Of a DNA stretch of 64,000 bases, positions 1-64,000 are shown in pieces (position 1 is the first letter of the stretch; each line of letters starts with the position of its first letter). Source of the stretch: Clostridiales bacterium (GTDB lineage Bacteria; Bacillota; Clostridia; Saccharofermentanales; Saccharofermentanaceae). Position numbers and translations under genes: made by a program. Where the stretch lies: positions 15,052 to 79,051 of the forward strand of contig JAGCXQ010000062.1 in assembly GCA_017961235.1 (NCBI GenBank), in the 5' to 3' direction. The notes beneath the pieces were generated by a model. The model was not told the DNA's origin, did not search any database, and worked only from the letters and a program-made list of their open reading frames with translations.

Positions 1-173
1 TGAGCATCCTGGTATTCTGTCTCTTATACACTCCTTGCGTAGCAGCGGTCGCCTCTGTCCGACGTGAACTTGGTGTGAAATGGGCATCTATCGTCGTGAT
101 CTCACAGTGCGCTGTCGCCTGGATCGTAGCTTTCGGTGTATATCAGATCGGAATGCTTCTGGGACTGGGCTGA
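1..173 (+). CDS. feoB: 3' end of ferrous iron transporter FeoB (partial, enters from window start)
   Basis: Frame open from base 3 to TGA at 171-173. The translation SILVFCLLYTPCVAAVASVRRELGVKWASIVVISQCAVAWIVAFGVYQIGMLLGLG resembles the conserved LLYxPCxA C-terminal membrane segment of FeoB. Confidence 0.6.
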   Translation, partial: SILVFCLLYTPCVAAVASVRRELGVKWASIVVISQCAVAWIVAFGVYQIGMLLGLG

Positions 174-589
174 TTTCGCCAATATCACTTTCATTGTCTT
201 TTTGTTAAGAATCCGCATTAAGAAAAATTGGTTTCCCGGATAAAAAAACTGATCCCGGCGAAAGATATCGGCGGGATCCAGTTACAATTAAATTTCCTGC
301 ATCAAAAGTGTGTCGATAATAATGCAAGAAGTTGTCAACAAGCGTGGGGGGCCAGAGTCGTGTGCGTCAGAAAGATGGCAAACTTTCTCTAACGGAGGCA
401 TTGGGGTTGTCTGTTCACACCGCCCCCTACTTAATTATATTTTATATTAAACTTGAAAATGCGATACCAAATTTTTGTACTTTATGTCATAATAATGGCG
501 TAAGTTTATTATATCGCACAGAAGTGCCGGCGGAAGGGGTTGCCGCCGTAATATCAGCAGTTTCGACCGCTTATGACAGGGAGGCTATT

Positions 590-1465
590 ATGGATCAGGA
601 TGTTAATAAGGAATTACAGAGGCTTCTTTTTATGCAGCGTGAGCGCCTGATGGTCCGCTCTTCTTATGAACACGAATTCGACTTTTATGATCTTGTGGCG
701 ACCGGCCAGCTCGAGGAAGTAATGCGTCAGGTCAGAGAGTATCACATCTCCGAGCTCCGCGGCGTAGGCATGCTTTCCCCTGATCGTCTTCGTAACGTCC
801 GCTATCACCTGATCATCAGTATCGCCATGATTGCCCGTTACTGCATCAACTATGGCATGGACGTCGAGACATCCTATTCTCTTTCCGACATTTATATCCA
901 GCAGTGCGATGCCGCGACTTCCACAGCGCAGCTTGATGCTATCCAGCAGACCTGCATCGAGGACTACTGCACCAGAATGCGAGCCCTCCGCCTCGATAAC
1001 ATCTTCAGTAAGCACGTCGTGCGTGCGATCGAATATATCTATAGTCATCTTCAGGACCGTATCCTGGTTCCGGATCTTTCCGAATACCTCGGATTAAATG
1101 ACGCCTACTTCTCGAAGCTCTTTAAGAAAGAGACCGGTGTTTCCGTCAGTGACTTTATCCGCCTGAAGAAGATCGATGCCGCCAAGCATATGCTCAAGCA
1201 CTCGGACTACTCGTGTCTCAGCATCTCACAGTTCCTGTCCTTTTCGACACAGAGCCATTTCATCCAGGCCTTTAAGAAGCAGACCGGCCTGACACCGGAA
1301 GAATACCGGAAAGACTACTTCCACAAGGCTTTCCCGAAAGACGCGAAGACGAAGCAGGGCGCTTCCCTTCCTGTCGAACACACCGAGGAAGAACTTGCAA
1401 AGCTTCTGGAAGAAGCAAAAAGGAAAAATCTCGCCACTTCTCCACGGACGAATACGGAGGAATAA
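590..1465 (+). CDS. AraC-family transcriptional regulator (helical N-domain, C-terminal HTH_18)
   Basis: The ORF track gives 332-1465. I prefer ATG 590, which is preceded by GGGAGG (579-584). The C-terminus FSKLFKKETGVSVSDFIRLKKIDAAKHMLKHSDYSCLSISQFLSFSTQSHFIQAFKKQTGLTPEEYRK is a typical AraC double HTH. The length matches the paralog at 52277. Confidence 0.85.
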   Translation: MDQDVNKELQRLLFMQRERLMVRSSYEHEFDFYDLVATGQLEEVMRQVREYHISELRGVGMLSPDRLRNVRYHLIISIAMIARYCINYGMDVETSYSLSDIYIQQCDAATSTAQLDAIQQTCIEDYCTRMRALRLDNIFSKHVVRAIEYIYSHLQDRILVPDLSEYLGLNDAYFSKLFKKETGVSVSDFIRLKKIDAAKHMLKHSDYSCLSISQFLSFSTQSHFIQAFKKQTGLTPEEYRKDYFHKAFPKDAKTKQGASLPVEHTEEELAKLLEEAKRKNLATSPRTNTEE

Positions 1466-1470
1466 CAGAT

Positions 1471-3327
1471 ATGTCGGGGATGATTCTGTTTTTGGCCTCT
1501 TTTCTCAGCGTTTCGGCTCTCCTTCTACCGAAGGGAACCGAATTGCTCGCTGTTCTTCTGGCAGTGCTTCTCTTTGCCCTATCGAAGCAGAAGATCCCCA
1601 CATCTTCACTGTATAATATTCAGAAAAAGCCGCTGATACGCTCGATCGCGCTCTCCGGGATCCTGGTCATCTACTTCATCATCAACTGCTACGGCAGATA
1701 TGAGGATCTGAATATCATGCTCGCCATGATCATCGGTATCGTCCTTCTGCTTCTGTCCGTCCCGCTGACTTTACAGATCGGCGCGGCGGAAAAAGCACTT
1801 CCCGACCTTCCTTCCGAAAAGGATAAGAAACGAGCTGGCATGATCGGCTTCTCGCTGATCGTCGGATTTGTCACCGTCCTTATTCTGTCGCAGTCCTCTC
1901 CTCTTTATCCCTGTAACAACTGGTCTGACGCCAACTGCTTCCTGACACTCGGAAGGACACCTCTGCATGGCAGGAAGATGTATAGCGAAGTCTTTGATCA
2001 TAAAGGACCTCTGCTATATCTCATCCACACCGTCTCCGCACTGATCTCTCCGGATTCCTTCCTCGGGATGTATATCATCCAGTCGCTGCTATGTGCGATG
2101 ACCCATCGCTTCATGGTCAAGACCGCCGGTCTTTTTATAAAGAATGACCGTACCACATATCTTCTGTCCATACCGGCTTTATTCCTTCTCTTTTCGACCA
2201 ATGCATATTTCTACGGTGATTCCACGGAAGAGATCCTTCTCCCGTTCGTGATAGCCGGCATCTATGTCATCTTTAAGTCTTTCCGGAAAGAAGAAGATCT
2301 TTCCAAAAGCGACATGGTCATTCTCGGTACCGGTGCCGCTTTTGCCTTCTGGATCAAGTTCACGCTCTGCGGATTCTGGATCGGTGCGATCTTATACATG
2401 ATCGTCCGCCTCATCCGCAGACGCGAAGCAAAGAAGCTTCTGAAGTATGCCCTGTGGTTCTGTGTTCCCTGCATCGCCATTTCGATCCCGATCCTGATCT
2501 ATCTGGCAGCTACCTCCACCTTAGGCGACATGTTCACCGTATATTTCTATAACAACATGTTCAGTTACCAGAGCTTAAACGGCGGTATCCCGATCTTCGG
2601 TAAGCTCCCTTACTCTCTGATCCTAACGATCATGAAGCTAGACACCAACCGCGTCATGGCCGCTCTGATCATCTCAGCGATCTTCTATCTGAGTTCCCTG
2701 AAGGATAAGAGGTATATCACGTTCTATTCGGTCACCTTCGTCACGACTGCTTTCTTCGTATTCTTCGGCGACTCCCAGATGTTCTACTACATCTTCGGGC
2801 TGGCGGCCTTTGCTCTTCCGGGCATTATCCCCTGGATCCTTCTTGTCAGAAAAGCACTGGCGCCGAAGGATTCCAAGCGTCTTCTCACGGTCATCTCCGC
2901 CGCGGCACTTGTCGCTTTCTGTATCTTCTCCTTCTCCGCGTCCTGCGCAACATTCGAGATCCTCACCAAGAGATCGGATCTTCCGTCTTATAAGTTTGCG
3001 TCATATATGGATACTTCGGAGAATGTCTCCATACTGAATTTCGACTTCCCGGACAGCGGTTTCTATTCCGCCGCCGGTTCTGTGCCTACAGAGAAGTATT
3101 ATTGCAAATATAATCTCGACGATGTTCTTCCCGAGATCGTGAGCAGCCGTATCCAGGCGATCGCCGAGCGCCGCGTGGAGTATGTCATCACGAGGAATCA
3201 CGCGTATAATTTCAAGAACTACGATCTGATCGCTTCGGCAGATCTGACCGAGATCGACTTTGACGGCGAGGTGGGAACCGATACCTACTTCCTTTACCGT
3301 CGAAATGAAGGAGAAGATAATGGATAA
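1471..3327 (+). CDS. Polytopic membrane protein, GT-C-fold glycosyltransferase-like (PMT_2/ArnT-like)
   Basis: 618 aa with more than 10 hydrophobic segments. The early loop motif YSEVFDHKGPLLYLIH resembles the D-x-K-P-P-L loop of ArnT/PMT-type GT-C enzymes. A soluble tail of about 130 aa follows. The start lies 5 nt after the AraC stop, with GGAGG upstream. Confidence 0.6.
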   Translation: MSGMILFLASFLSVSALLLPKGTELLAVLLAVLLFALSKQKIPTSSLYNIQKKPLIRSIALSGILVIYFIINCYGRYEDLNIMLAMIIGIVLLLLSVPLTLQIGAAEKALPDLPSEKDKKRAGMIGFSLIVGFVTVLILSQSSPLYPCNNWSDANCFLTLGRTPLHGRKMYSEVFDHKGPLLYLIHTVSALISPDSFLGMYIIQSLLCAMTHRFMVKTAGLFIKNDRTTYLLSIPALFLLFSTNAYFYGDSTEEILLPFVIAGIYVIFKSFRKEEDLSKSDMVILGTGAAFAFWIKFTLCGFWIGAILYMIVRLIRRREAKKLLKYALWFCVPCIAISIPILIYLAATSTLGDMFTVYFYNNMFSYQSLNGGIPIFGKLPYSLILTIMKLDTNRVMAALIISAIFYLSSLKDKRYITFYSVTFVTTAFFVFFGDSQMFYYIFGLAAFALPGIIPWILLVRKALAPKDSKRLLTVISAAALVAFCIFSFSASCATFEILTKRSDLPSYKFASYMDTSENVSILNFDFPDSGFYSAAGSVPTEKYYCKYNLDDVLPEIVSSRIQAIAERRVEYVITRNHAYNFKNYDLIASADLTEIDFDGEVGTDTYFLYRRNEGEDNG

Positions 3328-4876
3328 GCCGCGGCTGAATTCTGACTCTCACGATCGTTTCTCACTTCTTCTCATTGCCCTGACCTCGATCCTTCTGACG
3401 TCCTTCGTCTGCCCGTATGCGCCCTGGTTCCGCTACTGTTTTGAAACAGATGAGACCGTGTACCGTCTTGTTTCTCTCGGCTGGATCCGCGGAAAACTCC
3501 CCTACCGTGACCTTTTCGATCACAAAGGACCTCTCTCCTACGTTTTCTACTCGCTGGGTCTTCTGATCTCCGGCGGAAAGAACTGGGGTATGTGGCTCGT
3601 TTTCTGCATCGTTAACGCGCTCACGTTCACCACGATGTACAGAGTCTTCCGACTGAGATACGACGAGGATTTCTCCATCGTTTCGACCGCACTTCTGATG
3701 TTCCTCCTGACCTTCTTCAAGGATTCTCTCTTCGGCTCCTCCTCGCGTCCGGAAAACATCATCTGCATGTTCCTGATGATCTCCGCGTATCCCTTTGTAA
3801 AAGCACTCATCCGCTTCGATGATCTTCTTCTCGACGAGCAGAAGGAAACTCCTGTCTTTACGATAAAGGAGATGCTGGTCATCGGGCTATGCTGCGGATG
3901 CGTCTTTCTCATCAAGTTCAATATCTGTGTCTTTTATCTGTGCTTCATCGGATCCTATTTCATCTGGCTGATGATCCGAGGCCGCTGGCGCGAGTTCTTT
4001 TCACGAGTAGGCATCTTCCTCGCGGGACTTGTTTCCATCACCGCGGTCTTCTGCATCTACTACTATGTCAGAGGCGGTCTGTCCGACATGATCGGCACGT
4101 ATTTCCTGTTCAATATCCGTTCCGGATGGACAGGGCACTGGCGTCTTCACATCTTCCAGCCGCCGATCCCGGTCACGACTCAGGCCGTCACGATCCTTCT
4201 TATCATCTGCGCGGTGATCGTTATGCGTTTTTCCTCGCAGAAGAATCCGGGACTCAAGCTTCAGAACACTGTCTATCTCATTCTCGGCGCGGTGATCTAT
4301 TTCTTCATCACACTTCCTGAGATCTACTACTACTCATTTATCGTTATTCTCCCGATCTACATGGTCGGCATCTCTCTTCCCGCCGAGCTGATCACGATAC
4401 GCGAGAAGTTTTCTCTTTCCAGACCGAAGATCTGTGCGATGTTTCTCGTACCGGTATTGATCTCATTTCTGATCAACTTTATCGCTATGCCTTCTGTACC
4501 GGCCAAACCTACCGAATTCGAACAGAAAATGGAAGTTTACGCAGAGGCACATCCGGATGCGACATATCTGTTCTTTATGAGCAACACATTTGCGTCTCCG
4601 ATGTTCTACGATATGACCACGGAAGTTCCTTCTTTCCGCTACTTCTATATCCCGGCACGCGCCACGGACGAGATGGAGACCGAACAGCTCCGTACGATCG
4701 CCAGAGGCGAGCCGGATGTCATCGTGATCGAAAATCCTCAGGACCAGGATCCCCGCGTCATGCAGAGCTTCTATAGCTTCTTCGAGAAGTACGGATACAG
4801 CGTCTACTGTGAAGGGGACGGATATAAATACGACACCAGTTATCTGATCTACGCTAAAAGAGAGACTGTCAGCTGA
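3320..4876 (+). CDS. Paralogous GT-C-fold membrane glycosyltransferase-like protein
   Basis: ATG 3320 follows AAGGAGAAG and overlaps the upstream stop by 8 nt. It carries the same loop motif (YRDLFDHKGPLSYVFY), is polytopic and has a soluble C-terminal domain. Confidence 0.6.
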   Translation: MDKPRLNSDSHDRFSLLLIALTSILLTSFVCPYAPWFRYCFETDETVYRLVSLGWIRGKLPYRDLFDHKGPLSYVFYSLGLLISGGKNWGMWLVFCIVNALTFTTMYRVFRLRYDEDFSIVSTALLMFLLTFFKDSLFGSSSRPENIICMFLMISAYPFVKALIRFDDLLLDEQKETPVFTIKEMLVIGLCCGCVFLIKFNICVFYLCFIGSYFIWLMIRGRWREFFSRVGIFLAGLVSITAVFCIYYYVRGGLSDMIGTYFLFNIRSGWTGHWRLHIFQPPIPVTTQAVTILLIICAVIVMRFSSQKNPGLKLQNTVYLILGAVIYFFITLPEIYYYSFIVILPIYMVGISLPAELITIREKFSLSRPKICAMFLVPVLISFLINFIAMPSVPAKPTEFEQKMEVYAEAHPDATYLFFMSNTFASPMFYDMTTEVPSFRYFYIPARATDEMETEQLRTIARGEPDVIVIENPQDQDPRVMQSFYSFFEKYGYSVYCEGDGYKYDTSYLIYAKRETVS

Positions 4877-5867
4877 TCGTATCGAGCCATCTCACAAATT
4901 CCTGGAACAGCTTCACGCTTCCCCAGCAGTCTTTGATATCCCGGCCATATAGTTCTGACGCATCATTCGCATAGTATGTCTCCGTAAACTCTTCCCCGCC
5001 GATCGAGAACCGGAACGAGGCGTGATCCAGGTTTTGGGTCAGCGCAATCATCTGGTAGGCTGCTTTCTTCATCTCGGAACGATAGTATTTTTCAAGTTTA
5101 CTATCCAGCGGCTCGCTGAAGATAATTGTCCATCCGTAGGGTTCTTTTTCCGTCTCCAGTTCATTGGTAAAAGCACCGATCTTATCACGGAGTCCCAAAG
5201 CCGAAGCAGTCCGGGAATTGGCCGACATATCTCCTACATACATATGTTTGGTGCCCCAGATCTGCCAAGTCTGATCGAGGATCGTTTCTCCGTCCTCCCA
5301 GACGATCGTTCTCTCTTCATCGACGAAGATCATGGCCAGCGGCGCATCATACGAATATGTGATTGTTTCCGTCTTCATTCCCTGATGAAGAGGGCTCTTC
5401 TTCACGATCCGGCTGGTGATCCAGATATCGCCGTCCTCACTCTCCTCAAACTTGATGTCCGAAATCGCTTCCTTATCATCAACAGGAATTGCGGTAACAT
5501 GCACGTTCTTCCCGTCGACTTCTATATTGTACGTGACCTTCCCGGAATCACCCTTTTCTCCGATCATGTATGTTCTCGTCACGAGTACGCCAAGTATCAG
5601 AGCCACCACAGCCAGTACCACAGACAAAGCAATGACTCTCACTCGGGAACGGTACTTCTTCATAAAGTCGATGTGCTTTTTCTCCTCTGCCGCTTCAGAC
5701 GGCGAAAGTGCTCCACCCTCTTCTTTTTTCATGGTTTCATAAACACTTTGACAGGCAGGGCAGTGTAAAACGTGTGCTTCGACCTCGCCATTCGTTACAT
5801 CAGAAGTTAATTTGTCGATATAAAGCGGTAGAAGATCCTGTACGATCTCACAAGGCAGTTTTGTCAT
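4869..5867 (-). CDS. Anti-sigma factor (zf-HC2 N-terminus, one TM, DUF4825-like extracytoplasmic domain)
   Basis: The N-terminus EAHVLHCPACQSVYETM is an H-x3-C-x2-C zinc motif. One TM segment (VIALSVVLAVVALILGVLV). ATGA overlap with the upstream ECF sigma gene. Confidence 0.75.
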   Translation of the reverse strand: MTKLPCEIVQDLLPLYIDKLTSDVTNGEVEAHVLHCPACQSVYETMKKEEGGALSPSEAAEEKKHIDFMKKYRSRVRVIALSVVLAVVALILGVLVTRTYMIGEKGDSGKVTYNIEVDGKNVHVTAIPVDDKEAISDIKFEESEDGDIWITSRIVKKSPLHQGMKTETITYSYDAPLAMIFVDEERTIVWEDGETILDQTWQIWGTKHMYVGDMSANSRTASALGLRDKIGAFTNELETEKEPYGWTIIFSEPLDSKLEKYYRSEMKKAAYQMIALTQNLDHASFRFSIGGEEFTETYYANDASELYGRDIKDCWGSVKLFQEFVRWLDTIS

Positions 5868-6337
5868 TTTTCCAACTCCTTCCTCAGCTTTTCTTTTCCG
5901 CGATAGTATGTCACCCTGGCCCAGTTTTCAGTCTTTTCGTGTATCGTTCCGATCTCACGGAATGAAAGATTTCCGAAGATGCGCAGATACATCACTTCCC
6001 GGTAGGGTTCCGTTAATGAGTGCAGTTTCTTGAGGAGCTCGACCCGTTCGGCCGATTCGACAAGTTCTTTTTCCGCAGACTGCACGGGAATGGCCAGATC
6101 ATCGATATCCTCGTGCGGCGGATGCTTCCGTCTATAGGTAAGAAGTACATTCTTCGCAATACCGCAAAGCCACGTCGAGATCCTGCACTTGCCATCGAAC
6201 CGGTCAATCGTCCGGATCGCCTGATAAAAGGTCTCCTGTGTCAGTTCTTCTGCCAGGTCGGCCTGATAGGTCAGTGACAGCAGATACTTGTACACCGTCT
6301 TCGCGTGCTGCTGGTAGATTTCATCAAAAGACTGCAA
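5864..6337 (-). CDS. ECF-type RNA polymerase sigma-70 family factor
   Basis: 157 aa. Region 2 (YKYLLSLTYQADLAEELTQETFYQA) and region 4 (PYREVMYLRIFGNLSFREIGTIHEKTENWARVTYYRGKEKL) are present. TTG start after AAGGAGGTGA. Confidence 0.85.
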   Translation of the reverse strand: MQSFDEIYQQHAKTVYKYLLSLTYQADLAEELTQETFYQAIRTIDRFDGKCRISTWLCGIAKNVLLTYRRKHPPHEDIDDLAIPVQSAEKELVESAERVELLKKLHSLTEPYREVMYLRIFGNLSFREIGTIHEKTENWARVTYYRGKEKLRKELEK

Positions 6338-6422
6338 CTTCTCACCTCCTTTGCTTCTCGTATGTGTATGCAGGAAAAACGGGATTCGTTACAGTTTTTT
6401 CCAAAAAAACTTTTCATAATTC

Positions 6423-6458
6423 AAAAAAAAGAGCCGTCTCTTTAGAAAAGACGGCTCT
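6423..6458 (-). terminator. Rho-independent terminator downstream of proS
   Basis: Stem AGAGCCGTCT (6430-6439) pairs with AGACGGCTCT (6449-6458). On the minus strand it is followed by a run of 8 U (A-run 6423-6430 on +). Confidence 0.7.
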
Positions 6459-6491
6459 TTCTGTAAACTTACATACTATTTCAAAACCGGA

Positions 6492-8204
6492 TCAGACCTT
6501 GGCGGTCTCGATCTCTTTGAGTGCAGCGGCGATCGCTTCCTCAGCAGTCATCTCAACAACTTCGGAACCGGCACGGAGCTTGTACTCGACCTTGCCCTCA
6601 GCTGCCTTACGGCCGACGGTGATACGAACCGGAATACCAATGAGGTCAGCATCCTTGAACTTAACGCCTGCACGCTCTTCTCTATCGTCGATCAGGACTT
6701 CAGCTCCTGCCTTCTCGAGTGCGTCGTGGATCTCTTCCGCCATCTTCACGACTGTTTCATCCTGGGAAGTGGTCGGAACGACGATGACCTGATATGGAGC
6801 TACGGACATCGGCCAGATGATACCGTTCTCATCGTAGTGCTGCTCGATGATCGCAGCTAAAGTTCTGGAAACACCGATACCATAGCAGCCCATGATCATG
6901 GAGTTCTCTTTACCGTCTTTATCGAGGTAGATGCAGTGGAGTGCGTCCGAATACTTTGTACCGAGCTTGAAGATGTGTCCTACTTCGATACCTCTGCACA
7001 TGGACATCGGCTTGCCGCACTTCGGGCACGGATCACCTTCTACAGCGCCTCTTACATCTACGATACGGTCCGGTGTGAAATCACGGCCGATATTGACATT
7101 CTTAAAGTGGAAGTCTGTCTCGTTAGCACCAACGATGAAGTTCGTCATAGCAGCAACCTCATAGTCAGCGATCACTTCGATCTTTTCCTTCAGGCCGCAA
7201 GGTCCTGCAAATCCGACAGCCGCACCGGTTACACGCTCTACTTCTTCGAAAGAAGCGAGGTTCATCTCTGTTGCATCAAAGAGATTACCGAGCTTGGTCT
7301 CATTGATCTCACGGTCACCTCTTACCATAACGGCCACGATCTTGCCGTCGATGTTGTAAAGGATCGTCTTGGCAAATGCAGTCGGCTCAGACTTCATGAA
7401 CTCCATGAGTTCCTCGATGGTCTTTACATGAGGTGTCTCGATCTTTTCCATCTCGAGCATCTCGACATCCTTCGGAGCCTCGACCTTCGGGCACGGTGCT
7501 TTTTCCTCATTTGCAGCATAATCGCATGCCGGGCAGTAAGCGATCGCATCTTCACCAACTGCGGACTTTACCATGAACTCCTGGGAGCCGGAACCGCCCA
7601 TCGCGCCGGAATCGGCATCAACGAGGATATAGTCGAGGTTGCAGCGGTCGAAGATCTTGCAGTAGGCCTCTTTCATGTTGAGGTAAGACTTATCCAGACC
7701 TGCCTCATCGACGTCGAAGCTGTATGCATCCTTCATGACGAACTCACGGGAACGGACGACACCGAATCTCGGACGCTTCTCATCTCTGTACTTATGCTGG
7801 ATCTGATAGAGTGTCACCGGCAGATTACGATAAGAACGGATCGTATCTCTTACTGCTTCGGTAAACGGCTCTTCATGTGTCGGACCGAGGCAGAACTGGC
7901 GTCCTCCTCTATCCTTCAGACGGAACATCTCCGGTCCGAATTTCTCCCAGCGTCCGGAAGCCATATAGGTCTCTGCCGGAAGGACCGCCGGCATGATAAG
8001 TTCCTGTGCGCCGGCTCTATCCATCTCCTCACGGACGATAGCCTCGACCTTACGATAGGCACGATAGCCCATCGGCATATAAGAATAGATACCGGCAGCG
8101 GCCTTACGCATCAGGCCGGCACGAAGCATGAGCTGATGGCTCACGATCTCGGCATCGGATGGTACTTCTCTCTGAGTGGACATGAAAAGCTTAGATACTC
8201 GCAT
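6492..8204 (-). CDS. proS: Proline--tRNA ligase
   Basis: Translation [63 protein letters not shown] is bacterial-type ProRS with an insertion domain. ATG 8204 follows AGAGGA; the track's earlier start has no RBS. Confidence 0.95.
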
Positions 8205-8261
8205 GATTGATTCCTCTTTCGTCGCGCACATACGCGCATATATAAATAGATAGCACACAAA

Positions 8262-8290
8262 AGTATAATGATTTCATCTGTCAATGTCAA
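8262..8290 (-). promoter_or_regulatory. Candidate sigma-A promoter for proS
   Basis: Minus strand reads TTGACA (8290-8285), a 17-nt spacer, then TATACT (8267-8262), about 55 nt upstream of the proS ATG. Confidence 0.4.
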
Positions 8291-8392
8291 TTTCACCGAC
8301 TTTTCGAGCCGTCTCCGCAAATCCCCTTTCAAAAGTAGTAAAATGGACATAAGAAACTCCGGGCACTTGTTTCGTTCATAAAGGAGGCTTCT

Positions 8393-9907
8393 ATGGACGC
8401 AAAAAAGACATGTGATATCCTGATCATCGGCGCTGGCGTCGTAGGCACTTCGATCGCCTACAGCCTTATCCCGTATGAGAAAGAAGTACTGATCCTCGAG
8501 AAAAACAACGATGTAGCCATGGGCGCCACGCGCGCTAACAGTGCGATCATGCACGCCGGCTACGACCCGAGACCCGGGACACTTATGGCCAGGCTCAATG
8601 TCGAGGGAAACCGTCTCTGCGAAGAGCTCTGCCGGAAGCTAAGTGTACCCTTCTCCCGCTGCGGTTCATTGGTTCTGGCTTTTTCCGATACGGAAAAAGC
8701 ACTTCTGTCCGACCTTCTGGATCGTGGCATACGAAATGGCGTACCGGATCTTCGGATCCTGGATCAGGAAGAACTCCGGGAAATGGAACCGGGAGTATCG
8801 GAAGAAGCCGTTGCTGCCCTATATGCACCCTCTGCAGGCATCATCAATCCCTGGGAACTGTGTCTGGCCCAGGCGGAGGTCTTCGTTTCAAACGGCGGAA
8901 GGATCTTCTTTCACTCCGAAGTCACCAAGATCGAAGAAAACGAGCCCGAAGCTCCATACCGTTATACAGTCACGACCGGTAATGATGCATACAGTACGAA
9001 TACCATCATCTTCGCCTGCGGCACACATGCAGATGAAGTGCATGCCCTTATAAGTGAGCCGGATTTTCAGATCGTCCCTACCCGGGGCGAGTACTATCTG
9101 CTTGATAAGTCCGAAGGAAACAAGGTCTCTCATGTTGTCTTCCAGTGTCCGAATGAAAAAGGAAAAGGTGTACTGGTCGCTCCGACTGTTCACGGCAATC
9201 TGATCTGCGGACCGACCTCTGAGGTGTTATCGGAAGATATCGACGATACTTCCACCACCTCCGGCAAGCTCTCCGAGATCAAGGAAAAAGCCACGCGATC
9301 TGTCCGTGATATTTCCTGGCGTGATAATGTCAGAAACTTCTCCGGGATCCGCGCCAATTCGACATCCGATGATTTTATCATCCGTGAGATCCCCGGGAGA
9401 AAAGGAATCTTTGAGGCCGCAGGCATCAAGTCTCCGGGACTTGCCAGCAGTCCGGCGATCGGCCCGTATATGGTCGAACTGTTAAAAGAAAGCGGAGTAG
9501 ATCTCCCACCGAAAGAAAATACATATACGCTCACCCGCAAGAAGATCCACTTCCGTGATCTCTCGAACGAAGAACGAGCGGAACTGGTTAGAAAAGATCC
9601 CTCCTACGGCCGCATCGTCTGCCGGTGCGAAGGAGTCACCGAAGGCGAGATCCGGGATGCGCTTTTAAGCCCGATCCCGCCCGTTTCCCTTGATGCCGTC
9701 AAGCGCAGGGCAGGAACCGGAATGGGCCGCTGCCAGGGCGGATTCTGCGGTCCACGAATCGTGGAGATGCTTATCGAAAACGGAAAGAACATAGCTGTAC
9801 CTTGCGGAAGCACACCGCTTCCTCCTGCCCATCTTTCTATCGAGCAGGATGCAGACGGCTCGTATCTGTTCGTTCCACGGGATGCCGAGAAGGAGGTGGG
9901 ATCATGA
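8393..9907 (+). CDS. FAD-dependent oxidoreductase, GlpA-like glycerol-3-phosphate dehydrogenase with BFD-like [2Fe-2S] domain
   Basis: N-terminal dinucleotide fold DILIIGAGVVGTSIAYSL. C-terminal CRCEGVTEGEIRDAL...GRCQGGFC is the BFD-type Cys pattern. RBS AAAGGAGG. Confidence 0.8.
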   Translation: MDAKKTCDILIIGAGVVGTSIAYSLIPYEKEVLILEKNNDVAMGATRANSAIMHAGYDPRPGTLMARLNVEGNRLCEELCRKLSVPFSRCGSLVLAFSDTEKALLSDLLDRGIRNGVPDLRILDQEELREMEPGVSEEAVAALYAPSAGIINPWELCLAQAEVFVSNGGRIFFHSEVTKIEENEPEAPYRYTVTTGNDAYSTNTIIFACGTHADEVHALISEPDFQIVPTRGEYYLLDKSEGNKVSHVVFQCPNEKGKGVLVAPTVHGNLICGPTSEVLSEDIDDTSTTSGKLSEIKEKATRSVRDISWRDNVRNFSGIRANSTSDDFIIREIPGRKGIFEAAGIKSPGLASSPAIGPYMVELLKESGVDLPPKENTYTLTRKKIHFRDLSNEERAELVRKDPSYGRIVCRCEGVTEGEIRDALLSPIPPVSLDAVKRRAGTGMGRCQGGFCGPRIVEMLIENGKNIAVPCGSTPLPPAHLSIEQDADGSYLFVPRDAEKEVGS

Positions 9908-11385
9908 GCTCTTATGATATCGTTGTCATCGGCGGCGGGCCGGCAGGCCTGGCAGCCGCCAAAAGTGCAGCAGATAACGGCTGCACCTCGATCCTTCTCA
10001 TCGAACGTGACACGAAGCTCGGCGGGATCTTAAACCAGTGTATCCATAACGGCTTCGGTCTTTCCCACTTCGGTGAAGAGCTCACCGGCCCGGAATATGC
10101 TTTTCGGGCATATGAAGAATTAAGAAACACCGTGGATTCGCTAAGTGATCAGGCTCCCGGGAAGAATACTCCGGCAGTCGAGATCCTTCTGGATACTTTT
10201 GTCATGGAGATCACACCGGATAAGAAGATCTATGCCATGAATAAAAAAGACGGCTACTTCGAGATCTCGGCGAAAGCCATCATCCTCGCGATGGGCTGCC
10301 GTGAAAAAGCACGCGGCGCGCTCTCGATCCCCGGAACACGTCCGGCCGGTGTTATGACCGCAGGACTTGCACAGCATTACGTCAACATCGACGGATACAT
10401 GGTCGGAAAGAGAGTCGTAATCTTAGGTTCCGGCGATATCGGGCTCATCATGGCCCGCCGCATGGTCTTAGAAGGTGCCGAAGTTCTCGCATGTATCGAG
10501 ATCGCCCCACAGCCGGGAGGTCTTGCCAGAAATGTCACGCAGTGTCTCCAGGACTACGGGATCCCGCTATATCTCCGAAAGACAGTCACCGCGATCCACG
10601 GAAAAGATCGTCTCACCGGCATTACGGTGTCGGAAGTGGATGAGAAATATACTCCCATCCCGGGAACAGAACAGGAGATCGAGTGCGATACTCTCCTTCT
10701 TTCCTGCGGCCTGATCCCGGAAAATGAACTATCCAGAAAAGCCGGTATCTCCATCGATCCGAAGACCGGAGGCCCTTTCTCTTCCGATGTTCATGAGACC
10801 TCTATCCCGGGCATCTTCGCCTGCGGAAATGTCCTTCATGTCCATGACCTCGCGGATAACGTGACGAAAGAATCGATCGAAGCGGGAAAAGCTGCGGCAC
10901 TTTATGTGTCGGGAGCTGCTTCATCGACTTCTGATCAGGCAAAGAATAACCCGAAGGTCTTCCCCGGAAAAGTAGTAAAGCCTCTGGCTTCTGCCACCTC
11001 GGAAGATGCGAGAAACGGAAGTTCCGCCTCCGGGAATACCGACGGCGATGCGGCTGTTCAGCGCATGACCTGTATCATCTGCCCGCGCGGATGCACGCTC
11101 ACGGTCACACTCGGAGATGATCCGAAGGTCACGGGAAATGCCTGTCCCCGAGGGGAAGCCTATGCCATCGCAGAGATCTCGCATCCGATGCGGACATTGA
11201 CCACAACGATCCGGGTTCGAAAAGAAGATGGCACGATCGGCCGTATCAGTGTAAAATCTAAAGGCGAGATCCCGAAGCAGGAGATCTTCGATCTGGCCGG
11301 AAAGATCCACAGCACAATTGTTGATGCGCCGGTATCTGTCGGCGATGAGATCCTGCCGGGCGTGGTTGCCACCAGCGGCACCTGA
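9904..11385 (+). CDS. NAD(P)/FAD-dependent pyridine-nucleotide-disulfide oxidoreductase fused to a DUF1667 domain
   Basis: ATG 9904 overlaps the upstream TGA (ATGA). N-terminus YDIVVIGGGPAGLAAAKSAA. After an S/T/G-rich linker, the C-terminal roughly 110 aa MTCIICPRGCTLTVTLGDDPKVTGNACPRGEAYAIAEISHPMRTLTTTIRV matches the DUF1667 pattern, which is usually a separate third gene. Confidence 0.8.
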   Translation: MSSYDIVVIGGGPAGLAAAKSAADNGCTSILLIERDTKLGGILNQCIHNGFGLSHFGEELTGPEYAFRAYEELRNTVDSLSDQAPGKNTPAVEILLDTFVMEITPDKKIYAMNKKDGYFEISAKAIILAMGCREKARGALSIPGTRPAGVMTAGLAQHYVNIDGYMVGKRVVILGSGDIGLIMARRMVLEGAEVLACIEIAPQPGGLARNVTQCLQDYGIPLYLRKTVTAIHGKDRLTGITVSEVDEKYTPIPGTEQEIECDTLLLSCGLIPENELSRKAGISIDPKTGGPFSSDVHETSIPGIFACGNVLHVHDLADNVTKESIEAGKAAALYVSGAASSTSDQAKNNPKVFPGKVVKPLASATSEDARNGSSASGNTDGDAAVQRMTCIICPRGCTLTVTLGDDPKVTGNACPRGEAYAIAEISHPMRTLTTTIRVRKEDGTIGRISVKSKGEIPKQEIFDLAGKIHSTIVDAPVSVGDEILPGVVATSGT

Positions 11386-11424
11386 TCCGGAAAATGATAC
11401 ATCAGAATACTGAAGGAGGCAGCT

Positions 11425-14259
11425 TTGAGCACGAATTCAACAGAGAAAGAAATAACCCTTCCCTTAAAAGAAAAAACATCCGCGCGCAAGCCTCTTCTTC
11501 TGACCTGTCTTATTTCCGCAGGTCTGACGGCCCTGATCGTTCTTTTCACTTATATCATCCTGGGATTTGCCCCGTTTGGGGATCAGGCCCTGATCTATAA
11601 AGACGGGCAGCAGCAGCTGGTCGATCTTCTGTGCTGGTTCAAGGATGTTCTGACCGGGAAAGCCTCGATCAGCTACTCTTTCTCCAAATATCTCGGCGGC
11701 AGCAACTTCGCGGTCTTCACCTACTATCTGGCATCTCCGCTGAACCTTCTGATCGTCTTTTTTCCGAAGTCCCAGGCATCTGCTTTCATGAATATCCTGT
11801 TTCTTCTGAAGGCATCCCTCGCAGCACTCTTTGCCGCGTATTACCTCGGCAGGAGATTCCGTCCGGATTCCAAAACGAAGCACGGCCTCACCGTCCTTCT
11901 TGCGATCTCCTATGCATTCAGCCAGTACCTCATCGCCCAGAGCAACAACATCATGTGGCTCGATGGCGCATATATGCTTCCGCTCATGCTCGCCGGGGTC
12001 GAGAAGCTCATCTCCGATAAGAAGAGCACGCTCTTTATCGTATCCACTTCTCTCACCCTGATCTTCAACTGGTATGTCGGCATCATCGACCTGCTTTTTG
12101 CTGGACTTTGGTTCCTGTTCGAGTCAGCACGTCTTGCCATCACCGGAGATCCGGAAGCAGTGAAGCTGTCCTCAAAAGAAGTCCGCTCCTCCCATCCGGC
12201 GCTTTCCGCATTTGGCTTTTCGGTCCTGCGCTTTGCCATCGGATGCATAAGCGCGATCCTGTGTTCTGCCGCGGTCCTTCTTCCGACGCTCAGCATGCTC
12301 TCCGGAAGATCGTACGGCAAGTCCGGCATCGGAATGCTTACCGACTTTTCCATGATCGGCTTTGTCCCGAATATCATCAGTAACTATTCCTTCGGATTCG
12401 TCAGCGTAAAGGGCGGCGTCAACCTGTTTGCAGGTTTCTTCGTCCTTCTCGGTGTCGTTCTTCTTTTTATCGCTACGGGAAAAGCACTCAAGGAGAAACT
12501 CCTCTATGGCGGATTTCTTCTTGTGATCGTCCTGTCTTTCTACTTCCAGCCGCTGGTGGCTATCTTCTCCATGCTTCGCGAAGTAGAGTCTCTCTGGTAC
12601 CGCTATTCCTATGTCGGAAGCTTCGCGCTCATCTATCTGGCCGCGCTCTTCTACCTTAGTTCCGACAGGAAGAAACTGAAGATCTGGATGCCGCCATGTA
12701 TCGCCGCTGTTTTTTCCGTCATCGTACTGCTCATGACAAAACCCGGCTCGCATACTACTTCCGAGATCATCTTCTCTTCGCACCTTTCTTCGATACTGCA
12801 CCGTTCCCCGAGCATTTATACGGACACGATCATTTCGAAGCTCCTCTTCCCGATCCTCATCTCTTTGATCCTTTGTCTTGTCATCTTCGCAAGAAAGAAG
12901 AAGCCGGATCTTTTCCGCATAAGCGCGGTACTTCTTGCCCTTGCTGTCACCTTTGAGCTCACGCTCTCTCAGATGGTCCTTTCCAAGGTCTATGCCACAG
13001 CCGATGCTCCGGAGCTCGAGAACTATTCCGATAACGAGACCGCTCTTCTGGATAAGATCGAAGATACTTCATTCTACCGTATCGTGCAGACCACCTATCA
13101 CAGCAGCCACCACGGTCTGGACGCCTCGTATAACGAACCTCTGGCCTATCATTTCCGCTCGGTGTCCTCTTTTGTATCGGCGCCGGATGAGAATTCCATC
13201 GCCTTTTTGGACCGCGCAGGTTATCCCGGTTACTACGATACGATCCCGGTCACGGTATCAGAAAACCTTGCACTCGACAGTCTTCTGTCGGTCAAATATG
13301 TGATGCTTCCTTCCGGTGATGAGAACAATGCCGGTCTTCAGAAGATCGCCTCGATCGACGGATTTAAGGATCTGTATCTGAACCCGTATGCTTTGCCCCC
13401 GGTCTTTACATTTAAGCAGGTCAAGGCTTTTGAGAGCACCCATGATCACGCTCCTGCACTCTACCTCAATGATCTTTACAGATATCTTTCGAATGTGGAG
13501 AAAGATATCTTTACGCCATCTGAATATACGAGTACCCGTATCGACAATCTTTCCGGCTCCGACACGCGTTTCCCGGCCGGAATCATCTACCGCTACGAGA
13601 TCGATGCGGCTTCGGATACATGTATTCCTTACGCCAATCTCATCACCAACACTACATCCGGCGCACAGCTGTACATGAACAGTGAGCCGCTCACGATCTA
13701 CTCGACAGATATGGCCCCGACCTTCATCCGTACGCATGCCATCAACGGAAAAGCTACCCTGGATCTTGTATTTACAGGATCTGACGCGGAGTCTTCCGAG
13801 GTTACCGAGGCCCAGATCTACGATCTCGATCTTACCGTTCTCGAGGAAGCTGTCGCCGCTGTCCGTAGTAACAGCGCGGAGATCACATACTCTATCGACG
13901 ATACATATTCTCTCTTCGATGGTTCCTGCGATTTCGCTCTGATAACCGAGGAAGATGGAACCAGACTGTTCATCTCGATCCCTTATGCGGACGGATGGAA
14001 GATCAGCGGAGATTCTCAGGAGTATATCGTCGATCCTATCGATGGTGTATTTACTACGTTCCTTCTTAGTAAAACCACATCCAACATCAAGATGACCTAC
14101 ACTGTTCCGAGACTTCCCGCAGGCATTCTTCTTTCGGTATGTGGTATCGTACTCCTGATCGTAGTTACCTTTCTGGAGAGTGATAAGCGTAAAAAAAAGG
14201 TCCGTGTGACCGGACCATGTGATGATTCTCCGAATGATGCTGAAACAGATCAGAACTGA
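11425..14259 (+). CDS. YfhO-family polytopic membrane protein (GT-C type glycosyltransferase of cell-envelope polymers)
   Basis: 944 aa. TTG start after GAAGGAGG. N-terminus FAPFGDQALIYKDGQQQLVDLLCWFKDVL..SYSFSKYLGGSNFAVFTYYLASPLNLL is typical of YfhO. Many TM segments, a large extracytoplasmic domain and a terminal TM. Confidence 0.8.
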   Translation: MSTNSTEKEITLPLKEKTSARKPLLLTCLISAGLTALIVLFTYIILGFAPFGDQALIYKDGQQQLVDLLCWFKDVLTGKASISYSFSKYLGGSNFAVFTYYLASPLNLLIVFFPKSQASAFMNILFLLKASLAALFAAYYLGRRFRPDSKTKHGLTVLLAISYAFSQYLIAQSNNIMWLDGAYMLPLMLAGVEKLISDKKSTLFIVSTSLTLIFNWYVGIIDLLFAGLWFLFESARLAITGDPEAVKLSSKEVRSSHPALSAFGFSVLRFAIGCISAILCSAAVLLPTLSMLSGRSYGKSGIGMLTDFSMIGFVPNIISNYSFGFVSVKGGVNLFAGFFVLLGVVLLFIATGKALKEKLLYGGFLLVIVLSFYFQPLVAIFSMLREVESLWYRYSYVGSFALIYLAALFYLSSDRKKLKIWMPPCIAAVFSVIVLLMTKPGSHTTSEIIFSSHLSSILHRSPSIYTDTIISKLLFPILISLILCLVIFARKKKPDLFRISAVLLALAVTFELTLSQMVLSKVYATADAPELENYSDNETALLDKIEDTSFYRIVQTTYHSSHHGLDASYNEPLAYHFRSVSSFVSAPDENSIAFLDRAGYPGYYDTIPVTVSENLALDSLLSVKYVMLPSGDENNAGLQKIASIDGFKDLYLNPYALPPVFTFKQVKAFESTHDHAPALYLNDLYRYLSNVEKDIFTPSEYTSTRIDNLSGSDTRFPAGIIYRYEIDAASDTCIPYANLITNTTSGAQLYMNSEPLTIYSTDMAPTFIRTHAINGKATLDLVFTGSDAESSEVTEAQIYDLDLTVLEEAVAAVRSNSAEITYSIDDTYSLFDGSCDFALITEEDGTRLFISIPYADGWKISGDSQEYIVDPIDGVFTTFLLSKTTSNIKMTYTVPRLPAGILLSVCGIVLLIVVTFLESDKRKKKVRVTGPCDDSPNDAETDQN

Positions 14260-16328
14260 AACTCCCAGTAGAATTCATCACGTTTGCAGAAAGCGTAGTT
14301 ATAGTCTTTCGTGCTTGCGTACTCTTCGCCGCCATCGTTTTGGGACTTAAATTCCCCGATCGCCTGCATCTTCTTCTGTACTTCCTCATCCGTCAGTGTG
14401 ATCCTGGTGACATTATTCCAGTCCAGCGTTGTCTGCATCGTCGGGAAGGGCGTGCTGAATTCCGTGATCACGGCAGATCCGTCTGCATTATAGGTCAGAT
14501 ACTCCGGCCAGGTCGTCTCTTCTCCGTGGATCACGCTCTCGCAGAGTACCGGGTGGTACTCTCTCTCCTTGACGATCGTCTCGATCGTTGACTTCACCAG
14601 AAGGAATGCATACTTATGGTCTTCATGCCACTCGAATTCCGAGGTCGTATAGATACGGTCCGGCAGATTCGCAAGGATGTATTCATGCATATCTTCCGTA
14701 AGATCCCGACGGTTGTAATATCCATAGGAACCGCTGCGGAGGAAATGGTAATCAAACAGGTTCTGTTCCGGTACACCATATGTCTGATAGTATCCGCTGT
14801 GGGCACGGAACATCCCATCCCAATTGTCCGACTGCAGGATCGTCCCCAGCGTCAGATCTCCATATCCGAGGAAGGTGATATCCGATTCTTCCACACCTAA
14901 GCGTTTTAGAGCATTTACACTTTCGGCATACCGCACCGGTGTAAGATCAGATCCGAAATAATCGCCGTTCGTCAGGAAAAGCACTTTCACGATATTTCCT
15001 TCTGCGATCGTCTTCTGGATCGTGCCGGCAAAGGCCAGGATCTCATCATCCTCATGCGGCGCGACGATCAGCGTGACCTTCTTTTCCGACTTTACCGAAG
15101 AAACATTGGAAACATTAATACTTCCATCTCCCGGGATATACTTAAAACTGACCTGTGCTTTTCCCGCATCAAGATGGACCGTCTCCGTGATCGTCCCCTC
15201 ACCCTTCGGGAAGAAAGCCTTCTTGATGAATCTGTCATTGATAAATAAACCGTAAGTAGCATCTTCTCTGGAGTTATTATAGGAGATCGAAATATCATAT
15301 GTTCCGGCCGTATCGGCTTCCAGTTCAAAGTCCCGCGTCACCTTTTTCGGAAGAAGATCCGCATCGTATTCTTTCACCTCGACCGAACGGAAAGATTCAC
15401 CATTATTCTCAAACACTTCCAGTTCATCAAGATATTCGCCGATCATACCCTTACAGTATGCTCTTCTGTCGTCATTATCTTCAAAGAACGTGATCTTCCC
15501 ATATACGCTGTTTCCTGTCATTCTTCCCTTATAAGTCATTCCTTCGGGATAAAACATATAAAGTCCGATCATACCGCCGTTATGCGTGTATCCATGCTCG
15601 GAAACATAGCCGTCTATATCGATCGTACAGTTCACGATATCCGGATAACCTGCGCCGCAGATACCGCCCATAAACTGCTCGTCTTTGGTGGTTCTGTCTG
15701 TATCGATGCAGACCAGTGTGACATCTGTCTGCACCCCGGTAAAAGAACCTTGCCCGTAGCCGACAACACCGCCGACACCGAACATGCGGTCATGCGCACG
15801 AAGATAGACATCCCCGATCACATTGACATTTTCGATCTTTGAATCACTCATATAGCCGGCAAGAGTCCCGACGAAACAGGGCTCATCCGAAGTAATATCC
15901 ACATGTGAATCACGAAATGTCAGATCCTTGATCTCCGCGTGATCCAGCGCATCAAACATTCCGGCAAGCGCTGTGGAATATGATTTCAGATTTCCATCGT
16001 AGGTATCTCTCTTCGCATCTCCGGTCGAGGTGACTGTCAGTCCCCAGATCGTATGGCCGTTTCCATCGAGAGTTCCGCTGAAGGAAAAAGGGGTCCACTC
16101 TATATTGCTCATGTCGATATCCGATTTCAGGAGGAACTTCCCGTCCGGTTTTTCCTTAAGTTTATAAAGATCTTCGGAAGAACTGATCTTCGTATAGCTC
16201 ATGTACTTGATCTTATCTCCCAGCCCCCAGAAGGCAAAGGCCATAAAAACAAGCAATCCCAGCACGGCGATCAAGACACCGGCCAGGATCAGGATATTCT
16301 TCCTATTGCTTTTTTTCGTTTCTGTCAT
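14250..16328 (-). CDS. Membrane-anchored multidomain protein: GLUG-motif repeats + CBM-like beta-sandwich + PIG-L/LmbE-family deacetylase
   Basis: N-terminus MTETKKSNRKN followed by one TM. GLUG-like repeats (GTLAGYMSDSKIENVNV, GVGGVVGYGQG, GGICGAGY, NGGMIGLY). C-terminal half VTLIVAPHEDDEILAFAGTI ... WHEDHKYAF carries the PIG-L signature. Confidence 0.7.
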   Translation of the reverse strand: MTETKKSNRKNILILAGVLIAVLGLLVFMAFAFWGLGDKIKYMSYTKISSSEDLYKLKEKPDGKFLLKSDIDMSNIEWTPFSFSGTLDGNGHTIWGLTVTSTGDAKRDTYDGNLKSYSTALAGMFDALDHAEIKDLTFRDSHVDITSDEPCFVGTLAGYMSDSKIENVNVIGDVYLRAHDRMFGVGGVVGYGQGSFTGVQTDVTLVCIDTDRTTKDEQFMGGICGAGYPDIVNCTIDIDGYVSEHGYTHNGGMIGLYMFYPEGMTYKGRMTGNSVYGKITFFEDNDDRRAYCKGMIGEYLDELEVFENNGESFRSVEVKEYDADLLPKKVTRDFELEADTAGTYDISISYNNSREDATYGLFINDRFIKKAFFPKGEGTITETVHLDAGKAQVSFKYIPGDGSINVSNVSSVKSEKKVTLIVAPHEDDEILAFAGTIQKTIAEGNIVKVLFLTNGDYFGSDLTPVRYAESVNALKRLGVEESDITFLGYGDLTLGTILQSDNWDGMFRAHSGYYQTYGVPEQNLFDYHFLRSGSYGYYNRRDLTEDMHEYILANLPDRIYTTSEFEWHEDHKYAFLLVKSTIETIVKEREYHPVLCESVIHGEETTWPEYLTYNADGSAVITEFSTPFPTMQTTLDWNNVTRITLTDEEVQKKMQAIGEFKSQNDGGEEYASTKDYNYAFCKRDEFYWEFQF

Positions 16329-16373
16329 AATGTTTCCCGTCCCTATTCGGATCTAAGTATCGGAAACATTATA

Positions 16374-17771
16374 TCAGACTTTCGGACGTGCTACCTTCGC
16401 GTAGATCTCCGGAGCTGTCTCTTCGAAAAGATGAACCATCTCTTCATCAGAGATCACGGTAATACGGCCTTCATCATACTGCTTGTCGATCCACTCTTTC
16501 ATCTTAGCGATGAACGGATCTTTCTTGCTGACAGTATTCTCGCCGGCCAGACGGTAGTAGTTATTGATCCAGCAGGCAATACCCGCGAGACCGGAAACAT
16601 TACTTACAGCAACAAGCGGCGGACGGTCGAGGAGTGCCTCGGTATCGAAGATGTTATAGATCTCCGGATCTTTCAGAAGTCCATCCGCGTGGATGCCGGC
16701 CTTGGTCACGTTAAAGTTCTTACCTACGAATGGTGTCATCGGCGGCAGATCATAGTTTGTCTCACGGGAGATATAGTCCGCGATCTCAGTGATCACGCGG
16801 GAATCCATACCATCCAGTGTTCCACGGAGCTGCGCATACTCGAAGACCATCGCCTCAAGCGGTACATTACCTGTTCTCTCACCGATTCCCAGGAGCGAGC
16901 AGTTAACTGCCTGTGCACCATAGAGCCATGCGGTCGTAGCATTCACGACACCCTTATAGAAGTCGTTATGTCCGTGCCACTCGAGCATCTCGCAGGGAAC
17001 GCCTGCATAATGCTGCAGACCATAGATGATACCGGATACGGATCTCGGCAGTGCGACACCCGGGAACGGAACACCGTAGCCCATCGTATCGCAGGCACGG
17101 ATCTTTACCGGAATACCGCTCTCCTCGGAAAGTCTCATGAGAGCTGTAGCAAACGGTACTACGAAGCCATAGAAATCGGCACGAGTGATATCTTCGAAGT
17201 GGCATCTCGGACGAAGGCCTGCATCGATAGCATCCTTTACGATACCGAGATACTTATCCATCGCCTGCTGACGGGTAAGACCCATCTTATTAAAGATGTG
17301 GTAGTCAGAGCAGGAAACGAGGATACCTGTCTCCTTGATACCGATATTACGTACGAGTGCGAAGTCGGACTTGGTCGCACGGATCCATGTCGTGATCTCC
17401 GGGAATTTGTATCCGAGAGCCATGCACTGCTCGAGTGCCTCTCTGTCCTTCTGGGAATATACGAAGAACTCCGTCTGACGGACGATACCCTTCGGGCCGC
17501 CAAGGCGGTGCAGCATCTTATAGATCTCGACCATCTGCTCGGTGGTATAAGGAGCTCTGGACTGCTGTCCGTCACGGAATGTTGTATCTGTGATATAGAT
17601 ATTTTCCGGCATATTCATCGGAACTTTTCTATAGTTATAAGCGATCTTCGGGACTTCGGCATACGGGAACAGTTCACGGAAAAGCTCCGGCTTCTCGACA
17701 TCCTGCAGTGTGTACTGGTACGGATCCTGTTCCAGAAGATTGCTCTTGTCACTCAGCGCGATATTTTTCAT
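16374..17771 (-). CDS. HMGL-like (isopropylmalate/homocitrate synthase family) enzyme, probable Re-face citrate synthase
   Basis: ATG 17771 follows CAGGAGGAA. ITDTTFRDGQQS ... HFEDITRAD ... EWHGHNDFYKGVVNATTAW ... GIGERTGN is the DRE-TIM metal-binding pattern. The N-terminus and size resemble clostridial Re-citrate synthases, assigned from memory. Confidence 0.75.
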   Translation of the reverse strand: MKNIALSDKSNLLEQDPYQYTLQDVEKPELFRELFPYAEVPKIAYNYRKVPMNMPENIYITDTTFRDGQQSRAPYTTEQMVEIYKMLHRLGGPKGIVRQTEFFVYSQKDREALEQCMALGYKFPEITTWIRATKSDFALVRNIGIKETGILVSCSDYHIFNKMGLTRQQAMDKYLGIVKDAIDAGLRPRCHFEDITRADFYGFVVPFATALMRLSEESGIPVKIRACDTMGYGVPFPGVALPRSVSGIIYGLQHYAGVPCEMLEWHGHNDFYKGVVNATTAWLYGAQAVNCSLLGIGERTGNVPLEAMVFEYAQLRGTLDGMDSRVITEIADYISRETNYDLPPMTPFVGKNFNVTKAGIHADGLLKDPEIYNIFDTEALLDRPPLVAVSNVSGLAGIACWINNYYRLAGENTVSKKDPFIAKMKEWIDKQYDEGRITVISDEEMVHLFEETAPEIYAKVARPKV

Positions 17772-17957
17772 GTTGTGTTCCTCCTGCTTGCAAAATGATA
17801 AACTGCACGTCTTTGTGCGCATATATAGTAAATAGGTTTCGGGAGCGCTTGTCAACGGCAAAATCGTTTTTTCTACTTTTTCATTTCAACCTTCATTTTT
17901 TGCAAGATGATTTTGTCCAAATTGCATGAATGGTGATTCCGTTATCTAATTATTCTT

Positions 17958-18947
17958 TTAGAAAAAGAGTCTTCCGCTACCGGATTCCTTAAGCAGTGCC
18001 TGGATACGCTTCGGCATGATCGGATGGGTGCTCATGAGATTCAGTACGAATACGAAAAAGCCCCTGGTCTCACGGCAGTGATTGACATAATCCTCGACAT
18101 CGACCTTCTTATACAGGTGCTTGCCGACCACCAGCGCGAGCATCGGCTCGACTCCGCTGACTCCGACCAGATGCTGTGCAACGCGGTCACAGCTGTATTC
18201 TCTGGCACGGGAAAGTGCGGATGAAAGGATCGGAATATAGTTCGCATAAAGGATACTGAGCTGATATAGGAAAGTCGCATGACGGAGCCGGATATGGCTC
18301 ATCTCATGTGCGATGATGAACTTGATGCTCTCCAGATCGTGGTGCTCCAGATAGGCCACCTCGAAAAGATCAGCCAGAAGGACCACATACTGTCTTCTAA
18401 GAATAAAGGTCGAAAATGCATTCAGAAGACCGTTCTCCTGCGTCAGATAGACCTTTGGAGTCTTCTTCATACCGAGCCGTCTGGAGTACTCTTCCACAAC
18501 AGCATAGATCTCCGGGAAGTTCTTTTCCGTGATGCGGATAGAATTCGCCCTGTACTGCGCATAGTAAAGATAGGCAGCGATCATCAGAGCAAACGGAAGC
18601 ATGATCAGAACAACGAGCAGTTCCTGATGCACCTCCACAAACCGGCTTACGCCAAGGATCTGTTCTTTGAAAAAAGCACCGAACGACTGTGACAGCGGGC
18701 CCTCTCCATAGAAAGCCAGGATACAGATGATGATACCACCCACGAGCATCACGATGTTGAGGATGACCATAGTGATATACATCGGCATTTCAGCCTTGTG
18801 ACGGAAAGCACGTATCTCCTGCTTCGTAAACGGTGGGAGGCCGCCTGAAAGTGCTTTTGCCTCATAAGCGGGAGAAGCACCTGCTGTCGTATTTAGTTGA
18901 TTCACACGGTTGTCCATATTACTGCACCGATTCTGTCCTTCGATCAA
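17958..18947 (-). CDS. M48-family zinc metallopeptidase, membrane-associated
   Basis: HEMSH (HExxH) plus the later motif MSTHPIMPKRI. Three or four TM segments. The start is uncertain: TTG 18947 or ATG 18917, neither with a strong RBS. Confidence 0.75.
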   Translation of the reverse strand: MIEGQNRCSNMDNRVNQLNTTAGASPAYEAKALSGGLPPFTKQEIRAFRHKAEMPMYITMVILNIVMLVGGIIICILAFYGEGPLSQSFGAFFKEQILGVSRFVEVHQELLVVLIMLPFALMIAAYLYYAQYRANSIRITEKNFPEIYAVVEEYSRRLGMKKTPKVYLTQENGLLNAFSTFILRRQYVVLLADLFEVAYLEHHDLESIKFIIAHEMSHIRLRHATFLYQLSILYANYIPILSSALSRAREYSCDRVAQHLVGVSGVEPMLALVVGKHLYKKVDVEDYVNHCRETRGFFVFVLNLMSTHPIMPKRIQALLKESGSGRLFF

Positions 18948-19023
18948 TTTGTACTATATTATGATATACTTAATGCATTCTTTTCTCAAGGAAAGTGTAT
19001 TTACTAGATAAGCGAGGTCATAT

Positions 19024-20217
19024 ATGAGCAATTTTTCCATCGTCAAAAAGATCGCCAGAAAGAATATGTGCAACCGTTTGCTGATTGCGCTGGTTATTTT
19101 TCTTATCGGAGTCGTCATTGCTTTTATCGAGATCCCGAAGACCACAAGATATTTTCTTGCAAATAAGAACGTATTCTCCACTTCCTGCGATAATTACAAG
19201 AATGGAAAGTTCTATAAAGGTGAGCTCTACTACCTTTATGATTGCTTCGGAACCAATGATGACGGCGGATTCTATCTCGCGCCGGCGCAAAACGATGCCG
19301 GCGAAGACCGCTTCCTGATCGTGTTTATTCCGAACAAATATGAAGAAAAAGCCATGGCGATCATCGACCAGACCTATAAATGGATGGAAACAGGAGATGA
19401 CAGCATACTGACGGAGTCGATCAAATGCAGAGGATTCCTCGACGATGTCGATTCCACCACGTACCGGTACTGCTACGAGTATATGGATTATGCCGGACTT
19501 CCCCAGTCTGCAAGAGATTACGTCTGTGATACCGAGTTCGTCTTCTACCCGGTAGAAAAGATCCTTCTTAGTGAGACCGGATTCTTCATCCTGATCATCC
19601 TGGTCATCTTCGGAGGAGCGGTCGCTACGGCAATTACCGCATTTACGAAGGGATATCTCAAGCCGCTGAAGAAACGTCTGGAAAAGGAAAATATGACCTT
19701 GAAGGATCTCGATGAGGAATTCAGAGACCCTATCTTCAATGTCGCAAATATCTATGTCAGCAACAAGCATGTGATCCAGGTGACCGCCTCCCCGAGCCTT
19801 CTGAAGATCGAGGATGTTATCTGGCTCTACCCGAGCCTTTCGGCGGTAGCAAGCGGCAGTCAGTCGATCTTCTACTCCTTCTTCTACACCAGGAACCATG
19901 AGTGTGTGAAGTATTCACTTAAAACTGCCACAACTGCCGAGGTTCTCTGTAAGTCCGTGCATTCGTTACAGCCCAGAGCACTGTATGGTTTTATCCCTGA
20001 GAATCAGAGCATGTATTATCAGCACTTCAATGAACTTGTCGATCAGGTGTACAATCAGACAGATGATACTCAGGAAGAGAGTGTCTCTGAAGGATCAGCA
20101 GAGATCCCTTCTGAACCGCAGGATGCTCCGGCCATGGAAGAAAATACACAGCCGGCAGCCGCCGATATTCTTACCCCATCCAGCGTAGCACAGAAAGAGG
20201 AGGATGATCTTTTATGA
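19024..20217 (+). CDS. Hypothetical membrane protein (2 TM, acidic C-terminal tail)
   Basis: 397 aa ORF. TM segments LLIALVIFLIGVVIAFI and GFFILIILVIFGGAVATAITAF. I recognise no motif. The stop overlaps the nadE start (ATGA). Confidence 0.6.
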   Translation: MSNFSIVKKIARKNMCNRLLIALVIFLIGVVIAFIEIPKTTRYFLANKNVFSTSCDNYKNGKFYKGELYYLYDCFGTNDDGGFYLAPAQNDAGEDRFLIVFIPNKYEEKAMAIIDQTYKWMETGDDSILTESIKCRGFLDDVDSTTYRYCYEYMDYAGLPQSARDYVCDTEFVFYPVEKILLSETGFFILIILVIFGGAVATAITAFTKGYLKPLKKRLEKENMTLKDLDEEFRDPIFNVANIYVSNKHVIQVTASPSLLKIEDVIWLYPSLSAVASGSQSIFYSFFYTRNHECVKYSLKTATTAEVLCKSVHSLQPRALYGFIPENQSMYYQHFNELVDQVYNQTDDTQEESVSEGSAEIPSEPQDAPAMEENTQPAAADILTPSSVAQKEEDDLL

Positions 20218-22139
20218 AAGATGGATTTTTACGAGTAGCCGCCGCCACGCCGAAGATCCGTGTAGCAGACATTGACGCCAATGCAGAGGCGATCATTTCC
20301 AGTGTAAACAGTGCAGATAAGGACTGTGCCCTTCTGGTATTCCCGGAACTCTGCGTGACAGGAAGCACCTGCGGCGACCTTTTCCGTCAGGAAGCTTTTG
20401 TAGAGAAAGCATGGGAAGCACTCTACCGCATCGCAGATGAGACATCGGAAGCATCTTCCGTCTTTATCATCGGTCTTCCCGCCTATATCGAGGGAAAACT
20501 CCTGGATCTCGCAGTCGTTATCCATGAAGGCGTGATCCTCGGATGCAACGTCAAGCTCACCCTTACCGAAGAACAGTCCCGCTACTTCTCCCCTTATGAG
20601 ATCAACGGTTCTTTCTACGACGAGCACTTCGACGATGAGATTTCCTTCGGCCAGCCGCTTTATTTCTGTGAGAACGACCTGTTCTCGTTCTCCGTTGTCT
20701 TCGACGAAGATCTTCGTGCACCGATCTCTGACGATGTCGATGCCGCACTTTCCGGATGCCACATCATCGCGGCACTTTCGAGCCGTCCTTATACCATCGG
20801 TTCCGATGAAAAGTCCGCACAGATCCTCTGTGCCCAGAGCAGAAAGCTCCACGCCGCATACATCTATGCCAATGCCGGATTCGGCGAATCCACCACGGAC
20901 CTCGTCTTCGCCGGCACGAACTTCATCTTCGAGAATGGAAAAGAACTCGTACGAAGCGGTGCTTTTAAAGAGGGAACGATCTATACGGATATCGACCTCA
21001 AGCTCCTTGCTTCCGAGAGATTAAGAGACGACGCCTGGAGAACGGACTTTGCAAATTCCTCTTCTGAATCAGACTTCGATATCATCACATTCCCGATGGA
21101 TCTGAATGAGGATCTTGATCTGATCCGCAAAGTCGGCAAAAATCCGTTTGCGCCGGAAGATAAGGAAGAGATCACCCGCCGCTGTGAGCAGATCCTCACC
21201 ATTCAGGCGATGGGACTGGTCACCCGTATGACCCACATCAACAGTAAGAAAGTCATCCTCGGTCTGTCTGGCGGTCTAGACTCCACGCTGGCCTTCCTGG
21301 TCTGCGCCCGTGCCTTTGATATCATGGGCCTTCCGAAGAGCGATATTCATGCCATCACGATGCCGTGCTTCGGCACCACATCCAGAACGAAGAATAACTC
21401 CATCGAGCTGGCAAAAGCATATGGCGCCAAGATCGATGAGATCTCCATCAAGGACTCTGTTCTTTCTCACTTCAAGGATATCGGACATGATCCCGAAAAC
21501 CATAATGTCGCATATGAGAATGCCCAGGCCAGAGAGCGTACGCAGCTTCTCATGGATCTTGGAAACGATGAAGGTTCCCTTGTCGTCGGCACCGGTGACC
21601 TCAGCGAGCTTGCGCTCGGCTGGGCGACCTATAACGGTGACCACATGTCCATGTATGCCGTAAACGGCTCTGTGCCGAAGACCCTGATCCGCCACATCGT
21701 TGCATATGAGGCAGACCGCGTCAACGATACACAGCCGCAGCTCGCATCTGTTCTTCGTGACATCCTGGCAACTCCGGTATCTCCGGAGCTCTTGCCTCCG
21801 ACAGCGGACGGTACGATCTCGCAGAAGACGGAAGATCTCGTCGGACCTTACGAACTCCACGACTTCTTCCTCTACTATTTCGTACGTCTGGGATTCGCTC
21901 CATCGAAGATCTACCGTCTGGCGAAGGTTGCTTTTGCCGGTGAATACGATGACGCTACGATCTATAAGTGGGAAGAAAACTTCTTAAGACGTTTTATCTC
22001 CCAGCAGTTCAAGCGCTCCTGCCTGCCGGACGGCCCGAAGGTCGGATCGGTCGATGTATCTCCGAGAGGCGATCTGAAGCTTCCTTCCGACGCCACTTCC
22101 AAAGTATTTCTGGATGAACTGAAGACGGTACTGGAGTAA
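20214..22139 (+). CDS. nadE: Glutamine-dependent NAD+ synthetase (CN-hydrolase + NAD synthase domains)
   Basis: 641 aa. N-terminal nitrilase-like domain (LLVFPELCVTG). C-terminal domain with the SGGLDST P-loop and the GTGDLSELALGWATYNGDHMSMY motif. Confidence 0.9.
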   Translation: MKDGFLRVAAATPKIRVADIDANAEAIISSVNSADKDCALLVFPELCVTGSTCGDLFRQEAFVEKAWEALYRIADETSEASSVFIIGLPAYIEGKLLDLAVVIHEGVILGCNVKLTLTEEQSRYFSPYEINGSFYDEHFDDEISFGQPLYFCENDLFSFSVVFDEDLRAPISDDVDAALSGCHIIAALSSRPYTIGSDEKSAQILCAQSRKLHAAYIYANAGFGESTTDLVFAGTNFIFENGKELVRSGAFKEGTIYTDIDLKLLASERLRDDAWRTDFANSSSESDFDIITFPMDLNEDLDLIRKVGKNPFAPEDKEEITRRCEQILTIQAMGLVTRMTHINSKKVILGLSGGLDSTLAFLVCARAFDIMGLPKSDIHAITMPCFGTTSRTKNNSIELAKAYGAKIDEISIKDSVLSHFKDIGHDPENHNVAYENAQARERTQLLMDLGNDEGSLVVGTGDLSELALGWATYNGDHMSMYAVNGSVPKTLIRHIVAYEADRVNDTQPQLASVLRDILATPVSPELLPPTADGTISQKTEDLVGPYELHDFFLYYFVRLGFAPSKIYRLAKVAFAGEYDDATIYKWEENFLRRFISQQFKRSCLPDGPKVGSVDVSPRGDLKLPSDATSKVFLDELKTVLE

Positions 22140-22141
22140 GT

Positions 22142-23404
22142 ATGAAGCAGGAGAGAAATTTTCCCAAAGCTGTTGTCACCGAGAAAGCGGAATCCGCACT
22201 TAAGCGCGGCCATCCGTGGGTCTATGATACCGAGATCACTTCTTTTTGTGAAAAGAAAGTAAAAGACGGGATCTTCCCGGAAGACCTCAACGTTCAAAAC
22301 GGCGCACTGACCGACGTTCTTTCTTCCAAGGGACGCTATCTCGGCACCGGCTTTCTGAGCTTAAGCAGTAAGATCCGCATCCGTATCCTCTCCGATAATG
22401 CGAACGAGACCTTCTCTGATACCTTCTGGCAGCGCCGCGTCAAATATGCGCTCGACATGCGAAGGACCGTCATGCAGGACGATTACTCCTGCTGCCGCCT
22501 GATCTTCGGAGAAGCCGATGGTATCCCCGGTCTTACGGTGGACCGCTATGAAGATATTCTTTCCACTGAGGTCCTTTCCTACGGTACCGAGAAGGTAAAA
22601 GACATCATCTACCGCGCACTCGTCGAGGAACTCGCCAAAGACGGGGTCACCGTCCGCGGTATCTTCGAAAGAAACGAAGCTGCTCTTCGCGAGAAGGAAG
22701 GTCTCCCTCTCGAAAAGGGCTGGTATCAGGGAGACTTTGTCGGCACACCTTCTTCTCCCCGTGTGGAGATCACTGAAAACGGGATCAAATATACGGTGGA
22801 TGTCGAAAATGGCCAGAAGACAGGCTTCTTCCTCGATCAGAAATATAACCGTCTGGCAGTAAGCAAGCTCGCCCGCGGCATGAAAGTCCTCGACTGCTTT
22901 ACCCATACGGGTTCTTTTGCCATGAATGCGGCAAAAGGCGGAGCAGCACATGTCACCGCCGTGGATGTTTCCCAGTTTGCCGTAGATACTGCTGCCGAGA
23001 ATGCAAAGATCAACGGTCTTTCCGATCGGATGGACTTCATCTGCGCAGATGTCTTTGAACTTCTTCCGAAGCTCGAGAAGGAGCACGCTGATTATAACTT
23101 CATCATCCTGGATCCTCCGGCATTTACCAAGAGCAGGAAGACCACGGACAACGCCAAGCGCGGCTATAAGGAGATCAACTACAGAGCCATGAAGATGCTG
23201 CCCAGAGGCGGTTATCTTGCGACCTGCTCCTGTTCACACTTCATGCCAAATGAACTCTTCCGGAAGATGCTTCTGGAAGCGGCCAGAGATGCCGGCGTGA
23301 CACTCCGCCTGATCGAAGAAAGAAGAGCGGCCCCGGATCACCCTGTTGCCATGGCGATTCCCGAGACCGACTACCTTAAGTTCTATCTTCTTCAGATCGT
23401 ATGA
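22142..23404 (+). CDS. Class I SAM-dependent rRNA methyltransferase, RlmI/YwbD-like (PUA + MTase)
   Basis: KRGHPWVYDTEI (PUA-like N-terminus), GLTVDRY, KTGFFLDQK, VLDCFTHTGSFAMNAA, IILDPPAFTKS. Confidence 0.85.
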   Translation: MKQERNFPKAVVTEKAESALKRGHPWVYDTEITSFCEKKVKDGIFPEDLNVQNGALTDVLSSKGRYLGTGFLSLSSKIRIRILSDNANETFSDTFWQRRVKYALDMRRTVMQDDYSCCRLIFGEADGIPGLTVDRYEDILSTEVLSYGTEKVKDIIYRALVEELAKDGVTVRGIFERNEAALREKEGLPLEKGWYQGDFVGTPSSPRVEITENGIKYTVDVENGQKTGFFLDQKYNRLAVSKLARGMKVLDCFTHTGSFAMNAAKGGAAHVTAVDVSQFAVDTAAENAKINGLSDRMDFICADVFELLPKLEKEHADYNFIILDPPAFTKSRKTTDNAKRGYKEINYRAMKMLPRGGYLATCSCSHFMPNELFRKMLLEAARDAGVTLRLIEERRAAPDHPVAMAIPETDYLKFYLLQIV

Positions 23405-24050
23405 TCCTTCCCACCCCATTTGCATCTTTTGCGATGAAGGAGGCACCGGCATCCTGAAGTTCTTTTTCAGAGCCGTATCCATATAGGACACCGATGGAAG
23501 CGATATGGTTTTTCACGGCACCTTCGATATCATACATACGATCCCCTACCATGATACAGGAACTGCGGATAACATCCGGATCCTCCGGAGAAATATCGCA
23601 CATCGCCTGCCGGATCAGTTCTTCCTTGGTGTAGTTCACGTCTTTTAATTCCGGACCGATGACCTTCTCAAAGTACCTCAGGATATCGAAGTGCTCTACG
23701 ATCCTCTGCGCGAAAAATGTTGGTTTGGAAGTCACGACATAGAGCTTTATTCCCCTTCCACGAAGATCCCGAAGCATCTCCTCAATACCGTCATAGAGCG
23801 GGGCATTATACATCTCTCCCCCGTTATAGTATTCACGGTAGTACGCGGTCGCCTGCTTCGCATCTTCCTCGGACATATTGCAGAACTGCATGAAAGACTG
23901 CACCAGCGGCGGTCCGATAAAGCACTTGATGCTTTCCTTATCCTCCACCTTATAATCCATCTTCTGAAGCGCATAGAGGATCGAATTAAGGATACCGAAC
24001 TCCGACTGTGTCAGCGTTCCGTCCAGATCAAAAAAGGCATATTGAAACAT
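23376..24050 (-). CDS. HAD-superfamily hydrolase (phosphoglycolate-phosphatase-like subfamily IA)
   Basis: Motif I FFDLDGTLTQSE, motif II VVTSKP, motif IV MVGDRMYDIEGA. Confidence 0.85.
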   Translation of the reverse strand: MFQYAFFDLDGTLTQSEFGILNSILYALQKMDYKVEDKESIKCFIGPPLVQSFMQFCNMSEEDAKQATAYYREYYNGGEMYNAPLYDGIEEMLRDLRGRGIKLYVVTSKPTFFAQRIVEHFDILRYFEKVIGPELKDVNYTKEELIRQAMCDISPEDPDVIRSSCIMVGDRMYDIEGAVKNHIASIGVLYGYGSEKELQDAGASFIAKDANGVGRIIRSEEDRT

Positions 24051-24089
24051 TACTTTCTCTTCTTCTCTTTCTATACAGAATAACGGTCA

Positions 24090-24992
24090 TCAGAAGGATG
24101 TCTTCACCAGGCATCTGTCATCGATATCACGGACATTTGCAAATCCCGTGCAGCTCATGACGAACCGAAGTTCATTATTGATACCGGTAAGGAACTTCGT
24201 CATGCCCTCGATACCGCCTTCTTCGAGAGAAGGGAGCATGGATCTTCCGACCGCAGCCGCATCTGCGCCAAGCGCCAGACACTTATACACATCCGCACCG
24301 GAGCTGATTCCGCAGTCAACGATGATCTTTACATCTTTTCCGGAAAGTGCCTCTTTGATCTCCGGAAGCACCATCATCGGCGGAACTGCATATGGAAGTC
24401 TTCCATGATGGTGGCTGACGATGATCGCCTTGGCTCCGAGATCTGCGCACTTCACGGCTTCTTCCGCGCTCAGGACACCCTTGATAAAGAATGGAAGCTT
24501 CGTGGACTCGATGTAGGATCGGATCATTTCCGATGTCTGTACTGCCATCTTCTCTCCGATAACGACATCCAGCCCTTCATTTCCGAAGATGTGATCGATA
24601 TCCATTCCTATGCCAAAAGCACCCGCCGCTTCAGCAAACTGCATCTGGTCTCTTACTTTTCCATTATCCGCATACGGCTTTACAATACGTACTGTTTTTG
24701 CACCGGTATCGGCGATCTTCTGGAAAAGATCATTTTCCATCATACCGACAAAATTCAGTATATTCATGTTCTTCGCTGCGATGGAGTACTCCTCCAGTCC
24801 GGTCAGCTCTCTTCCCTTAAATTGCATCAGATGGGAAAAAGCCGGTGTCATGACAGGACTTTCAAAAGTCTCTCCGAATAATTCCGTCGATGTATCCGCT
24901 ACTACAGAATCGATCAGGCGTTCCTTGATCAGAATACTGTCCATATACCTGGCCGTGATCTCATTTGCATCAGATATTCTAGTATATGCCAT
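24090..24992 (-). CDS. FMN-dependent alpha-hydroxy-acid oxidising enzyme (FMN_dh family, compact 300 aa form)
   Basis: IKGVLSAEEA..GAKAIIVSHHHGR ... IIVDCGISSGADVYKCLALGADAAAVGR is the TIM-barrel FMN_dh signature. RBS GGAGG. Confidence 0.8.
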   Translation of the reverse strand: MAYTRISDANEITARYMDSILIKERLIDSVVADTSTELFGETFESPVMTPAFSHLMQFKGRELTGLEEYSIAAKNMNILNFVGMMENDLFQKIADTGAKTVRIVKPYADNGKVRDQMQFAEAAGAFGIGMDIDHIFGNEGLDVVIGEKMAVQTSEMIRSYIESTKLPFFIKGVLSAEEAVKCADLGAKAIIVSHHHGRLPYAVPPMMVLPEIKEALSGKDVKIIVDCGISSGADVYKCLALGADAAAVGRSMLPSLEEGGIEGMTKFLTGINNELRFVMSCTGFANVRDIDDRCLVKTSF

Positions 24993-25023
24993 AAGGTGCC
25001 TCCTAAGAATAAATCATATAAAG

Positions 25024-25032
25024 AGTATAGCA
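25024..25032 (-). promoter_or_regulatory. Extended -10 element (TGcTATACT) upstream of the FMN_dh/HAD operon
   Basis: Minus strand reads TGCTATACT, about 30 nt upstream of ATG 24992. Confidence 0.4.
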
Positions 25033-25086
25033 TTATCCTCACCTCCAAAAGAACTCAGATCTTGTGGAAAAATACTCTGATTTTGC

Positions 25087-25118
25087 AAAAAAGAAGACCG
25101 GCGTTTCCGACGGTCTTC
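25087..25118 (-). terminator. Rho-independent terminator ending the 27152-25146 operon
   Basis: GAAGACCG (25093-25100) pairs with CGGTCTTC (25111-25118), followed on the minus strand by UUUUUU. Confidence 0.65.
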
Positions 25119-25145
25119 CTGCTTGCAATTATAGGGGAATTCCCT

Positions 25146-25721
25146 TTATGCCCACGGGTTCGCAGCATCCGGTACACGGATCCCTACCAGGATGAACTGC
25201 TCCCACAGGAACCACTCACCGGTAGAGGGCTTCGTGCGAAGCTTGATCTGTCTCGGGTTGTCCGCGCCGCCGGAATTCAGGTTCACCGTAAGATATCCTT
25301 CGTTGATATTATCTCTGCTGTGAGCAAGCTCATACACAGTCACGGAATACGGGCGCTGCGGCATATAGTTGTTTTGCGGTGTCGCGCCATTCAGATAAGA
25401 GCGCGGTATATAGTCGGAATCCCTGAAACGGTCCGCAATAAAAGAGAGTTCATACGGAGACAGCGGCTGCGGTCCCTTCAGAAAATTCAGCATACGGATG
25501 CTCTCATCCTTATTGAACGGATACACACAGAGAGCTGCGACCGTAAGGGCAGCAACATCGAGAGGATCCTTCATGGAAGCTTCCGGAAGAGCTTTCAGCT
25601 GCTCCAGCGTCTCCGGCATCTCCTGGAAAACCACTGTCTTCTTCGGAAGTTCAGCGGATGCATTCGCTGCTGCGCTCTGGGCACCTGCAATACCATTTTG
25701 TAAACTGTCAAATAAACCCAT
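25146..25721 (-). CDS. Hypothetical protein (no recognised motif)
   Basis: 191 aa ORF with RBS AAAGGAGAA. Co-oriented and closely spaced with the two upstream genes. Confidence 0.6.
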   Translation of the reverse strand: MGLFDSLQNGIAGAQSAAANASAELPKKTVVFQEMPETLEQLKALPEASMKDPLDVAALTVAALCVYPFNKDESIRMLNFLKGPQPLSPYELSFIADRFRDSDYIPRSYLNGATPQNNYMPQRPYSVTVYELAHSRDNINEGYLTVNLNSGGADNPRQIKLRTKPSTGEWFLWEQFILVGIRVPDAANPWA

Positions 25722-25757
25722 AGTTATTCTCCTTTACGAAGTTTTACTCAGTTACGA

Positions 25758-26480
25758 TCAGCGGTTGACCGGTCCTCTGTTGACGATACCGCCATTATTT
25801 GTGCTCTCATCCTTCCAGGATTTTCTCGTAAACATATTCTCGAGGTCTGTCTTTTTCTGTTCTGCCTGTGCGGCAATCGGATCGCCTTCCGCTGAGGCCG
25901 CAAACGGTGCAGCATACTGGGTATCACCGGAAACCGGAGTCGAAGGTGTGCCTACTACCGGTACCGGCGGTTCAGCAGGAGCTATATACTCAGAAGGAAC
26001 ATCAATTCCGGAACCGGCCGGCTCGCCAACTATTTCGGATGATCCGGGGTTAAACGGCGGAGGTTCCGGCAGTCTGTCGGATCCCGGGACCGGATCAGAT
26101 GCGGATACGCCCGGCTGGAACGGCGGCGGCTCAGGGAGTCTGTCTTCCACAGGAGCAACAGGAGCTACAGGGACTGCAGGGACTTCCGGGACTGCTGGAA
26201 CTTCCGGAACGGCAGGTACTTCAGGTACAGCAGGTACTTCAGGAACTGCAGGAACTTCCGGCAATTCCGATGTAACAGGTAATTCCGGCATCGGAGCCTG
26301 TACCGGAGTTTCAGCAACAGGAAATTCCGGAGCAGCCGGAGCTACAGGAGCTACAGGAGCTTCGGGAACAACAGGTGCTTCCGCGACCGGAGCTGCCGGA
26401 ATGCTATCCAGTCTGTTTCCGCAGTTCATGCAGAAAAGATCACCGTCTCTTACGGGATTACCACACTTTAAACAATTCAT
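25758..26480 (-). CDS. Zinc-ribbon protein with long Pro-rich repetitive tail
   Basis: [24 protein letters not shown] is a CxxC..CxxC zinc ribbon. It is followed by five copies of (PEVPAV) and two copies of DRLPEPPPF(Q/N)PG. RBS GAAGGAGGA. Confidence 0.7.
26170..26259. repeat. Five tandem 18-bp coding repeats (PEVPAV units)
   Basis: The + strand reads GGn ACT GCn GGn ACT TCn five times, with only synonymous or wobble differences. Confidence 0.85.
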
Positions 26481-26498
26481 AAAAATCCTCCTTCTCAG

Positions 26499-27152
26499 TT
26501 ATAGGGTTATGATTGAACACTCCATTTTCTTCATAAATGCATAATACTCAGGTTTCATCGACTCCGCATTCGGTCCTTCAAGCGAAGCATACATGACCGT
26601 GCTTCCATCGATACTGCAATACGTGTTATATGTCATGAAATCCGACTCACTGGCAAAGGCGAAATACTCTTTTTTCTCGACGAACTCATTTTTCATCCCT
26701 GCCGTTTTCTCGAAGCTCTCAAAGGTCTGCTTTCTTGCATTCAGGATATCCTCAAAGTATTTCTGTGCTGCACTTGAGTTTTCAAACTGGATGACCAGCA
26801 CTTCCATATTGGCTACATAGCCGCCCTCGTCCTTACTGTTCGGATCTGTTTTCAGATACTTAAACACAGACTTGATATCACTTCTATCAACGGTCGCATG
26901 GAACGCGAAGAAAGTCATGTCCTTTGATCTCACTTCGGTAAATACACCGTCTTTAAAATCCGCAGCATATTCATTGATCGAATACTTTGAATCGACCATC
27001 TTCTCATACTGTTCAGATTCTGCTTTTTGCGCATGGCATGTCTCTTCCAGTGCGCTCTTCACATCACTGACCTTTGAACTGAAACCGTTCTTACAGGACG
27101 CAAGTCCCAAAGCTAAAATAATAACTGTTAAAAATGCTAATACTCTTTTCAT
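26499..27152 (-). CDS. Hypothetical lipoprotein
   Basis: ATG 27152 follows GAGGGTGA. Signal peptide with lipobox LGLASC. Confidence 0.7.
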   Translation of the reverse strand: MKRVLAFLTVIILALGLASCKNGFSSKVSDVKSALEETCHAQKAESEQYEKMVDSKYSINEYAADFKDGVFTEVRSKDMTFFAFHATVDRSDIKSVFKYLKTDPNSKDEGGYVANMEVLVIQFENSSAAQKYFEDILNARKQTFESFEKTAGMKNEFVEKKEYFAFASESDFMTYNTYCSIDGSTVMYASLEGPNAESMKPEYYAFMKKMECSIITL

Positions 27153-27282
27153 ATTCACCCTCATAAATCTTATCTATTAAATTTTATCTTTATACCCTAA
27201 ATAATTCAAGCGCTGACCATATTCATCACTTTGTTCATCTTGCAAGGCCTCAGTGTAAAACAAAATGATGAATAATCGATAG

Positions 27283-27308
27283 AAAAAGGGGGCCCTCTGA
27301 GCCCCCTT
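27283..27308 (-). terminator. Rho-independent terminator downstream of pheT
   Basis: AAGGGGGC (27286-27293) pairs with GCCCCCTT (27301-27308), followed by a U-tract on the minus strand. Confidence 0.65.
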
Positions 27309-27336
27309 CTATTCATTCCAGAGATATGTAAGCGAC

Positions 27337-29751
27337 TTACGAACGGAGAGTAATGTCGTACTTCTCCTTCAGGTTCGAAAGGATCGTATTAACAAATCCA
27401 TCGATCACTTCCGGCTTAAATTCCTCATCCTTCGGTGTGAAGACAACGCTGAATGCCAGACTCTTCTTATTTCCGAGCTGAGCGCCCTCGTAGATATCGA
27501 AGAGCTCGATCTTCGTGATGTACTCGCAGGAAGCAGCGATCTCTTTTTCGACCATTGCACAGGTGATGTCCTTATTCATGACGAAGCAGAAGTCACGTTT
27601 TTCCTCGAGGAACTTCGGCAGCGGGATGAACTTTCTGTCTTTGCCGTAGTACTTGCTCAGTGCCTTGAGATCGATCTCGGCAACATATGCCGGAACACGC
27701 ATATCCATATCGTCACAGATCTCATAGAGCACCTGACCAAGATAACCGACGACTTCTCCATCGCAGAGGACTTTTGCGGTTCTTCCCGGATGCAGGAACG
27801 TCTTCTCATCGCGCTCGTAATCGAACTTCACATCCAGCGCGTCTGCGATGACCGCGACGATTCCCTTCAGGGAGAAGAAGTCTTCGCTTTCGCCCCACAT
27901 TCCGATGCAGATCGTCTCGCGCTCGTCCGGATATTCCGTCAGCGGCAGGCTCTTCGGCAGGAACTTATTACCCATCTCATAGACACATCCGGAAAGGATG
28001 CCTCTCTTCTGGTTTCGGGCGATAGCGGCCAGCATCTGCGGCGCCAGTGTCGTTCTCATGAGCGAAAGGTCGATATTGATCGGATTCAGGATCTTGATCG
28101 CCGTACGCTCCGGTGCATTCTCCGGGAGCTTTAGCAGATCCAGGTCAGATGGAGAGAAGAAAGAATAATGTACTCCTTCAAAAGCACCCGCCGCACACAG
28201 TGCCCGCTTGATCTTCAGTTCGGATCTCTGCTTGAGGTTATATCCGCCGGATGTAACTTCTGCAGTCGGAATGAAGGTCGGAGTGATGTGCTCGTAGCCA
28301 TACATACGGATGACTTCTTCTGCAACATCCTGATAGGACTCCATATCTACGCGGTATCCCGGGATCGCGATCGTCAGCTCGTCACCGTTAAGTTTCGGTG
28401 CGAAGTTGAGGTTGGTGAGGATACGTACGATATCCTCGTCCGGAACCGTGATACCCAGTACGCCATTGACCTGCTTCACGCTGACCTTAAGTTCCTTCGG
28501 CTCAACAGAATTTCCTGTATTGATATCAAACTTCGTGGCAGTTACCTTACCGCAGCCCAGCTCCTCGATCAGGTGCAGGGCACGCTTCATGGCCATTACG
28601 GTCGTATATTCATCGACACCCTTGGAGAAGCGCATGCTGGAGTCGGATACCTGACCCAGTGCCTTACTGCTCTTTCGGATATTGTCGTGTGCGAACTTCG
28701 CGGCCTCGAACATAACTGCCGAAGTGGAATCCAGGATCTCGGAATTAAGACCACCCATGATACCCGCAAGAGCGACCGGCTTCTTGCCGTCACAAATAAC
28801 GAGATTCTCAGATGTCAGAGCGAATTCCTTCTCATCAAGAGTAACGATCTTTTCTCCTTCTTCTGCACGGCGAACATGGATCTCTGCGCCCTCCAGATAA
28901 GAGAAGTCAAAAGCATGCATCGGCTGTCCGAGTTCCTTTAATACATAGTTCGTAATATCTACGACATTGGAGATCGCGGAACATCCGACCAGAGACAGAC
29001 GGCGCTTCATCCAGGCAGGAGACTCAGCGATCTTGACATCAGATACATAGTGGCCGATATATCTCGGGCACAGATCCGGAGCAGAGACACGGATATCAAA
29101 CGGAACCGTGACGTCTGACTCTGTATAGTCGAGCGCAGGCTCCTTGAGCGGCTGGCCGAGAACGGCAGCAACCTCACGGGCAATACCGAAGATGCTCTGG
29201 CAGTCCGGACGGTTCGCCGTGATAGAAATATCGAAGATATAGTCATCGAGGCCCAGGATCGGCTTGACATCCGCACCCGGCTCAGCATCATCCGGCAGAA
29301 CCAGAAGTCCGTTATAGCCGGCACCCGGGAACATATCCTCATTCACACCGATCTCGACGCCGGAGCAGAGCATACCATAGGAATCGTATCCTCTGAGTTT
29401 GCCCTGGCCGATGGTCATCAGGCCTTCTACGGTAACGTGATCTTTTGCGGTCGCATATACCTGCGCACCGATCAGTGCCAGCGGATACTTACCGCCTGCT
29501 TTTACGTTATCCGCACCGCAGCAGATCTGCAGTGTGCCGTGAGATCCAGCATCGACCTGGCAGAGATGCAGGTGTGTGCCCTCGATGTCCTCACAGGTCT
29601 TAACAAGACCTACAACAACATTACTGATGTCGTGACCGACCTCATACTTCTCTTCTACCTCGAAACCACAGGAAAAGAGCTTCTCCTCCAGTTCATCCGG
29701 GGTAACATTGATATCTACATAATCTTTTAACCAGCTAAGTGGTACTAACAT
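27337..29751 (-). CDS. pheT: Phenylalanine--tRNA ligase beta subunit
   Basis: 804 aa. MLVPLSWLKDYVDI.. N-terminus, tRNA-binding, B3/4, B5 and FDX-ACB layout. Directly downstream of pheS. Confidence 0.95.
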   Translation of the reverse strand: MLVPLSWLKDYVDINVTPDELEEKLFSCGFEVEEKYEVGHDISNVVVGLVKTCEDIEGTHLHLCQVDAGSHGTLQICCGADNVKAGGKYPLALIGAQVYATAKDHVTVEGLMTIGQGKLRGYDSYGMLCSGVEIGVNEDMFPGAGYNGLLVLPDDAEPGADVKPILGLDDYIFDISITANRPDCQSIFGIAREVAAVLGQPLKEPALDYTESDVTVPFDIRVSAPDLCPRYIGHYVSDVKIAESPAWMKRRLSLVGCSAISNVVDITNYVLKELGQPMHAFDFSYLEGAEIHVRRAEEGEKIVTLDEKEFALTSENLVICDGKKPVALAGIMGGLNSEILDSTSAVMFEAAKFAHDNIRKSSKALGQVSDSSMRFSKGVDEYTTVMAMKRALHLIEELGCGKVTATKFDINTGNSVEPKELKVSVKQVNGVLGITVPDEDIVRILTNLNFAPKLNGDELTIAIPGYRVDMESYQDVAEEVIRMYGYEHITPTFIPTAEVTSGGYNLKQRSELKIKRALCAAGAFEGVHYSFFSPSDLDLLKLPENAPERTAIKILNPINIDLSLMRTTLAPQMLAAIARNQKRGILSGCVYEMGNKFLPKSLPLTEYPDERETICIGMWGESEDFFSLKGIVAVIADALDVKFDYERDEKTFLHPGRTAKVLCDGEVVGYLGQVLYEICDDMDMRVPAYVAEIDLKALSKYYGKDRKFIPLPKFLEEKRDFCFVMNKDITCAMVEKEIAASCEYITKIELFDIYEGAQLGNKKSLAFSVVFTPKDEEFKPEVIDGFVNTILSNLKEKYDITLRS

Positions 29752-29766
29752 ATGCTCTCCTCCTTA

Positions 29767-30810
29767 TCAGTCATCGATCTGATCCAGTACTCTGAGATCC
29801 GATTCGAACAGCAGCTTGATATTGTTGATGCCGTACTTGAGCATCGCGATACGGTCGATACCGATACCGAAGGCAAGACCGGAATATACGTTACTGTCGA
29901 TGCCGCAGCCTTCGAGCACTTTCTTATTGACGACGCCGGCGCCGAGAACTTCGATCCAGCCTGTACCCTTGCAGAGCTTGCAGCCCTTACCGTGGCACTG
30001 GAAACAGCTTACGTCAACTTCTACCGACGGCTCTGTGAACGGGAAGTAAGAAGGACGCAGACGTGTTCTTGTCTCTTCATCGAAGATCTTCTTTACGAAC
30101 TCATCGAGCATACCCTGCAGGTCACAGAGTGTGATGCCCTTATCTACAACAAGTCCCTCCATCTGGGTAAACATCGGAGAATGCGTCGCGTCATCGTCGG
30201 AACGGAATACCTTACCGGGGGAGATGATCTTGATCGGCGGTTTCTGGTTCTCCATAACATGGATCTGGCCTGCGGAAGTCTGTGTTCTTAAGAGGAATTC
30301 CGGACTTAAGTAGAACGTATCCTGCATATCGCGTGCCGGGTGATCCTGCGGAATATTCAGCGCGGTGAAGTTATAGTAGTCGGTCTCGATCTCGTTTCCT
30401 TCGTAGATAGAGAAACCCATGGAACCGAAGATATCCACGATCTGGTTTCTTACCTGTGTATTCGGATGGAGCTTGCCCTGCTTGTGCTTCTTTTCAGGGA
30501 GTGTGATATCGATAGTCTCCTTCTCGTAGCGGGCTTTTCTCTCCTGCGCCTTGAACTTCTCGTCCATCTCGTCAAATTTACCCTGCGCCCAGTTCTTGAT
30601 CTCATTGACCATCTTACCGTAATCGGCCTTGAGTTCCTTCGGGATCTTGCCCATCTCTTTCATGAGAGATCCGATCTTTCCTTCCTTGGCATCCATGACA
30701 CTCTTCTTGTACTCATAGACACCCTTTGAACTGGAAATACCCTGAAGATCGCTCTCGATCTTACTTCTGATTTCTGAAAGTTTCTCTTTCAATTCACCAA
30801 GTTCCGCCAT
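29767..30810 (-). CDS. pheS: Phenylalanine--tRNA ligase alpha subunit
   Basis: 347 aa. [29 protein letters not shown] and [14 protein letters not shown] are class II motifs 1-3. Confidence 0.95.
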
Positions 30811-30841
30811 GTTTTCCTCCTGTTCTTTTTGCCTTAGGCAT

Positions 30842-31142
30842 ACAAAAATCCCATGACAACGTTTCCATTGTCATGGGACGAATTCACGTTATCCGTGCAC
30901 CTTCGCGGTACCACCCATGTTCAGTCTTCTTCGGCAAAAGCACTTGTCCTCGGAAGTTCTGCTCTCATTATTGCGCCTTTAATGCTGCGCCTGCATCTGC
31001 TTACTTACGGTATTTCACGCCCTCGTCAGAAGCTCCGGTGTTGAAATTCATCTTGCGCTCTCTGTGATCGTGCTCTCAGCCGGTGACACGAATCTCTTCT
31101 CACAGGTTCTAAGCCAAAACTACTTACGCACCTTCATTGCAT
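30842..31142 (-). promoter_or_regulatory. T-box leader (tRNA-Phe responsive) controlling pheST
   Basis: The minus strand contains the T-box core AUGGGUGGUACCGCG (complement of 30904-30919). A terminator hairpin CCCATGACAA/TTGTCATGGG (30850-30877) plus AUUUUUG lies just 5' of pheS. A GAAUUUCAA stretch offers a UUC(A) Phe specifier candidate. Confidence 0.8.
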
Positions 31143-31148
31143 GGGCAA

Positions 31149-31177
31149 ATTGTACGCTTGCCATCTCGAAAAGTCAA
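31149..31177 (-). promoter_or_regulatory. Sigma-A promoter of the T-box/pheST unit
   Basis: Minus strand reads TTGACT (31177-31172), a 17-nt spacer, then TACAAT (31154-31149). Confidence 0.6.
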
Positions 31178-31239
31178 GAATTCAGCGTTATTCCGCTTTT
31201 TAATTTGCAGTTTCCGACCTAATAATGCAGGGTTCGTAG

Positions 31240-31248
31240 TGCTATACT
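31240..31248 (+). promoter_or_regulatory. Extended -10 element (TGcTATACT) for the 31324 lipoprotein gene
   Basis: TGCTATACT lies about 75 nt upstream of ATG 31324. Confidence 0.4.
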
Positions 31249-31323
31249 GGTATCATCAAGCAAATTTGATGTTGCTGAACGGCCTATGGCAAGGTCATAT
31301 TTTTCACAAGGAGGAATGGGGAA

Positions 31324-32742
31324 ATGAAGAAAATTATCTCTCTGGTATTGTGTGCGTCCATGATGTCCTCTCTTGTTCTTTGCGGTTGTCAGAAGAGCAA
31401 GAACGAAAAGGAGACAAAAAAAGAGACCACTACTTCGGAAGAGAACACAGGCAAGCAGAGTGCCACTGATGCAGAGACGGAGAAAACGGAGGACACCACG
31501 GTTCCGAGCAGCCGTGGGGAGCTTCACTTTGACAAGGATAAGCTGCAGCAGCTGGTCGCATATTGCGATTCCAAAAAAGAAAGAGACAGCCAGACCTTAG
31601 GAGCATACGCAGACGGCATCCGCGGAGAAGTCATATACTCAGTTCATGCTGATCAGATCCTTTTCGCGTACGAAGCAGCAGACACTTCGATCACTCTCCA
31701 TATCTATCCGGAAAAGGAAACGGCGAGCCTTACTTTTGATCTTCATTATGGAGATGACCGCTACTATGGCACCACACCTTCTAATATGGAGTTAGGCCTT
31801 GGGGATTTTGAATCGTTTATTGACAGTGTGATCATCTGCGATAAGAGTGTAGTCGATGTACACGATGATGCCGCGTTCGCTTCGAATTCTGAAACCATAG
31901 CAAAGGATATTCCTATCCTTTATTCCAGATTGATCACGATCGCAGAAAATGCTTTCCCCGAACTGGGATTCGGCCTTGAAGATCTTGGGCTCGATTTCGG
32001 CAGCAAATACAGGGACATTGATCCTGGACAGATAGTCAGTCAGGAGATCGAGATCGTAAATGATCACGTTTTCGTAGATGGTGTATGCCGTGACTGCAAG
32101 ATGACGTGGCCTGAGTACTTCTATGAAACCGTCAAAAAAATAGATGGAGACAAAGGTGAATTCGAATACCTGGGGCATTCCATTGACGGTCAGAAATCTT
32201 CTTATAACTTCAGCGCCAGTGATACTATCTCGCTTCGAGCTGAGCACGAAGACGATGCAACTGTTTCATATAAACATATGGAGCTTCATGACGATGTGCA
32301 CAGCAGTGAAGAATGGAAAGTCAATATCACCGAAAGTCGTGGAATGCTCAAGTCAGATCTTGAAGTGTCCTATGAACAGGGTTTTTATTCCACCGGAACA
32401 GGAGTTTCCTACAAATATGAGTATTATCTGGAATTGACTGCCGACGCCGGTGAATACGATGAAGTATTTTCCTCTAAGAAAGATTTCATCAAAAACTGCA
32501 AAGCCGAACTCCGCCTCTGGGAAGGTGATGACCCGGAGGAATGGGGAAAGAATCTCTGGGATTCAATGAGTGACAGCGAGATCAAGAAGATGTTCGATGA
32601 AGAACCCGGCAACACGTACTTAACCGAAGAAGAGTTCATCGATTACGTCTGGGAACGTTGTGAGAACGTTCTTGAAAGCATGGATTACAGCATGATCTGG
32701 CTGGATACTTCCCTTGAAGATGCGGGATTCAACTGGAAATAA
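31324..32742 (+). CDS. Hypothetical lipoprotein (472 aa)
   Basis: Signal peptide with lipobox LVLCGC. RBS AGGAGGAA. No recognisable catalytic motif. Confidence 0.7.
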   Translation: MKKIISLVLCASMMSSLVLCGCQKSKNEKETKKETTTSEENTGKQSATDAETEKTEDTTVPSSRGELHFDKDKLQQLVAYCDSKKERDSQTLGAYADGIRGEVIYSVHADQILFAYEAADTSITLHIYPEKETASLTFDLHYGDDRYYGTTPSNMELGLGDFESFIDSVIICDKSVVDVHDDAAFASNSETIAKDIPILYSRLITIAENAFPELGFGLEDLGLDFGSKYRDIDPGQIVSQEIEIVNDHVFVDGVCRDCKMTWPEYFYETVKKIDGDKGEFEYLGHSIDGQKSSYNFSASDTISLRAEHEDDATVSYKHMELHDDVHSSEEWKVNITESRGMLKSDLEVSYEQGFYSTGTGVSYKYEYYLELTADAGEYDEVFSSKKDFIKNCKAELRLWEGDDPEEWGKNLWDSMSDSEIKKMFDEEPGNTYLTEEEFIDYVWERCENVLESMDYSMIWLDTSLEDAGFNWK

Positions 32743-32764
32743 GATCCATCATTCAGAAAACAAA

Positions 32765-32797
32765 AAGGAGTTGTCATCTGACAGCTCCTTTTCTTTT
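32765..32797. terminator. Bidirectional terminator between convergent genes
   Basis: AAGGAGTTGTCA (32765-32776) pairs with TGACAGCTCCTT (32779-32790). It is flanked by an A-run upstream and a T-run downstream. Confidence 0.7.
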
Positions 32798-32803
32798 ATT
32801 CTC

Positions 32804-33667
32804 TTACGAAATACCGAGTATATTCTTTTCCATACTCTGAAGGAGATCATGCGAGTCATCCTGAATGTCACTAAGGTAGCTGACCAGGATGCCCTCATCA
32901 GGAAGAACATAGCACTTCTGCTTCCATTTCCCGTTCAGGCTGAAGCCGGATCTGTACTTCCACAGAAAGAAACCGTACCCGCCTTCTCTGTTCATCTGCT
33001 GGATTGAAGAAGCCATCTTTACATACTCTTCCGAAATGATCCTCTTCCCGTCATATGTTCCGCCGTTATAAAAGAGCATACCGAACTTACTGAGTCCGGA
33101 TACGCTCAGTTTCATACGCGACGCGCCATAGAAGTATCCCTCCGGAGATCTGCCATAGTAGAACTCATTTATGCCGAGCGGCTTTAACAGTCGTTCATCG
33201 ATAAAAGCACCGGCATCCTGTCCGACAGCTTCGGTCAGGGCGACACCGACAAGATATGCGTTGATATTGCTGTAGTTAAAGGGCTTCTCTTCCGGATTTT
33301 CGAGTTTGCATGACAGGGCGAAGTCGATCCAGTTGTCCCCCTCCGCTGCGAAAGGAAATCCGCCGACCGACATCGTCAGAAGTCTTCGGATCGTGATATG
33401 ACTGAAATCCGCCTTCTGTGATGCAGACATCTTCTCAACATTCTCTTTCGGAAGGTAGTCGAGCACACAGCGTTCAAGATCGATCTTCCCTTCATCATAG
33501 GCGATACCTACTGCGGCCGAGAGTACAGCCTTTGTTATCGAGTAGAGCTCATGGATGTTTTCCGTGTCCCCAAAGCTATGTGTAAGCACACAGTTCTCAT
33601 AGACTTCCACACCATGGACCCGCCAGCCGTTCGTCGTTATATCGGATACAAATGCTTCAAAATCCAT
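32804..33667 (-). CDS. Serine hydrolase, beta-lactamase/transpeptidase-like (class C related)
   Basis: SITKAV (S-x-x-K) near the N-terminus, followed by YSNINAY (Y-x-N). 287 aa. Confidence 0.8.
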   Translation of the reverse strand: MDFEAFVSDITTNGWRVHGVEVYENCVLTHSFGDTENIHELYSITKAVLSAAVGIAYDEGKIDLERCVLDYLPKENVEKMSASQKADFSHITIRRLLTMSVGGFPFAAEGDNWIDFALSCKLENPEEKPFNYSNINAYLVGVALTEAVGQDAGAFIDERLLKPLGINEFYYGRSPEGYFYGASRMKLSVSGLSKFGMLFYNGGTYDGKRIISEEYVKMASSIQQMNREGGYGFFLWKYRSGFSLNGKWKQKCYVLPDEGILVSYLSDIQDDSHDLLQSMEKNILGIS

Positions 33668-33682
33668 CGTCCAGAAGTCTCC

Positions 33683-34213
33683 TTACTTTTCCTTTTTCTC
33701 CTTTGAGAAAGCAAGCTTCGTCTTTTTTAGAGAGAATCCCAGCATGCCACCGAGAACACCACAGGAAAGGACTTCTCCGCCGAGGATTGCGAGAATGATC
33801 AGGGGAAGCGCCATCTCATCGGCATACGCGAATTTAATTACGAACGGTACGATCAGGGTATTCGCTGCGATCGGAGGAATCGTGCCGAAGATCGGGTTTC
33901 TATTTCTCAGAAAGTAAGTACCGATCGCGCCCAGAAGAGTGGCGATGCTTCCGAATATGATATCGATGATGATACCGCCGCCTAAGAAATTCCCGATCAG
34001 GCATCCGAGGAAGAGGCCCGGGATCGCCGCAGGCGTAAAGATCGGAAGGATCGTAAGCGCTTCTGCGACGCGGATCTGTACCGCGCCGAAGGAGATCGGC
34101 GCGAATACGAAGAGCAGCGCGACATAAAGCGCCGCAATAATACCCGCCTGGCAGATATAAAGGATACTCTGCCTTCTCTTCTCGTTTGCAGATCGTAAGG
34201 AGCCGCTTCCCAT
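33683..34213 (-). CDS. queT: Queuosine-precursor transporter QueT (ECF S-component-like)
   Basis: 176 aa with 5-6 TM segments. AGIIAALYVALLFVFAPISFGAVQIRVAEALTILPIF is the typical QueT opening. ATG overlaps the argC TAA by 1 nt. Confidence 0.75.
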   Translation of the reverse strand: MGSGSLRSANEKRRQSILYICQAGIIAALYVALLFVFAPISFGAVQIRVAEALTILPIFTPAAIPGLFLGCLIGNFLGGGIIIDIIFGSIATLLGAIGTYFLRNRNPIFGTIPPIAANTLIVPFVIKFAYADEMALPLIILAILGGEVLSCGVLGGMLGFSLKKTKLAFSKEKKEK

Positions 34214-35166
34214 TACAGATTCAGGCCCTTCGCTTCATCCAGGCCCAGTCTGATGTTCATGCACTCGATCGCCGCGCCGGATGCGCCCTTACCAAGGTTG
34301 TCGAACTGGGAAGATACGACGATGCGGTCTTCGTTACCGGTAACGTAGATCTTCAGTCCGTCCCATCCGGAGAGAGAGTTTCCGGCAAGGAATCCGCTGG
34401 CAGCCGTCTCATCGTCTGCTTCCGCGACCTTGATGAACTTCTTTCCGGCGTAGTACTCGCGGAAGTATTCCAGAAGTTCAGAAGGAGTCATCTTCTTGCT
34501 GAGCATATCTGCATAGAACTGGCAGGATACGACCATACCGCTGTAGTAATCGTCGATGATTGGAGAAAAGAGCGGCAGTCTGGAAAGACCCGTGATCGCC
34601 TTCATCTCCTTGAGGTGCTTGTGCTGCTGGGAAAGTGCATATTCTCTTCCGGAAGAGAATTCGGAAGGACGGTCTTCGCTCTCATAAACAGCGATGGTCT
34701 TCTTGCCTGCACCGGAATATCCCGATAATGCAAAAGCACTTACCGGGTAATCCTTGCTGATGATCCCTCCGGCGATCATCGGATAGACCAGAGAGATAAA
34801 GCCGGTGGCATAGCAGCCCGGAACCGCGATCAGGCGGCCGTTGGCGATGGCGTCCTTATGCTTTTCGGAGAGCTCCGGGAATCCATATGCCCATCCCTCT
34901 TCCGTTCTATGTGCCGTCGATGTGTCGATGATCACTGTATGGTCATTGTCCGGATCCAGAAGGCCGGCAGATTCTTTTGCCGCCACATCCGGGAGACAGA
35001 GGAACGTAATGTCCGATGCATTGATCAGTTTCTTTCTCTCATTCGGATCCTTTCTTAATTCCGGATCGATCTTAAGAAGTTCGATATCGTCTCTTCCCTG
35101 GAATCTCTCGAAGATCCTAAGGCCTGTTGTTCCTTCACTTCCGTCAACAAATACTTTCGTTTTCAT
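34213..35166 (-). CDS. argC: N-acetyl-gamma-glutamyl-phosphate reductase (short, type-2 form)
   Basis: MKTKVFVDGSEGTTGLRI.., active-site GCYATG, C-terminal DNLGKGASGAAIECMN. Confidence 0.9.
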   Translation of the reverse strand: MKTKVFVDGSEGTTGLRIFERFQGRDDIELLKIDPELRKDPNERKKLINASDITFLCLPDVAAKESAGLLDPDNDHTVIIDTSTAHRTEEGWAYGFPELSEKHKDAIANGRLIAVPGCYATGFISLVYPMIAGGIISKDYPVSAFALSGYSGAGKKTIAVYESEDRPSEFSSGREYALSQQHKHLKEMKAITGLSRLPLFSPIIDDYYSGMVVSCQFYADMLSKKMTPSELLEYFREYYAGKKFIKVAEADDETAASGFLAGNSLSGWDGLKIYVTGNEDRIVVSSQFDNLGKGASGAAIECMNIRLGLDEAKGLNL

Positions 35167-35175
35167 GTCATTTCC

Positions 35176-35787
35176 TCACTTTATATTCTTAAGATATGCC
35201 AGGATCGTCTCCACGGCGCCGTCCACGCCCACCAGATCCGAGTGTACACACAGATGATAGGTGGAGCTTGTGCCCCACTTCTGGTTCGTGTAATGGTTAT
35301 AGTAATTGGCTCTTGCGGTATTCATATCATTGATGTACCGCTCCATCTGTTCGTCTGTATAATCTTTCTTCTCGACGGCCACCCGTCGCTTACGGGCGAT
35401 CTTATACGGCATGCTCGCCGCGATAAAGATGTTGATACTGCCTTCATTCCGTAAAACGAAGTCCGCACATCTTCCTACGATCACGCACGGTCCTTGGGCC
35501 GCGAGGTCTTTTATGACTTTGCACTGCTGAAGATAGATCGCATCCGAGAAGTCCGGAGTATAGGACAGCGAGAAGAACGGCATGCGGGATCTTCCCTTTT
35601 CGGATATGCGGTGCGCCCCTTCTTCATTCCGCTCGATCAGCTTCGGATCCAGTCCTCCCTGCTCAGAAGAAAGAGTGATCAGCTCCCTGTCGTAAAAGGG
35701 CACGCCCAGACGCTCGGCAAGCTTCATGCCGATCTCATGTCCGCCGGAACCGAATTCACGTCCGATTGTGATCACTCTGCTGTTCAT
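35176..35787 (-). CDS. Cytidylate-kinase-like family P-loop protein
   Basis: ATG 35787 follows GGAGG. ITIGREFGSGGHEIGMKLAERLGVPFYDRELI is the characteristic N-terminus of the cytidylate-kinase-like AAA family. Confidence 0.75.
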   Translation of the reverse strand: MNSRVITIGREFGSGGHEIGMKLAERLGVPFYDRELITLSSEQGGLDPKLIERNEEGAHRISEKGRSRMPFFSLSYTPDFSDAIYLQQCKVIKDLAAQGPCVIVGRCADFVLRNEGSINIFIAASMPYKIARKRRVAVEKKDYTDEQMERYINDMNTARANYYNHYTNQKWGTSSTYHLCVHSDLVGVDGAVETILAYLKNIK

Positions 35788-35818
35788 AGAAAAGACCTCC
35801 ATGCCTTATTTTATCAGA

Positions 35819-36970
35819 TTAGCGGAAGAAGAACCACGCGGAAAGCGTCATTACAACCAGGAATATAATATTCATCAGAGCGAAAAGACCGATGTACTTC
35901 TTCGTGTGTCCCGGCCGGAGCGTACGGAAATGGCTGAAAGTAATCAGGCTCGCCAGAGACGAGATCAGCGTACCCGTGCCCCCGATGTTTACGCCGAGAA
36001 GGAGTTCCTTATAGTTACCGGTAAATCGGGAAAGCAGAATTGCCGATGGTACATTACTGATCACCTGGCAGGATCCGATACTTACCAGAAGCGGAGATCT
36101 TCCGAGAAGACTTCCGACGAAGTCCTGGACTGCCGGGATTCTGGCCATATTTCCGGAAAAGACGAAGAACAGCGCAAATGTCGCCAGAAGGCCGTAGTCC
36201 ACCTCGGTGAATGCTTTTTTATCGGCGAAAACCAGTACCAGCGGGATGATGATCAGTCCGACCCAGTACGGGATCAGGCGGAATACGATAAGAAGCGAGA
36301 AAGCAAAAAGCAGGAGATACAGCGCCGTCCTCTTCTTATTCAGCCCCTGTCCGGAATCATCCTTAATGACCAGAGGCGTTCTCGGAAGCAGGAAGCAGGC
36401 CGCCGTCAGCATGGCGATCGCCAGAAGAAACGGCGGGAACATGATCTTCATGAATTCCCCTGTCGGGATCTTGAAGTACGAATAAAGATACAGATTCTGC
36501 GGATTTCCAAAGGGTGTCAACATACCGCCGAGGTTGGCGGAGATATTCTGAAGGATGAAGATATAGGCCATCTTCTCCTCATTTTTCGTTACGGAAAGCG
36601 CAAAATACCCAAGCGGCAGGAACGTGATCAGTGCCATGTCATTGGCGATCAGCATCGATCCGATAAAAGTGATATATACGAGAGCCAGGGCCAGAAGCCG
36701 GAGATTTCCGGTCGTCACAACGATCCTCTGCGCCACGATACCGAAGAATCGGATATCCTTCAGGGCACAGATCACTGCGAGCGTCAGGAAAAGACAGGTC
36801 AGCGTGCGAAGGTCAAAGTAATGGAGATACTCACTATCCGGCGGCACGAAAAAAGACGTAACTATGGCAAGGAGCGCAGCGATACACACTACCGTGTTTT
36901 TCTTAAAAAACGCCACGATCGGATGGGATCTTTTTTCCCCTGCGGTATCCACGTTCTTCTCCTTTCGCAT
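35819..36970 (-). CDS. ArsB/NhaD/CitMHS-superfamily anion permease
   Basis: About 10-12 TM segments. Internal duplication with NIGGTGTLISSLASLI and NLGGMLTPFGNPQNL-type loops. I prefer ATG 36970 because a TGcTATAAT promoter element sits at 37033-37041, only about 12 nt from the track's ATG 37021. Confidence 0.7.
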   Translation of the reverse strand: MRKEKNVDTAGEKRSHPIVAFFKKNTVVCIAALLAIVTSFFVPPDSEYLHYFDLRTLTCLFLTLAVICALKDIRFFGIVAQRIVVTTGNLRLLALALVYITFIGSMLIANDMALITFLPLGYFALSVTKNEEKMAYIFILQNISANLGGMLTPFGNPQNLYLYSYFKIPTGEFMKIMFPPFLLAIAMLTAACFLLPRTPLVIKDDSGQGLNKKRTALYLLLFAFSLLIVFRLIPYWVGLIIIPLVLVFADKKAFTEVDYGLLATFALFFVFSGNMARIPAVQDFVGSLLGRSPLLVSIGSCQVISNVPSAILLSRFTGNYKELLLGVNIGGTGTLISSLASLITFSHFRTLRPGHTKKYIGLFALMNIIFLVVMTLSAWFFFR

Positions 36971-37032
36971 CCAAAGTCCTGTTGCCGGTATAGCCTGCGC
37001 GGGAAGAGTCAATATCTTCACGCGCCCGCGCT

Positions 37033-37041
37033 ATTATAGCA
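37033..37041 (-). promoter_or_regulatory. Extended -10 element (TGcTATAAT) for the permease/argC operon
   Basis: Minus strand reads TGCTATAAT immediately after the upstream terminator. Confidence 0.45.
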
Positions 37042-37071
37042 CCAAGGCATTTTATTAGAAATAGTAAAATG

Positions 37072-37112
37072 CACAAAGAAAAGTGGGCCGCCTCAATTCC
37101 TTGAGACGACCC
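37072..37112 (-). terminator. Rho-independent terminator downstream of the DUF4230-like gene
   Basis: 12-bp stem GGGTCGTCTCAA/TTGAGGCGGCCC on the minus strand (two G-U pairs), GGAA loop, then ACUUUUCUUUG. Confidence 0.65.
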
Positions 37113-37168
37113 ATCTTCCTTGCGGGTGATTACGGGAAACTTGCGTTTCCGCATCGGAGGTCCCGCAA

Positions 37169-37918
37169 TTATTGTGCTACAGACGTTGTCGGTTTTTCTA
37201 CGGGCGGCTGCTCCGTCGGGCTGAGGAACACCACCTTATACTCACTGTGCACCTTTGCAAGTGTTTTGATAATGATCTCTTTGAGATGTGCTTCCGCCTT
37301 CTCATAGATACCATTCTTCTCTGCAGACTCAAGCTGCTGTGCCTTTACTTCGGACAGACGTACATTCACCTCATCTGCACGGATCGGATTAAAGATGTTA
37401 TTGTCCTGCATGATCGTCACTTTCTCCTGCGGGAGATTGTTATCTACGACACTCGGCTTCAGCGGGATGGTGATGTAGATCTCTTTCTTCTGATTGTTGA
37501 CCACAGTCTTCAGTTCATTGAGATCGTAACCGACCTTGATCGTGCCGGCATATACGATCTGGATCTTATGCTGTGTGCCCCAGATATCGAAATCCGTATA
37601 AGGGATCTGAAGATTATCGACTACATTGGCGGTTCCCGCGTAATCCTCGGAATAGGTCATCAGTTCAGCGATATCCTTAAGCTGCTCCATAACATTATCT
37701 CTTGTCAGGATGATGCCGTGGAATTTCTCTTCTTCCGCGATGATCGCCTCTCTGGATCCTCCGTTCTTCACTTTACCGGAGCGTCCCCATCCGAAGACGA
37801 ATACTGCAACATAAAACATTCCGATGATGGCCATGAGGACGAAGAGTCTGTGGCCCCACTTTGAGAAGAAGCCTCTCTCCTTTACTCTCTTGCCATTTAC
37901 ATATTCATAGTTTCTCAT
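37169..37918 (-). CDS. Membrane-anchored DUF4230-like protein
   Basis: ATG 37918 follows GAAGGAGGAAAA. One N-terminal TM. The pattern ...IAELMTYSEDYAGT...VYAGTIKVGYDLNEL... resembles DUF4230, assigned from memory. Confidence 0.55.
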   Translation of the reverse strand: MRNYEYVNGKRVKERGFFSKWGHRLFVLMAIIGMFYVAVFVFGWGRSGKVKNGGSREAIIAEEEKFHGIILTRDNVMEQLKDIAELMTYSEDYAGTANVVDNLQIPYTDFDIWGTQHKIQIVYAGTIKVGYDLNELKTVVNNQKKEIYITIPLKPSVVDNNLPQEKVTIMQDNNIFNPIRADEVNVRLSEVKAQQLESAEKNGIYEKAEAHLKEIIIKTLAKVHSEYKVVFLSPTEQPPVEKPTTSVAQ

Positions 37919-38244
37919 AGCTTTTCCTCCTTCATCATTCGCGGACCTTCTGTAGCACAATTTATAAGTTCTCGCGATTTCGTGAGTTGTTTTCTAATAC
38001 CCTTTACTCTTTTTTCGAGCTTTTCCCTCTTTCCAGCTCATGTTCTCTCATATTAATGATAAATGATATCGGCGGATAAGTCCTCTTTATTTTTTTAACA
38101 AATTTAGAAATAAACGTGAATGGCTTATTCCTTTTGTTCTGACTATAGTTTATAATCTACGGTGTCAAACAAAAAACGGTCCGCGATACATTTTAGGGGC
38201 GGCTAATTTGTTTTGAACTTCAAAATATAAATTGGAGCGGGAAT

Positions 38245-38742
38245 ATGGGAAGAAAATCGACGAAAGAAAACAAGAATATTTACCAGATCAGTCGAGAGGC
38301 GCAAAACCTTACGCGTGACGCTGCTTCTGAGAAACTGCAGTACATCTCGGCAGACCGTATCGAGAAGATCGAGAACGAAAAGACACTCCCTCATCCGGAA
38401 GAGATCCTGGCCATGGCGGACTGCTATAAGAATCCTTCCCTTTGCAACTACTTCTGCTCTCATGAGTGCCCGATCGGTCAGGAATATGTTCCTGAAGTAG
38501 TACCGAAAGAACTTTCCCAGATCACTCTGGAGATGATCGCGACTCTGAATTCCATCGATAGAAACAAGAACCGTCTTATCGAGATCACTGTAGATGGCAA
38601 GGTCAATGACGATGAGCTTCCCGACTTCATCGAGATCAAGAATGAACTGGATAAGATGGCACTGACCATCGACTCCCTGCGTCTGTGGATCGACAATGCG
38701 ATCGCTGCCGGCGCTCTCAATAAGGAAGACTTTAACAAGTAA
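38245..38742 (+). CDS. XRE-family HTH regulator with a four-Cys cluster
   Basis: N-terminal HTH (IYQISREAQNLTRDAASEKLQYISADRIEKIENEK), then CYKNPSLCNYFCSHEC (C-x7-C-x3-C-x3-C). Confidence 0.75.
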   Translation: MGRKSTKENKNIYQISREAQNLTRDAASEKLQYISADRIEKIENEKTLPHPEEILAMADCYKNPSLCNYFCSHECPIGQEYVPEVVPKELSQITLEMIATLNSIDRNKNRLIEITVDGKVNDDELPDFIEIKNELDKMALTIDSLRLWIDNAIAAGALNKEDFNK

Positions 38743-38766
38743 TTTCAAATAACAGCACATAAAAAA

Positions 38767-38800
38767 AGAGCCCGTATGTCTCACTCATACGGGCTCTTTT
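38767..38800. terminator. Bidirectional rho-independent terminator
   Basis: AGAGCCCGTATG (38767-38778) pairs with CATACGGGCTCT (38786-38797), with A7 upstream and T4 downstream. Confidence 0.75.
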
Positions 38801-38949
38801 GTTGAAAGTGGAGGTGTTTTGTTTTCCTGACAGACCCTTCGTCCGTGGAAGGTCGACTGATCTACCAGTCCGATCCGTCTGCTCAGCTGGGGGAATGTAT
38901 GCATTGCCTCGCATAAGCGGATCATTTGAAGCCTTTTGTCTAAATCCAT
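38785..38949 (-). CDS. Candidate small ORF (54 aa), not in ORF track
   Basis: ATG 38949 lies 9 nt after AAGGA. Translation MDLDKRLQMIRLCEAMHTFPQLSRRIGLVDQSTFHGRRVCQENKTPPLSTKEPV. The TGA falls in the loop of the bidirectional terminator. No homology evidence is available to me. Confidence 0.3.
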   Translation of the reverse strand: MDLDKRLQMIRLCEAMHTFPQLSRRIGLVDQSTFHGRRVCQENKTPPLSTKEPV

Positions 38950-39091
38950 GAAGTCACATCCTTGCTTCAGTTACTGTTTTCCAATTCTTTTCGGTTGCCT
39001 TGAAGTTATTCTATTACTCCTTTTCGAAAAGTTACACAGCCATACGAAGTAAAATAAGCCCTCCTATTTTCTCTGAAACTGCATTTTAGAA

Positions 39092-39100
39092 TGATATAAT
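39092..39100 (+). promoter_or_regulatory. Extended -10 element (TGaTATAAT)
   Basis: TGATATAAT lies 35 nt upstream of ATG 39135. It overlaps the track's alternative ATG 39099, which argues for the 39135 start. Confidence 0.5.
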
Positions 39101-39134
39101 GAGAAATATAGAAAAAGAGTCGGGAGGAACGGTC

Positions 39135-39677
39135 ATGAAATACGTATTTATCTCACTTCAGGAAAGCAGCAAAATCGATTTTTCCGGAGCGGAAAAGCTC
39201 GCAAAGACAGACCATCTGGTTTTTCTCTATGTAAAAGGCAAGAAGACTCTTCCCGCCTCTGTCAAAGAAGCGCTTACCGAAGTAAAAGCGGAGATCGAAT
39301 ATGTCGAGATAGCTAATACTTCCGAACTTATCCCGGTCCTGTCCTATCTGATCGGATTCCATGAAGCAAGCAAACACGATGTCATCGTGATTACGGAAGA
39401 TAAAAGTAAGCTCCCGTCCAAGGTCGTAAAAGGCGCGAAGGTGTATAGTGCTTTTCGATCGGTAACAGGCGCGGCCTCTGCTTCTACCGCGAAGAAGACC
39501 ACTTCTGCAAAGAAGTCCACCTCCTCGAAAACCTCGTCCACATCAAAGAAAACATCTGCGTCGAAGAAATCCACCACTGCAAAGAAATCGACCACGAAAA
39601 AGAGTACAGCGAAAAAGAAAGACGATGTGCTCGATGTTACCGACATCTTAAACACGATCGTGAAGAAGATGTTCTGA
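39135..39677 (+). CDS. Hypothetical protein: small alpha/beta N-domain + Lys/Ser/Thr-rich histone-H1-like tail
   Basis: ATG follows GGGAGG. The N-terminal roughly 110 aa alternate beta/alpha elements (YVFISL, HLVFLYV, IEYVEI, DVIVITED). The tail is AKKTTSAKKSTSSKTSSTSKKTSASKKSTTAKKSTTKKSTAKKK. Confidence 0.65.
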   Translation: MKYVFISLQESSKIDFSGAEKLAKTDHLVFLYVKGKKTLPASVKEALTEVKAEIEYVEIANTSELIPVLSYLIGFHEASKHDVIVITEDKSKLPSKVVKGAKVYSAFRSVTGAASASTAKKTTSAKKSTSSKTSSTSKKTSASKKSTTAKKSTTKKSTAKKKDDVLDVTDILNTIVKKMF

Positions 39678-39696
39678 GATATCCCACGAAAAAAAG

Positions 39697-39732
39697 AAGG
39701 ACCTCTCGTATTTTCAGGAGAGGTCCTTTTTG
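39697..39732. terminator. Bidirectional rho-independent terminator
   Basis: AAGGACCTCTC (39697-39707) pairs with GAGAGGTCCTT (39718-39728), with an A-run upstream and TTTTTG downstream. Confidence 0.8.
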
Positions 39733-40518
39733 TTATCTTAAATCCTTCTTCTCATACCTGACATAGGCGATGACGACGCCGGCGATCATGAATACCATCC
39801 CGGGAAGAAGATACTTTAGTTCCAGATGCCCGCTCTCGATAATGTCCGCGGTATCTGTATAGGCGAAGGCAGAAACATACTTCAGAAAACGCGCCGATGT
39901 CGAGATATTCGCAACAATGTTTAGAAAATACATCAGGCAGGCCACTCCGATGCCGATTCCGAGTCCACCGCGCGTCAGGAACGACGAGATACCGAAACAG
40001 ATCCCCGCGATCTCCAGCTGCATCAGAAGATACGCAAGATGGATCAGGAACAGTTCCTTCCAGAAGATCTCCTCTCCGATAGCAGCTACCGATACGACCG
40101 ACAAAACCAGAACGATCGCATTGAGGATCAGGATGATCGAGAGAACGCTCAGGAGTTTTGACGTGATCACCTTCTTCCGGGAAACCGGATGCGAGAAGAG
40201 AAATTCAGCGGTATGGTCGCGTTCTTCCTTCATGAGCGCGGACACGCCCACGATCGCGGCGAAGAAAGCGCCGCCGATACCCAGGATGTTGCCGCACTCG
40301 ACAGAGTAAAATCCGATGATCGTACCGAAATCAAGGCGGTCCATGCCAAATGCTTCCGTGAAATTACCCATCGAGGAGAACATTTCATTCACGTCGCCCA
40401 TCTGCGACTTCATCTCCGGAAACATCAGGACACACGTTGCGATCAGAAGTCCGATCGCAAGGCTCCAGATCAGGAGCATTTTCTGCTGCATATGTATTTC
40501 TTGCTTTAGTACCGTCAT
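39733..40518 (-). CDS. ABC-2 type exporter permease
   Basis: 261 aa with 6 TM segments. ATGA-type overlap with the upstream ATPase gene. Confidence 0.8.
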   Translation of the reverse strand: MTVLKQEIHMQQKMLLIWSLAIGLLIATCVLMFPEMKSQMGDVNEMFSSMGNFTEAFGMDRLDFGTIIGFYSVECGNILGIGGAFFAAIVGVSALMKEERDHTAEFLFSHPVSRKKVITSKLLSVLSIILILNAIVLVLSVVSVAAIGEEIFWKELFLIHLAYLLMQLEIAGICFGISSFLTRGGLGIGIGVACLMYFLNIVANISTSARFLKYVSAFAYTDTADIIESGHLELKYLLPGMVFMIAGVVIAYVRYEKKDLR

Positions 40519-41417
40519 TTTCTTTCCTCTCCCGCCTCATAATAATGCATGAAGATCTCTTCGAGACTCGGCTCCGTGATCGTAATGTCACGGATCTTCT
40601 CGCCTGCCAGGATGGTCAGGAGCTTCTGGATATCTCCCCTATATAAGAATTTCAGCTCATCTTCCCTGGCGTCTTCTGTATATGTGATGCCGGGGATCCC
40701 CTGAAGTTTTTCTCTGGTAAGCGAGCCGGTCACAGTGATCTTCCGTGTTCCCGTCTGTTCGAGGTCTGCGACCTTATCGGAAAGAAGGATACTTCCGTCC
40801 TTGATAAAGGCCGCACTTCTGCAGTATGCCTGCACTTCCGACAGGATATGCGACGAGAAAAAGATCGTTGATCCTTCTCTATTTTCTTCCGTTAATATCG
40901 AGAAGAATTCTCTTTGCATCAGCGGATCGAGCCCGGATGTCGGCTCATCAAGGATCAGAAGATCCGGGTGATGCTGGACCGCACAGACGATCCCGACCTT
41001 CTTTCTGTTTCCGAGCGAGAGGTCTTCCACCTTTTTCATCGGATCGAGATCGAGCCGCTCACAGAGCTCCTGTGCGCGCTTACTGCAGCTCGCCCCGCGA
41101 AGATCGGCAGAGTACCGGATAGCGTCTTTTACGCGCATCTTCGGATAAAAGAAGATCTCCGAAGGAAGGTACCCGATTTTACTTAATATCTTTTCTTTTT
41201 CATTTACGATGTCGTGTCCGAGAACCGTCGCGCCTCCGGATGTAAGATGAATAAGGCCGAGGAGCGTTCTGATCGTCGTTGATTTACCGGCTCCGTTTGG
41301 GCCGATAAATCCGAAGAAATCCCCCTCCTCCACTTTCAGATCCAGATCCACAATGCCTCGGGATCCGCCATAGGACTTCGTTAATTTCCTGGTATCAATA
41401 GCAAGTGCTTTTCCCAT
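40515..41417 (-). CDS. ABC transporter ATP-binding protein
   Basis: Walker A GPNGAGKST, signature LSLGNRKK, Walker B LLILDEPTSGLD. Confidence 0.9.
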   Translation of the reverse strand: MGKALAIDTRKLTKSYGGSRGIVDLDLKVEEGDFFGFIGPNGAGKSTTIRTLLGLIHLTSGGATVLGHDIVNEKEKILSKIGYLPSEIFFYPKMRVKDAIRYSADLRGASCSKRAQELCERLDLDPMKKVEDLSLGNRKKVGIVCAVQHHPDLLILDEPTSGLDPLMQREFFSILTEENREGSTIFFSSHILSEVQAYCRSAAFIKDGSILLSDKVADLEQTGTRKITVTGSLTREKLQGIPGITYTEDAREDELKFLYRGDIQKLLTILAGEKIRDITITEPSLEEIFMHYYEAGEERK

Positions 41418-41429
41418 ATTCAGAACCTC

Positions 41430-42035
41430 TTACTTCAAATACATTTTCTTCCAGAAACCGATCAGATCTTTGTAATCCGAGATGACCTTATCGATATCGA
41501 TCGGCCCCTTGTGCTGCATCTGATAGAGATATCCTTCGGAGGCGAGATAGATATCCTGATACATCATCTTGAGGTCGATCCCCTCTTTAAAGACCGAAGG
41601 ATCGAGTTTCGGAAGTGTCGTATTTGTGTGGAGTTTCGAGTAAGGTTCGATGATCTTTACGAGCTCGCTTCTTACTTCTTCATCATCTTCGTAGTAAGCC
41701 TTTAATGCAAAAGCACTCATATCCGGATACTTGCGCATCATCTCCGTCTTGGCAAGAAGCCCTCTGTACATCATCTCGAAAATGTCGTTTTCCTCATAGC
41801 ATCCGGCACGCGTGACATACTGACGGGTCAGATCCTCTGCCGTTTTCATGAGAAAGAGATACAGTTCTTTCTTGTTTCTAAAGTAGAAAAACAGCAGGGA
41901 TTTACTAATGCCGGCTTCGGCTGCGATCTCATTCATCGGACTTTTCCGATAAGAGTTATTCGCAAACACACGAAAGCCGGCATTTAAGATGCGGTTTTGT
42001 TTTTCTTCCGGGAGCTGGTAAAACTTCTCGTTCAT
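41430..42035 (-). CDS. TetR/AcrR-family transcriptional regulator
   Basis: N-terminal HTH ILNAGFRVFANNSYRKSPMNEIAAEAGISKSLLFFYFRNKKELY. Confidence 0.9.
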   Translation of the reverse strand: MNEKFYQLPEEKQNRILNAGFRVFANNSYRKSPMNEIAAEAGISKSLLFFYFRNKKELYLFLMKTAEDLTRQYVTRAGCYEENDIFEMMYRGLLAKTEMMRKYPDMSAFALKAYYEDDEEVRSELVKIIEPYSKLHTNTTLPKLDPSVFKEGIDLKMMYQDIYLASEGYLYQMQHKGPIDIDKVISDYKDLIGFWKKMYLK

Positions 42036-42059
42036 GGTATTTTCCCTTTCCGTGATTCA

Positions 42060-42076
42060 TTGACCGAATCGGTTAA
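42060..42076. promoter_or_regulatory. Candidate TetR operator (inverted repeat)
   Basis: TTGACCGAATCGGTTAA with core ACCGA-A-TCGGT, 25 nt upstream of the TetR ATG. An extra TTGACCG half-site sits at 42093-42099. Confidence 0.35.
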
Positions 42077-42126
42077 TACCATTTTTACGCTATTGACCGT
42101 TTTTGAGAAGACCCCTCCGTGAAGAT

Positions 42127-43185
42127 TTATGCTTTTTCCGGATGGAATTCTTTTCCACTCGGAAGCTGTGGATCGGAAGAGGCACAGATCTGAAGTGTCA
42201 TTTTCTGATCGATCGTACCGAACTTCGCGACGATCACGTTACCTTCGTCATTCTCACCATAGATAATGAGACAGGCATTATCATCCTTTACTGCCTTAAT
42301 ATGCATATTCTCATACGTGGAGCCGCCGCGCTTCACAGTAACAGCAGCCGGATCAGAGGATGTGTCGAAGCTGATCTTGATGCCTTCGTGGTTGTCCACA
42401 TACTCACCCTGCCACTTCGCCAGGTCGGAAGATGATATATCACTCGTTGCCGGGATCGCCGGAACCAGTGTCATAAAGGCAGCCTCTTCTGCCGGATTAT
42501 AAAGGATAAACGAACCCAGGCAGCCGTTTCTGTCGATCTCCTGATAGGCCTCGATCCATTCGATCGCCTTATCCGAAAGCTGGGAAACAGGTGTATTCGG
42601 AAGATAAAGAATGATCTCATCTGCCTTTGTAAATCCATACGGATCGCTATAGGTCACCTCTGCGGGAAGATCCATGTAGCGGTCGCTCTTCTTATCGAAC
42701 TTCTCTGTCTCCATTGTCTTCACATGTGCGGAGAAAGAATATTCATTGACTCTCGTGAATCCATCGATAGTGCCGTTAAATGTGCACTGCAGCATATCAT
42801 ATCCATCACCATCTAAATTTGGTAAAGCACTTTCATAGCCGCCTGTAAATGTATTATTCTTGCTGTCGATCTTAATATCCGTGTACCAGCTGGTAAGCGC
42901 CGTAAGATGGCAATATATCTCTGCCGGAAGCGTAAAGGAATCATCCGAATAGATAGAATTGATGTCCTGATCCAGTTTTTTCATCAGCTCAGAGGGCTCT
43001 TTTGCTTCTGTAGTCTTAGCTGTCTCTTCTGACTTAGTCTGTGTGGGTTCGAGTTTCTCATGCTCCTCCGAGCTTACCGAACTTGTACTCTTTACCTTGG
43101 ACTTTGCATCGTCTTTAACTTTGTTACATCCCGACATTGCAAGGCTTACAGCCATCACGCCGGCAAGAATGATTCTCTTTTTCAT
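42127..43185 (-). CDS. Hypothetical lipoprotein (352 aa)
   Basis: Signal peptide with lipobox AMSGC and a Ser/Thr/Glu-rich linker. No recognised domain. Confidence 0.7.
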   Translation of the reverse strand: MKKRIILAGVMAVSLAMSGCNKVKDDAKSKVKSTSSVSSEEHEKLEPTQTKSEETAKTTEAKEPSELMKKLDQDINSIYSDDSFTLPAEIYCHLTALTSWYTDIKIDSKNNTFTGGYESALPNLDGDGYDMLQCTFNGTIDGFTRVNEYSFSAHVKTMETEKFDKKSDRYMDLPAEVTYSDPYGFTKADEIILYLPNTPVSQLSDKAIEWIEAYQEIDRNGCLGSFILYNPAEEAAFMTLVPAIPATSDISSSDLAKWQGEYVDNHEGIKISFDTSSDPAAVTVKRGGSTYENMHIKAVKDDNACLIIYGENDEGNVIVAKFGTIDQKMTLQICASSDPQLPSGKEFHPEKA

Positions 43186-43225
43186 AGATACTATTCCCTC
43201 TATCTTTTCATTTTTTCCGTTCTAC

Positions 43226-43234
43226 ATTATACCA
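43226..43234 (-). promoter_or_regulatory. Extended -10 element (TGgTATAAT) for the 43185 lipoprotein gene
   Basis: Minus strand reads TGGTATAAT about 40 nt upstream of the ATG. Confidence 0.45.
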
Positions 43235-43277
43235 TTTGAGGGAAAATGATAATGACATTTATATCACTTTCACAGCA

Positions 43278-43904
43278 TCAGATCTTGATGCGCTGATAGT
43301 AAAAGCACGCCAGCTGAGTGCGATCACGAAGATCGAGTTTACTTAAAACGGAGCTGATCATGTTCCGCACCGTTCCTTCTCCGAGGAACATCTTCTGGGC
43401 GATCTCTTTATTCGAAAGACCCTCCGCTACCAGTTCGACGATTTCCTGCTCCTTGGGCGTGATATCATAGTCCTCCCACCGGAACGACTCGCTTCTGTTC
43501 AGAAGGTCAGGAAGTCTCTCTACGATCTTTCCGCCAAATACTGTCTGCCCGCCATAGACCGCACGCACCGCATCCGACAGTGAGGCGCAGTCCTGCTTGA
43601 GGATATATCCTTTCGCACCGACCTTCAGCGCCTGATTGATATATTCGTCATCCAGAAAGGTCGTCAGAAGGATCACTTTCGCCTGAGGATCGATCTTTAA
43701 TATCTCGGATGTTGCCGCAAGTCCGTCCATATCTTCCATACGGATGTCCGACAGTACCAGATCCGGCTTTACTTCGGCAAAAGCACTTACTGCTTCGCGT
43801 CCGCTGCTGCAGAGACTGACTACCTCGATATCTCCGTCTTTTTCCAGAATGATCTTTAATGACTCCTGTACGAGTGGATCATCATCCACGATCATGATCT
43901 TCAT
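43278..43904 (-). CDS. Response regulator, NarL/LuxR (DegU/LiaR-like) family
   Basis: Receiver domain IMIVDDD...DLVLSDIRM. C-terminal LuxR HTH LSNKEIAQKMFLGEGTVRNMISSVLSKL. Confidence 0.9.
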   Translation of the reverse strand: MKIMIVDDDPLVQESLKIILEKDGDIEVVSLCSSGREAVSAFAEVKPDLVLSDIRMEDMDGLAATSEILKIDPQAKVILLTTFLDDEYINQALKVGAKGYILKQDCASLSDAVRAVYGGQTVFGGKIVERLPDLLNRSESFRWEDYDITPKEQEIVELVAEGLSNKEIAQKMFLGEGTVRNMISSVLSKLDLRDRTQLACFYYQRIKI

Positions 43905-45139
43905 TTAATCTTTCCTCCCTGCTTCGGTATCGTTACCGTGATATGAAAGCCGTTCGGTCCGCTCTGGATGGATGTTCTTCCTCCGACGGAGACCGCACGT
44001 GAATTGATATTATATAGTCCGATGCCGTGCTCCCCTTCGAGCGCGGCAAAGTCAGACGGACGAGAATACTCGGCAACCTTGCATTTGCCGTCATCGGATA
44101 CGAGTACGCGCCAGAAGGTCACGTTCTCCACGACCTCCAGGCGCACATTCTTACCATTACAGTGTTTCGATATATTCGTCACACCCTCTTTAATGATTCC
44201 GAGGATCGCATTCTTCACATCATTCGGCACCGGAGACTCGATCGATGTACTGACAGTCACATCGAAGCGATCCTTGATCGCGGAGGCGACCTCATGGATA
44301 CCGATTGAAAGATCGATGGAATCATCATGCAGTTCGTGTACCGAACGGCGGATATTCGTCATGGCCTCATTGACCGTGGAGCTGACCGACTCGAGGTAAG
44401 GCTTCGTCTTCTCATCCTGGTTGATGACGGAGATCGCCTGCAGCTGCACGACCGCTCTCGTCAGCATATGTCCCACGTTATCGTGTATCTCTCTCGCGAT
44501 ACGGTTTCTCTCGGAAAGAGTGGCATTTCTGATCTGCATATCCACGTTATTCGCGATCTCGTTTTTCAGTCTCTGGGTCTGCTGGGCATCGTAGCGGACA
44601 GCATCAAACTTCTCTGTCAGGAGTGCTTCTTTTCTATGCATAAATACGGTCTTCACCGCCATGAGTGCCGCCACCGGGATCAGTAATACCAGATACGATC
44701 TTACTAAGACAGCACAGGCACCGGCAAGAAGGATCACCTTGATCCACAGCGCTTTCTCAGAGGCGATCGACCAGTCGTTCTTCGATGCATTTTTCTGGCT
44801 GTGCCACTTCGTAAGCATCGCCTCCATTTTACTATCGGAAAACAGCCCGTACACACCTGCCGGAATTGCGATCGATGCTTCCGGTATCAAGAAAGACATC
44901 GCTCCGGCAAGGATCAGTACTCCGGCGCTTACATACTGATTCCGGAAAACCTCGGTTACCAGAAGGGCAATTACAATCCCCAGAACACAGGCCACTGTGA
45001 ACTCGTTATTCTGAACGATCGTGTACCGGCCCGACTCTTCCCCGAACAGCAGAAACAGCGCTGCCACCGAAAGCCCGCACAGTATTAACTTGTCGATAAG
45101 TCTATAAACCATGAGAACATTATATCGCAAAAGTGACAT
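43901..45139 (-). CDS. Sensor histidine kinase (HisKA_3 type), multi-TM sensor domain
   Basis: H-box RNRIAREIHDNVGHMLT. HATPase_c motifs (EGVTNISKH, GIGLYNI). 4-5 N-terminal TM segments. ATGA overlap with the regulator gene. Confidence 0.85.
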   Translation of the reverse strand: MSLLRYNVLMVYRLIDKLILCGLSVAALFLLFGEESGRYTIVQNNEFTVACVLGIVIALLVTEVFRNQYVSAGVLILAGAMSFLIPEASIAIPAGVYGLFSDSKMEAMLTKWHSQKNASKNDWSIASEKALWIKVILLAGACAVLVRSYLVLLIPVAALMAVKTVFMHRKEALLTEKFDAVRYDAQQTQRLKNEIANNVDMQIRNATLSERNRIAREIHDNVGHMLTRAVVQLQAISVINQDEKTKPYLESVSSTVNEAMTNIRRSVHELHDDSIDLSIGIHEVASAIKDRFDVTVSTSIESPVPNDVKNAILGIIKEGVTNISKHCNGKNVRLEVVENVTFWRVLVSDDGKCKVAEYSRPSDFAALEGEHGIGLYNINSRAVSVGGRTSIQSGPNGFHITVTIPKQGGKIK

Positions 45140-45184
45140 ACAATCCTATGCGCCGAGGACCAGCCGAAGACCTGTCTTTTTGAT

Positions 45185-46390
45185 TTATGCTTTTCCTTGT
45201 CTTGCCTTCTTGATAACAAAGGAGATCATAATGAAGGCCAGTCCGAAGAGCACCTGTACACCAAGGGATGCGAAGATATTTCCGACGCTGAAGGTGTAGT
45301 TCATGCCGGATCCGGCATAGATGGTGTTCAGTACTTTTCCCGACCAGAAGAACGGGAGGAAGTGTGCGAATGCCTGCACTCCGCTGCCCATGAGGTAGAA
45401 CGGTACGAAGATACCGCACAGGAAGCTCATGGAAAGACCTGCTGCATTGCAGATAAGGCTGAGTGTTCCCGGTGTCAGGTTGAAGTTTGAGATCAAGAGA
45501 GCGAATCCGCTGATGTAGAAGGTGGTGGTGATGAGGTTCAAAACAACGACCCATCCATACTTGCTCATCATGTCGGTATTACCTGCATAGACGAAACTGA
45601 AGATGGTGTAGATCAGAACCAGTACCACAGCACAGGTCATCAGTCCTGCCATCTGCGCCCAGGCCTTCCTTCCCGGCTTTACCGGCGCCGCTTCGATCCT
45701 TGCGGCAACAGTTTTCTTATTCGCAGCGATGATCGCGGAGGCGATGGACATGCCCAGGATCCAGAGGCAGACGAAGCAGAAGTAATTAAGGATCATGTAG
45801 GTCGCATATTCATTTGCATTCGTGTGCCGTGTTTCCTTCTTCTCTGTTACCACACCGAAGGTTACATCAGACACTGTCATTTCCATTGCTTTTTCCGAGG
45901 CATCATGGGCATTCATTCCCATTGCGCGATAGCTTCTGTAAATGTTTACGAAAGAATCGATATCATTGGCGAAGCTGAAGGTCTTACCGGACACCTGGCT
46001 GTGGGAGGAATAACTCAGGGAGATGTCCTCGCCGGCGTCGATCTTCTCCTGAAAATGTTCCGGTACTTCGATGAAGAAATCCGAGATGGAGAAGTAAAGG
46101 ATATCATTGATGGACTCTTCCGAAGAAGTGGTGTCGTCCTCGACATCGCCGTAGTTGTCGATCAGTTTTCTGATCGCAGTGGAGAGCTCGCTTTTATCGT
46201 TATCACGGAAAAGCACTCCGAGATTATTGTAATCGACACTCTTTTCCGTCGGGCTCGCTTCGTTCTTGTCGATGATATGCGGAGCAGAAAAGATCATGGA
46301 AGCGGCATAAACAAACATGATGATCGATGCGATGATGACCGCGGCCTTATTTGCTTTTACCAGTTTGAAGAAATTCTTATAAAGCTGCAT
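45185..46390 (-). CDS. ABC-2 type exporter permease
   Basis: 401 aa: N-terminal TM, large extracytoplasmic loop, then 5 TM segments. Confidence 0.75.
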   Translation of the reverse strand: MQLYKNFFKLVKANKAAVIIASIIMFVYAASMIFSAPHIIDKNEASPTEKSVDYNNLGVLFRDNDKSELSTAIRKLIDNYGDVEDDTTSSEESINDILYFSISDFFIEVPEHFQEKIDAGEDISLSYSSHSQVSGKTFSFANDIDSFVNIYRSYRAMGMNAHDASEKAMEMTVSDVTFGVVTEKKETRHTNANEYATYMILNYFCFVCLWILGMSIASAIIAANKKTVAARIEAAPVKPGRKAWAQMAGLMTCAVVLVLIYTIFSFVYAGNTDMMSKYGWVVVLNLITTTFYISGFALLISNFNLTPGTLSLICNAAGLSMSFLCGIFVPFYLMGSGVQAFAHFLPFFWSGKVLNTIYAGSGMNYTFSVGNIFASLGVQVLFGLAFIMISFVIKKARQGKA

Positions 46391-47573
46391 ACTTTTCTCT
46401 CCTTAATTTCAGGATCGAGATCATCATGAAGACGACTGTCGCCAGACTGATCTTGATCATATTCATCCAGAAACCATTCAGTGTCGGATAGTTTACCAGA
46501 CGGAAGAACGCGAAGTTCATGATAGTTGCCGGGTTGATCCGGTTCACGATCGGGCAGAACTTCTCCAGAAGTCCCGGGAGCTGCACGATCATCTCACCGC
46601 TTAAGAAAACCGAGATCATGATAAGTGCGGTCGCCTTGTTATCCCGCTGGTTCTCGTCTCCTTTTGTAAAGAGTCCGAACATGCATCCGAGGCTCATGGC
46701 AAAAAGGTTACCGACCAGGACGAACAGGATGATATGCGGAAAGCGGTTGCCAAGCGGCACATCGAAGAACCGGTTCATGACGGTCAGTGCGAAGAACGTG
46801 ATCGCACAGGACAGTGCATATCTTGCCATGAAGGCCGACAGCAGGATCTTCCACTTTTTCTTTGGGGATACGCTCGTTCTCATACCGTAGCCGCTGAGGT
46901 TTCCCTGGATATCGAACACCGTATGGATCCCGGCTGTCACATTGAAGAACATTCCCATGACGATCGTGCTGTAGAAGTACCACAGATATACATTGGCGGA
47001 GTGTTCATTGTCGCCGAGGTAGGTGCTCTTCGGCTTCATCACCGAGATGGATTCCGTGATGCTCTTCATAACTGCTTCCATCTTATCCGGTGCCGTCATC
47101 GCCGCATCTTTCATGATCGTGTAGTTTCTTTTATACGATTCAGTGATGCTTCTTGCGACCATGAGAGTGGTCATGTTCGCGCCATCTCCGACCTTTACAC
47201 TGACCGTCTCCTCTTTTCCGTTCACCAGGAAAAGCACCTCGAGATCTTTATCAAGGATCTTCTTTTCGGCTTCTTCCTGCGATGTGGTCTCTATCAGCTC
47301 GATGACCGCGTGGTCATATCCCATGCTGCTCTTTCTGACTTCTTCCGCATCCGCGAGATTTGTAAGTACTCCCTCGAATTCTTCTGCAAAAGCACTTTCC
47401 CCGGAATCTATGCGGATCATGGTGCTCTTTACCGGCTTGAAGTCGATCTCGCCCTTTGCAGGACCCATGAATGTGACATTAAAACATGTCATGAGAAGGA
47501 TCGGAAAGGCCAGTGACCAGAAGATGTAAGCCTTGTCGCGCAGTGTCTTGCGCAGATAATATGTAAACATCAT
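46377..47573 (-). CDS. ABC-2 type exporter permease (paralog)
   Basis: 398 aa with the same topology as the downstream permease. 14-nt overlap with it. Confidence 0.75.
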   Translation of the reverse strand: MMFTYYLRKTLRDKAYIFWSLAFPILLMTCFNVTFMGPAKGEIDFKPVKSTMIRIDSGESAFAEEFEGVLTNLADAEEVRKSSMGYDHAVIELIETTSQEEAEKKILDKDLEVLFLVNGKEETVSVKVGDGANMTTLMVARSITESYKRNYTIMKDAAMTAPDKMEAVMKSITESISVMKPKSTYLGDNEHSANVYLWYFYSTIVMGMFFNVTAGIHTVFDIQGNLSGYGMRTSVSPKKKWKILLSAFMARYALSCAITFFALTVMNRFFDVPLGNRFPHIILFVLVGNLFAMSLGCMFGLFTKGDENQRDNKATALIMISVFLSGEMIVQLPGLLEKFCPIVNRINPATIMNFAFFRLVNYPTLNGFWMNMIKISLATVVFMMISILKLRREKYAAL

Positions 47574-47591
47574 TTTTCCTTCCTCCTACGA

Positions 47592-48530
47592 TCAGTCATC
47601 ACGAAGTTCTTTTCCCGTCATTTCGAGGAAGACATCGTTCAGGGTAGGCTGCTCGGAATAGATATTCTTGATGCGGTAACCTTTATCCTGAAGGATCGAG
47701 ATGACCTTGACCACATTGTTTCCGTTACCGGCTTCGATCTTCAGCATCTTTCCGTCGTAATCCACGCCGAAGATGTTATCCAGTTTTCTGATCTTTTCTA
47801 CATCTTCTTCGGAGATGCCTTTTGCTTCGATCCGAATGATCTCGCTCTTTTTGATCATGCTCTTGAGTTCATCTACTGTACCTTCGGCGATCAGCTGGCC
47901 CTTATCGATGATGATGATCCGGTCTGCGATCTGCTCGACTTCTTCCATGTAGTGGGAAGTGTAGATGATCGTCGCACCGTCTTTTCTTAGTTTCTCGATA
48001 CCTTCGAGGATCTTGTTTCTGCTCTGCGGATCGACAGCGACTGTCGGCTCATCGAAGAAGATGATCTTCGGTTTATGGGCGATACCGCAGGCGATATTCA
48101 AGCGGCGCTTGAGACCGCCGGAAAGCTTCTTCGGACGGAATTTCTTGAAGTCATTCAGTTCAACGAAGTCGATCGCTTCCTGCACTCTCTTTTTTCTTTC
48201 ATTCTTATCTGTGATGTAAAGGCCGCAGAAAAAGTCGATATTCTCATAGACGGTCAGTTCTTCGAACACAGAAACTTCCTGAGGAACGACTCCGATCTCA
48301 CTCTTCAGATCATACGCCTTCGGCGACATCTCTTTTCCGTGGATCGTGATCGTACCCTTGTCATATTCCAGAAGAGAAAGAATGCAGTTGATCGTTGTCG
48401 ATTTTCCGGAGCCGTTCGGGCCCAGAAGACCTAAGATCTCACCTTCATTGACTGTCATGCTGAAGTTATCTACCGCGATCAGCTCTTTATAGCGCTTCAC
48501 CAGTCCATCTACTTTAATGATCTCACTCAT
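47592..48530 (-). CDS. ABC transporter ATP-binding protein
   Basis: ATG 48530 follows GAGGT. Walker A GPNGSGKST, signature LSGGLKRR, Walker B IIFFDEPT. Confidence 0.9.
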   Translation of the reverse strand: MSEIIKVDGLVKRYKELIAVDNFSMTVNEGEILGLLGPNGSGKSTTINCILSLLEYDKGTITIHGKEMSPKAYDLKSEIGVVPQEVSVFEELTVYENIDFFCGLYITDKNERKKRVQEAIDFVELNDFKKFRPKKLSGGLKRRLNIACGIAHKPKIIFFDEPTVAVDPQSRNKILEGIEKLRKDGATIIYTSHYMEEVEQIADRIIIIDKGQLIAEGTVDELKSMIKKSEIIRIEAKGISEEDVEKIRKLDNIFGVDYDGKMLKIEAGNGNNVVKVISILQDKGYRIKNIYSEQPTLNDVFLEMTGKELRDD

Positions 48531-48648
48531 TTTCCTGACCTCATTTCTTCGTATGTGTTTTATCATGCGGGATCCATCCCGTTTCTTTCATGATCCCATT
48601 ATCACATAACGGAGAAAGCGCGGTAAGTGAGCGCTATCACTAAGCGAC

Positions 48649-48662
48649 ATGACAAATGTCAT
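48649..48662. promoter_or_regulatory. Perfect inverted repeat ATGACA-AA-TGTCAT upstream of the ABC/TCS operon
   Basis: The 2-nt centre cannot form an RNA hairpin, so a protein-binding site is more likely. It lies about 55-70 nt upstream of a TGtGATAAT -10-like element on the minus strand. Confidence 0.3.
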
Positions 48663-48664
48663 TT

Positions 48665-50470
48665 TTATCCGCCGGCAAGTGCTTTATCTGCCTGTTCCTG
48701 AGTAATATGTCCTTCAGATAGCAGCTTATTAATGGCATTCGTCGTATATTCGATGTCATGGGTAGAGTTCTGTGCCTTGCTGTATTTCATAGCAAGCGTA
48801 TAGTATTCCAGTGCTTTTGCATAATCTATGGAGACACCGTGCCCATAGTGATATGACCATCCGACATTGGCTGTAGACTGAGGATCCTGAAGTTCTGCAC
48901 CCTTCAGCCACCATTCAAGAGCTCTTGCATCATCTTTCGTTCCGCCCTCCCCTTCGGAGAACATATAGCCGATCGCGCCATATGCGTTCGGCACTTTTTC
49001 TCTGGCCGCCACCAAATAGCAGTCCATGGTTTTGGTAAAGCTCTGTTCTATTCCATAGCCAAGTTCATAGAATCTGCCCATCTTATACATAGCATTTGCG
49101 TTTCCATACTCTGCCGCCTTCTGGAAGCACTTGAACGCCGTATCATATGTTTTCTGGACGCCTTGTCCATATTCGAACAACAAACCGATCTGATAATATG
49201 CATCGCCATCTCCTCTTGCTGCTGCCTCATTGAATAATGTTCTGGCTTTGACAAAGTCCTGTGGGACTCCATCGCCTGTTTTATAATTCATCGCAAGATT
49301 GTAATAGCCGGACGGATATCCCATTTCCGACGCCTTTGTAAGCCATTCGGCCGACTTTGCATCATCCTTGGAAGTATCTGAAGTTGCTCTATCATATACA
49401 AGTCCTATACCATTTGTCGAAAATGCCTTCTCATACCAATACGGGCTCTCGAGCGCCTTCTGATATAATTCTATAGCTTTATTTCCACTCGGGGCGGAAA
49501 GACCCGGGGCTGTACCTAACCGATACATGGACGCCACTCTGTTATACCCTTGCAGGCATCCGCCCTCTGCTGCCTGCTGGTAAAGAGAGAAAGCCTTATC
49601 TTTATCCATATCGACGCCGGAGCCAAACTCATAGAGCGTCCCTTGTCCGACCAGACCATAGAGCGATCCTGCATCAGAAGCTTTCTGGTAATAGGAAAGC
49701 GCCGTCTTATAGTGGTCTTCTTTTAGGGAATAATGTTGCGCCATATAGCCAAGCTTATACCATCCCTTGCCGCATCCGGCATCTGCAGCTTCCTGATAGA
49801 GTTTGGAAGCCTCGGATAAGTTAAGCTCTGTTCCTGCCCGCGCAAATAGATAATCATCTCCGCGTTCGACCTTCGCTTCCGCTTCGGTGATCGCCCAAAG
49901 CGAAGAAACATTTGCCGAAGGAGATATAAAATACCAGTATTTATCGGTATCTTCCACGAGGATGACACCATTTCTCTCCACACCGGACAGCGATATATCG
50001 GAGAATACGATCGACAGATCTTCCCCTGTTGCTTTCCATTCAGTGATCGTGCGGTTTCCTTCTTTGTCGTCTTCCCATCCCGCTGTTCCATCTTCATTCA
50101 GGATCAATCGGAAATTTCTTCCTTCCTGAATGATCGGGAAATTATTGACCGATCCGTTCTCCGGATGCGCTTCGGCCTTCGTCTTGATGGCAAAGCCTTC
50201 ATATGTCCCGGCGATCCGGACTCGATCGGGATCAAGCGGCTCTGTCGTTTCCGATGTCTCGGGTTCTGTCGTCGTCTCTTTTTCCGTGGCTTCAGTCTCG
50301 GTCTCTTCTGTTATTTCCGAAGTATCCTCTGTCTTCGAGGCATTCTTTTTCTTCTTTTCACGGGTAGTTTCCGCCGAGGATTTACTGCAGCCGGACAGGA
50401 GCATGCCAGCAATAACAAATAGAGATATAAGAATCAGAAAGATATTCTTTCTTTGGATCTTCGTAGTCAT
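48665..50470 (-). CDS. Lipoprotein with N-terminal beta domain and multiple Sel1-like (TPR-family) repeats
   Basis: Lipobox LLSGC. About 9 repeats of the type A..WY.KAAE.G...A...LG.MY..G.GV..D...A. RBS GGAGGAGGGAA. Confidence 0.8.
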   Translation of the reverse strand: MTTKIQRKNIFLILISLFVIAGMLLSGCSKSSAETTREKKKKNASKTEDTSEITEETETEATEKETTTEPETSETTEPLDPDRVRIAGTYEGFAIKTKAEAHPENGSVNNFPIIQEGRNFRLILNEDGTAGWEDDKEGNRTITEWKATGEDLSIVFSDISLSGVERNGVILVEDTDKYWYFISPSANVSSLWAITEAEAKVERGDDYLFARAGTELNLSEASKLYQEAADAGCGKGWYKLGYMAQHYSLKEDHYKTALSYYQKASDAGSLYGLVGQGTLYEFGSGVDMDKDKAFSLYQQAAEGGCLQGYNRVASMYRLGTAPGLSAPSGNKAIELYQKALESPYWYEKAFSTNGIGLVYDRATSDTSKDDAKSAEWLTKASEMGYPSGYYNLAMNYKTGDGVPQDFVKARTLFNEAAARGDGDAYYQIGLLFEYGQGVQKTYDTAFKCFQKAAEYGNANAMYKMGRFYELGYGIEQSFTKTMDCYLVAAREKVPNAYGAIGYMFSEGEGGTKDDARALEWWLKGAELQDPQSTANVGWSYHYGHGVSIDYAKALEYYTLAMKYSKAQNSTHDIEYTTNAINKLLSEGHITQEQADKALAGG

Positions 50471-50622
50471 ATATTCCCTCCTCCATATCGGATAGTACGG
50501 GCCGATGCTACAACGTAGCTTATAAGTTCATTGTATCGGATGGGAGTGCTTTTCTAAACGGGAAACAGGATATGTTTTAGATTTCTTTACAAAAAACACG
50601 ATAATTCAAAGAATGATAAGTG

Positions 50623-50665
50623 AAAGCCGGAAGACAGGAATAAGTTCCTGCTTTCCGGCTTTTAT
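50623..50665 (-). terminator. Strong hairpin downstream of the GH16 gene (probable terminator)
   Basis: AAAGCCGGAA (50623-50632) pairs with TTCCGGCTTT (50653-50662), with an inner helix. The U-tract is better on the + side, so directionality is uncertain. Confidence 0.55.
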
Positions 50666-50702
50666 GGGGGTCATATAATCTGCCCACCCGGCTCCCCGGG
50701 TG

Positions 50703-52106
50703 TTAAACAGTAATATCTTCGACTCGGACATTCGTAATATGGATCGTTGCCGTATCTTTATACTTACCCATATTGAACTCGAGACGTCCGTTGTTATCGT
50801 CCTTCTCATTCATGGCAAACTCATATTCAAAGGTCTGCCACTCGGTCGTCAGCCGGATCGATGTATCCGGGAAATAACGGATCCACCCTGCATTCGGCGC
50901 CGATACACACACGATGCACTTGCGGTCCTCATCCGCGCGGATATCAAAGGTGAGCTTATACTTGTGTCCTTTTCTCATCGGAAGATCCGGATGGACAAGC
51001 TGGACAGAATACTCCTCCGTACCACAGTTTGTCGAGGATATGATCATCTCTCCGTTCTCGATCTTCGCCGCTCCTTCGCCGCCATTAAACAGCAGGAACT
51101 TCCAGTCGATGTCATCTTCGAGATTCTCCGCTTCCGCGAAATTACCGTTTCTGATGAAGTTTCCGTCCGGAAGCGCTTCACGGAAGGGCTTTTCCGGCTT
51201 CTTGACATTCGTGTCGTACGAAGGCTTCTGATATACACGGACATAATCGATCAGGAACTCCGCCTTACTGAAATCCGTGCTCGCGTCCGGATTTCCCGGC
51301 CAGTTTCCTCCGACCGCCAGATTCATCTGCAGATAGAACGGCTGGTCAAATGGCGCCGGATACGGCTTATCCTCTTCTCCCTCAACAGCGGTGAACCAGT
51401 CGTTCACCTTGAGCACGAGTTCCCCGTCTGTGTAGAAACGCATCTCGCCCGGCTCCCACTCGACAGAATACTCATGGAATTTCGCGGAGAAGCTGTCTGC
51501 TCCCTTCTTCTCGATCGTGCCCTGCTGCTCGGCATGCGGCTCGCCATAGTGGATCGTGGAATAAGAGATCGAGGTATCGTTTCCCAGAGACTCCATGATA
51601 TCGATCTCACCGCACTTCGGCCACTGACCGTAGTGGGATTCGTCCTTCGGCATCATCCAGATCGCCGGCCACAGTCCCTGTCCTTCCGGGACCTTGGCGG
51701 ATACGACTACTTTTCCATATTGAAAATCACTCTTATTCTGTCCTTTGATCTTACCGGACGTATAGTAATCCTTTCCGTCCTTTTGTGTCTTAATGGCCTT
51801 TAGAACGAGATTTCCATCCCGCACGAAAACATTGTCGGTGGATGTCGTATATTCCTGCAGCTCGTTATTCGTCCAGCCCGGTTCATGCGGATCGTAGCTC
51901 CACTTGCTCTCATCCATCTTCTCCCCGTCAAACTCATCGTTCCACAGAAGATCATAGCCATCGATCTTCGGAACTTCAGACTTTACTTCAGAAGCCTGTG
52001 TATCCGAAGAAGATTCGTTTCCATCTTTTTTCTTATTTGAGCACGATGTCAATGGCAGTACCATCAGCGCCGCCAGAACGATACTCAAAAGTTTTGCTTT
52101 CTTCAT
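50703..52106 (-). CDS. Lipoprotein glycoside hydrolase family 16 (beta-1,3(4)-glucanase) with C-terminal CBM4_9-like module
   Basis: Lipobox LTSC. GH16 catalytic motif GEIDIMESLG. The C-terminal roughly 150 aa (GNFAEAENLEDDIDWKF...YSVQLVHPDLPMRKGHKYKLTFDIRA...ITNVRVEDI) has the CBM4_9 pattern. Confidence 0.85.
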   Translation of the reverse strand: MKKAKLLSIVLAALMVLPLTSCSNKKKDGNESSSDTQASEVKSEVPKIDGYDLLWNDEFDGEKMDESKWSYDPHEPGWTNNELQEYTTSTDNVFVRDGNLVLKAIKTQKDGKDYYTSGKIKGQNKSDFQYGKVVVSAKVPEGQGLWPAIWMMPKDESHYGQWPKCGEIDIMESLGNDTSISYSTIHYGEPHAEQQGTIEKKGADSFSAKFHEYSVEWEPGEMRFYTDGELVLKVNDWFTAVEGEEDKPYPAPFDQPFYLQMNLAVGGNWPGNPDASTDFSKAEFLIDYVRVYQKPSYDTNVKKPEKPFREALPDGNFIRNGNFAEAENLEDDIDWKFLLFNGGEGAAKIENGEMIISSTNCGTEEYSVQLVHPDLPMRKGHKYKLTFDIRADEDRKCIVCVSAPNAGWIRYFPDTSIRLTTEWQTFEYEFAMNEKDDNNGRLEFNMGKYKDTATIHITNVRVEDITV

Positions 52107-52201
52107 GGTCCCCTCCTCATAAAGATAGATTTATTCTGCTTCCAACATACCAAGAAAGGCGTTGCCATTATTGCTTTTTCATATCTTTTTTTATCTTTTC
52201 A

Positions 52202-52210
52202 TGCTACAAT
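52202..52210 (+). promoter_or_regulatory. Extended -10 element (TGcTACAAT) for the second AraC gene
   Basis: TGCTACAAT lies 67 nt upstream of ATG 52277. Confidence 0.45.
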
Positions 52211-52276
52211 ACCACTTAAAAAGCACTTGGCATTTGCGTTTTTTTGATGAATGAAGAAATCATGGGAGAAAGCCGT

Positions 52277-53032
52277 ATGGGTACGAAAAGAAAGAAGATC
52301 TCATATCAGGAGTTTCTGCACAGGGAGTATGAGTTTTTCCATGCTCCGCTAGCCCCCGAGATGGACTTCTACGAGACGATACGCGCCGGAGACATGAAGA
52401 AACTTGAGACGCTGCTAACAGAACCCTTTCATGAAAAGAAGGGACTCGGTGTGCTCTCAAGTGATCCTCTGTCCAATCTGAAATACCATCTGACGATCAC
52501 GATCGCTCTAGTTGCCCGCTTCTGCATCTCCGGCGGATTAAGCCAGGCTGAATCCTATAGTCTCAGCGATTACTATATCCGAATGACAGACGAGGCTCAG
52601 TCTCCGCAGGAGATCTCCGATATTCATAACGAGATGTGTATTCACTATACCAGACGCATGATCGACCTTCAGAGGAATTCGGTCACTTCGAAGTCCGTAA
52701 GTACCTGCATCAACTATATCTATGAGCACCTGCATACGCGCATCACACTGCAGACGCTTGCCAGGACATGCAGTCTCTCCGCGCCCTATCTGTCCCGTTT
52801 ATTCAAAAAAGAAACAGGGTTTTCGATAAGCGAGTATGTATTAAGAAAAAAACTCGAGACGGCCAAATCGATGCTCTCTTCCTCGGACTATTCCATTGCC
52901 GAGATTTCCGCATCGCTCGCCTTCCCGAGCCAGAGCTACTTTACGAATCTTCTGAAAAAGGATACCGGTCTTACTCCGAAGCAGTACCGCGACAGAAATA
53001 ACGGATCGATCCCGAAAGACATACGCCGCTGA
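52277..53032 (+). CDS. AraC-family transcriptional regulator (paralog of 590-1465)
   Basis: ATG 52277 follows GGGAGAAAG. It aligns residue for residue with the first AraC (..NLKYHLTITIALVARFCISGGLSQAESYSLSDYYI.. vs ..NVRYHLIISIAMIARYCINYGMDVETSYSLSDIYI..). C-terminal double HTH. Confidence 0.85.
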   Translation: MGTKRKKISYQEFLHREYEFFHAPLAPEMDFYETIRAGDMKKLETLLTEPFHEKKGLGVLSSDPLSNLKYHLTITIALVARFCISGGLSQAESYSLSDYYIRMTDEAQSPQEISDIHNEMCIHYTRRMIDLQRNSVTSKSVSTCINYIYEHLHTRITLQTLARTCSLSAPYLSRLFKKETGFSISEYVLRKKLETAKSMLSSSDYSIAEISASLAFPSQSYFTNLLKKDTGLTPKQYRDRNNGSIPKDIRR

Positions 53033-53036
53033 TAAC

Positions 53037-53531
53037 TCAGATATTTGTATCTTCTACACCAGTCGGATCCCCGTGATGTTTTGTCGGCTTCTTTGTCGGA
53101 TCTGTTGTTTTGCCGGGATCCTTTGTCTCTTTTCCTCCGGGAGCTTTCGTTTCCCTGATATCGTCTTTGCCTTTGGAAGATCCATCAGAAAGAGTATTCG
53201 CCGGATCTCCACCGATATCTATATCCAGCTCGTCAGGAGCGCCCGGATCACTTCCCGGTGCCTTGGTAGTTACGGAAGTGGATCCCGTTCCGCTTTCGGA
53301 AAGATCTGACGCCGGATCTTCTGTCCCGGAATTCTTCGATGTATCAGAAGAGTCTTCAGCGGAAGATATTGCTGAATCGTGAGAGGACATTTCACTTTCT
53401 GCTGTGATCTTTGTGTCAGAAGCATTATCCGAAGAGGAGGATGCCCCCTTTTTCTTCTTTCCTTTCCAGCAGGCAGATAACAGCATCGTGCCGGCAACTA
53501 AAAGAATCAGAACTCTTTTCCTTCTGATCAT
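53037..53531 (-). CDS. Lipid-anchored, intrinsically disordered Ser/Thr/Asp/Gly/Lys-rich protein
   Basis: Signal peptide with lipobox LLSAC. The rest is low complexity. The C-terminus DPGKTTDPTKKPTKHHGDPTGVEDTNI is homologous to the C-terminus of 56663-57196. ATGA overlap with the thioesterase gene. Confidence 0.6.
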   Translation of the reverse strand: MIRRKRVLILLVAGTMLLSACWKGKKKKGASSSSDNASDTKITAESEMSSHDSAISSAEDSSDTSKNSGTEDPASDLSESGTGSTSVTTKAPGSDPGAPDELDIDIGGDPANTLSDGSSKGKDDIRETKAPGGKETKDPGKTTDPTKKPTKHHGDPTGVEDTNI

Positions 53532-53959
53532 GTCTGTTCTCCTTTATCCATCAGAGATATAAGTGTCTCATAAAATGCGGGGCATTCCTTTTCCAGACGG
53601 ATCGGGCGGCCTTCCAGGTTCAGGAAGCAGTGCTCGGATCTCGCGTCGCAGACAAGTTTGCCATCGGCATTTTTCATCTCATATCCGATCGTCAGCCGGA
53701 CACCCTTACAGGCAAGGATCTTCACTTCGATCGTGATCTCTTCCGGAAATGTCGTTGTCCCTTTGTAGTGCACATCGATCGAGACGACCGGAGAGGCAAT
53801 TCCTGTCTCCTCCAGTTTATCGAAATCCCATCCGATCTTGGAAAGATAGTCGACTCTGGCTTCTTCCATCCAGCGCACATAGTTCGAGTGATGCGTGATA
53901 CTCATTTTATCCGTTTCATAGTACTGGACCTTGTGCTTATATGGTTCGATATTCTGCAT
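53528..53959 (-). CDS. Acyl-CoA thioesterase (4HBT/YbgC-like hotdog fold)
   Basis: 143 aa. HKVQYYETDKMSITHHSNYVRWMEEARVDYL is the typical 4HBT N-terminus with the catalytic Asp. Confidence 0.85.
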   Translation of the reverse strand: MQNIEPYKHKVQYYETDKMSITHHSNYVRWMEEARVDYLSKIGWDFDKLEETGIASPVVSIDVHYKGTTTFPEEITIEVKILACKGVRLTIGYEMKNADGKLVCDARSEHCFLNLEGRPIRLEKECPAFYETLISLMDKGEQT

Positions 53960-53996
53960 CTTCAGTTCTCCGGTTTCTCTTTCGATTTCTTTCGTA

Positions 53997-54005
53997 AGTA
54001 TAGCA
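53997..54005 (-). promoter_or_regulatory. Extended -10 element (TGcTATACT) for the thioesterase operon
   Basis: Minus strand reads TGCTATACT about 38 nt upstream of ATG 53959. Confidence 0.45.
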
Positions 54006-54033
54006 AAAAGCCCCTCTTTACAAAAGCCCGCAT

Positions 54034-54071
54034 ATAAAAAAGACCGGATGCCAGTTTCCCGGCACCCGGTC
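54034..54071 (-). terminator. Rho-independent terminator after small ORF P1
   Basis: Minus strand reads GACCGGGUGCC..GGCAUCCGGUC followed by UUUUUU. Confidence 0.75.
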
Positions 54072-54091
54072 TAGATCTTTAGAAAACAGAA

Positions 54092-54184
54092 TTACACATC
54101 CACTTCATCGCCAAAGCTTGTGATGATCACATCTTCCGCATCAAAGGTTACAATTACCAGCTTTAATTCTTCATAGGTTTCCAT
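54092..54184 (-). CDS. Small acidic ORF P1 (30 aa), not in ORF track
   Basis: Translation METYEELKLVIVTFDAEDVIITSFGDEVDV. AGGAG lies 11 nt upstream. It sits 42 nt after the stop of the large gene and just before a terminator, and shares a core with P2 (57231-57353). Confidence 0.45.
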   Translation of the reverse strand: METYEELKLVIVTFDAEDVIITSFGDEVDV

Positions 54185-54226
54185 ATATCATATTTCTCCT
54201 TATCTTTCCTTGTTTACCGATGTGTC

Positions 54227-56527
54227 TTACTGTTTATTAAAGTAATTATCTGCAGCTTCGCCGAAACAGTACAGAGCTTTGCCGAGATATCTACCGTGTT
54301 CAGACTCCGCAAACTGGGATGCCAGCAGAGCATATGACATCGAGCTGGCCTTTACCGTAAAGCTTTCATCCGTGTTATTTCTCGTCACGGTAAAAGTATG
54401 TGGTACGACCAGATCTTGGGCAATGATATTCTTCACATAGAGTGCATACTTACCCTTACCGATCTTGACCGCCTCTGCCGGCTGACCATCTACAGTAAAG
54501 CTGTAATCACTGATCGGATGTGTATCATCGATCTTAAACGTCAGTCTCAGAGTATTGATGTACTGGAAATCTACATTCAGAGAGGCACCAAGACATCCCT
54601 CGACCTGATTCTCGGTTTTTACTACACCGTATTTATCAATTTTATCCTGCGAATACTCAAAATTATAAATTCCCGGATACCTTCCGAATTCAGTACCGTC
54701 ATCATAGACAAAGAACCTGGTAACAGCCTCGCAGTAACCCTGTAAGTATGCTGCCAGAAGCGTCATCTCATCATAGGGATCAGAGGGATCATAAGCAGAG
54801 ATAACATTTCGGATATACATCGCGACAGAATACCAGCACTCATTATCATCATATGCTGAAGTACCATTCGGGTGCACCAGCAGAACCGGTTCATCATTCT
54901 CATCCACCACTTTGACCGCAATATACTTCCTGTAGTTATAAAGATCTACAGGAACACGGAAATAGAGATTATCCCCCTCCACTGCATCCGGAGAGGAGAT
55001 CGGTGTTTCTTTTATGATCTTACCTGTGTCTGTATCCGTAAATACGACCTTCACATTCTGGCTATTCTCTTTGAGATAATCAGAGAATTCGATGCGGAAC
55101 TGCAACTCGATACCTGCTCCGAATACTACATCACCTGCACAGATCGTCGCTTTGCCGACAGGCTCCCATGCAGCAATTATATAAACTCTACCATCATGTA
55201 CCGGCTCAGAAAAATCGAATCGGCCGATCCTTTCTTTCGTATGGGTATCCGGATCGTAACTATACTCATCCCATCCCAGGAAGATATAGCCTTCCCGAAC
55301 CGGATCTGCAGGACGTGCGATCCTATCTCCCGTAGGAATCAGCAGCTCGGCATCTGTACTACTGAAACCATCACTGATCAGGACATACGTCAACAGCGCT
55401 TTGCAGTAATCACAGTGAGAATCTCCGTCCTCATCTTTATGTTCTTCACACGGAACGAGTTTCAGCCACTTATAATTCACGATATCATCATAATCCGTGC
55501 AAAGAGTCACACCGGTGGCACTTGCTCCGTAACCGTTCGTCACGTATGCTCTGTGCTTCTCCGGCAAACCATATCCGCACGAATATGTCGCTTGGTTGTC
55601 GTCCATATCCGCCTGCATCAATGCTTTGGCATCAACAGAATCCTGGCCTGCCTGCGCGAATACCGTTCCGCCACTGATATCGATCAACACTGTATTAAGG
55701 TGTCTTGATTCGGAAAGCATTCCGCTTCCGATACCGGGACCTCCATCTCCACCGGTAGCAGTAACCTCCCCTCCGAGGATCTGAACCATATTGCAAAGGC
55801 CGCCTCTTCCGCCGCCGATTCCTGCAGCGTAGCTGGCTCCGGTAGCCGTAACTGTTCCTCCGGAGATTCTTACTCCACATGCATTACTGCCATTACCTCC
55901 GCCGATTCCGGCTCCGCCGGCATCTCTAGAATAGGAACTACCAGAAACAGTACCACCTTTAATAATGACAGCATCCGGCTGTTGAGAAGGATCTACATTG
56001 GCACCTGTGCCGATACCTGCACCACCGTTTCCTTTGGCTGTAATGGAGTCTCCGCCACAAATAGTAATAGCACCATTTGCTTGTCCTGCGTCTCCGCCAA
56101 TACCTGCATTTCCCTGACCGACATCATCTATGATCAGGATGATGCCTATCGTGTTAAAAATATCCGAGCCCCTGTATATCGTCAAAGAATTACCTTTATT
56201 GACCGATATACCCTTAAGTGGCTGCAGCGGCATAGTATTTGTCAGAACAAGTTTTACGTCGCCTTCCACCACGATACGGTCGGATATCTTCAGATATTCA
56301 GTATTATCTGCCACATACCATCCGCGGGTAGCACCGGTATCCGTCAATTTCGTAGATTCTTCGGTAATCACTTCGCATGTTCTGGTCTCCGCGGTACCAG
56401 ATCTGCCTTCATGGAAGAAATTAACATTTTTCGTTTGAGATGAAGGATCAGCAAAAACCGAAGCCGGTATGATCCCGATCACTAAAGCAATGCACACAAG
56501 AAGTGCAATGAAACTCTTTTTCCTCAT
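54227..56527 (-). CDS. Secreted Gly-rich beta-helix repeat protein 1 (with Listeria-Bacteroides-type repeat and conserved C-terminal domain)
   Basis: ATG 56527 follows TAGGAGG. Signal peptide ..IGIIPASVFA/D. Repeats NAGIGGDAG, GGAGIGTG, GGAGIGGGNG, AAGIGGGRGG and GGPGIGSG interleaved with GGTVTA-type strands. CEEHKDEDGDSHCDYCKA knuckle. REGYIFLGWDEY (Flg_new-like). No LPXTG or SLH anchor. Confidence 0.8.
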   Translation of the reverse strand: MRKKSFIALLVCIALVIGIIPASVFADPSSQTKNVNFFHEGRSGTAETRTCEVITEESTKLTDTGATRGWYVADNTEYLKISDRIVVEGDVKLVLTNTMPLQPLKGISVNKGNSLTIYRGSDIFNTIGIILIIDDVGQGNAGIGGDAGQANGAITICGGDSITAKGNGGAGIGTGANVDPSQQPDAVIIKGGTVSGSSYSRDAGGAGIGGGNGSNACGVRISGGTVTATGASYAAGIGGGRGGLCNMVQILGGEVTATGGDGGPGIGSGMLSESRHLNTVLIDISGGTVFAQAGQDSVDAKALMQADMDDNQATYSCGYGLPEKHRAYVTNGYGASATGVTLCTDYDDIVNYKWLKLVPCEEHKDEDGDSHCDYCKALLTYVLISDGFSSTDAELLIPTGDRIARPADPVREGYIFLGWDEYSYDPDTHTKERIGRFDFSEPVHDGRVYIIAAWEPVGKATICAGDVVFGAGIELQFRIEFSDYLKENSQNVKVVFTDTDTGKIIKETPISSPDAVEGDNLYFRVPVDLYNYRKYIAVKVVDENDEPVLLVHPNGTSAYDDNECWYSVAMYIRNVISAYDPSDPYDEMTLLAAYLQGYCEAVTRFFVYDDGTEFGRYPGIYNFEYSQDKIDKYGVVKTENQVEGCLGASLNVDFQYINTLRLTFKIDDTHPISDYSFTVDGQPAEAVKIGKGKYALYVKNIIAQDLVVPHTFTVTRNNTDESFTVKASSMSYALLASQFAESEHGRYLGKALYCFGEAADNYFNKQ

Positions 56528-56603
56528 CTTCAGAAACCTCCTAAACCCCCAAGGATACAATTATTCATAATGCTATTTTAATGTATCCTCAGATCAAAGT
56601 CCA
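56528..56603 (-). promoter_or_regulatory. Conserved upstream module of beta-helix gene 1 (TGGACTTT-N19-ATAGCATTATGA, then TTAGGAGGTTTC RBS)
   Basis: Both motifs, the 19-nt spacing and the distance to the ATG (37 vs 38 nt) match the module at 59561-59637. Confidence 0.45.
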
Positions 56604-56641
56604 CAAATCTGCAAAATCTTTTTACTTTCGTAACCGGGCAG

Positions 56642-56678
56642 CAAAAAAAAAGATACAGGCTGTCAGAAACCTGTATCT
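56642..56678 (-). terminator. Rho-independent terminator ending module 2
   Basis: AGATACAGG (56651-56659) pairs with CCTGTATCT (56670-56678), followed by a run of 9 U on the minus strand. The stop codon of 56663-57196 lies in the loop. Confidence 0.8.
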
Positions 56679-57196
56679 TCTTCTCCTGCCATATCACCGG
56701 TATAAAGAGTCTGTTTTTTCGTTTCGTCCGGATGGTTCTCTGATGGTTTCGTCGGATCCGTTTTTCCCGGGGTCTTATCTGTACTCGAACCGGGGCCCGG
56801 ACGGCTTTCTTTTCCGGGCTCTGTGTTCGACGGCTGCCCATCATCAATCACATATTCTCCCGGCTCCGTTTCTTTGTCAGCGGACGTTTTTCCATCTGTA
56901 GAGGTCCCTTCCTGCTGCTGATCCGAAACAGAAATGTCTTGGGATACATCCGTCTCCATAGAGGTTTCAGTTGAAGGAAAAACTGTACCGCTTTGTTGTC
57001 CGGCATCATTGTTCTGTCCTTCAATCTTCTTCGGATCATCATTCAAGTTAAGCTCAGCTGTACCCCCGGAAATGACTTGTGATGTCTGAACCACATCTGT
57101 GTTCTTTTTTCCTGCTTTTCTTATCCACAAATAGCATAGAACCGAAACCAGGATAAGCAGACATACCGAAACTGCGATAATGACTTTTTTCTTCAT
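56663..57196 (-). CDS. Single-pass membrane-anchored, intrinsically disordered protein
   Basis: ATG 57196 follows GGAGAA. MKKKVIIAVSVCLLILVSVLCYLWIRKAGKK, then a low-complexity S/T/D/G/P/Q region. The C-terminus TPGKTDPTKPSENHPDETKKQTLYTGDMAGEEDTGF parallels 53037-53531. Confidence 0.6.
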   Translation of the reverse strand: MKKKVIIAVSVCLLILVSVLCYLWIRKAGKKNTDVVQTSQVISGGTAELNLNDDPKKIEGQNNDAGQQSGTVFPSTETSMETDVSQDISVSDQQQEGTSTDGKTSADKETEPGEYVIDDGQPSNTEPGKESRPGPGSSTDKTPGKTDPTKPSENHPDETKKQTLYTGDMAGEEDTGF

Positions 57197-57230
57197 CCGC
57201 TTCTCCATATTAGATATCTGCTAGCATCTG

Positions 57231-57353
57231 TCAGATACCATGTTCGTTTCCGCCATTGCCATGACCAGGATCATCATCATACGAGTCCGTAATGATATCC
57301 ATATTCTCAAAAATGATCAATTCAATTTTTAAAGGCTGATATTCGTTTTTCAT
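57231..57353 (-). CDS. Small acidic ORF P2 (40 aa), not in ORF track
   Basis: Translation MKNEYQPLKIELIIFENMDIITDSYDDDPGHGNGGNEHGI. Its ATG overlaps the TGA of the upstream large gene (CAATGAAA), which implies translational coupling. The core is shared with P1. Confidence 0.5.
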   Translation of the reverse strand: MKNEYQPLKIELIIFENMDIITDSYDDDPGHGNGGNEHGI

Positions 57354-59560
57354 TGACTTGCTCCATCTCTCTTTTCAAAATATGCAATTGCATTTTTATT
57401 GTAGTAGTACATGCCTTTACCAAGCGCCATGTAGTAATCATCCCCGGTCTTTATGGATGTATATCCATAAGAAAGGCCGCTGGCTTTGATCGTGTATTCC
57501 TCTCCGCCTTTCTTCGCTATAGTGAAATTATACACATACGACAGATTCACGGCAGAAATATTACCTACTTCGATTGCATAGCCTCCTGTTGTGGTTTTGA
57601 TCGCTCTGACTTTTTGTCCGTCAAGTTTGAATTCATAATCACCCGGATTCACACCCTCTTTAAAATAGAAAGTAACGCGCAGTGTATGAACATCTTCAAA
57701 ATACATACGAAGAGTGATCCTGCTTATATCCTCCGGACGCGTTCCTTCAAATACAGGAGCATATGGATCCAGATCCGAATCGCCGATTCCTTCTCCCACG
57801 GTCAACTGAGCATACTGCGAATATTCATAACCATATATCACATCATGTGCCGTCATTGAGTAGAGGCTAAATGCGTGAGCAAGATTCTTCATTTCGATCG
57901 TCTTATATGTAAAATTATAGACGTTGCCTGCATATCTTGCCGGACTATATTCGAAACCGGAATTCGTATAATCCACATCATTCCCGGAGTGTAAAGATAC
58001 TTTATTGCCCTGTCCATCGTAAACATTCATGACAGTGACTATGGCAGCATCTGTGATATTAAACGGATAGAGGATCTGAGTATTGTAGGGATATACCGGT
58101 AGAGAACCTTCTCCTACAGTGGTCCCGTCTTTAATATATACCTTTAAGAGTTCAACTCCGGTATTCTTCGATACAAATGATACATAAGCTCCTTCATCAT
58201 CGAGCAGTCTCTTCGAGAAAGAGAACGTGTAACGAAGAGAAAGTTTTCCCTCGAAAATCACTGTCGCCGATCGCAGGATCGCATCTGCACCATATCCGCA
58301 TTCTTTACATACATTCTTTCCGGATTCGTAGGAATGATTTTCCCAGACAAATTCAGTACGGCATTCCGGACAAGATCTAAGATGCTGCTGGGAAGTGCAC
58401 TCAAAAGTGGAATTCGTATGCTTGCATACATTCATCGAGACATACGGTTGATCAAGACATTCCCTTACGTCTTTTGTAAAATGCTGCCCGACAATACCGT
58501 TGTCTTCTTCGTGGACCTGGATCGAAACACCCGGATCGATTGAAATTGAACTATCTGAGATCTTAGATGAATCATCCGAAGCACTGCATATCAGCGAGCT
58601 ACCCAACACGGATACTGCTGTGATTTGAGCTCCACGGATCGATATACGGCATTTTGAGTAATCCGGATTCGGGCATCCATATCCATTTCCAATAGCAGCA
58701 CCTTTCGCTTCAGCTTCATTATTACCGGGAGGAGCAATTGCTGTGACAGAACCTCCGGAAATGGAAATAACACCACACTGTCCGCCGGCACCGCCACCGA
58801 TAGCTGCAGCATCCAATCCGGACGGATATGCACCAATAGTATTACAATCGATCATGTATATATCCGGGGAATCCGCATGGAAGCCACCACCGATACTTGC
58901 GGCACTATAGCCACCGATACATGTAAAACCTGAACGACAGAGAATAATAGAACCTGCTCCCGATGCAGAAAGATATGGATCTGATTCACTTACTGCTGCT
59001 TCATTTCCACAGCCGCCGGTTCCAATCGCTGGAGCGCCATATCCACCATAAACAGTTCCGGAAACACCAACAATCGTAATAGGACCATTCACTTCACCCT
59101 GATTGCCGCCGATTCCCGCACACTGGTTCGGAATCGGATTCCATGCACCAAAACTCGGAGTACTTGAACAATTATTGAATATCGAGGAATATACTTTCAA
59201 GGAACTTGTACTCGGAACATAAAAACCTCCAGTAGCAGCTAGAGTAGATGCCCCATATATTTCAGTATCATCGGAAAACGAATTGACAAACTCATCCAGA
59301 ATGATCGTGACATCACCTTTGATAGTCATTCGCTGGTTGTAATGAATATAACCACGAGCAACATAGGTTCCTTCGGTAAACTCTGTTTCCTTACCCGTAA
59401 GGAACGTATAATCGGTTGTATGCTTCGTAGAACCATTTTCATTTACGTAGGAAATTTCCGGCATCGCCACATCAGCCATAACTGACATAGGAATGATACC
59501 GCACATCAGCGCAACACTGATCAGCAATGCGCAAATCTTTCTGAAGCTTTTCTTTTGCAT
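57350..59560 (-). CDS. Secreted Gly-rich beta-helix repeat protein 2 (paralog of 54227-56527)
   Basis: ATG 59560 follows TTAGGAGGG. The track's longer start would run through the fprA terminator. Signal peptide ..CGIIPMSVMA/D. CAGIGGNQG, APAIGTGG, AASIGGGF, AAAIGGGAGG and GAAIGNGYG repeats. Cys knuckles CPECRTEF..CKECG. The C-terminal domain is homologous to protein 1. Confidence 0.8.
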   Translation of the reverse strand: MQKKSFRKICALLISVALMCGIIPMSVMADVAMPEISYVNENGSTKHTTDYTFLTGKETEFTEGTYVARGYIHYNQRMTIKGDVTIILDEFVNSFSDDTEIYGASTLAATGGFYVPSTSSLKVYSSIFNNCSSTPSFGAWNPIPNQCAGIGGNQGEVNGPITIVGVSGTVYGGYGAPAIGTGGCGNEAAVSESDPYLSASGAGSIILCRSGFTCIGGYSAASIGGGFHADSPDIYMIDCNTIGAYPSGLDAAAIGGGAGGQCGVISISGGSVTAIAPPGNNEAEAKGAAIGNGYGCPNPDYSKCRISIRGAQITAVSVLGSSLICSASDDSSKISDSSISIDPGVSIQVHEEDNGIVGQHFTKDVRECLDQPYVSMNVCKHTNSTFECTSQQHLRSCPECRTEFVWENHSYESGKNVCKECGYGADAILRSATVIFEGKLSLRYTFSFSKRLLDDEGAYVSFVSKNTGVELLKVYIKDGTTVGEGSLPVYPYNTQILYPFNITDAAIVTVMNVYDGQGNKVSLHSGNDVDYTNSGFEYSPARYAGNVYNFTYKTIEMKNLAHAFSLYSMTAHDVIYGYEYSQYAQLTVGEGIGDSDLDPYAPVFEGTRPEDISRITLRMYFEDVHTLRVTFYFKEGVNPGDYEFKLDGQKVRAIKTTTGGYAIEVGNISAVNLSYVYNFTIAKKGGEEYTIKASGLSYGYTSIKTGDDYYMALGKGMYYYNKNAIAYFEKRDGASQ

Positions 59561-59637
59561 GATGAGAAACCCTCCTAATAACCCAATACCAAAACTTCTC
59601 ATAATGCTATTGTATTTCATATATAGGGTAAAGTCCA
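59561..59637 (-). promoter_or_regulatory. Conserved upstream module of beta-helix gene 2 (TGGACTTT-N19-ATAGCATTATGA, then TTAGGAGGGTTTC RBS)
   Basis: Complement of 59630-59637 reads TGGACTTT and complement of 59600-59611 reads ATAGCATTATGA. The spacing is identical to the copy at 56528-56603. Confidence 0.45.
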
Positions 59638-59663
59638 TGATAAACCTTAAACATTTTCTACAT

Positions 59664-59696
59664 AAAAAGAACAGGCCGTGAAAGCCTGTTCTTTTC
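59664..59696 (-). terminator. Rho-independent terminator downstream of the flavodiiron gene
   Basis: AAGAACAGGC (59667-59676) pairs with GCCTGTTCTT (59684-59693), followed by UUUUUA on the minus strand. Confidence 0.75.
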
Positions 59697-59728
59697 AACA
59701 ATTAATCCGAGTATAACCGGACTGCTTA

Positions 59729-61522
59729 TCACCCGATCGGCTCGAAGTCGGCAGCGCCGTGCTTACAGAGCGGGCATACGATGTCATCCGGGAGTTCATC
59801 TCCTTCATAGACATATCCGCAGACCTTGCAGACATAGCCCTTCTTCCCTTCCGTCTCCGGCTTCGGCTTGACGTTCTTCTGGTAGTAAGTGTATGTCATG
59901 GTCTCCTTATCGCTTAAGACACGAGCCTCCGTCACCGAGCAGATGAACATGCCGTGGGTGTCAAGATCAACATAATCTTCGACCTTGAGGGACATGAAGG
60001 AGTTGATATACTTCGGCAGGAACACCAGCCCGTTATCCGCGCGGAGGATATTCTCGCAGTCCGCAAACTTATCGACATTTCTTCCGCTCTGGAAACCGAA
60101 GTTCTCGAACACCTTAAACGGAGCTTCGACAGACAGGCAGTTTACATTCATGACACCGGTCTGCTTAATGACATGATGCGAGTAGTTCTGCTTGTTGATC
60201 GTAACCGCAATACGGTTCGGTGTATTCGTCACCTGAGTAACGGTATTTACGATAAGGCCGTTGTCTTTCTTGCCGTCATTGGAGGTAACGACATAAAGGC
60301 CATAACCGATGTTAAAGAGAGCAGTCAGATCGTTCTTATTCGCAGTATCTTCCTTCTGCGCGAGATAGTCCTGGCAGAGTTCTTTTGCCAGAGCATCGAC
60401 CTGGGCCTTCGACTCATCATTTAATGCCGACATGATCTTGACGTTATTCTCTGTGTAGGTGATGTTCTTGCTCTTTTCGAGCATCGCCTTCATGGTGCGG
60501 ATCGCCTGCGGCGCCCAGGAACCGTTCTCGATCATGGCGACGGTCTTGTTCTGGAACTGGCGCTCGGTCAGGTGATGGATGAATTCTCTCATGAACGGGA
60601 ATACATCCGCGTTATAGGTCGTGGTCGCAAGTACGATACGTCCATAACGGAAAGCATCCTCGACGCACTCGGCCATGTCTTCTCTTGCCAGGTCATTCAC
60701 AACGACCTTCGGGCATCCGTTCTCCTTGAGCTTATTGGCCAGAAGCTCGACTGCTGCCTTGGTGTGGCCATAGACGGATGTGTAGAAGATCGCGATGCCG
60801 TCTGTCTCCACACCATAAGAAGACCATGTGTCATAGAGCTTGAGATACGGGGAAAGATCTCCGGTCAGGACAGGTCCGTGCAGCGGGCAGATCGTCTTGA
60901 TCTCAAGTCCTGCCGCCTTCTTCAGAACAGTCTGTACCTGCGCGCCGTATTTTCCGACGATGCCGATATAGTAGCGGCGGGCTTCACATGCCCAGTCCTC
61001 TTCGACATCGAGCGCGCCGAATTTACCAAATCCGTCCGCACTGAAAAGCACTTTATCAAAAGTATCGTACGTCATGAGCACTTCCGGCCAGTGTACCATC
61101 GGTGCACCGACAAACTTCAGGACGTGCTTGCCGAGCGGAAGCTCATCGCCCTCGCCAACAACGATGCGGCGGTCTTCGAACTCCGTACCGAAGAAATTCT
61201 TCATCATCGTGAATGCCTTCTGGGAAGACACGATCTCCGCATTCGGATAGTTCTTCATGAAGTTCACGATATTCGCGGAGTGATCCGGCTCCATATGCTG
61301 GACCACGAGGTAATCCGGAGCCTTACCGGCCAGTGCTTTTTCCAGATTATCGAGCCACTCATGAGTGAAATTCTTATCAACGGTATCCATAACTGCGACC
61401 TTATAATCCGAGATCACATACGAGTTATACGCCATACCGTTCGGCACCACATACTGGCCCTCGAAAAGGTCGATATTATGGTCATTTACGCCTACATACT
61501 TAATGTCATTACTGATAAACAT
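59729..61522 (-). CDS. Multidomain flavodiiron protein: metallo-beta-lactamase-like diiron + flavodoxin + flavin-reductase-like + rubredoxin
   Basis: H-x-E-x-D-H (QHMEPDHS) diiron motif. Flavodoxin-like IAIFYTSVYGHTK. Flavin_Reduct-like segment LYVVTSNDGKKDNGLIVNTVTQV. C-terminal [20 protein letters not shown] rubredoxin. Confidence 0.9.
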   Translation of the reverse strand: MFISNDIKYVGVNDHNIDLFEGQYVVPNGMAYNSYVISDYKVAVMDTVDKNFTHEWLDNLEKALAGKAPDYLVVQHMEPDHSANIVNFMKNYPNAEIVSSQKAFTMMKNFFGTEFEDRRIVVGEGDELPLGKHVLKFVGAPMVHWPEVLMTYDTFDKVLFSADGFGKFGALDVEEDWACEARRYYIGIVGKYGAQVQTVLKKAAGLEIKTICPLHGPVLTGDLSPYLKLYDTWSSYGVETDGIAIFYTSVYGHTKAAVELLANKLKENGCPKVVVNDLAREDMAECVEDAFRYGRIVLATTTYNADVFPFMREFIHHLTERQFQNKTVAMIENGSWAPQAIRTMKAMLEKSKNITYTENNVKIMSALNDESKAQVDALAKELCQDYLAQKEDTANKNDLTALFNIGYGLYVVTSNDGKKDNGLIVNTVTQVTNTPNRIAVTINKQNYSHHVIKQTGVMNVNCLSVEAPFKVFENFGFQSGRNVDKFADCENILRADNGLVFLPKYINSFMSLKVEDYVDLDTHGMFICSVTEARVLSDKETMTYTYYQKNVKPKPETEGKKGYVCKVCGYVYEGDELPDDIVCPLCKHGAADFEPIG

Positions 61523-61544
61523 AAGTGCTTCCCTTTCTTAACTA

Positions 61545-61580
61545 AAGAACGGGCGTCCGCATCTCTTCTGCGGACGCCCC
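61545..61580 (-). terminator. Hairpin between rubrerythrin and flavodiiron genes (partial terminator or attenuator)
   Basis: GGGCGTCCGCA (61551-61561) pairs with TGCGGACGCCC (69-79 of the same 61500 block), followed by GUUCUUUAGUU. The U-tract is weak. Confidence 0.5.
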
Positions 61581-61625
61581 TCATGCTTCTTTCTAGGTAG
61601 CGCCCTCTCCGGCGCCTTCGTAGAA

Positions 61626-62213
61626 TCAACCGAAGTATCTGTCGAGAAGGCCCTTCAGTGCTTTTCCGTGACGAGCCTCATCTCTTGCCATCTCATGAAC
61701 AGTGTCATGGATCGCATCGAGATTATTCTTCTTCGCGCAGGTTGCGAGCTCTGTCTTACCTGCTGTTGCGCCGAACTCGCAGTCCACACGCCACTTGAGG
61801 TTCTCCTTGGTGGATGCCTTCATGTTTGCTTCGAGATCAGATCCGAGAAGTTCAGCAAACTTTGCCGCATGCTCTGCCTCTTCAAATGCAGCCTTCTCCC
61901 AGTAAAGACCGATCTCCGGATAGCCCTCACGGTAAGCGATACGAGCCATGCAGAGATACATGCCGACCTCGGAACACTCACCGGTGAAGTTTGCCTTCAG
62001 CTGGTCGAAGATGTACTTCTTATCCTCCTCAGAAATATCAGGATTATTCTTCACAGTCTCTGCATATACGCCGAACTTATGCTCAGCAGCGAGACCCATG
62101 TCTTCTTCCATCTTCTTAAATGCAGCCTTCTTTGCCTTACATACCGGGCACTCATCCGGTGCATCAGGTCCTTCATAAACGTAACCACATACAGAACATA
62201 CAAACTTTGTCAT
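61626..62213 (-). CDS. rbr: Reverse rubrerythrin (N-terminal rubredoxin domain + ferritin-like diiron domain)
   Basis: ATG 62213 follows [30 protein letters not shown], then E-x-x-H pairs ([21 protein letters not shown]). Confidence 0.9.
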
Positions 62214-62261
62214 ACTCAATTTCTCCTTGTCTGATTTGATTTGAAAAGCACTCCCCGCGTC

Positions 62262-62660
62262 TTATGCGCCGCGCTCTTCATCTTCTTTACTGCACTCCGG
62301 GCACAGTCCGTCGAACTGGAGCGAATATCCTAAGATCGTATAGCCGGAAGTATCAGAAAGCATATCGGCGAGGTCCTTGACCGGCATCACGACATCCGCG
62401 ACGCGCCCGCATTCACTGCAGTGCACGTGATAGTGCGGGAAGGTCTGGTGGTCGAAGTGATCCGCGCCGTTGTTGATACGGATGCGGAGAGCTTCGCCGG
62501 AATCGGCAAGCTTATTCAGAATACGATAGACAGTCGCACGCGAGATCGACGGATAGGTACTCTGCACTTCCGCAACAACTTCATCGGCGGTAGGGTGATT
62601 GCACATACGGATCAAAGTCTCGTGAACGATTCTTTTCTGAAGCGTATTTCTTTCCTGCAT
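62262..62660 (-). CDS. Fur-family metalloregulator, PerR-like
   Basis: ATG 62660 follows AGGAG. Winged helix QKRIVHETLIRMCNHPTADEV..ISRATVYRILNKL. HFDHQ..HYHVHCSECG...CPEC are Fur/PerR metal sites. The gene heads the rubrerythrin/FDP operon. Confidence 0.85.
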   Translation of the reverse strand: MQERNTLQKRIVHETLIRMCNHPTADEVVAEVQSTYPSISRATVYRILNKLADSGEALRIRINNGADHFDHQTFPHYHVHCSECGRVADVVMPVKDLADMLSDTSGYTILGYSLQFDGLCPECSKEDEERGA

Positions 62661-62749
62661 CCTGAAAACTCCTGACATAACAGCATTTTAGATCTTAGAA
62701 CAGTCACCCTGGACCTCTGAAGATGTGTCCAAGTGCTTTTCTACTATTG

Positions 62750-62778
62750 ATACTACATCCTAATAAGGATTATGTCAA
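62750..62778 (-). promoter_or_regulatory. Candidate sigma-A promoter of the PerR-like operon
   Basis: Minus strand reads TTGACA (62778-62773), a 17-nt spacer, then TAGTAT (62755-62750). Confidence 0.5.
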
Positions 62779-62780
62779 TA

Positions 62781-62818
62781 GGGCTCTTCACACATCTTGC
62801 AAACATGTGAAGAGCCCT
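62781..62818 (-). terminator. 12-bp stem-loop downstream of the YARHG-domain gene
   Basis: GGGCTCTTCACA (62781-62792) pairs with TGTGAAGAGCCC (62807-62818). There is no clear U-tract on either strand. Confidence 0.45.
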
Positions 62819-62884
62819 GTAAATGCAGTATATTGCGCTGTTGATGATCCAAACGGTCAACCCGGCATTAGTGTTTGTTCCGAA

Positions 62885-64000
62885 TTAATGCTTCCTCGTT
62901 ACATCACGTTCATAAACGAGTTTATCGAAGTTCTGCTTCGCGATCGGATCCGTGATATATCTTTCCGGATGTGCATTAAATTCGTTCTTCGGAATACATG
63001 GATGATACCATTGTTCACCTAGGATATACCGCTTGAATACATCCGTTCTATCGAAAATAAATCCATAATGCGCAAGAATATCGTCGATCGACCACTGTAA
63101 TTCAGTATCGGTATATGCATGAAGAACATCGTCCGGAATCACATACGAGTCAAAATCCTTCAGGAACATATTCTTTCCACGGTAGTCATCGTACGGAAGC
63201 GATCTGATTAAGTTTTCATCCACATCGCCCTCGGCATTATATTCTTTAATATTGTTTCCAACGACTGTCTTATAAAGATCCTCAAATGTATAGAAGCCGT
63301 TGATCTTCCAATTACCGAAAGAGATCGCATCGCCGGAAATATCCGTGGAATCATCATCGAGTTTTACCGTTCCGTCCGCGTAGACCTCATGGAAAGTAGT
63401 ACAGCGGAAGAACTGCCTTCTGAACAGCTTACCATCGATATTTTCTTCTACCCAGATCTGATAGATCAGGCAGACATGGCTTCTGTTCTTACCCGGGTCA
63501 GACTTCGGAACAAGGACATAGCATCCGAGATAGTTCTCCATTTCAGAGGACAGCTTCTGGGAAGTCTTCTTGGACAGCGAGTCTTTCAGTTTATTAACCG
63601 CAAAGCTCTTCATCGCCGTCATCTGGTCCGGTGTAAGCGCACTCTGGTGATCGATATATGCCGGCGGAAGACCATCGACGATAATGATCTTCTCTTTGGT
63701 CATCGGACGGCATCCGTTCGCCTCGATAAAAGAGTCTGCCTGTGCATCGTTCCAGTTATATATGATCTTGATCTCATCACCGTTTGTAAGATTATCCGTT
63801 TTTGACAAGGTGTATGTAAACTGCTGCGCCGCCGGGATAGCCGGAGCACCCGAGACTTCCGCATGTCCGAATCCGTTAATGCCTGTCAGCGAAACATTCA
63901 CTCCATCAAACGGGTCAAATGTCGAAACAGAAGGAAGGCCTTCCACCTTATTACTTACGGTAAAAGACTTCAGAATGACACCACAGTTCTTATGTGCAGC
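62885..64000 (-). CDS. Protein with C-terminal YARHG domain (5' end outside window)
   Basis: The frame stays open from 63946 to the window edge. The C-terminus ..TDTELQWSIDDILAHYGFIFDRTDVFKRYILGEQWYHP.. matches the YARHG pattern. Confidence 0.7.
   Translation of the reverse strand, partial: AAHKNCGVILKSFTVSNKVEGLPSVSTFDPFDGVNVSLTGINGFGHAEVSGAPAIPAAQQFTYTLSKTDNLTNGDEIKIIYNWNDAQADSFIEANGCRPMTKEKIIIVDGLPPAYIDHQSALTPDQMTAMKSFAVNKLKDSLSKKTSQKLSSEMENYLGCYVLVPKSDPGKNRSHVCLIYQIWVEENIDGKLFRRQFFRCTTFHEVYADGTVKLDDDSTDISGDAISFGNWKINGFYTFEDLYKTVVGNNIKEYNAEGDVDENLIRSLPYDDYRGKNMFLKDFDSYVIPDDVLHAYTDTELQWSIDDILAHYGFIFDRTDVFKRYILGEQWYHPCIPKNEFNAHPERYITDPIAKQNFDKLVYERDVTRKH

Follow-up and report, generated by a model that had tools for sequence, protein, structure and literature searches.

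A surface protein, mini-peptide and tether gene module of Clostridia

Several described systems bear on the question of how large secreted proteins of Firmicutes are held on the cell, or are associated with small peptides. Secreted proteins may be anchored through a separately encoded, cell-bound partner, as in the cohesin-dockerin anchoring scaffoldins such as ScaE-XDoc of Ruminococcus flavefaciens, whereas the tapA-sipW-tasA operon of Bacillus subtilis combines a secreted structural protein, a membrane-associated anchoring or assembly protein and a dedicated SipW-type S26 peptidase. PF18889 (Beta_helix_3) surface proteins of Firmicutes have been listed among the fibrillar-adhesin-like proteins (PMC8286594). 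Among peptide systems, Firmicute lasso-peptide clusters with tailoring kinase and nucleotidyltransferase, of the paeninodin and pseudomycoidin type, use a set of kinase, PqqD, nucleotidyltransferase and ABC genes (rumen survey PMC7533575). In this study, we describe two adjacent copies of an unannotated gene set, comprising a large secreted protein with a predicted beta-helix, a 30-40-residue very acidic peptide and a membrane-tethered disordered protein, in a stretch of 64,000 nucleotides from a Clostridiales bacterium (contig JAGCXQ010000062.1; hereafter the window). They belong to a very large gene module of Clostridia, of which we found no description in the libraries and papers searched, and which probably, although this remains a best guess, governs how giant surface proteins are held on, or released from, the cell. 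The features of the two modules, both on the minus strand, are the following.

59609..59637 (-): promoter-like site upstream of B (TGGACT, 17 nt, TACAAT), followed by the conserved 5' leader AATAGCATTATGA...TTAGGAGGGTTTCT
57350..59560 (-): large secreted protein B (736 aa), with Sec signal peptide, PF18889-like beta-helix, Cys/His knuckle and C-terminal domain (CTD)
57353..58282 (-): CTD of B (last ~310 residues)
57231..57353 (-): small acidic ORF b (40 aa, MKNEYQPLKIELIIFENMDIITDSYDDDPGHGNGGNEHGI), whose ATG overlaps the stop codon of B (ATGA)
56663..57208 (-): anchored disordered protein b (181 aa), with N-terminal transmembrane segment, disordered linker and C-terminal tail ..KKQTLYTGDMAGEEDTGF
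56643..56677 (-): intrinsic-terminator-like hairpin (GATACAGG-N10-CCTGTATC followed by T9) that ends the B operon, read directly from the sequence, since the terminator scan missed it because the loop exceeds 8 nt
56575..56603 (-): promoter-like site upstream of A (TGGACT, 17 nt, TAAAAT), followed by AATAGCATTATGA and TTTAGGAGGTTTCTGAAGATG
54227..56527 (-): large secreted protein A (766 aa), with signal peptide, PF18889 beta-helix (about residues 30-300), Cys/His knuckle (360-375), sub-threshold Flg_new and CTD
54230..55153 (-): CTD of A (residues 459-766), predicted as two Ig-like sandwiches, a helical insert and a C-terminal helical hairpin ending ..LGKALYCFGEAADNYF
54092..54184 (-): small acidic ORF a (30 aa, METYEELKLVIVTFDAEDVIITSFGDEVDV), 42 nt after the stop of A, with an AAGGAG Shine-Dalgarno sequence
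54041..54072 (-): strong intrinsic terminator (14-bp stem followed by a T-run) that ends the A/small-a transcript
53528..53959 (-): YbgC/FadM-type 4HBT thioesterase, a conserved neighbour whose stop overlaps the start of anchor a, probably not a module component
53037..53531 (-): anchored disordered protein a (164 aa), with lipoprotein signal (lipobox LLSAC), disordered linker and C-terminal tail ..HHGDPTGVEDTNI

An earlier note, made from the sequence alone, had described this region as a tandem duplication of an uncharacterised module, and its observation is confirmed, as all the features that it listed are present at the stated coordinates. The large proteins A and B align end to end (BLASTP, 25% identity, E=4e-29), their signal peptides are alike (..GIIPASVFAD and ..GIIPMSVMAD) and their CTDs are homologous, the CTD of B being matched by the iterated CTD profile (positions 1-279, E=1e-37). 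The Gly-rich AGIGGG repeats match PF18889, with 28.5 bits for A against a cut-off of 27 and 14.9 bits, below threshold, for B, and AlphaFold2 models this region of A as a beta-helix. The C-x2-H...C-x2-C knuckle (C360, H363, C372, C375) is invariant across nine family members. The tiny ORFs share a core, and they are the only two of 1,735 six-frame segments in the window that match the family profile (E=3e-12 for a and 6e-12 for b). The anchored proteins share a weak overall match (E=8e-6) and a C-terminal motif, which is 100% (anchor a) or about 78% (anchor b) conserved in orthologues whose linkers are only 37-55% identical; in the case of anchor a, the last 11 residues are identical in an orthologue that is 55% identical overall. 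Both large genes also have the upstream motif pair, each promoter-like site being followed by AATAGCATTATGA and TTAGGAGGTTTCT-N5-ATG, and Pfam finds no LPXTG, SLH, dockerin or other wall-anchor domain. Gene callers on identical metagenome contigs call the same 736-aa product for B, and ORF b is called as a gene on 18 contigs.

The interpretation given in that note is only partly supported. The two modules are indeed paralogous and uncharacterised, with no meaningful matches in Pfam, NCBIfam, PADLOC, PHROGs or PDB beyond the PF18889 repeat, the small ORFs and anchored proteins are syntenic with such genes in other genomes, and the codon composition is shifted; none of the conditions that the note had named in advance as refuting it (a characterised family, loss of synteny, no compositional shift) occurred. 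Total GC dips to 0.43-0.47 against 0.487 for the window, and the shift is clearer in GC3, which is 0.443 for A, 0.377 for B, 0.436 for anchor b and 0.415 for anchor a, against 0.573 +/- 0.07 for 51 window genes. The interposed thioesterase (TIGR00051, 75.2 bits against a cut-off of 68.7; PF13279) is normal at 0.594 and is present in every slot layout; it is a conserved neighbour with host-like GC3, probably not a component of the module.

The arrangement is, however, not a recent tandem duplication. A and B are only 25% identical, while the flanking FprA is 96-99% identical between relatives, and these close relatives carry, in the same slot, A only (relatives L007 and L012), B plus a third type, C (L009), or C only (L015, L016 and L019). 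A fourth type, D, lies at another site, upstream of the Fur gene, in L017. The promoter-like region and leader upstream of B are conserved in L012 and L009 whichever cassette follows. Each of the four types has its own peptide and tether, and gene order is not fixed, type C running tether, small ORF, large gene. These would be old paralogous cassettes exchanged at a hotspot behind a conserved promoter.

Nor is the beta-helix the defining conserved part, which is instead the ~290-residue CTD plus the small ORF. The CTD has no Pfam match, was found in 5,212 protein clusters in an exhaustive search, and is always at the extreme C-terminus, behind very different passengers (beta-helix, BspA-type LRR plus Flg_new, and others). 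AlphaFold2 predicts the CTD of A as a separate, well-folded, non-enzymatic double Ig-like module (pLDDT 87.7, pTM 0.83), with no specific relative in the PDB. The small ORF is tightly coupled to CTD genes. In control loci, PF18889 proteins that carry the CTD have the small ORF (2/2), whereas PF18889 proteins with SLH or without the CTD do not (0/2). Of 71 small ORFs with enough upstream sequence, 54 have a large ORF ending within 200 nt, and 68 neighbouring proteins carry the CTD. These frequencies are rough, as the metagenome set was selected with a motif pattern. In addition, a second class of large proteins without the CTD is also followed by the small ORF, and therefore the partner of the peptide may not be the CTD itself.

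The small ORFs belong to a large unannotated family, which could not be recognized in the earlier note, with a conserved 24-residue N-terminus (MKEKYEELELEVIEFEAEDVITTS), a hypervariable tail and a net charge of about -9. It might be argued that the neighbours are coincidental, that is, that the large proteins are ordinary variable adhesins, the tiny ORFs annotation noise or a nucleotide-level element, and the disordered lipoproteins unrelated. In favour of this view, all products are annotated only as hypothetical protein, no family models exist, and similarity between the window's own pairs is weak. Nevertheless, the trio recurs in four sequence types with permuted order. A degenerate DNA pattern for the core returned at least 120 stretches in the metagenome scan, where its information content (about 39 bits) predicts only a few chance hits, and it hits the window twice, with no hit in 100 shuffles of the window or in viral contigs. 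Of 103 small ORFs, 93 have a Shine-Dalgarno-like motif, against 17% at random positions, and 97 start with ATG; orthologues carry in-frame indels (those of ORF b being 73-90% identical), all of which indicates translation, and the ATGA overlap with B suggests translational coupling. Rfam finds nothing, and the CTD-specific controls behaved as predicted, so we consider coincidence very improbable and already close to refuted.

Where a tether gene is adjacent, its C-terminal tail co-varies with the tail of the peptide: cognate pairs score a mean of 19.75 against 14.0 for non-cognate pairs (permutation p about 1e-4, n=16), one example being GDPYEGEDDPIP against YDPNEGELDPIP. Tail similarity within the window's own pairs is modest, with a score of 15 for type b, ranked 5th of 16. 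By our heuristic, only about 9-16 of 72 small-ORF loci with downstream room have an adjacent tether, which is therefore not a universal partner of the CTD.

In 13 of 33 related loci with at least 3 kb of downstream flank (about 40%), the peptide gene is followed on the same strand by genes for an HprK-like P-loop protein, a PqqD-type peptide-recognition protein (PF05402, 39 bits against a cut-off of 23.4), an S26-like peptidase, an ABC exporter (PF00664 plus PF00005) and a PF14907 nucleotidyltransferase, the HprK-like and S26-like assignments being only sub-threshold. None of these lies in the window. This linkage raises the possibility, which we consider less likely, that the small ORFs are precursors of a new linear RiPP family, whose leader would be recognized by PqqD, and which would be tailored by the HprK-like kinase and the nucleotidyltransferase, cut by the S26-like peptidase and exported by the ABC transporter as a signalling or antagonistic peptide. 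The large CTD protein and the tether would then be co-regulated cargo, receptor or self-protection (a tethered decoy of the peptide), rather than an anchoring pair. The architecture of a conserved leader-like N-terminus plus a hypervariable tail is typical of RiPP precursors, and a few members have Cys-rich tails. However, besides the absence of maturation and export genes from the window, no lasso cyclase or B2 protease appeared in the census and the leader profile shows no significant similarity to lasso leaders. This reading explains neither why the gene sits 0-60 nt behind CTD genes in about three quarters of loci nor why the tail matches an extracellular tether tail.

All together, these results allow us to propose, tentatively, a model for the roles of the three components. 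The analysis itself establishes the anatomy of each module, namely a Sec-secreted large protein with a variable passenger and a conserved CTD, a signal-less acidic peptide with a family-wide N-terminal segment and a locus-specific tail, and a tether (transmembrane segment or lipid anchor) that is intrinsically disordered with a conserved tail; it likewise establishes the recurrence of the CTD plus small ORF pair in many Clostridial metagenome loci, the co-variation of adjacent tails and the downstream operon in related loci. What follows, including any binding or export, is inferred from sequence and predicted structure alone. In this view, the CTD is a surface-retention module: the large proteins, lacking a wall anchor of their own, would be held on the cell by non-covalent docking of the CTD onto the short C-terminal tail (..HHGDPTGVEDTNI in tether a, ..LYTGDMAGEEDTGF in tether b), presented by the tether at the end of a ~150-residue flexible stalk long enough to cross the wall. 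The small peptide would be a leader-bearing free copy of the same tail (peptide tails FGDEVDV and YDDDPGHGNGGNEHGI), its conserved N-terminus serving as a handle for PqqD-type maturation and export machinery. As the peptide has no signal peptide and this machinery would here have to be encoded outside the window, or be absent, export is unsupported for this genome. The N-terminus of the peptide is also far more conserved than the CTDs and must bind something other than the CTD. The free tail would occupy the same CTD site as the tether, and could act outside the cell as a competitor that regulates release or attachment, or inside the cell as a decoy that stops CTD and tether from pairing before export. 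The cassette swapping, together with the fast evolution of the locus, would reflect diversifying pressure, as expected for exposed surface structures.

An alternative is that the peptide is a dedicated cytoplasmic chaperone or anti-folding factor, binding the nascent CTD or the binding groove of the tether tail, so that the large protein is kept export-competent or premature complex formation is prevented, and that it would never be exported in genomes like this one. The lack of a signal peptide, the ATGA overlap and short gaps, which suggest translational coupling and co-expression in step with the large gene, the absence of an exporter from the window and the resemblance of the tail to the tether tail, as a decoy would show, are in agreement with it. 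On the other hand, Sec substrates normally need no dedicated chaperone of this kind, the strongly conserved N-terminus contrasts with CTDs that are only 25-30% identical, linkage to an ABC exporter and a peptidase in many loci points to export, and small ORFs also follow non-CTD large proteins. We thus regard this alternative as unlikely.

With respect to the described systems, the lasso-peptide clusters resemble the present module in their short precursor, with a conserved N-terminal segment and a variable acidic C-terminal part, and in the PqqD (B1-like), HprK-like P-loop, PF14907 and ABC exporter genes that directly follow the peptide gene in related loci. They differ in that no lasso cyclase or transglutaminase-type B2 protease was seen, an S26-like peptidase being present instead, in the leader, and in the lack of these enzymes in the window; moreover, no lasso system is known to us that is coupled to giant surface proteins or to a tether with a matching tail. 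In the case of the PF18889 surface proteins, the N-terminal passenger of A, and more weakly of B, is this predicted beta-helix, for which more than 3,000 homologues were found, but most of them end in SLH, Big_2, dockerin or LRR/Flg_new modules, and in the loci compared only those ending in the CTD have the small ORF. The tapA-sipW-tasA operon is similar in concept, and the S26-like protein of related loci has its best match to TIGR02228, the family that includes SipW-type enzymes, although Pfam and NCBIfam searches found no TasA or TapA homology, the peptidase is absent from the window and that operon has no acidic peptide. As in anchoring through scaffoldins, the secreted protein has no wall anchor of its own, a conserved C-terminal module sits behind variable passengers, a neighbouring gene encodes a proposed cell-bound partner, and family members are found in the same habitat, one named relative being a buffalo-rumen MAG. 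There are, however, no cohesin or dockerin domains here, the proposed partner is a disordered stalk with a short terminal motif rather than a folded domain, and the third component, the peptide, has no counterpart in that system.

All genes of the module lie on the minus strand. Read 5' to 3' on that strand, the features are as follows.

59637-59609 (-), a sigma-70-like promoter
57350-59560 (-), large protein B (736 aa)
57231-57353 (-), small ORF b (40 aa), whose ATG overlaps the TGA of B as ATGA
56663-57208 (-), anchored protein b (181 aa)
56677-56643 (-), a hairpin plus T9 terminator
56603-56575 (-), a second, similar promoter
54227-56527 (-), large protein A (766 aa)
54092-54184 (-), small ORF a (30 aa), with an AAGGAG Shine-Dalgarno sequence
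54072-54041 (-), a strong terminator
53528-53959 (-), a thioesterase whose stop overlaps the start of lipoprotein a
53037-53531 (-), lipoprotein a (164 aa; also anchor a)

On one side the module is flanked by an oxidative-stress gene cluster (59729-62678, minus strand), consisting of Fur, rubrerythrin and a 597-aa flavodiiron protein (FprA) fused to flavin-reductase and rubredoxin domains, which is 96-100% conserved among relatives and forms the fixed left border of the variable slot. AraC(+) and GH16(-) lie on the other side. Near the module, at 48665-50470 (-), there is a 601-aa lipoprotein with an acidic, Thr/Glu-rich linker and a repeat-rich C-terminal part that is Sel1-like by eye; its GC3 is also low (0.478), making it another compositionally atypical surface protein.

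Every element of the observation made in the earlier note, which had described two paralogous secreted proteins, each followed by a tiny acidic ORF and an anchored low-complexity protein, was confirmed. A and B align over their full lengths at 25% identity (E=4e-29), and nine family members share an invariant signal-peptide end, AGIGG-type repeats and a C-x2-H...C-x2-C knuckle. The only Pfam family found at threshold is PF18889 (Beta_helix_3), for which A scores 28.5 bits against a gathering threshold of 27; B scores 14.9 bits, below threshold, but aligns with A through this region, which AlphaFold2 models in A as a beta-helix. The Listeria-Bacteroides repeat (Flg_new, PF09479) is not reached, since A scores 24.1 bits against a cut-off of 27 over a partial match at residues 397-421 and B has no match. 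As the note had proposed, no known Gram-positive surface anchor is present: Pfam and NCBIfam find no LPXTG/sortase, SLH, CWB2, dockerin, LysM or choline-binding match in A or B, and the C-termini end in a helix (..NYFNKQ and ..YFEKRDGASQ) with no LPXTG plus transmembrane segment. The anchored proteins match each other weakly (E=8e-6), and the small ORFs share 8 of 24 residues. Anchor a is a bacterial lipoprotein, as it carries a lipobox fitting [LVI][ASTVI][GAS]C at the end of its N-terminal signal peptide (MIRRKRVLILLVAGTMLLSAC, read directly from the translation), whereas anchor b has an uncleaved transmembrane segment instead. Besides the tail, the disordered tethers share a second small conserved acidic island, PDELDIDIGG in anchor a (mid-region, 53250-53290), EPGEYVIDDG in anchor b (mid-region, 56830-56870) and PEEMDIGEEG in the tether of a third cassette type, C (in the related locus L009, 10857-11402).

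Both large genes have the same upstream arrangement, namely TGGACT, 17 nt, TA[AC]AAT, then AATAGCATTATGA and then TTAGGAGGTTTCT. The compositional shift suspected in the note is seen in GC3, which is 0.38-0.44 for A, B and both anchors against 0.573 +/- 0.07 for 51 window genes. The interposed gene encodes a YbgC/FadM 4HBT acyl-CoA thioesterase (TIGR00051, 75.2 bits against a cut-off of 68.7; PF13279, 64.5 bits) with a host-like GC3 of 0.594, and we treat it as a neighbour rather than as a part of the module.

The interpretation given in the note, a tandem duplication of an uncharacterised module, was supported only in part, as a recent tandem duplication is rejected both on divergence and on the alternative layouts of the slot. 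Identical or near-identical metagenome contigs carry the same layout as the window, with both tiny ORFs called as genes. Relatives whose FprA is 96-99% identical, in contrast, carry different contents in the same slot. In loci L007 and L012-14 only A, small ORF, thioesterase and lipoprotein are found; in L009 and L010 the thioesterase is followed by B, small ORF and tether, and then by lipoprotein, small ORF and the third large type, C; and in L015 (a buffalo-rumen Clostridiales MAG), L016 ('Mageeibacillus sp. UBA1193', Oscillospiraceae) and L019 the thioesterase is followed by lipoprotein, small ORF and C only. In L019 (contig ODAI014188457.1), FprA is 98.5% and GH16 92.5% identical to the proteins of the window, and cassettes are therefore replaced between very close relatives. 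A fourth type, D, with a 939-aa large protein, a 40-aa small ORF and a 177-aa lipoprotein, lies at another site in locus L017. Each type has its own peptide and tether, the lipoproteins of types C and D also have lipoboxes (LLTSC and MLGGC), and gene order is permuted in type C. The named genomes belong to a single clade of Oscillospiraceae-like MAGs, and a scan of genome contigs with a narrow alignment returned only 2 species representatives, both from the same clade, so that taxonomic breadth is poorly sampled.

Divergence within the slot is steep compared with the flanks.

Table. Protein identity between the window and locus L012
Protein; identity
FprA; 98.8%
A; 89.7%
small-a; 74%
anchor a; 55%

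Between the window and L009, B is 67% identical and anchor b 37%. Yet the tether tails are kept, as the last 11 residues of anchor a are identical, as are 14 of the last 18 of anchor b, and the promoter region is conserved whichever cassette follows it. A hint that some cassettes travel on mobile elements comes from locus L138 (805-2982 and 11938-13338), where a protein (P0025) carrying the C-terminal domain (CTD) described below and its small ORF lie between a serine recombinase gene and a phage-type integrase gene.

The small ORF belongs to a very large family. A word-indexed protein search with the small-ORF alignment found only 7 close relatives, owing to limits of the index, and it was a degenerate DNA pattern for the core (Y-x2-L-x-h-[EV]-h-[IV]-x-F-[ED]-x2-D-[IV]-[IV]-x2-S) that revealed the family. 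This pattern carries about 39 bits and gave 0 hits in 100 shuffles of the window, but at least 120 stretches in the metagenome collection. Nearly all hits are ORFs of 27-60 aa (median 35) with a median net charge of -9, an N-terminal consensus MKEKYEELELEVIEFEAEDVITTS and short, hypervariable tails. Of 103, 97 start with ATG and 93 have a Shine-Dalgarno-like tetramer upstream, against 17% of random positions, and orthologues of the window's peptides differ by conservative substitutions and in-frame indels. Some family members carry Cys-rich tails on the same conserved N-terminus, for example GGCDVDAAPCLCNRDCPGNCAVG, in loci L047 (581-710), L061 (635-925, two tandem copies) and L107 (4850-4952; coordinates are offsets on the strand that carries the ORF), suggesting that other peptide chemistries share the leader. 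In locus L074 (about 2150-2260) a truncated copy of the small ORF (MEKYEALEIEVITLPLTPKT) lies just upstream of the intact one, which suggests duplication and decay of the small ORF within loci. No Pfam or NCBIfam model matches the family, source annotations say only 'hypothetical protein', and Rfam found no RNA element in the window. Searches of the literature for motif strings, for PF18889 and for HprK/PqqD/nucleotidyltransferase combinations found no description of this module.

The partner of the small ORF is probably a C-terminal domain. In 54 of 71 cases with at least 900 nt of upstream sequence, a large ORF ends within 200 nt upstream of the small ORF. A profile of the last ~300 residues of A, B, C and D, iterated twice, matches 68 of these neighbours (59 upstream, 9 downstream), always over its full length (~280 positions) and always at the extreme C-terminus, behind passengers that differ widely (beta-helix, BspA-type LRR plus Flg_new, and others with no Pfam match). 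The CTD itself has no Pfam match. Whereas a word-indexed search with the CTD profile returned only 4 hits, an exhaustive profile search finds the domain in 5,212 representative clusters at E<=1e-3 and in 2,757 at E<=1e-10, again always C-terminal, in proteins of roughly 170 to 4,800 aa, the shortest of which are probably fragments. AlphaFold2 gives a confident model of the CTD (pLDDT 87.7, pTM 0.83), with two predicted Ig-like sandwiches, a helical insert and a terminal helical hairpin carrying the conserved LGKALYxYxxAAxxYF motif. Foldseek searches with the full-length and CTD-only models gave only generic tandem Ig/FN3 matches with TM-scores of 0.2-0.3, and a PDB sequence search found nothing.

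As controls, we compared PF18889 homologues of A: those with the CTD (P0025 and P0113) have a family-positive small ORF 14-35 nt downstream, while those without it (P0060, with SLH, and P0026) have none. Within the window, only A and B carry the CTD and only the two tiny ORFs match the peptide profile. A second, smaller class of very large secreted proteins, seen in metagenome loci L037, L046, L055, L112, L113 and L124, has no CTD, ends in ..DTWYVRAYLVYTDxxGNxHTIYGDMVSxTF and is also followed by the small acidic ORF; several of these are followed by a ~290-aa protein with a signal peptide and a C-terminal transmembrane segment.

In a subset of loci, a disordered protein of 110-290 aa with a transmembrane segment or lipobox follows the small ORF; by a crude heuristic filter this is the case in 9 of 72 loci with downstream room, and by eye in more. 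Its extreme C-terminus resembles the tail of the adjacent peptide.

Table. Peptide and tether tails in four metagenome loci
Locus; peptide tail; tether tail
L090; GDPYEGEDDPIP; YDPNEGELDPIP
L067; AIQLPLAP; NGDAIQLPVAP
L120; NDPTFPEIPIGG; NGDILLPEIP
L137; IIGPFLPAQNP; PVVLPFLPAD

Over 16 non-redundant pairs, cognate local-alignment scores exceed non-cognate ones (mean 19.75 against 14.0; permutation p about 1e-4), and six cognates rank first. The window's own pairs follow the pattern only loosely, with FGDEVDV against GDPTGVEDTNI for type a and ..HGNGGNEHGI against ..TGDMAGEEDTGF for type b.

In 13 of 33 loci with at least 3 kb downstream, a set of genes follows on the same strand, often overlapping. 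It comprises a ~245-aa P-loop protein with weak ScmC and HprK-related matches, PqqD (PF05402, 39 bits against 23.4), a ~150-aa S26-like peptidase (TIGR02228, E=2e-9, sub-threshold), an ABC exporter (PF00664 plus PF00005), a PF14907 nucleotidyltransferase and sometimes a GNAT acetyltransferase. These frequencies, like the others reported here for the small-ORF loci, come from short metagenome contigs selected by a motif and are rough. None of these genes is found in the 64-kb window. Judged by sequence and gene neighbourhood alone, the family as a whole combines a conserved leader and a variable core with genomic linkage to an RRE protein, a modifying enzyme, a peptidase and an exporter, as would be expected of RiPP precursors in the broad sense, while the two members in the window have no such genes within 64 kb. 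An autonomous RiPP whose link to the surface protein is regulatory or protective is one of the main rival readings, although we consider it unlikely.

We hold with high confidence that the module is real, that the peptides are translated, that the pairing of CTD and peptide is specific and that the locus is a hotspot. The mechanism, on the other hand, including any binding, modification or export of the peptide, is inferred. The CTD behaves like a sorting or retention module, as one conserved C-terminal domain sits behind many passengers that lack any known anchor; the tether is a membrane-fixed flexible stalk with a conserved terminal motif; and the peptide carries a matching motif behind a handle that, in other genomes, sits next to a peptide-recognition protein, a peptidase and an exporter. 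The simplest model uniting these facts is tail docking, in which the tethered tail would hold the protein and the free tail would compete with it or act as a chaperone. We propose this model only tentatively. A purely cytoplasmic chaperone or decoy is the other main rival, and appears less likely than either docking or the RiPP reading.

A broader reading, which we regard as unlikely although it is compatible with the present data, is that of a previously unrecognised surface-display system of Clostridia. Thousands of giant secreted proteins would share a ~290-residue C-terminal 'address reader' domain, docking on a short, strain-specific C-terminal peptide 'address' displayed by a membrane-tethered disordered stalk. 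The cell would also make a leader-bearing free copy of the same address, matured and exported by PqqD, HprK-like, S26-peptidase and ABC machinery, and this copy would control attachment, release or kin-specific adhesion of the surface proteins. Such a system would link RiPP-type peptide biosynthesis directly to cell-surface architecture.

Large extracellular proteins of gut and rumen Clostridia (Oscillospiraceae and relatives) mediate adhesion and polymer capture, and for most of those lacking SLH, LPXTG or dockerin modules the means of staying on the cell has not been established. Here, a single unannotated C-terminal domain is found on more than 5,000 protein clusters and is genetically locked to an equally unannotated family of tiny acidic peptides, which are often linked to tail-matched tethers and to RiPP-like maturation and export genes. 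If the docking model holds, it would define a new anchoring principle, in which a folded domain reads a short peptide at the end of a disordered stalk, and would give peptide natural-product machinery a new role. If it fails, the small-ORF family is still a large, easily testable set of candidate secreted or regulatory peptides, and the locus a clear case of cassette exchange of surface structures between near-identical strains. Two new family models, one for the CTD and one for the small peptide, would name thousands of hypothetical proteins.

With respect to known systems, the idea of an anti-phage defence system was rejected, as was the idea of a phage tail fibre with its chaperone: comparison with PADLOC and PHROGs gave only two chance-level low-complexity hits (E about 0.004), and the small-ORF pattern has 0 hits in 2.9 million viral contigs. 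The genes that follow the small ORF elsewhere are the accessory set of Firmicute lasso clusters (PMC7533575), and a PqqD-type RRE (B1) lies next to the precursor in 12 of the 33 related loci with at least 3 kb downstream, though not in the window. However, membership among lasso precursors was rejected. Neither an Asn-synthetase-like cyclase (C) nor a transglutaminase-like leader protease (B2) appears among the recurrent same-strand neighbour families of about 120 loci or in the window. The lasso leader motif (YxxPxLx3Gx5Tx), followed by a core starting with Gly and with Asp or Glu at position 7-9, is not found either: the family profile has no significant match to published lasso precursors (best conditional E=0.043 over 12 residues), and the tails in the window start with F or Y, not G. 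Finally, the toxin/immunity idea was rejected. Polymorphic toxin/immunity pairs of the CdiA, Rhs and LXG types place a variable C-terminal toxin domain on a conserved large protein, followed by a cognate immunity gene. No toxin domain is present here, and the reverse arrangement holds, as the C-terminal domain is the conserved part, the passenger varies, and the downstream ORF has a family-wide conserved N-terminus.

Follow-up and report, generated by a model that had tools for sequence, protein, structure and literature searches.

A 40-codon gene coupled to a large secreted-protein gene in a Clostridiales bacterium as a candidate precursor of a leader-guided, exported peptide

This locus raises the question of what is made from a 40-codon open reading frame whose start codon overlaps the stop codon of a gene for a large secreted protein. 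The window (the whole 64,000-nucleotide stretch of Clostridiales DNA analyzed here) holds this ORF, PEP40, and a paralogue, PEP30, and both lie among genes for large secreted proteins and for anchored, disordered proteins that we call stalks. The features are:

57231..57353, minus strand: PEP40 gene, a 40-aa ATG ORF with the translation MKNEYQPLKIELIIFENMDIITDSYDDDPGHGNGGNEHGI
57282-57353, minus strand: leader-like segment of PEP40, residues 1-24, conserved and ending at the invariant Ser24
57234-57281, minus strand: acidic tail of PEP40, residues 25-40, YDDDPGHGNGGNEHGI
57361..57364, minus strand: GGAG Shine-Dalgarno-like site, 7 nt 5' of the PEP40 ATG and within the 3' end of the large gene
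57350..59560, minus strand: large secreted protein 2, 736 aa from ATG 59560, with a signal peptide
57353-58282, minus strand: X domain of large protein 2, residues 427-736, the C-terminal ~300 aa, with two beta-sandwiches and helices
56663..57208, minus strand: stalk protein 1, 181 aa (177 aa from an alternative start), with an N-terminal membrane anchor and the C-terminal motif KKQTLYTGDMAGEEDTGF
54227..56527, minus strand: large secreted protein 1, 766 aa from ATG 56527, in an ORF that reaches TTG 56560
54092..54184, minus strand: PEP30 gene, a 30-aa paralogue of PEP40, METYEELKLVIVTFDAEDVIITSFGDEVDV, divided into the leader METYEELKLVIVTFDAEDVIITS and the tail FGDEVDV
54041..54072, minus strand: strong intrinsic-terminator-like hairpin with a 14-bp stem, 9 GC pairs and a T run
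53037..53531, minus strand: stalk protein 2, 164 aa, with a lipoprotein signal (LLSAC), a body that is polar and disordered, and HHGDPTGVEDTNI as its C-terminal motif

The PEP40 ATG (57353-57351) and the TGA (57352-57350) that ends the upstream gene of 736 aa overlap as ATGA, and several gene callers independently predict PEP40 as a gene. Different callers also choose different starts for the next gene, which leaves a gap of 22 nt (ATG 57208) or 34 nt (ATG 57196); the 34-nt gap given in an earlier, sequence-only reading is the one for the second start. That reading had described the 40-aa ORF, its sequence, the ATGA overlap and a paralogous ORF, and we found each of them present. PEP40 has nine acidic residues and two Lys; hence, its net charge is about -7. 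Inspection of the sequence showed neither a Cys nor a hydrophobic signal peptide, which bears out the earlier description of the product as strongly negative and free of both, and we agree with that reading in excluding precursors of cationic bacteriocins, lanthipeptides and sactipeptides. AlphaFold2 (144 sequences) predicts PEP40 as an extended chain with no internal secondary structure; the pLDDT is ~85 over residues 1-20 and falls to 57-68 in the tail.

The proposal that the PEP40 core recurs after the paralogous gene proved correct, since PEP30 at 54092..54184 carries it. In six frames across the whole window, PEP40 and PEP30 are the only matches to the motif or to its HMM (E 3.9e-13 and 3.2e-11, respectively, with the core HMM), and the core is kept in both copies though the large proteins are only 25% identical, over their C-terminal halves alone. 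The terminator-like hairpin begins 20 nt 3' of PEP30 and marks the end of the operon that encodes large protein 1 and PEP30. Orthologues of PEP40 from metagenomes (73-95% identity) preserve its length and frame, and their tails keep the motif DPxHGNGGNEH. A word-indexed homology search reached close relatives only (4-6 proteins). The ATGA overlap is retained in four related loci (L001, L002, L007 and L008). In Nei-Gojobori comparisons of PEP40 with L001, L007 and L008, dN was 0.13-0.17 and synonymous sites were saturated; purifying selection had been named beforehand as a check on the ORF, and these values indicate amino-acid conservation.

These data bear on the simplest alternative, that there is no functional peptide and that the ORF arose by chance, regulates the stalk gene as an upstream ORF or marks an RNA element. 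Such an alternative would suit the length of only 40 codons, the position 22-34 nt 5' of the next gene and the lack of any Pfam or NCBIfam match for PEP40 and PEP30. Against it stand the conserved amino acids at saturated synonymous sites, the agreement of several independent gene callers, the 426 related clusters described below, and the Rfam and tRNA scans, which found no family or tRNA in the window. We regard this alternative as scarcely credible; the 426-cluster family and the saturated dS with a conserved protein effectively refute it. On this comparative evidence, PEP40 is a genuine conserved small-protein gene.

A six-sequence profile was searched against 1.84 billion representative proteins (E ≤ 1e-3) and returned 426 clusters, nearly all of them peptides of 29-52 aa. 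A homologue search had been suggested with the sequence-only reading, and these clusters share the core as their N-terminal 24 residues. We also scanned genomes, one per species, with the pattern F[DE][AV]EDVITT and an 11-sequence core alignment, which gave 132 confirmed sites; 79 loci were retained, fished by the peptide motif alone. All 79 lie in Bacillota, mostly Clostridia, and the hosts include Ruminococcus, Lachnospiraceae, Oscillospiraceae and Faecalibacterium, and also Solobacterium. A genome scan with the large protein gave 20 pattern matches, none of which was confirmed. Cluster peptides and 108 peptide genes from the genome loci together made a conservation set of 255 distinct peptides.

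Within this set, 254 of 255 peptides have identical Y-x9-F-x8-S spacing over a 20-residue block, Y(97%)-x3-x-[LMI]-E(90%)-[IV]-[IV]-x-F(98%)-[ED]-x-E-D(99%)-[VI]-I(95%)-T-T-S(99%). PEP40 has both the leader that defines the family, Y-x9-F-x3-D-x-I-x2-S, and the acidic tail, and its Y5, E11, F15, D19, I21 and S24 all match invariant or nearly invariant positions. The window leader departs from the consensus twice: Met replaces a Glu found in 83% of the peptides, and Asp replaces a Thr found in 70%. Family tails have a median of 13 residues (range 4-43), are net negative in 99% of peptides and most often begin with Gly; the net charge is -4 for YDDDPGHGNGGNEHGI and -3 for FGDEVDV. Tandem arrays of peptide genes occur as well (five genes at L019, six at L055 and three at L034). 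A conserved leader joined to a hypervariable core across homologues, as expected of RiPPs, is thus what we found, and by sequence comparison the family architecture is a conserved leader plus a hypervariable payload. The earlier suggestion of a leaderless peptide fails on this point, since it is the conserved segment that behaves like a leader, and the payload that varies is the acidic tail.

The peptides are annotated at source as "hypothetical protein" only. We found no trace of the family in the published literature, searched without the supplementary tables of RiPP genome-mining atlases, and no such peptide in the supplements of the rumen lasso paper (PMC7533575). Hence, the family is apparently undescribed, and no Pfam or NCBIfam model covers it. 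Our main reading, to which we give a probability of roughly 0.6, is that PEP40 and PEP30 are precursors of a leader-guided exported peptide belonging to a large Clostridial family that is absent from curated libraries.

The genes that recur around family members point in the same direction. Counted over the 79 loci, they are:

PqqD-type protein of ~85 aa: about 35 loci (40-57 bits with Pfam PF05402, whose cut-off is 23.4)
ABC exporter: 29 loci, counted with a profile that is not specific and also matched two unrelated ABC genes in the window
NTP_transf_5 protein: 28 loci
HprK/ScmC-like P-loop protein of ~244 aa: 27 loci
S24/S26 signal-peptidase-like protein: 25 loci, sometimes as a fusion with NTP_transf_5
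Radical-SAM/SPASM peptide maturase: 15 loci

All of these accessory proteins score below the NCBIfam cut-offs for named systems, and the ABC proteins show ABC_membrane and ABC_tran domains only. LuxR-type response regulators also lie nearby at family loci, and a Pfam scan of the 128 unassigned neighbours at PqqD loci returned response regulators, glycosyltransferases and similar families. Tails carry Cys in 20 of the 28 peptides from radical-SAM loci vs 1 of the 41 from loci with an X domain. The RiPP-like role listed as an option in the sequence-only reading gains from these neighbours, since family peptide genes adjoin PqqD, radical-SAM/SPASM, HprK-like, NTP_transf_5, S24/S26 peptidase and ABC genes. 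Both gene sets meet in the mixed operons L047, L048 and L080, which encode, in this order, an X-domain protein, the peptide, a stalk lipoprotein, PqqD, NTP_transf_5, an HprK-like protein and an ABC protein.

Many family precursors, like those of RiPPs, have a gene for a recognition protein (PqqD) or a maturase (radical SAM) nearby; those of the window and its syntenic relatives do not. The 64-kb window has no homologue of PqqD, the HprK-like protein, NTP_transf_5, the S24/S26 peptidase or the radical-SAM maturase (tblastn for the last), and maturation genes are missing from the ~5 kb past its left end, from ±6-10 kb around the locus in syntenic relatives and from ±8 kb around roughly 25 X-domain loci in other genomes. 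Hence, processing in trans is assumed. The DNA past the left end encodes FeoB, a peptidyl-prolyl isomerase (Pfam Pro_isomerase) and a pseudouridine synthase.

The second set of neighbours is the surface module. In the window, each copy is made of three genes, for a Sec-secreted large protein, a peptide and a membrane- or lipid-anchored stalk. AlphaFold2 models large protein 2 (pLDDT 80.8) as an all-beta, solenoid-like region over residues 36-320, then a Cys4 ribbon-like segment, then two beta-sandwiches with long helices over residues 427-733. Its paralogue, large protein 1, has the same C-terminal X domain, with matches to Beta_helix_3 and to Listeria-Bacteroides repeats. For the beta-helix label given earlier to protein 2, the model offers the all-beta region, and Pfam Beta_helix_3 exceeds its cut-off in the paralogue only. 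Sequence searches of the PDB with both large proteins gave a marginal internalin B repeat only, and Foldseek on the AlphaFold2 model gave only generic tandem Ig-like matches (TM about 0.1-0.3).

A jackhmmer search that took the final 310 residues of the large protein in the window as its seed recovered the X domain at 35 of the 79 loci, and in almost every case the domain forms the very C-terminal end of the protein. Outside the window's clade, these domains are 12-30% identical to the window's. Thirty-three peptide genes begin 0-86 nt 3' of an X-domain protein and 15 more follow other proteins of at least 670 aa, so that about 48 of the 108 peptide genes adjoin large secreted proteins. The large proteins at family loci are secreted, have 670-2600 aa with Listeria-Bacteroides repeats and are encoded immediately upstream on the same strand. 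In the closest relatives of the window, each large gene has one peptide gene, in either order.

The stalks are ~87-93% polar (~87% in the disordered body of stalk 1), and their last ~16 residues are 49% identical vs 28% in the body, with the C-terminal motif YTG[DN]xxxxED..[FI]. The ATG of stalk 2 overlaps the stop of a thioesterase gene, also as ATGA.

In four independent loci, the tail of the peptide repeats the extreme C-terminus of the neighbouring stalk lipoprotein:

L066: tail DDGLNWSPLTPI, stalk C-terminus DDGLEWSPLTPIN, shared motif DDGL[NE]WSPLTPI
L080: tail GDYLERD, stalk C-terminus GDYLERDND
L047/L048/L071: tail PPEGEE[VI].., stalk C-terminus PPEGEEIDPFQ
L038: tail ELPFVP, stalk C-terminus ELPFVPAE

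Nucleotide differences within the motifs of L066, L080 and L038 are mostly synonymous; hence, selection maintains these motifs, and they are not recent DNA copies. Tail-stalk scores of at least 30 were reached by 5 of 34 own-locus pairs vs 0.8% of non-cognate pairs. Among 10 de-duplicated loci, three scored at least 30, a count that never arose in 20000 permutations. In the window, the PEP40 tail scored 15 against the stalk C-terminus (rank 5 of 9, not significant), with a weak resemblance, Y..D...G.E..G-hydrophobic, in both. The window tails match elsewhere in the window at chance level only. As a tentative and rather doubtful proposal, the tail may be a soluble copy of the C-terminal motif of the stalk, where the large protein would dock through its X domain, and the cleaved peptide might compete for this docking or prime it.

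Our main reading can be set out as a series of steps. By its sequence, PEP40 is translationally coupled to the large-protein gene upstream, by way of the ATGA overlap and a GGAG site of its own. Residues 1-24 would serve as an extended, lasso-like leader, Y-x3-x-h-E-h-h-x-F-[ED]-x-x-D-[VI]-I-T-x-S, and the co-occurrence of genes across the family suggests that a PqqD-type protein binds this leader as an added beta-strand. The HprK/ScmC-like and NTP_transf_5 proteins may then modify the tail. We do not expect radical-SAM chemistry for PEP40, since its tail has no Cys. An S24/S26-type peptidase would remove the leader after Ser24, a site suggested by residue conservation only, and an ABC transporter would then export the peptide. 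Type I signal peptidases favour small residues at -3 and -1, and the Thr at -3 and Ser at -1 before the tail would fit this rule. In this genome, the maturation genes would need to sit outside the 64-kb window and act in trans. In the least certain step, the freed 16-residue acidic tail would act outside the cell on its own module, that is, the large secreted protein with its Ig-like X domain and the membrane-anchored disordered stalk; an action on the X domain or the stalk is speculative.

Three other accounts of a functional peptide have to be weighed against a leader-guided precursor. The peptide may be an unprocessed, dedicated partner of the large protein, a chaperone or a beta-strand donor to its C-terminal domain. 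Tight adjacency, one-to-one pairing in either gene order, conserved ATGA coupling, the predicted extended chain with no fold of its own and a window free of maturation genes would all agree with this account. However, the N-terminal segment is equally conserved at loci that have no large protein, for example in the arrays L019 and L055, and in peptide arrays beside radical-SAM/PqqD genes. The X domains, with just 12-30% identity to those of the window once its clade is left, are so variable that co-evolution with a near-invariant strand is unlikely. In addition, the large proteins have Sec signal peptides. The peptide lacks one and, unless exported, would not share a compartment with them. On these three grounds we disfavour the chaperone or strand-donor role proposed in the sequence-only reading and consider a dedicated partner unlikely.

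It is also conceivable that the payload is reversed, with the 24-mer ending in Ser as the product and the acidic tail as a disposable follower. The invariant Ser lies exactly at the junction of leader and tail, HprK-like and NTP_transf_5 proteins occur as a pair in 27-28 loci, and by analogy with Firmicutes lasso peptides the new C-terminal Ser might be phosphorylated or glycosylated. The summary of Ser phosphorylation and glycosylation in those peptides speaks for this, with C-terminal Ser phosphorylation by HPr-kinase homologues and a nucleotidyltransferase involved in pseudomycoidin glycosylation (PMC7533575). A disposable tail is at odds with the concentration of tail Cys at loci with a radical-SAM/SPASM maturase, with tails conserved among orthologues (e.g., DPxHGNGGNEH) and with the four loci whose tails copy, under selection, the C-terminal motif of a neighbour; hence, we argue that the tail is functional and judge the reversed arrangement improbable. 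We think no better of the prospect that PEP40 is a conventional antimicrobial RiPP or bacteriocin precursor and that its adjacency to the large protein is incidental. Radical-SAM/SPASM, PqqD, ABC exporter and LuxR-type regulator genes do resemble typical bacteriocin clusters, but the peptide carries a strong negative charge, the tails in the window, at 7 and 16 aa, are short and free of Cys, and the window has neither an immunity gene nor a maturase. Moreover, adjacency to large proteins in about 48 of 108 peptide genes is far from incidental. A polymorphic-toxin/immunity pair was rejected as well, since the conserved part is the N-terminus of the peptide and the C-termini of the large proteins are homologous, which is not the pattern expected. 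So was an AgrD- or Phr-type pheromone, there being no AgrB neighbour and no Sec signal.

A leader-guided precursor of this kind would define a widespread peptide family of gut and rumen Clostridia with hundreds of sequence clusters. Its members appear to rely on the recognition machinery of lasso peptides but not to form lassos, and its genes appear to be wired to large surface proteins and not to antibiotic production. If the tail does copy the stalk motif in this way, docking of the large protein would represent a previously unrecognised non-covalent surface-display system in Clostridia, in which RiPP-type machinery would control the attachment, release or sensing of a surface protein. The coupling of family genes to surface proteins would bridge RiPP biosynthesis and the cell-surface architecture of Gram-positive anaerobes, two fields that are seldom joined. 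The tails of 7-16 residues could serve as synthesisable ligands for probing what the many uncharacterised surface proteins with Listeria-Bacteroides repeats and beta-helices bind.

Among known systems, we compared the family with lasso peptides. Lasso clusters of Firmicutes (paeninodin/pseudomycoidin type) encode the precursor A, B1 (PqqD), B2, C, an ABC transporter D, an HPr-kinase-like kinase and a nucleotidyltransferase. The family likewise has a stand-alone PqqD, whose best NCBIfam matches are lasso PqqD chaperones (26-44 bits against lasso-specific cut-offs of 70-80), with HprK-like, NTP_transf_5 and ABC exporter genes as accessories. PqqD, an HPr-kinase homologue, a nucleotidyltransferase and an ABC transporter are also reported around Firmicutes lasso clusters (PMC7533575). 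Leaders from rumen Firmicutes are printed there as MKSWNTPAIEELNINETAG and MKKFEVAELVVLNIADTAF, each cut before a Gly, and the family shares with them a short N-terminal leader, an aromatic-x-x-(P/A/L)-x-(L/I/M) start and a Thr near the cleavage site (PMC7533575). Measured against the lasso leader pattern YxxPxL, the family leader is similar and about 4 residues longer, and the window has Y-Q-P-L.

The differences from lasso peptides lie in the enzymes and in the core. Among the 128 unassigned neighbours at PqqD loci, neither the lasso cyclase (Asn_synthase) nor the B2 transglutaminase protease is among the recurrent Pfam families; two of these neighbours have GATase_6, and the window has no cyclase. 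In place of B2, family loci have an S24/S26-type peptidase, and family genes are coupled to large surface proteins. Lasso cores start with G, A, S or C and have D or E at position 7-9. If cut after Ser24, the core of PEP40 would start with Tyr and that of PEP30 with Phe, and the 7-residue tail of PEP30 is too short for a lasso. Hence, we rejected membership of the lasso class, because both defining enzymes are not recurrent and the window tails have no lasso-compatible N-terminus.

Radical-SAM/SPASM RiPPs (ranthipeptides and sactipeptides; PapB, Clo7bot/TIGR04463) resemble the subset of 15 family loci in which a maturase accompanies Cys-rich acidic tails. The family maturases differ in falling under every NCBIfam cut-off (124-145 bits vs 525 for TIGR04463). 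This subset fits sactipeptide/ranthipeptide chemistry; for the window peptides such chemistry was rejected, since neither has Cys and the window has no radical-SAM homologue. SynChlorMet, in which ScmC occurs with the radical-SAM/SPASM proteins ScmE/F (TIGR04249-04251), provides the closest match to the 244-aa neighbour (ScmC, E 4e-8 to 7e-7), although the score is 29-33 bits vs a cut-off of 125, and the taxa, peptide and gene set differ. Two bacteriocin classes were also rejected: the double-glycine-leader type, which joins a GG-type leader to an ABC transporter bearing a C39 peptidase domain and for which the peptides have no Pfam or NCBIfam leader match and the ABC proteins have no domains beyond ABC_membrane and ABC_tran, and the leaderless or cationic class II type, given the net charge of PEP40.

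On the side of the cell surface, the module is like cohesin-dockerin or SLH display in pairing a large secreted multi-domain protein with an anchored disordered protein that has a conserved C-terminal motif. It differs in that Pfam and NCBIfam gave no cohesin, dockerin, SLH or LPXTG matches in the module proteins, and binding in the module is hypothetical. We know of no precedent for a separate small peptide that copies the C-terminus of an anchor. The best-supported description, as judged from sequence comparison, is of a RiPP-like family, related to lasso peptides but cyclase-less, that is probably linked in function to a surface-protein module.

In loci compared with the window, the extreme C-terminal motif of a nearby lipoprotein or membrane-anchored disordered protein is copied in the tails of the peptides, which carry a conserved leader-like segment ahead of a variable acidic tail. 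We found the following tail/C-terminus matches:

L066:8177-8780, motif DDGL[NE]WSPLTPI
L080:7714-8276, motif GDYLERD
L047:2295-2829, L048:8001-8538 and L071:6341-6863, motif PPEGEE
L038:7995-8120 and 11962-12648, motif ELPFVP

Within the shared motifs of L066, L080 and L038, nucleotide changes are almost all synonymous. Endings resembling ELPF[VI]P also occur at the C-termini of further stalk proteins (the anchored disordered proteins; L051, L061) and in further peptides (P0027, P0074). One apparent natural fusion of stalk and peptide, a called 266-aa product at L011:4402-5202, was rejected as an artificial joining, the stalk gene running into the next peptide gene across a run of N in a metagenomic scaffold.

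Peptide genes also form tandem arrays, in which the leaders are near-identical and the tails differ, and these arrays adjoin HprK-like, S26, NTP_transf_5 or rSAM genes:

L055:2314-3220, six peptide genes
L019:7597-8772, five peptide genes
L034:153-1531, three peptide genes

The X domain of the large proteins lies mid-protein or near the N-terminus, not at the C-terminus, in a few cases (L039, L043, L049, L051), for example at residues 84-316 of about 1000. Peptide genes stand between successive X-domain genes in L039 and L049.

The module of large protein, peptide and stalk has these neighbours and this second stalk gene in the window:

59729-62678, minus strand, oxidative-stress cluster immediately upstream of the module
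53528-53959, minus strand, YbgC/4HBT-type acyl-CoA thioesterase gene between the terminator of PEP30 (a window peptide gene) and the second stalk gene
53037-53531, minus strand, second stalk gene, its ATG overlapping the thioesterase stop
52244-53032, plus strand, divergently transcribed AraC-family regulator gene on the module flank
50703-52106, minus strand, GH16 glucanase lipoprotein gene with a CBM4_9 domain on the module flank

The thioesterase-stalk overlap is another ATGA in the window. In the relatives L007-L009, the thioesterase gene precedes the entire module; hence, the module has been rearranged around this gene. Synteny of the glucanase and AraC-family genes is conserved in L003-L009, and that of the oxidative-stress cluster (Fur-family regulator, rubrerythrin and a 597-aa flavodiiron-type protein with ODP, flavodoxin, flavin reductase and rubredoxin-like domains) is kept in all relatives.

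Elsewhere in the window, two neighbouring genes encode PMT_2-type (dolichyl-phosphate-mannose-like) membrane glycosyltransferases:

1471-4876, plus strand
4869-6337, minus strand

Next to them lies a further pair, comprising an ECF sigma factor and its zf-HC2 anti-sigma partner (PMT_2, zf-HC2 and ECF sigma assignments from the domains in the L092/L093 gene tables).

Upstream of the X-domain large-protein gene in L047, L048, L071, L077 and L080 lies a gene pair of ~420 aa and ~210 aa, and LuxR/GerE-type response regulators are present in 5-7 of the peptide loci with a PqqD-type recognition protein. This points to possible peptide-responsive regulation.
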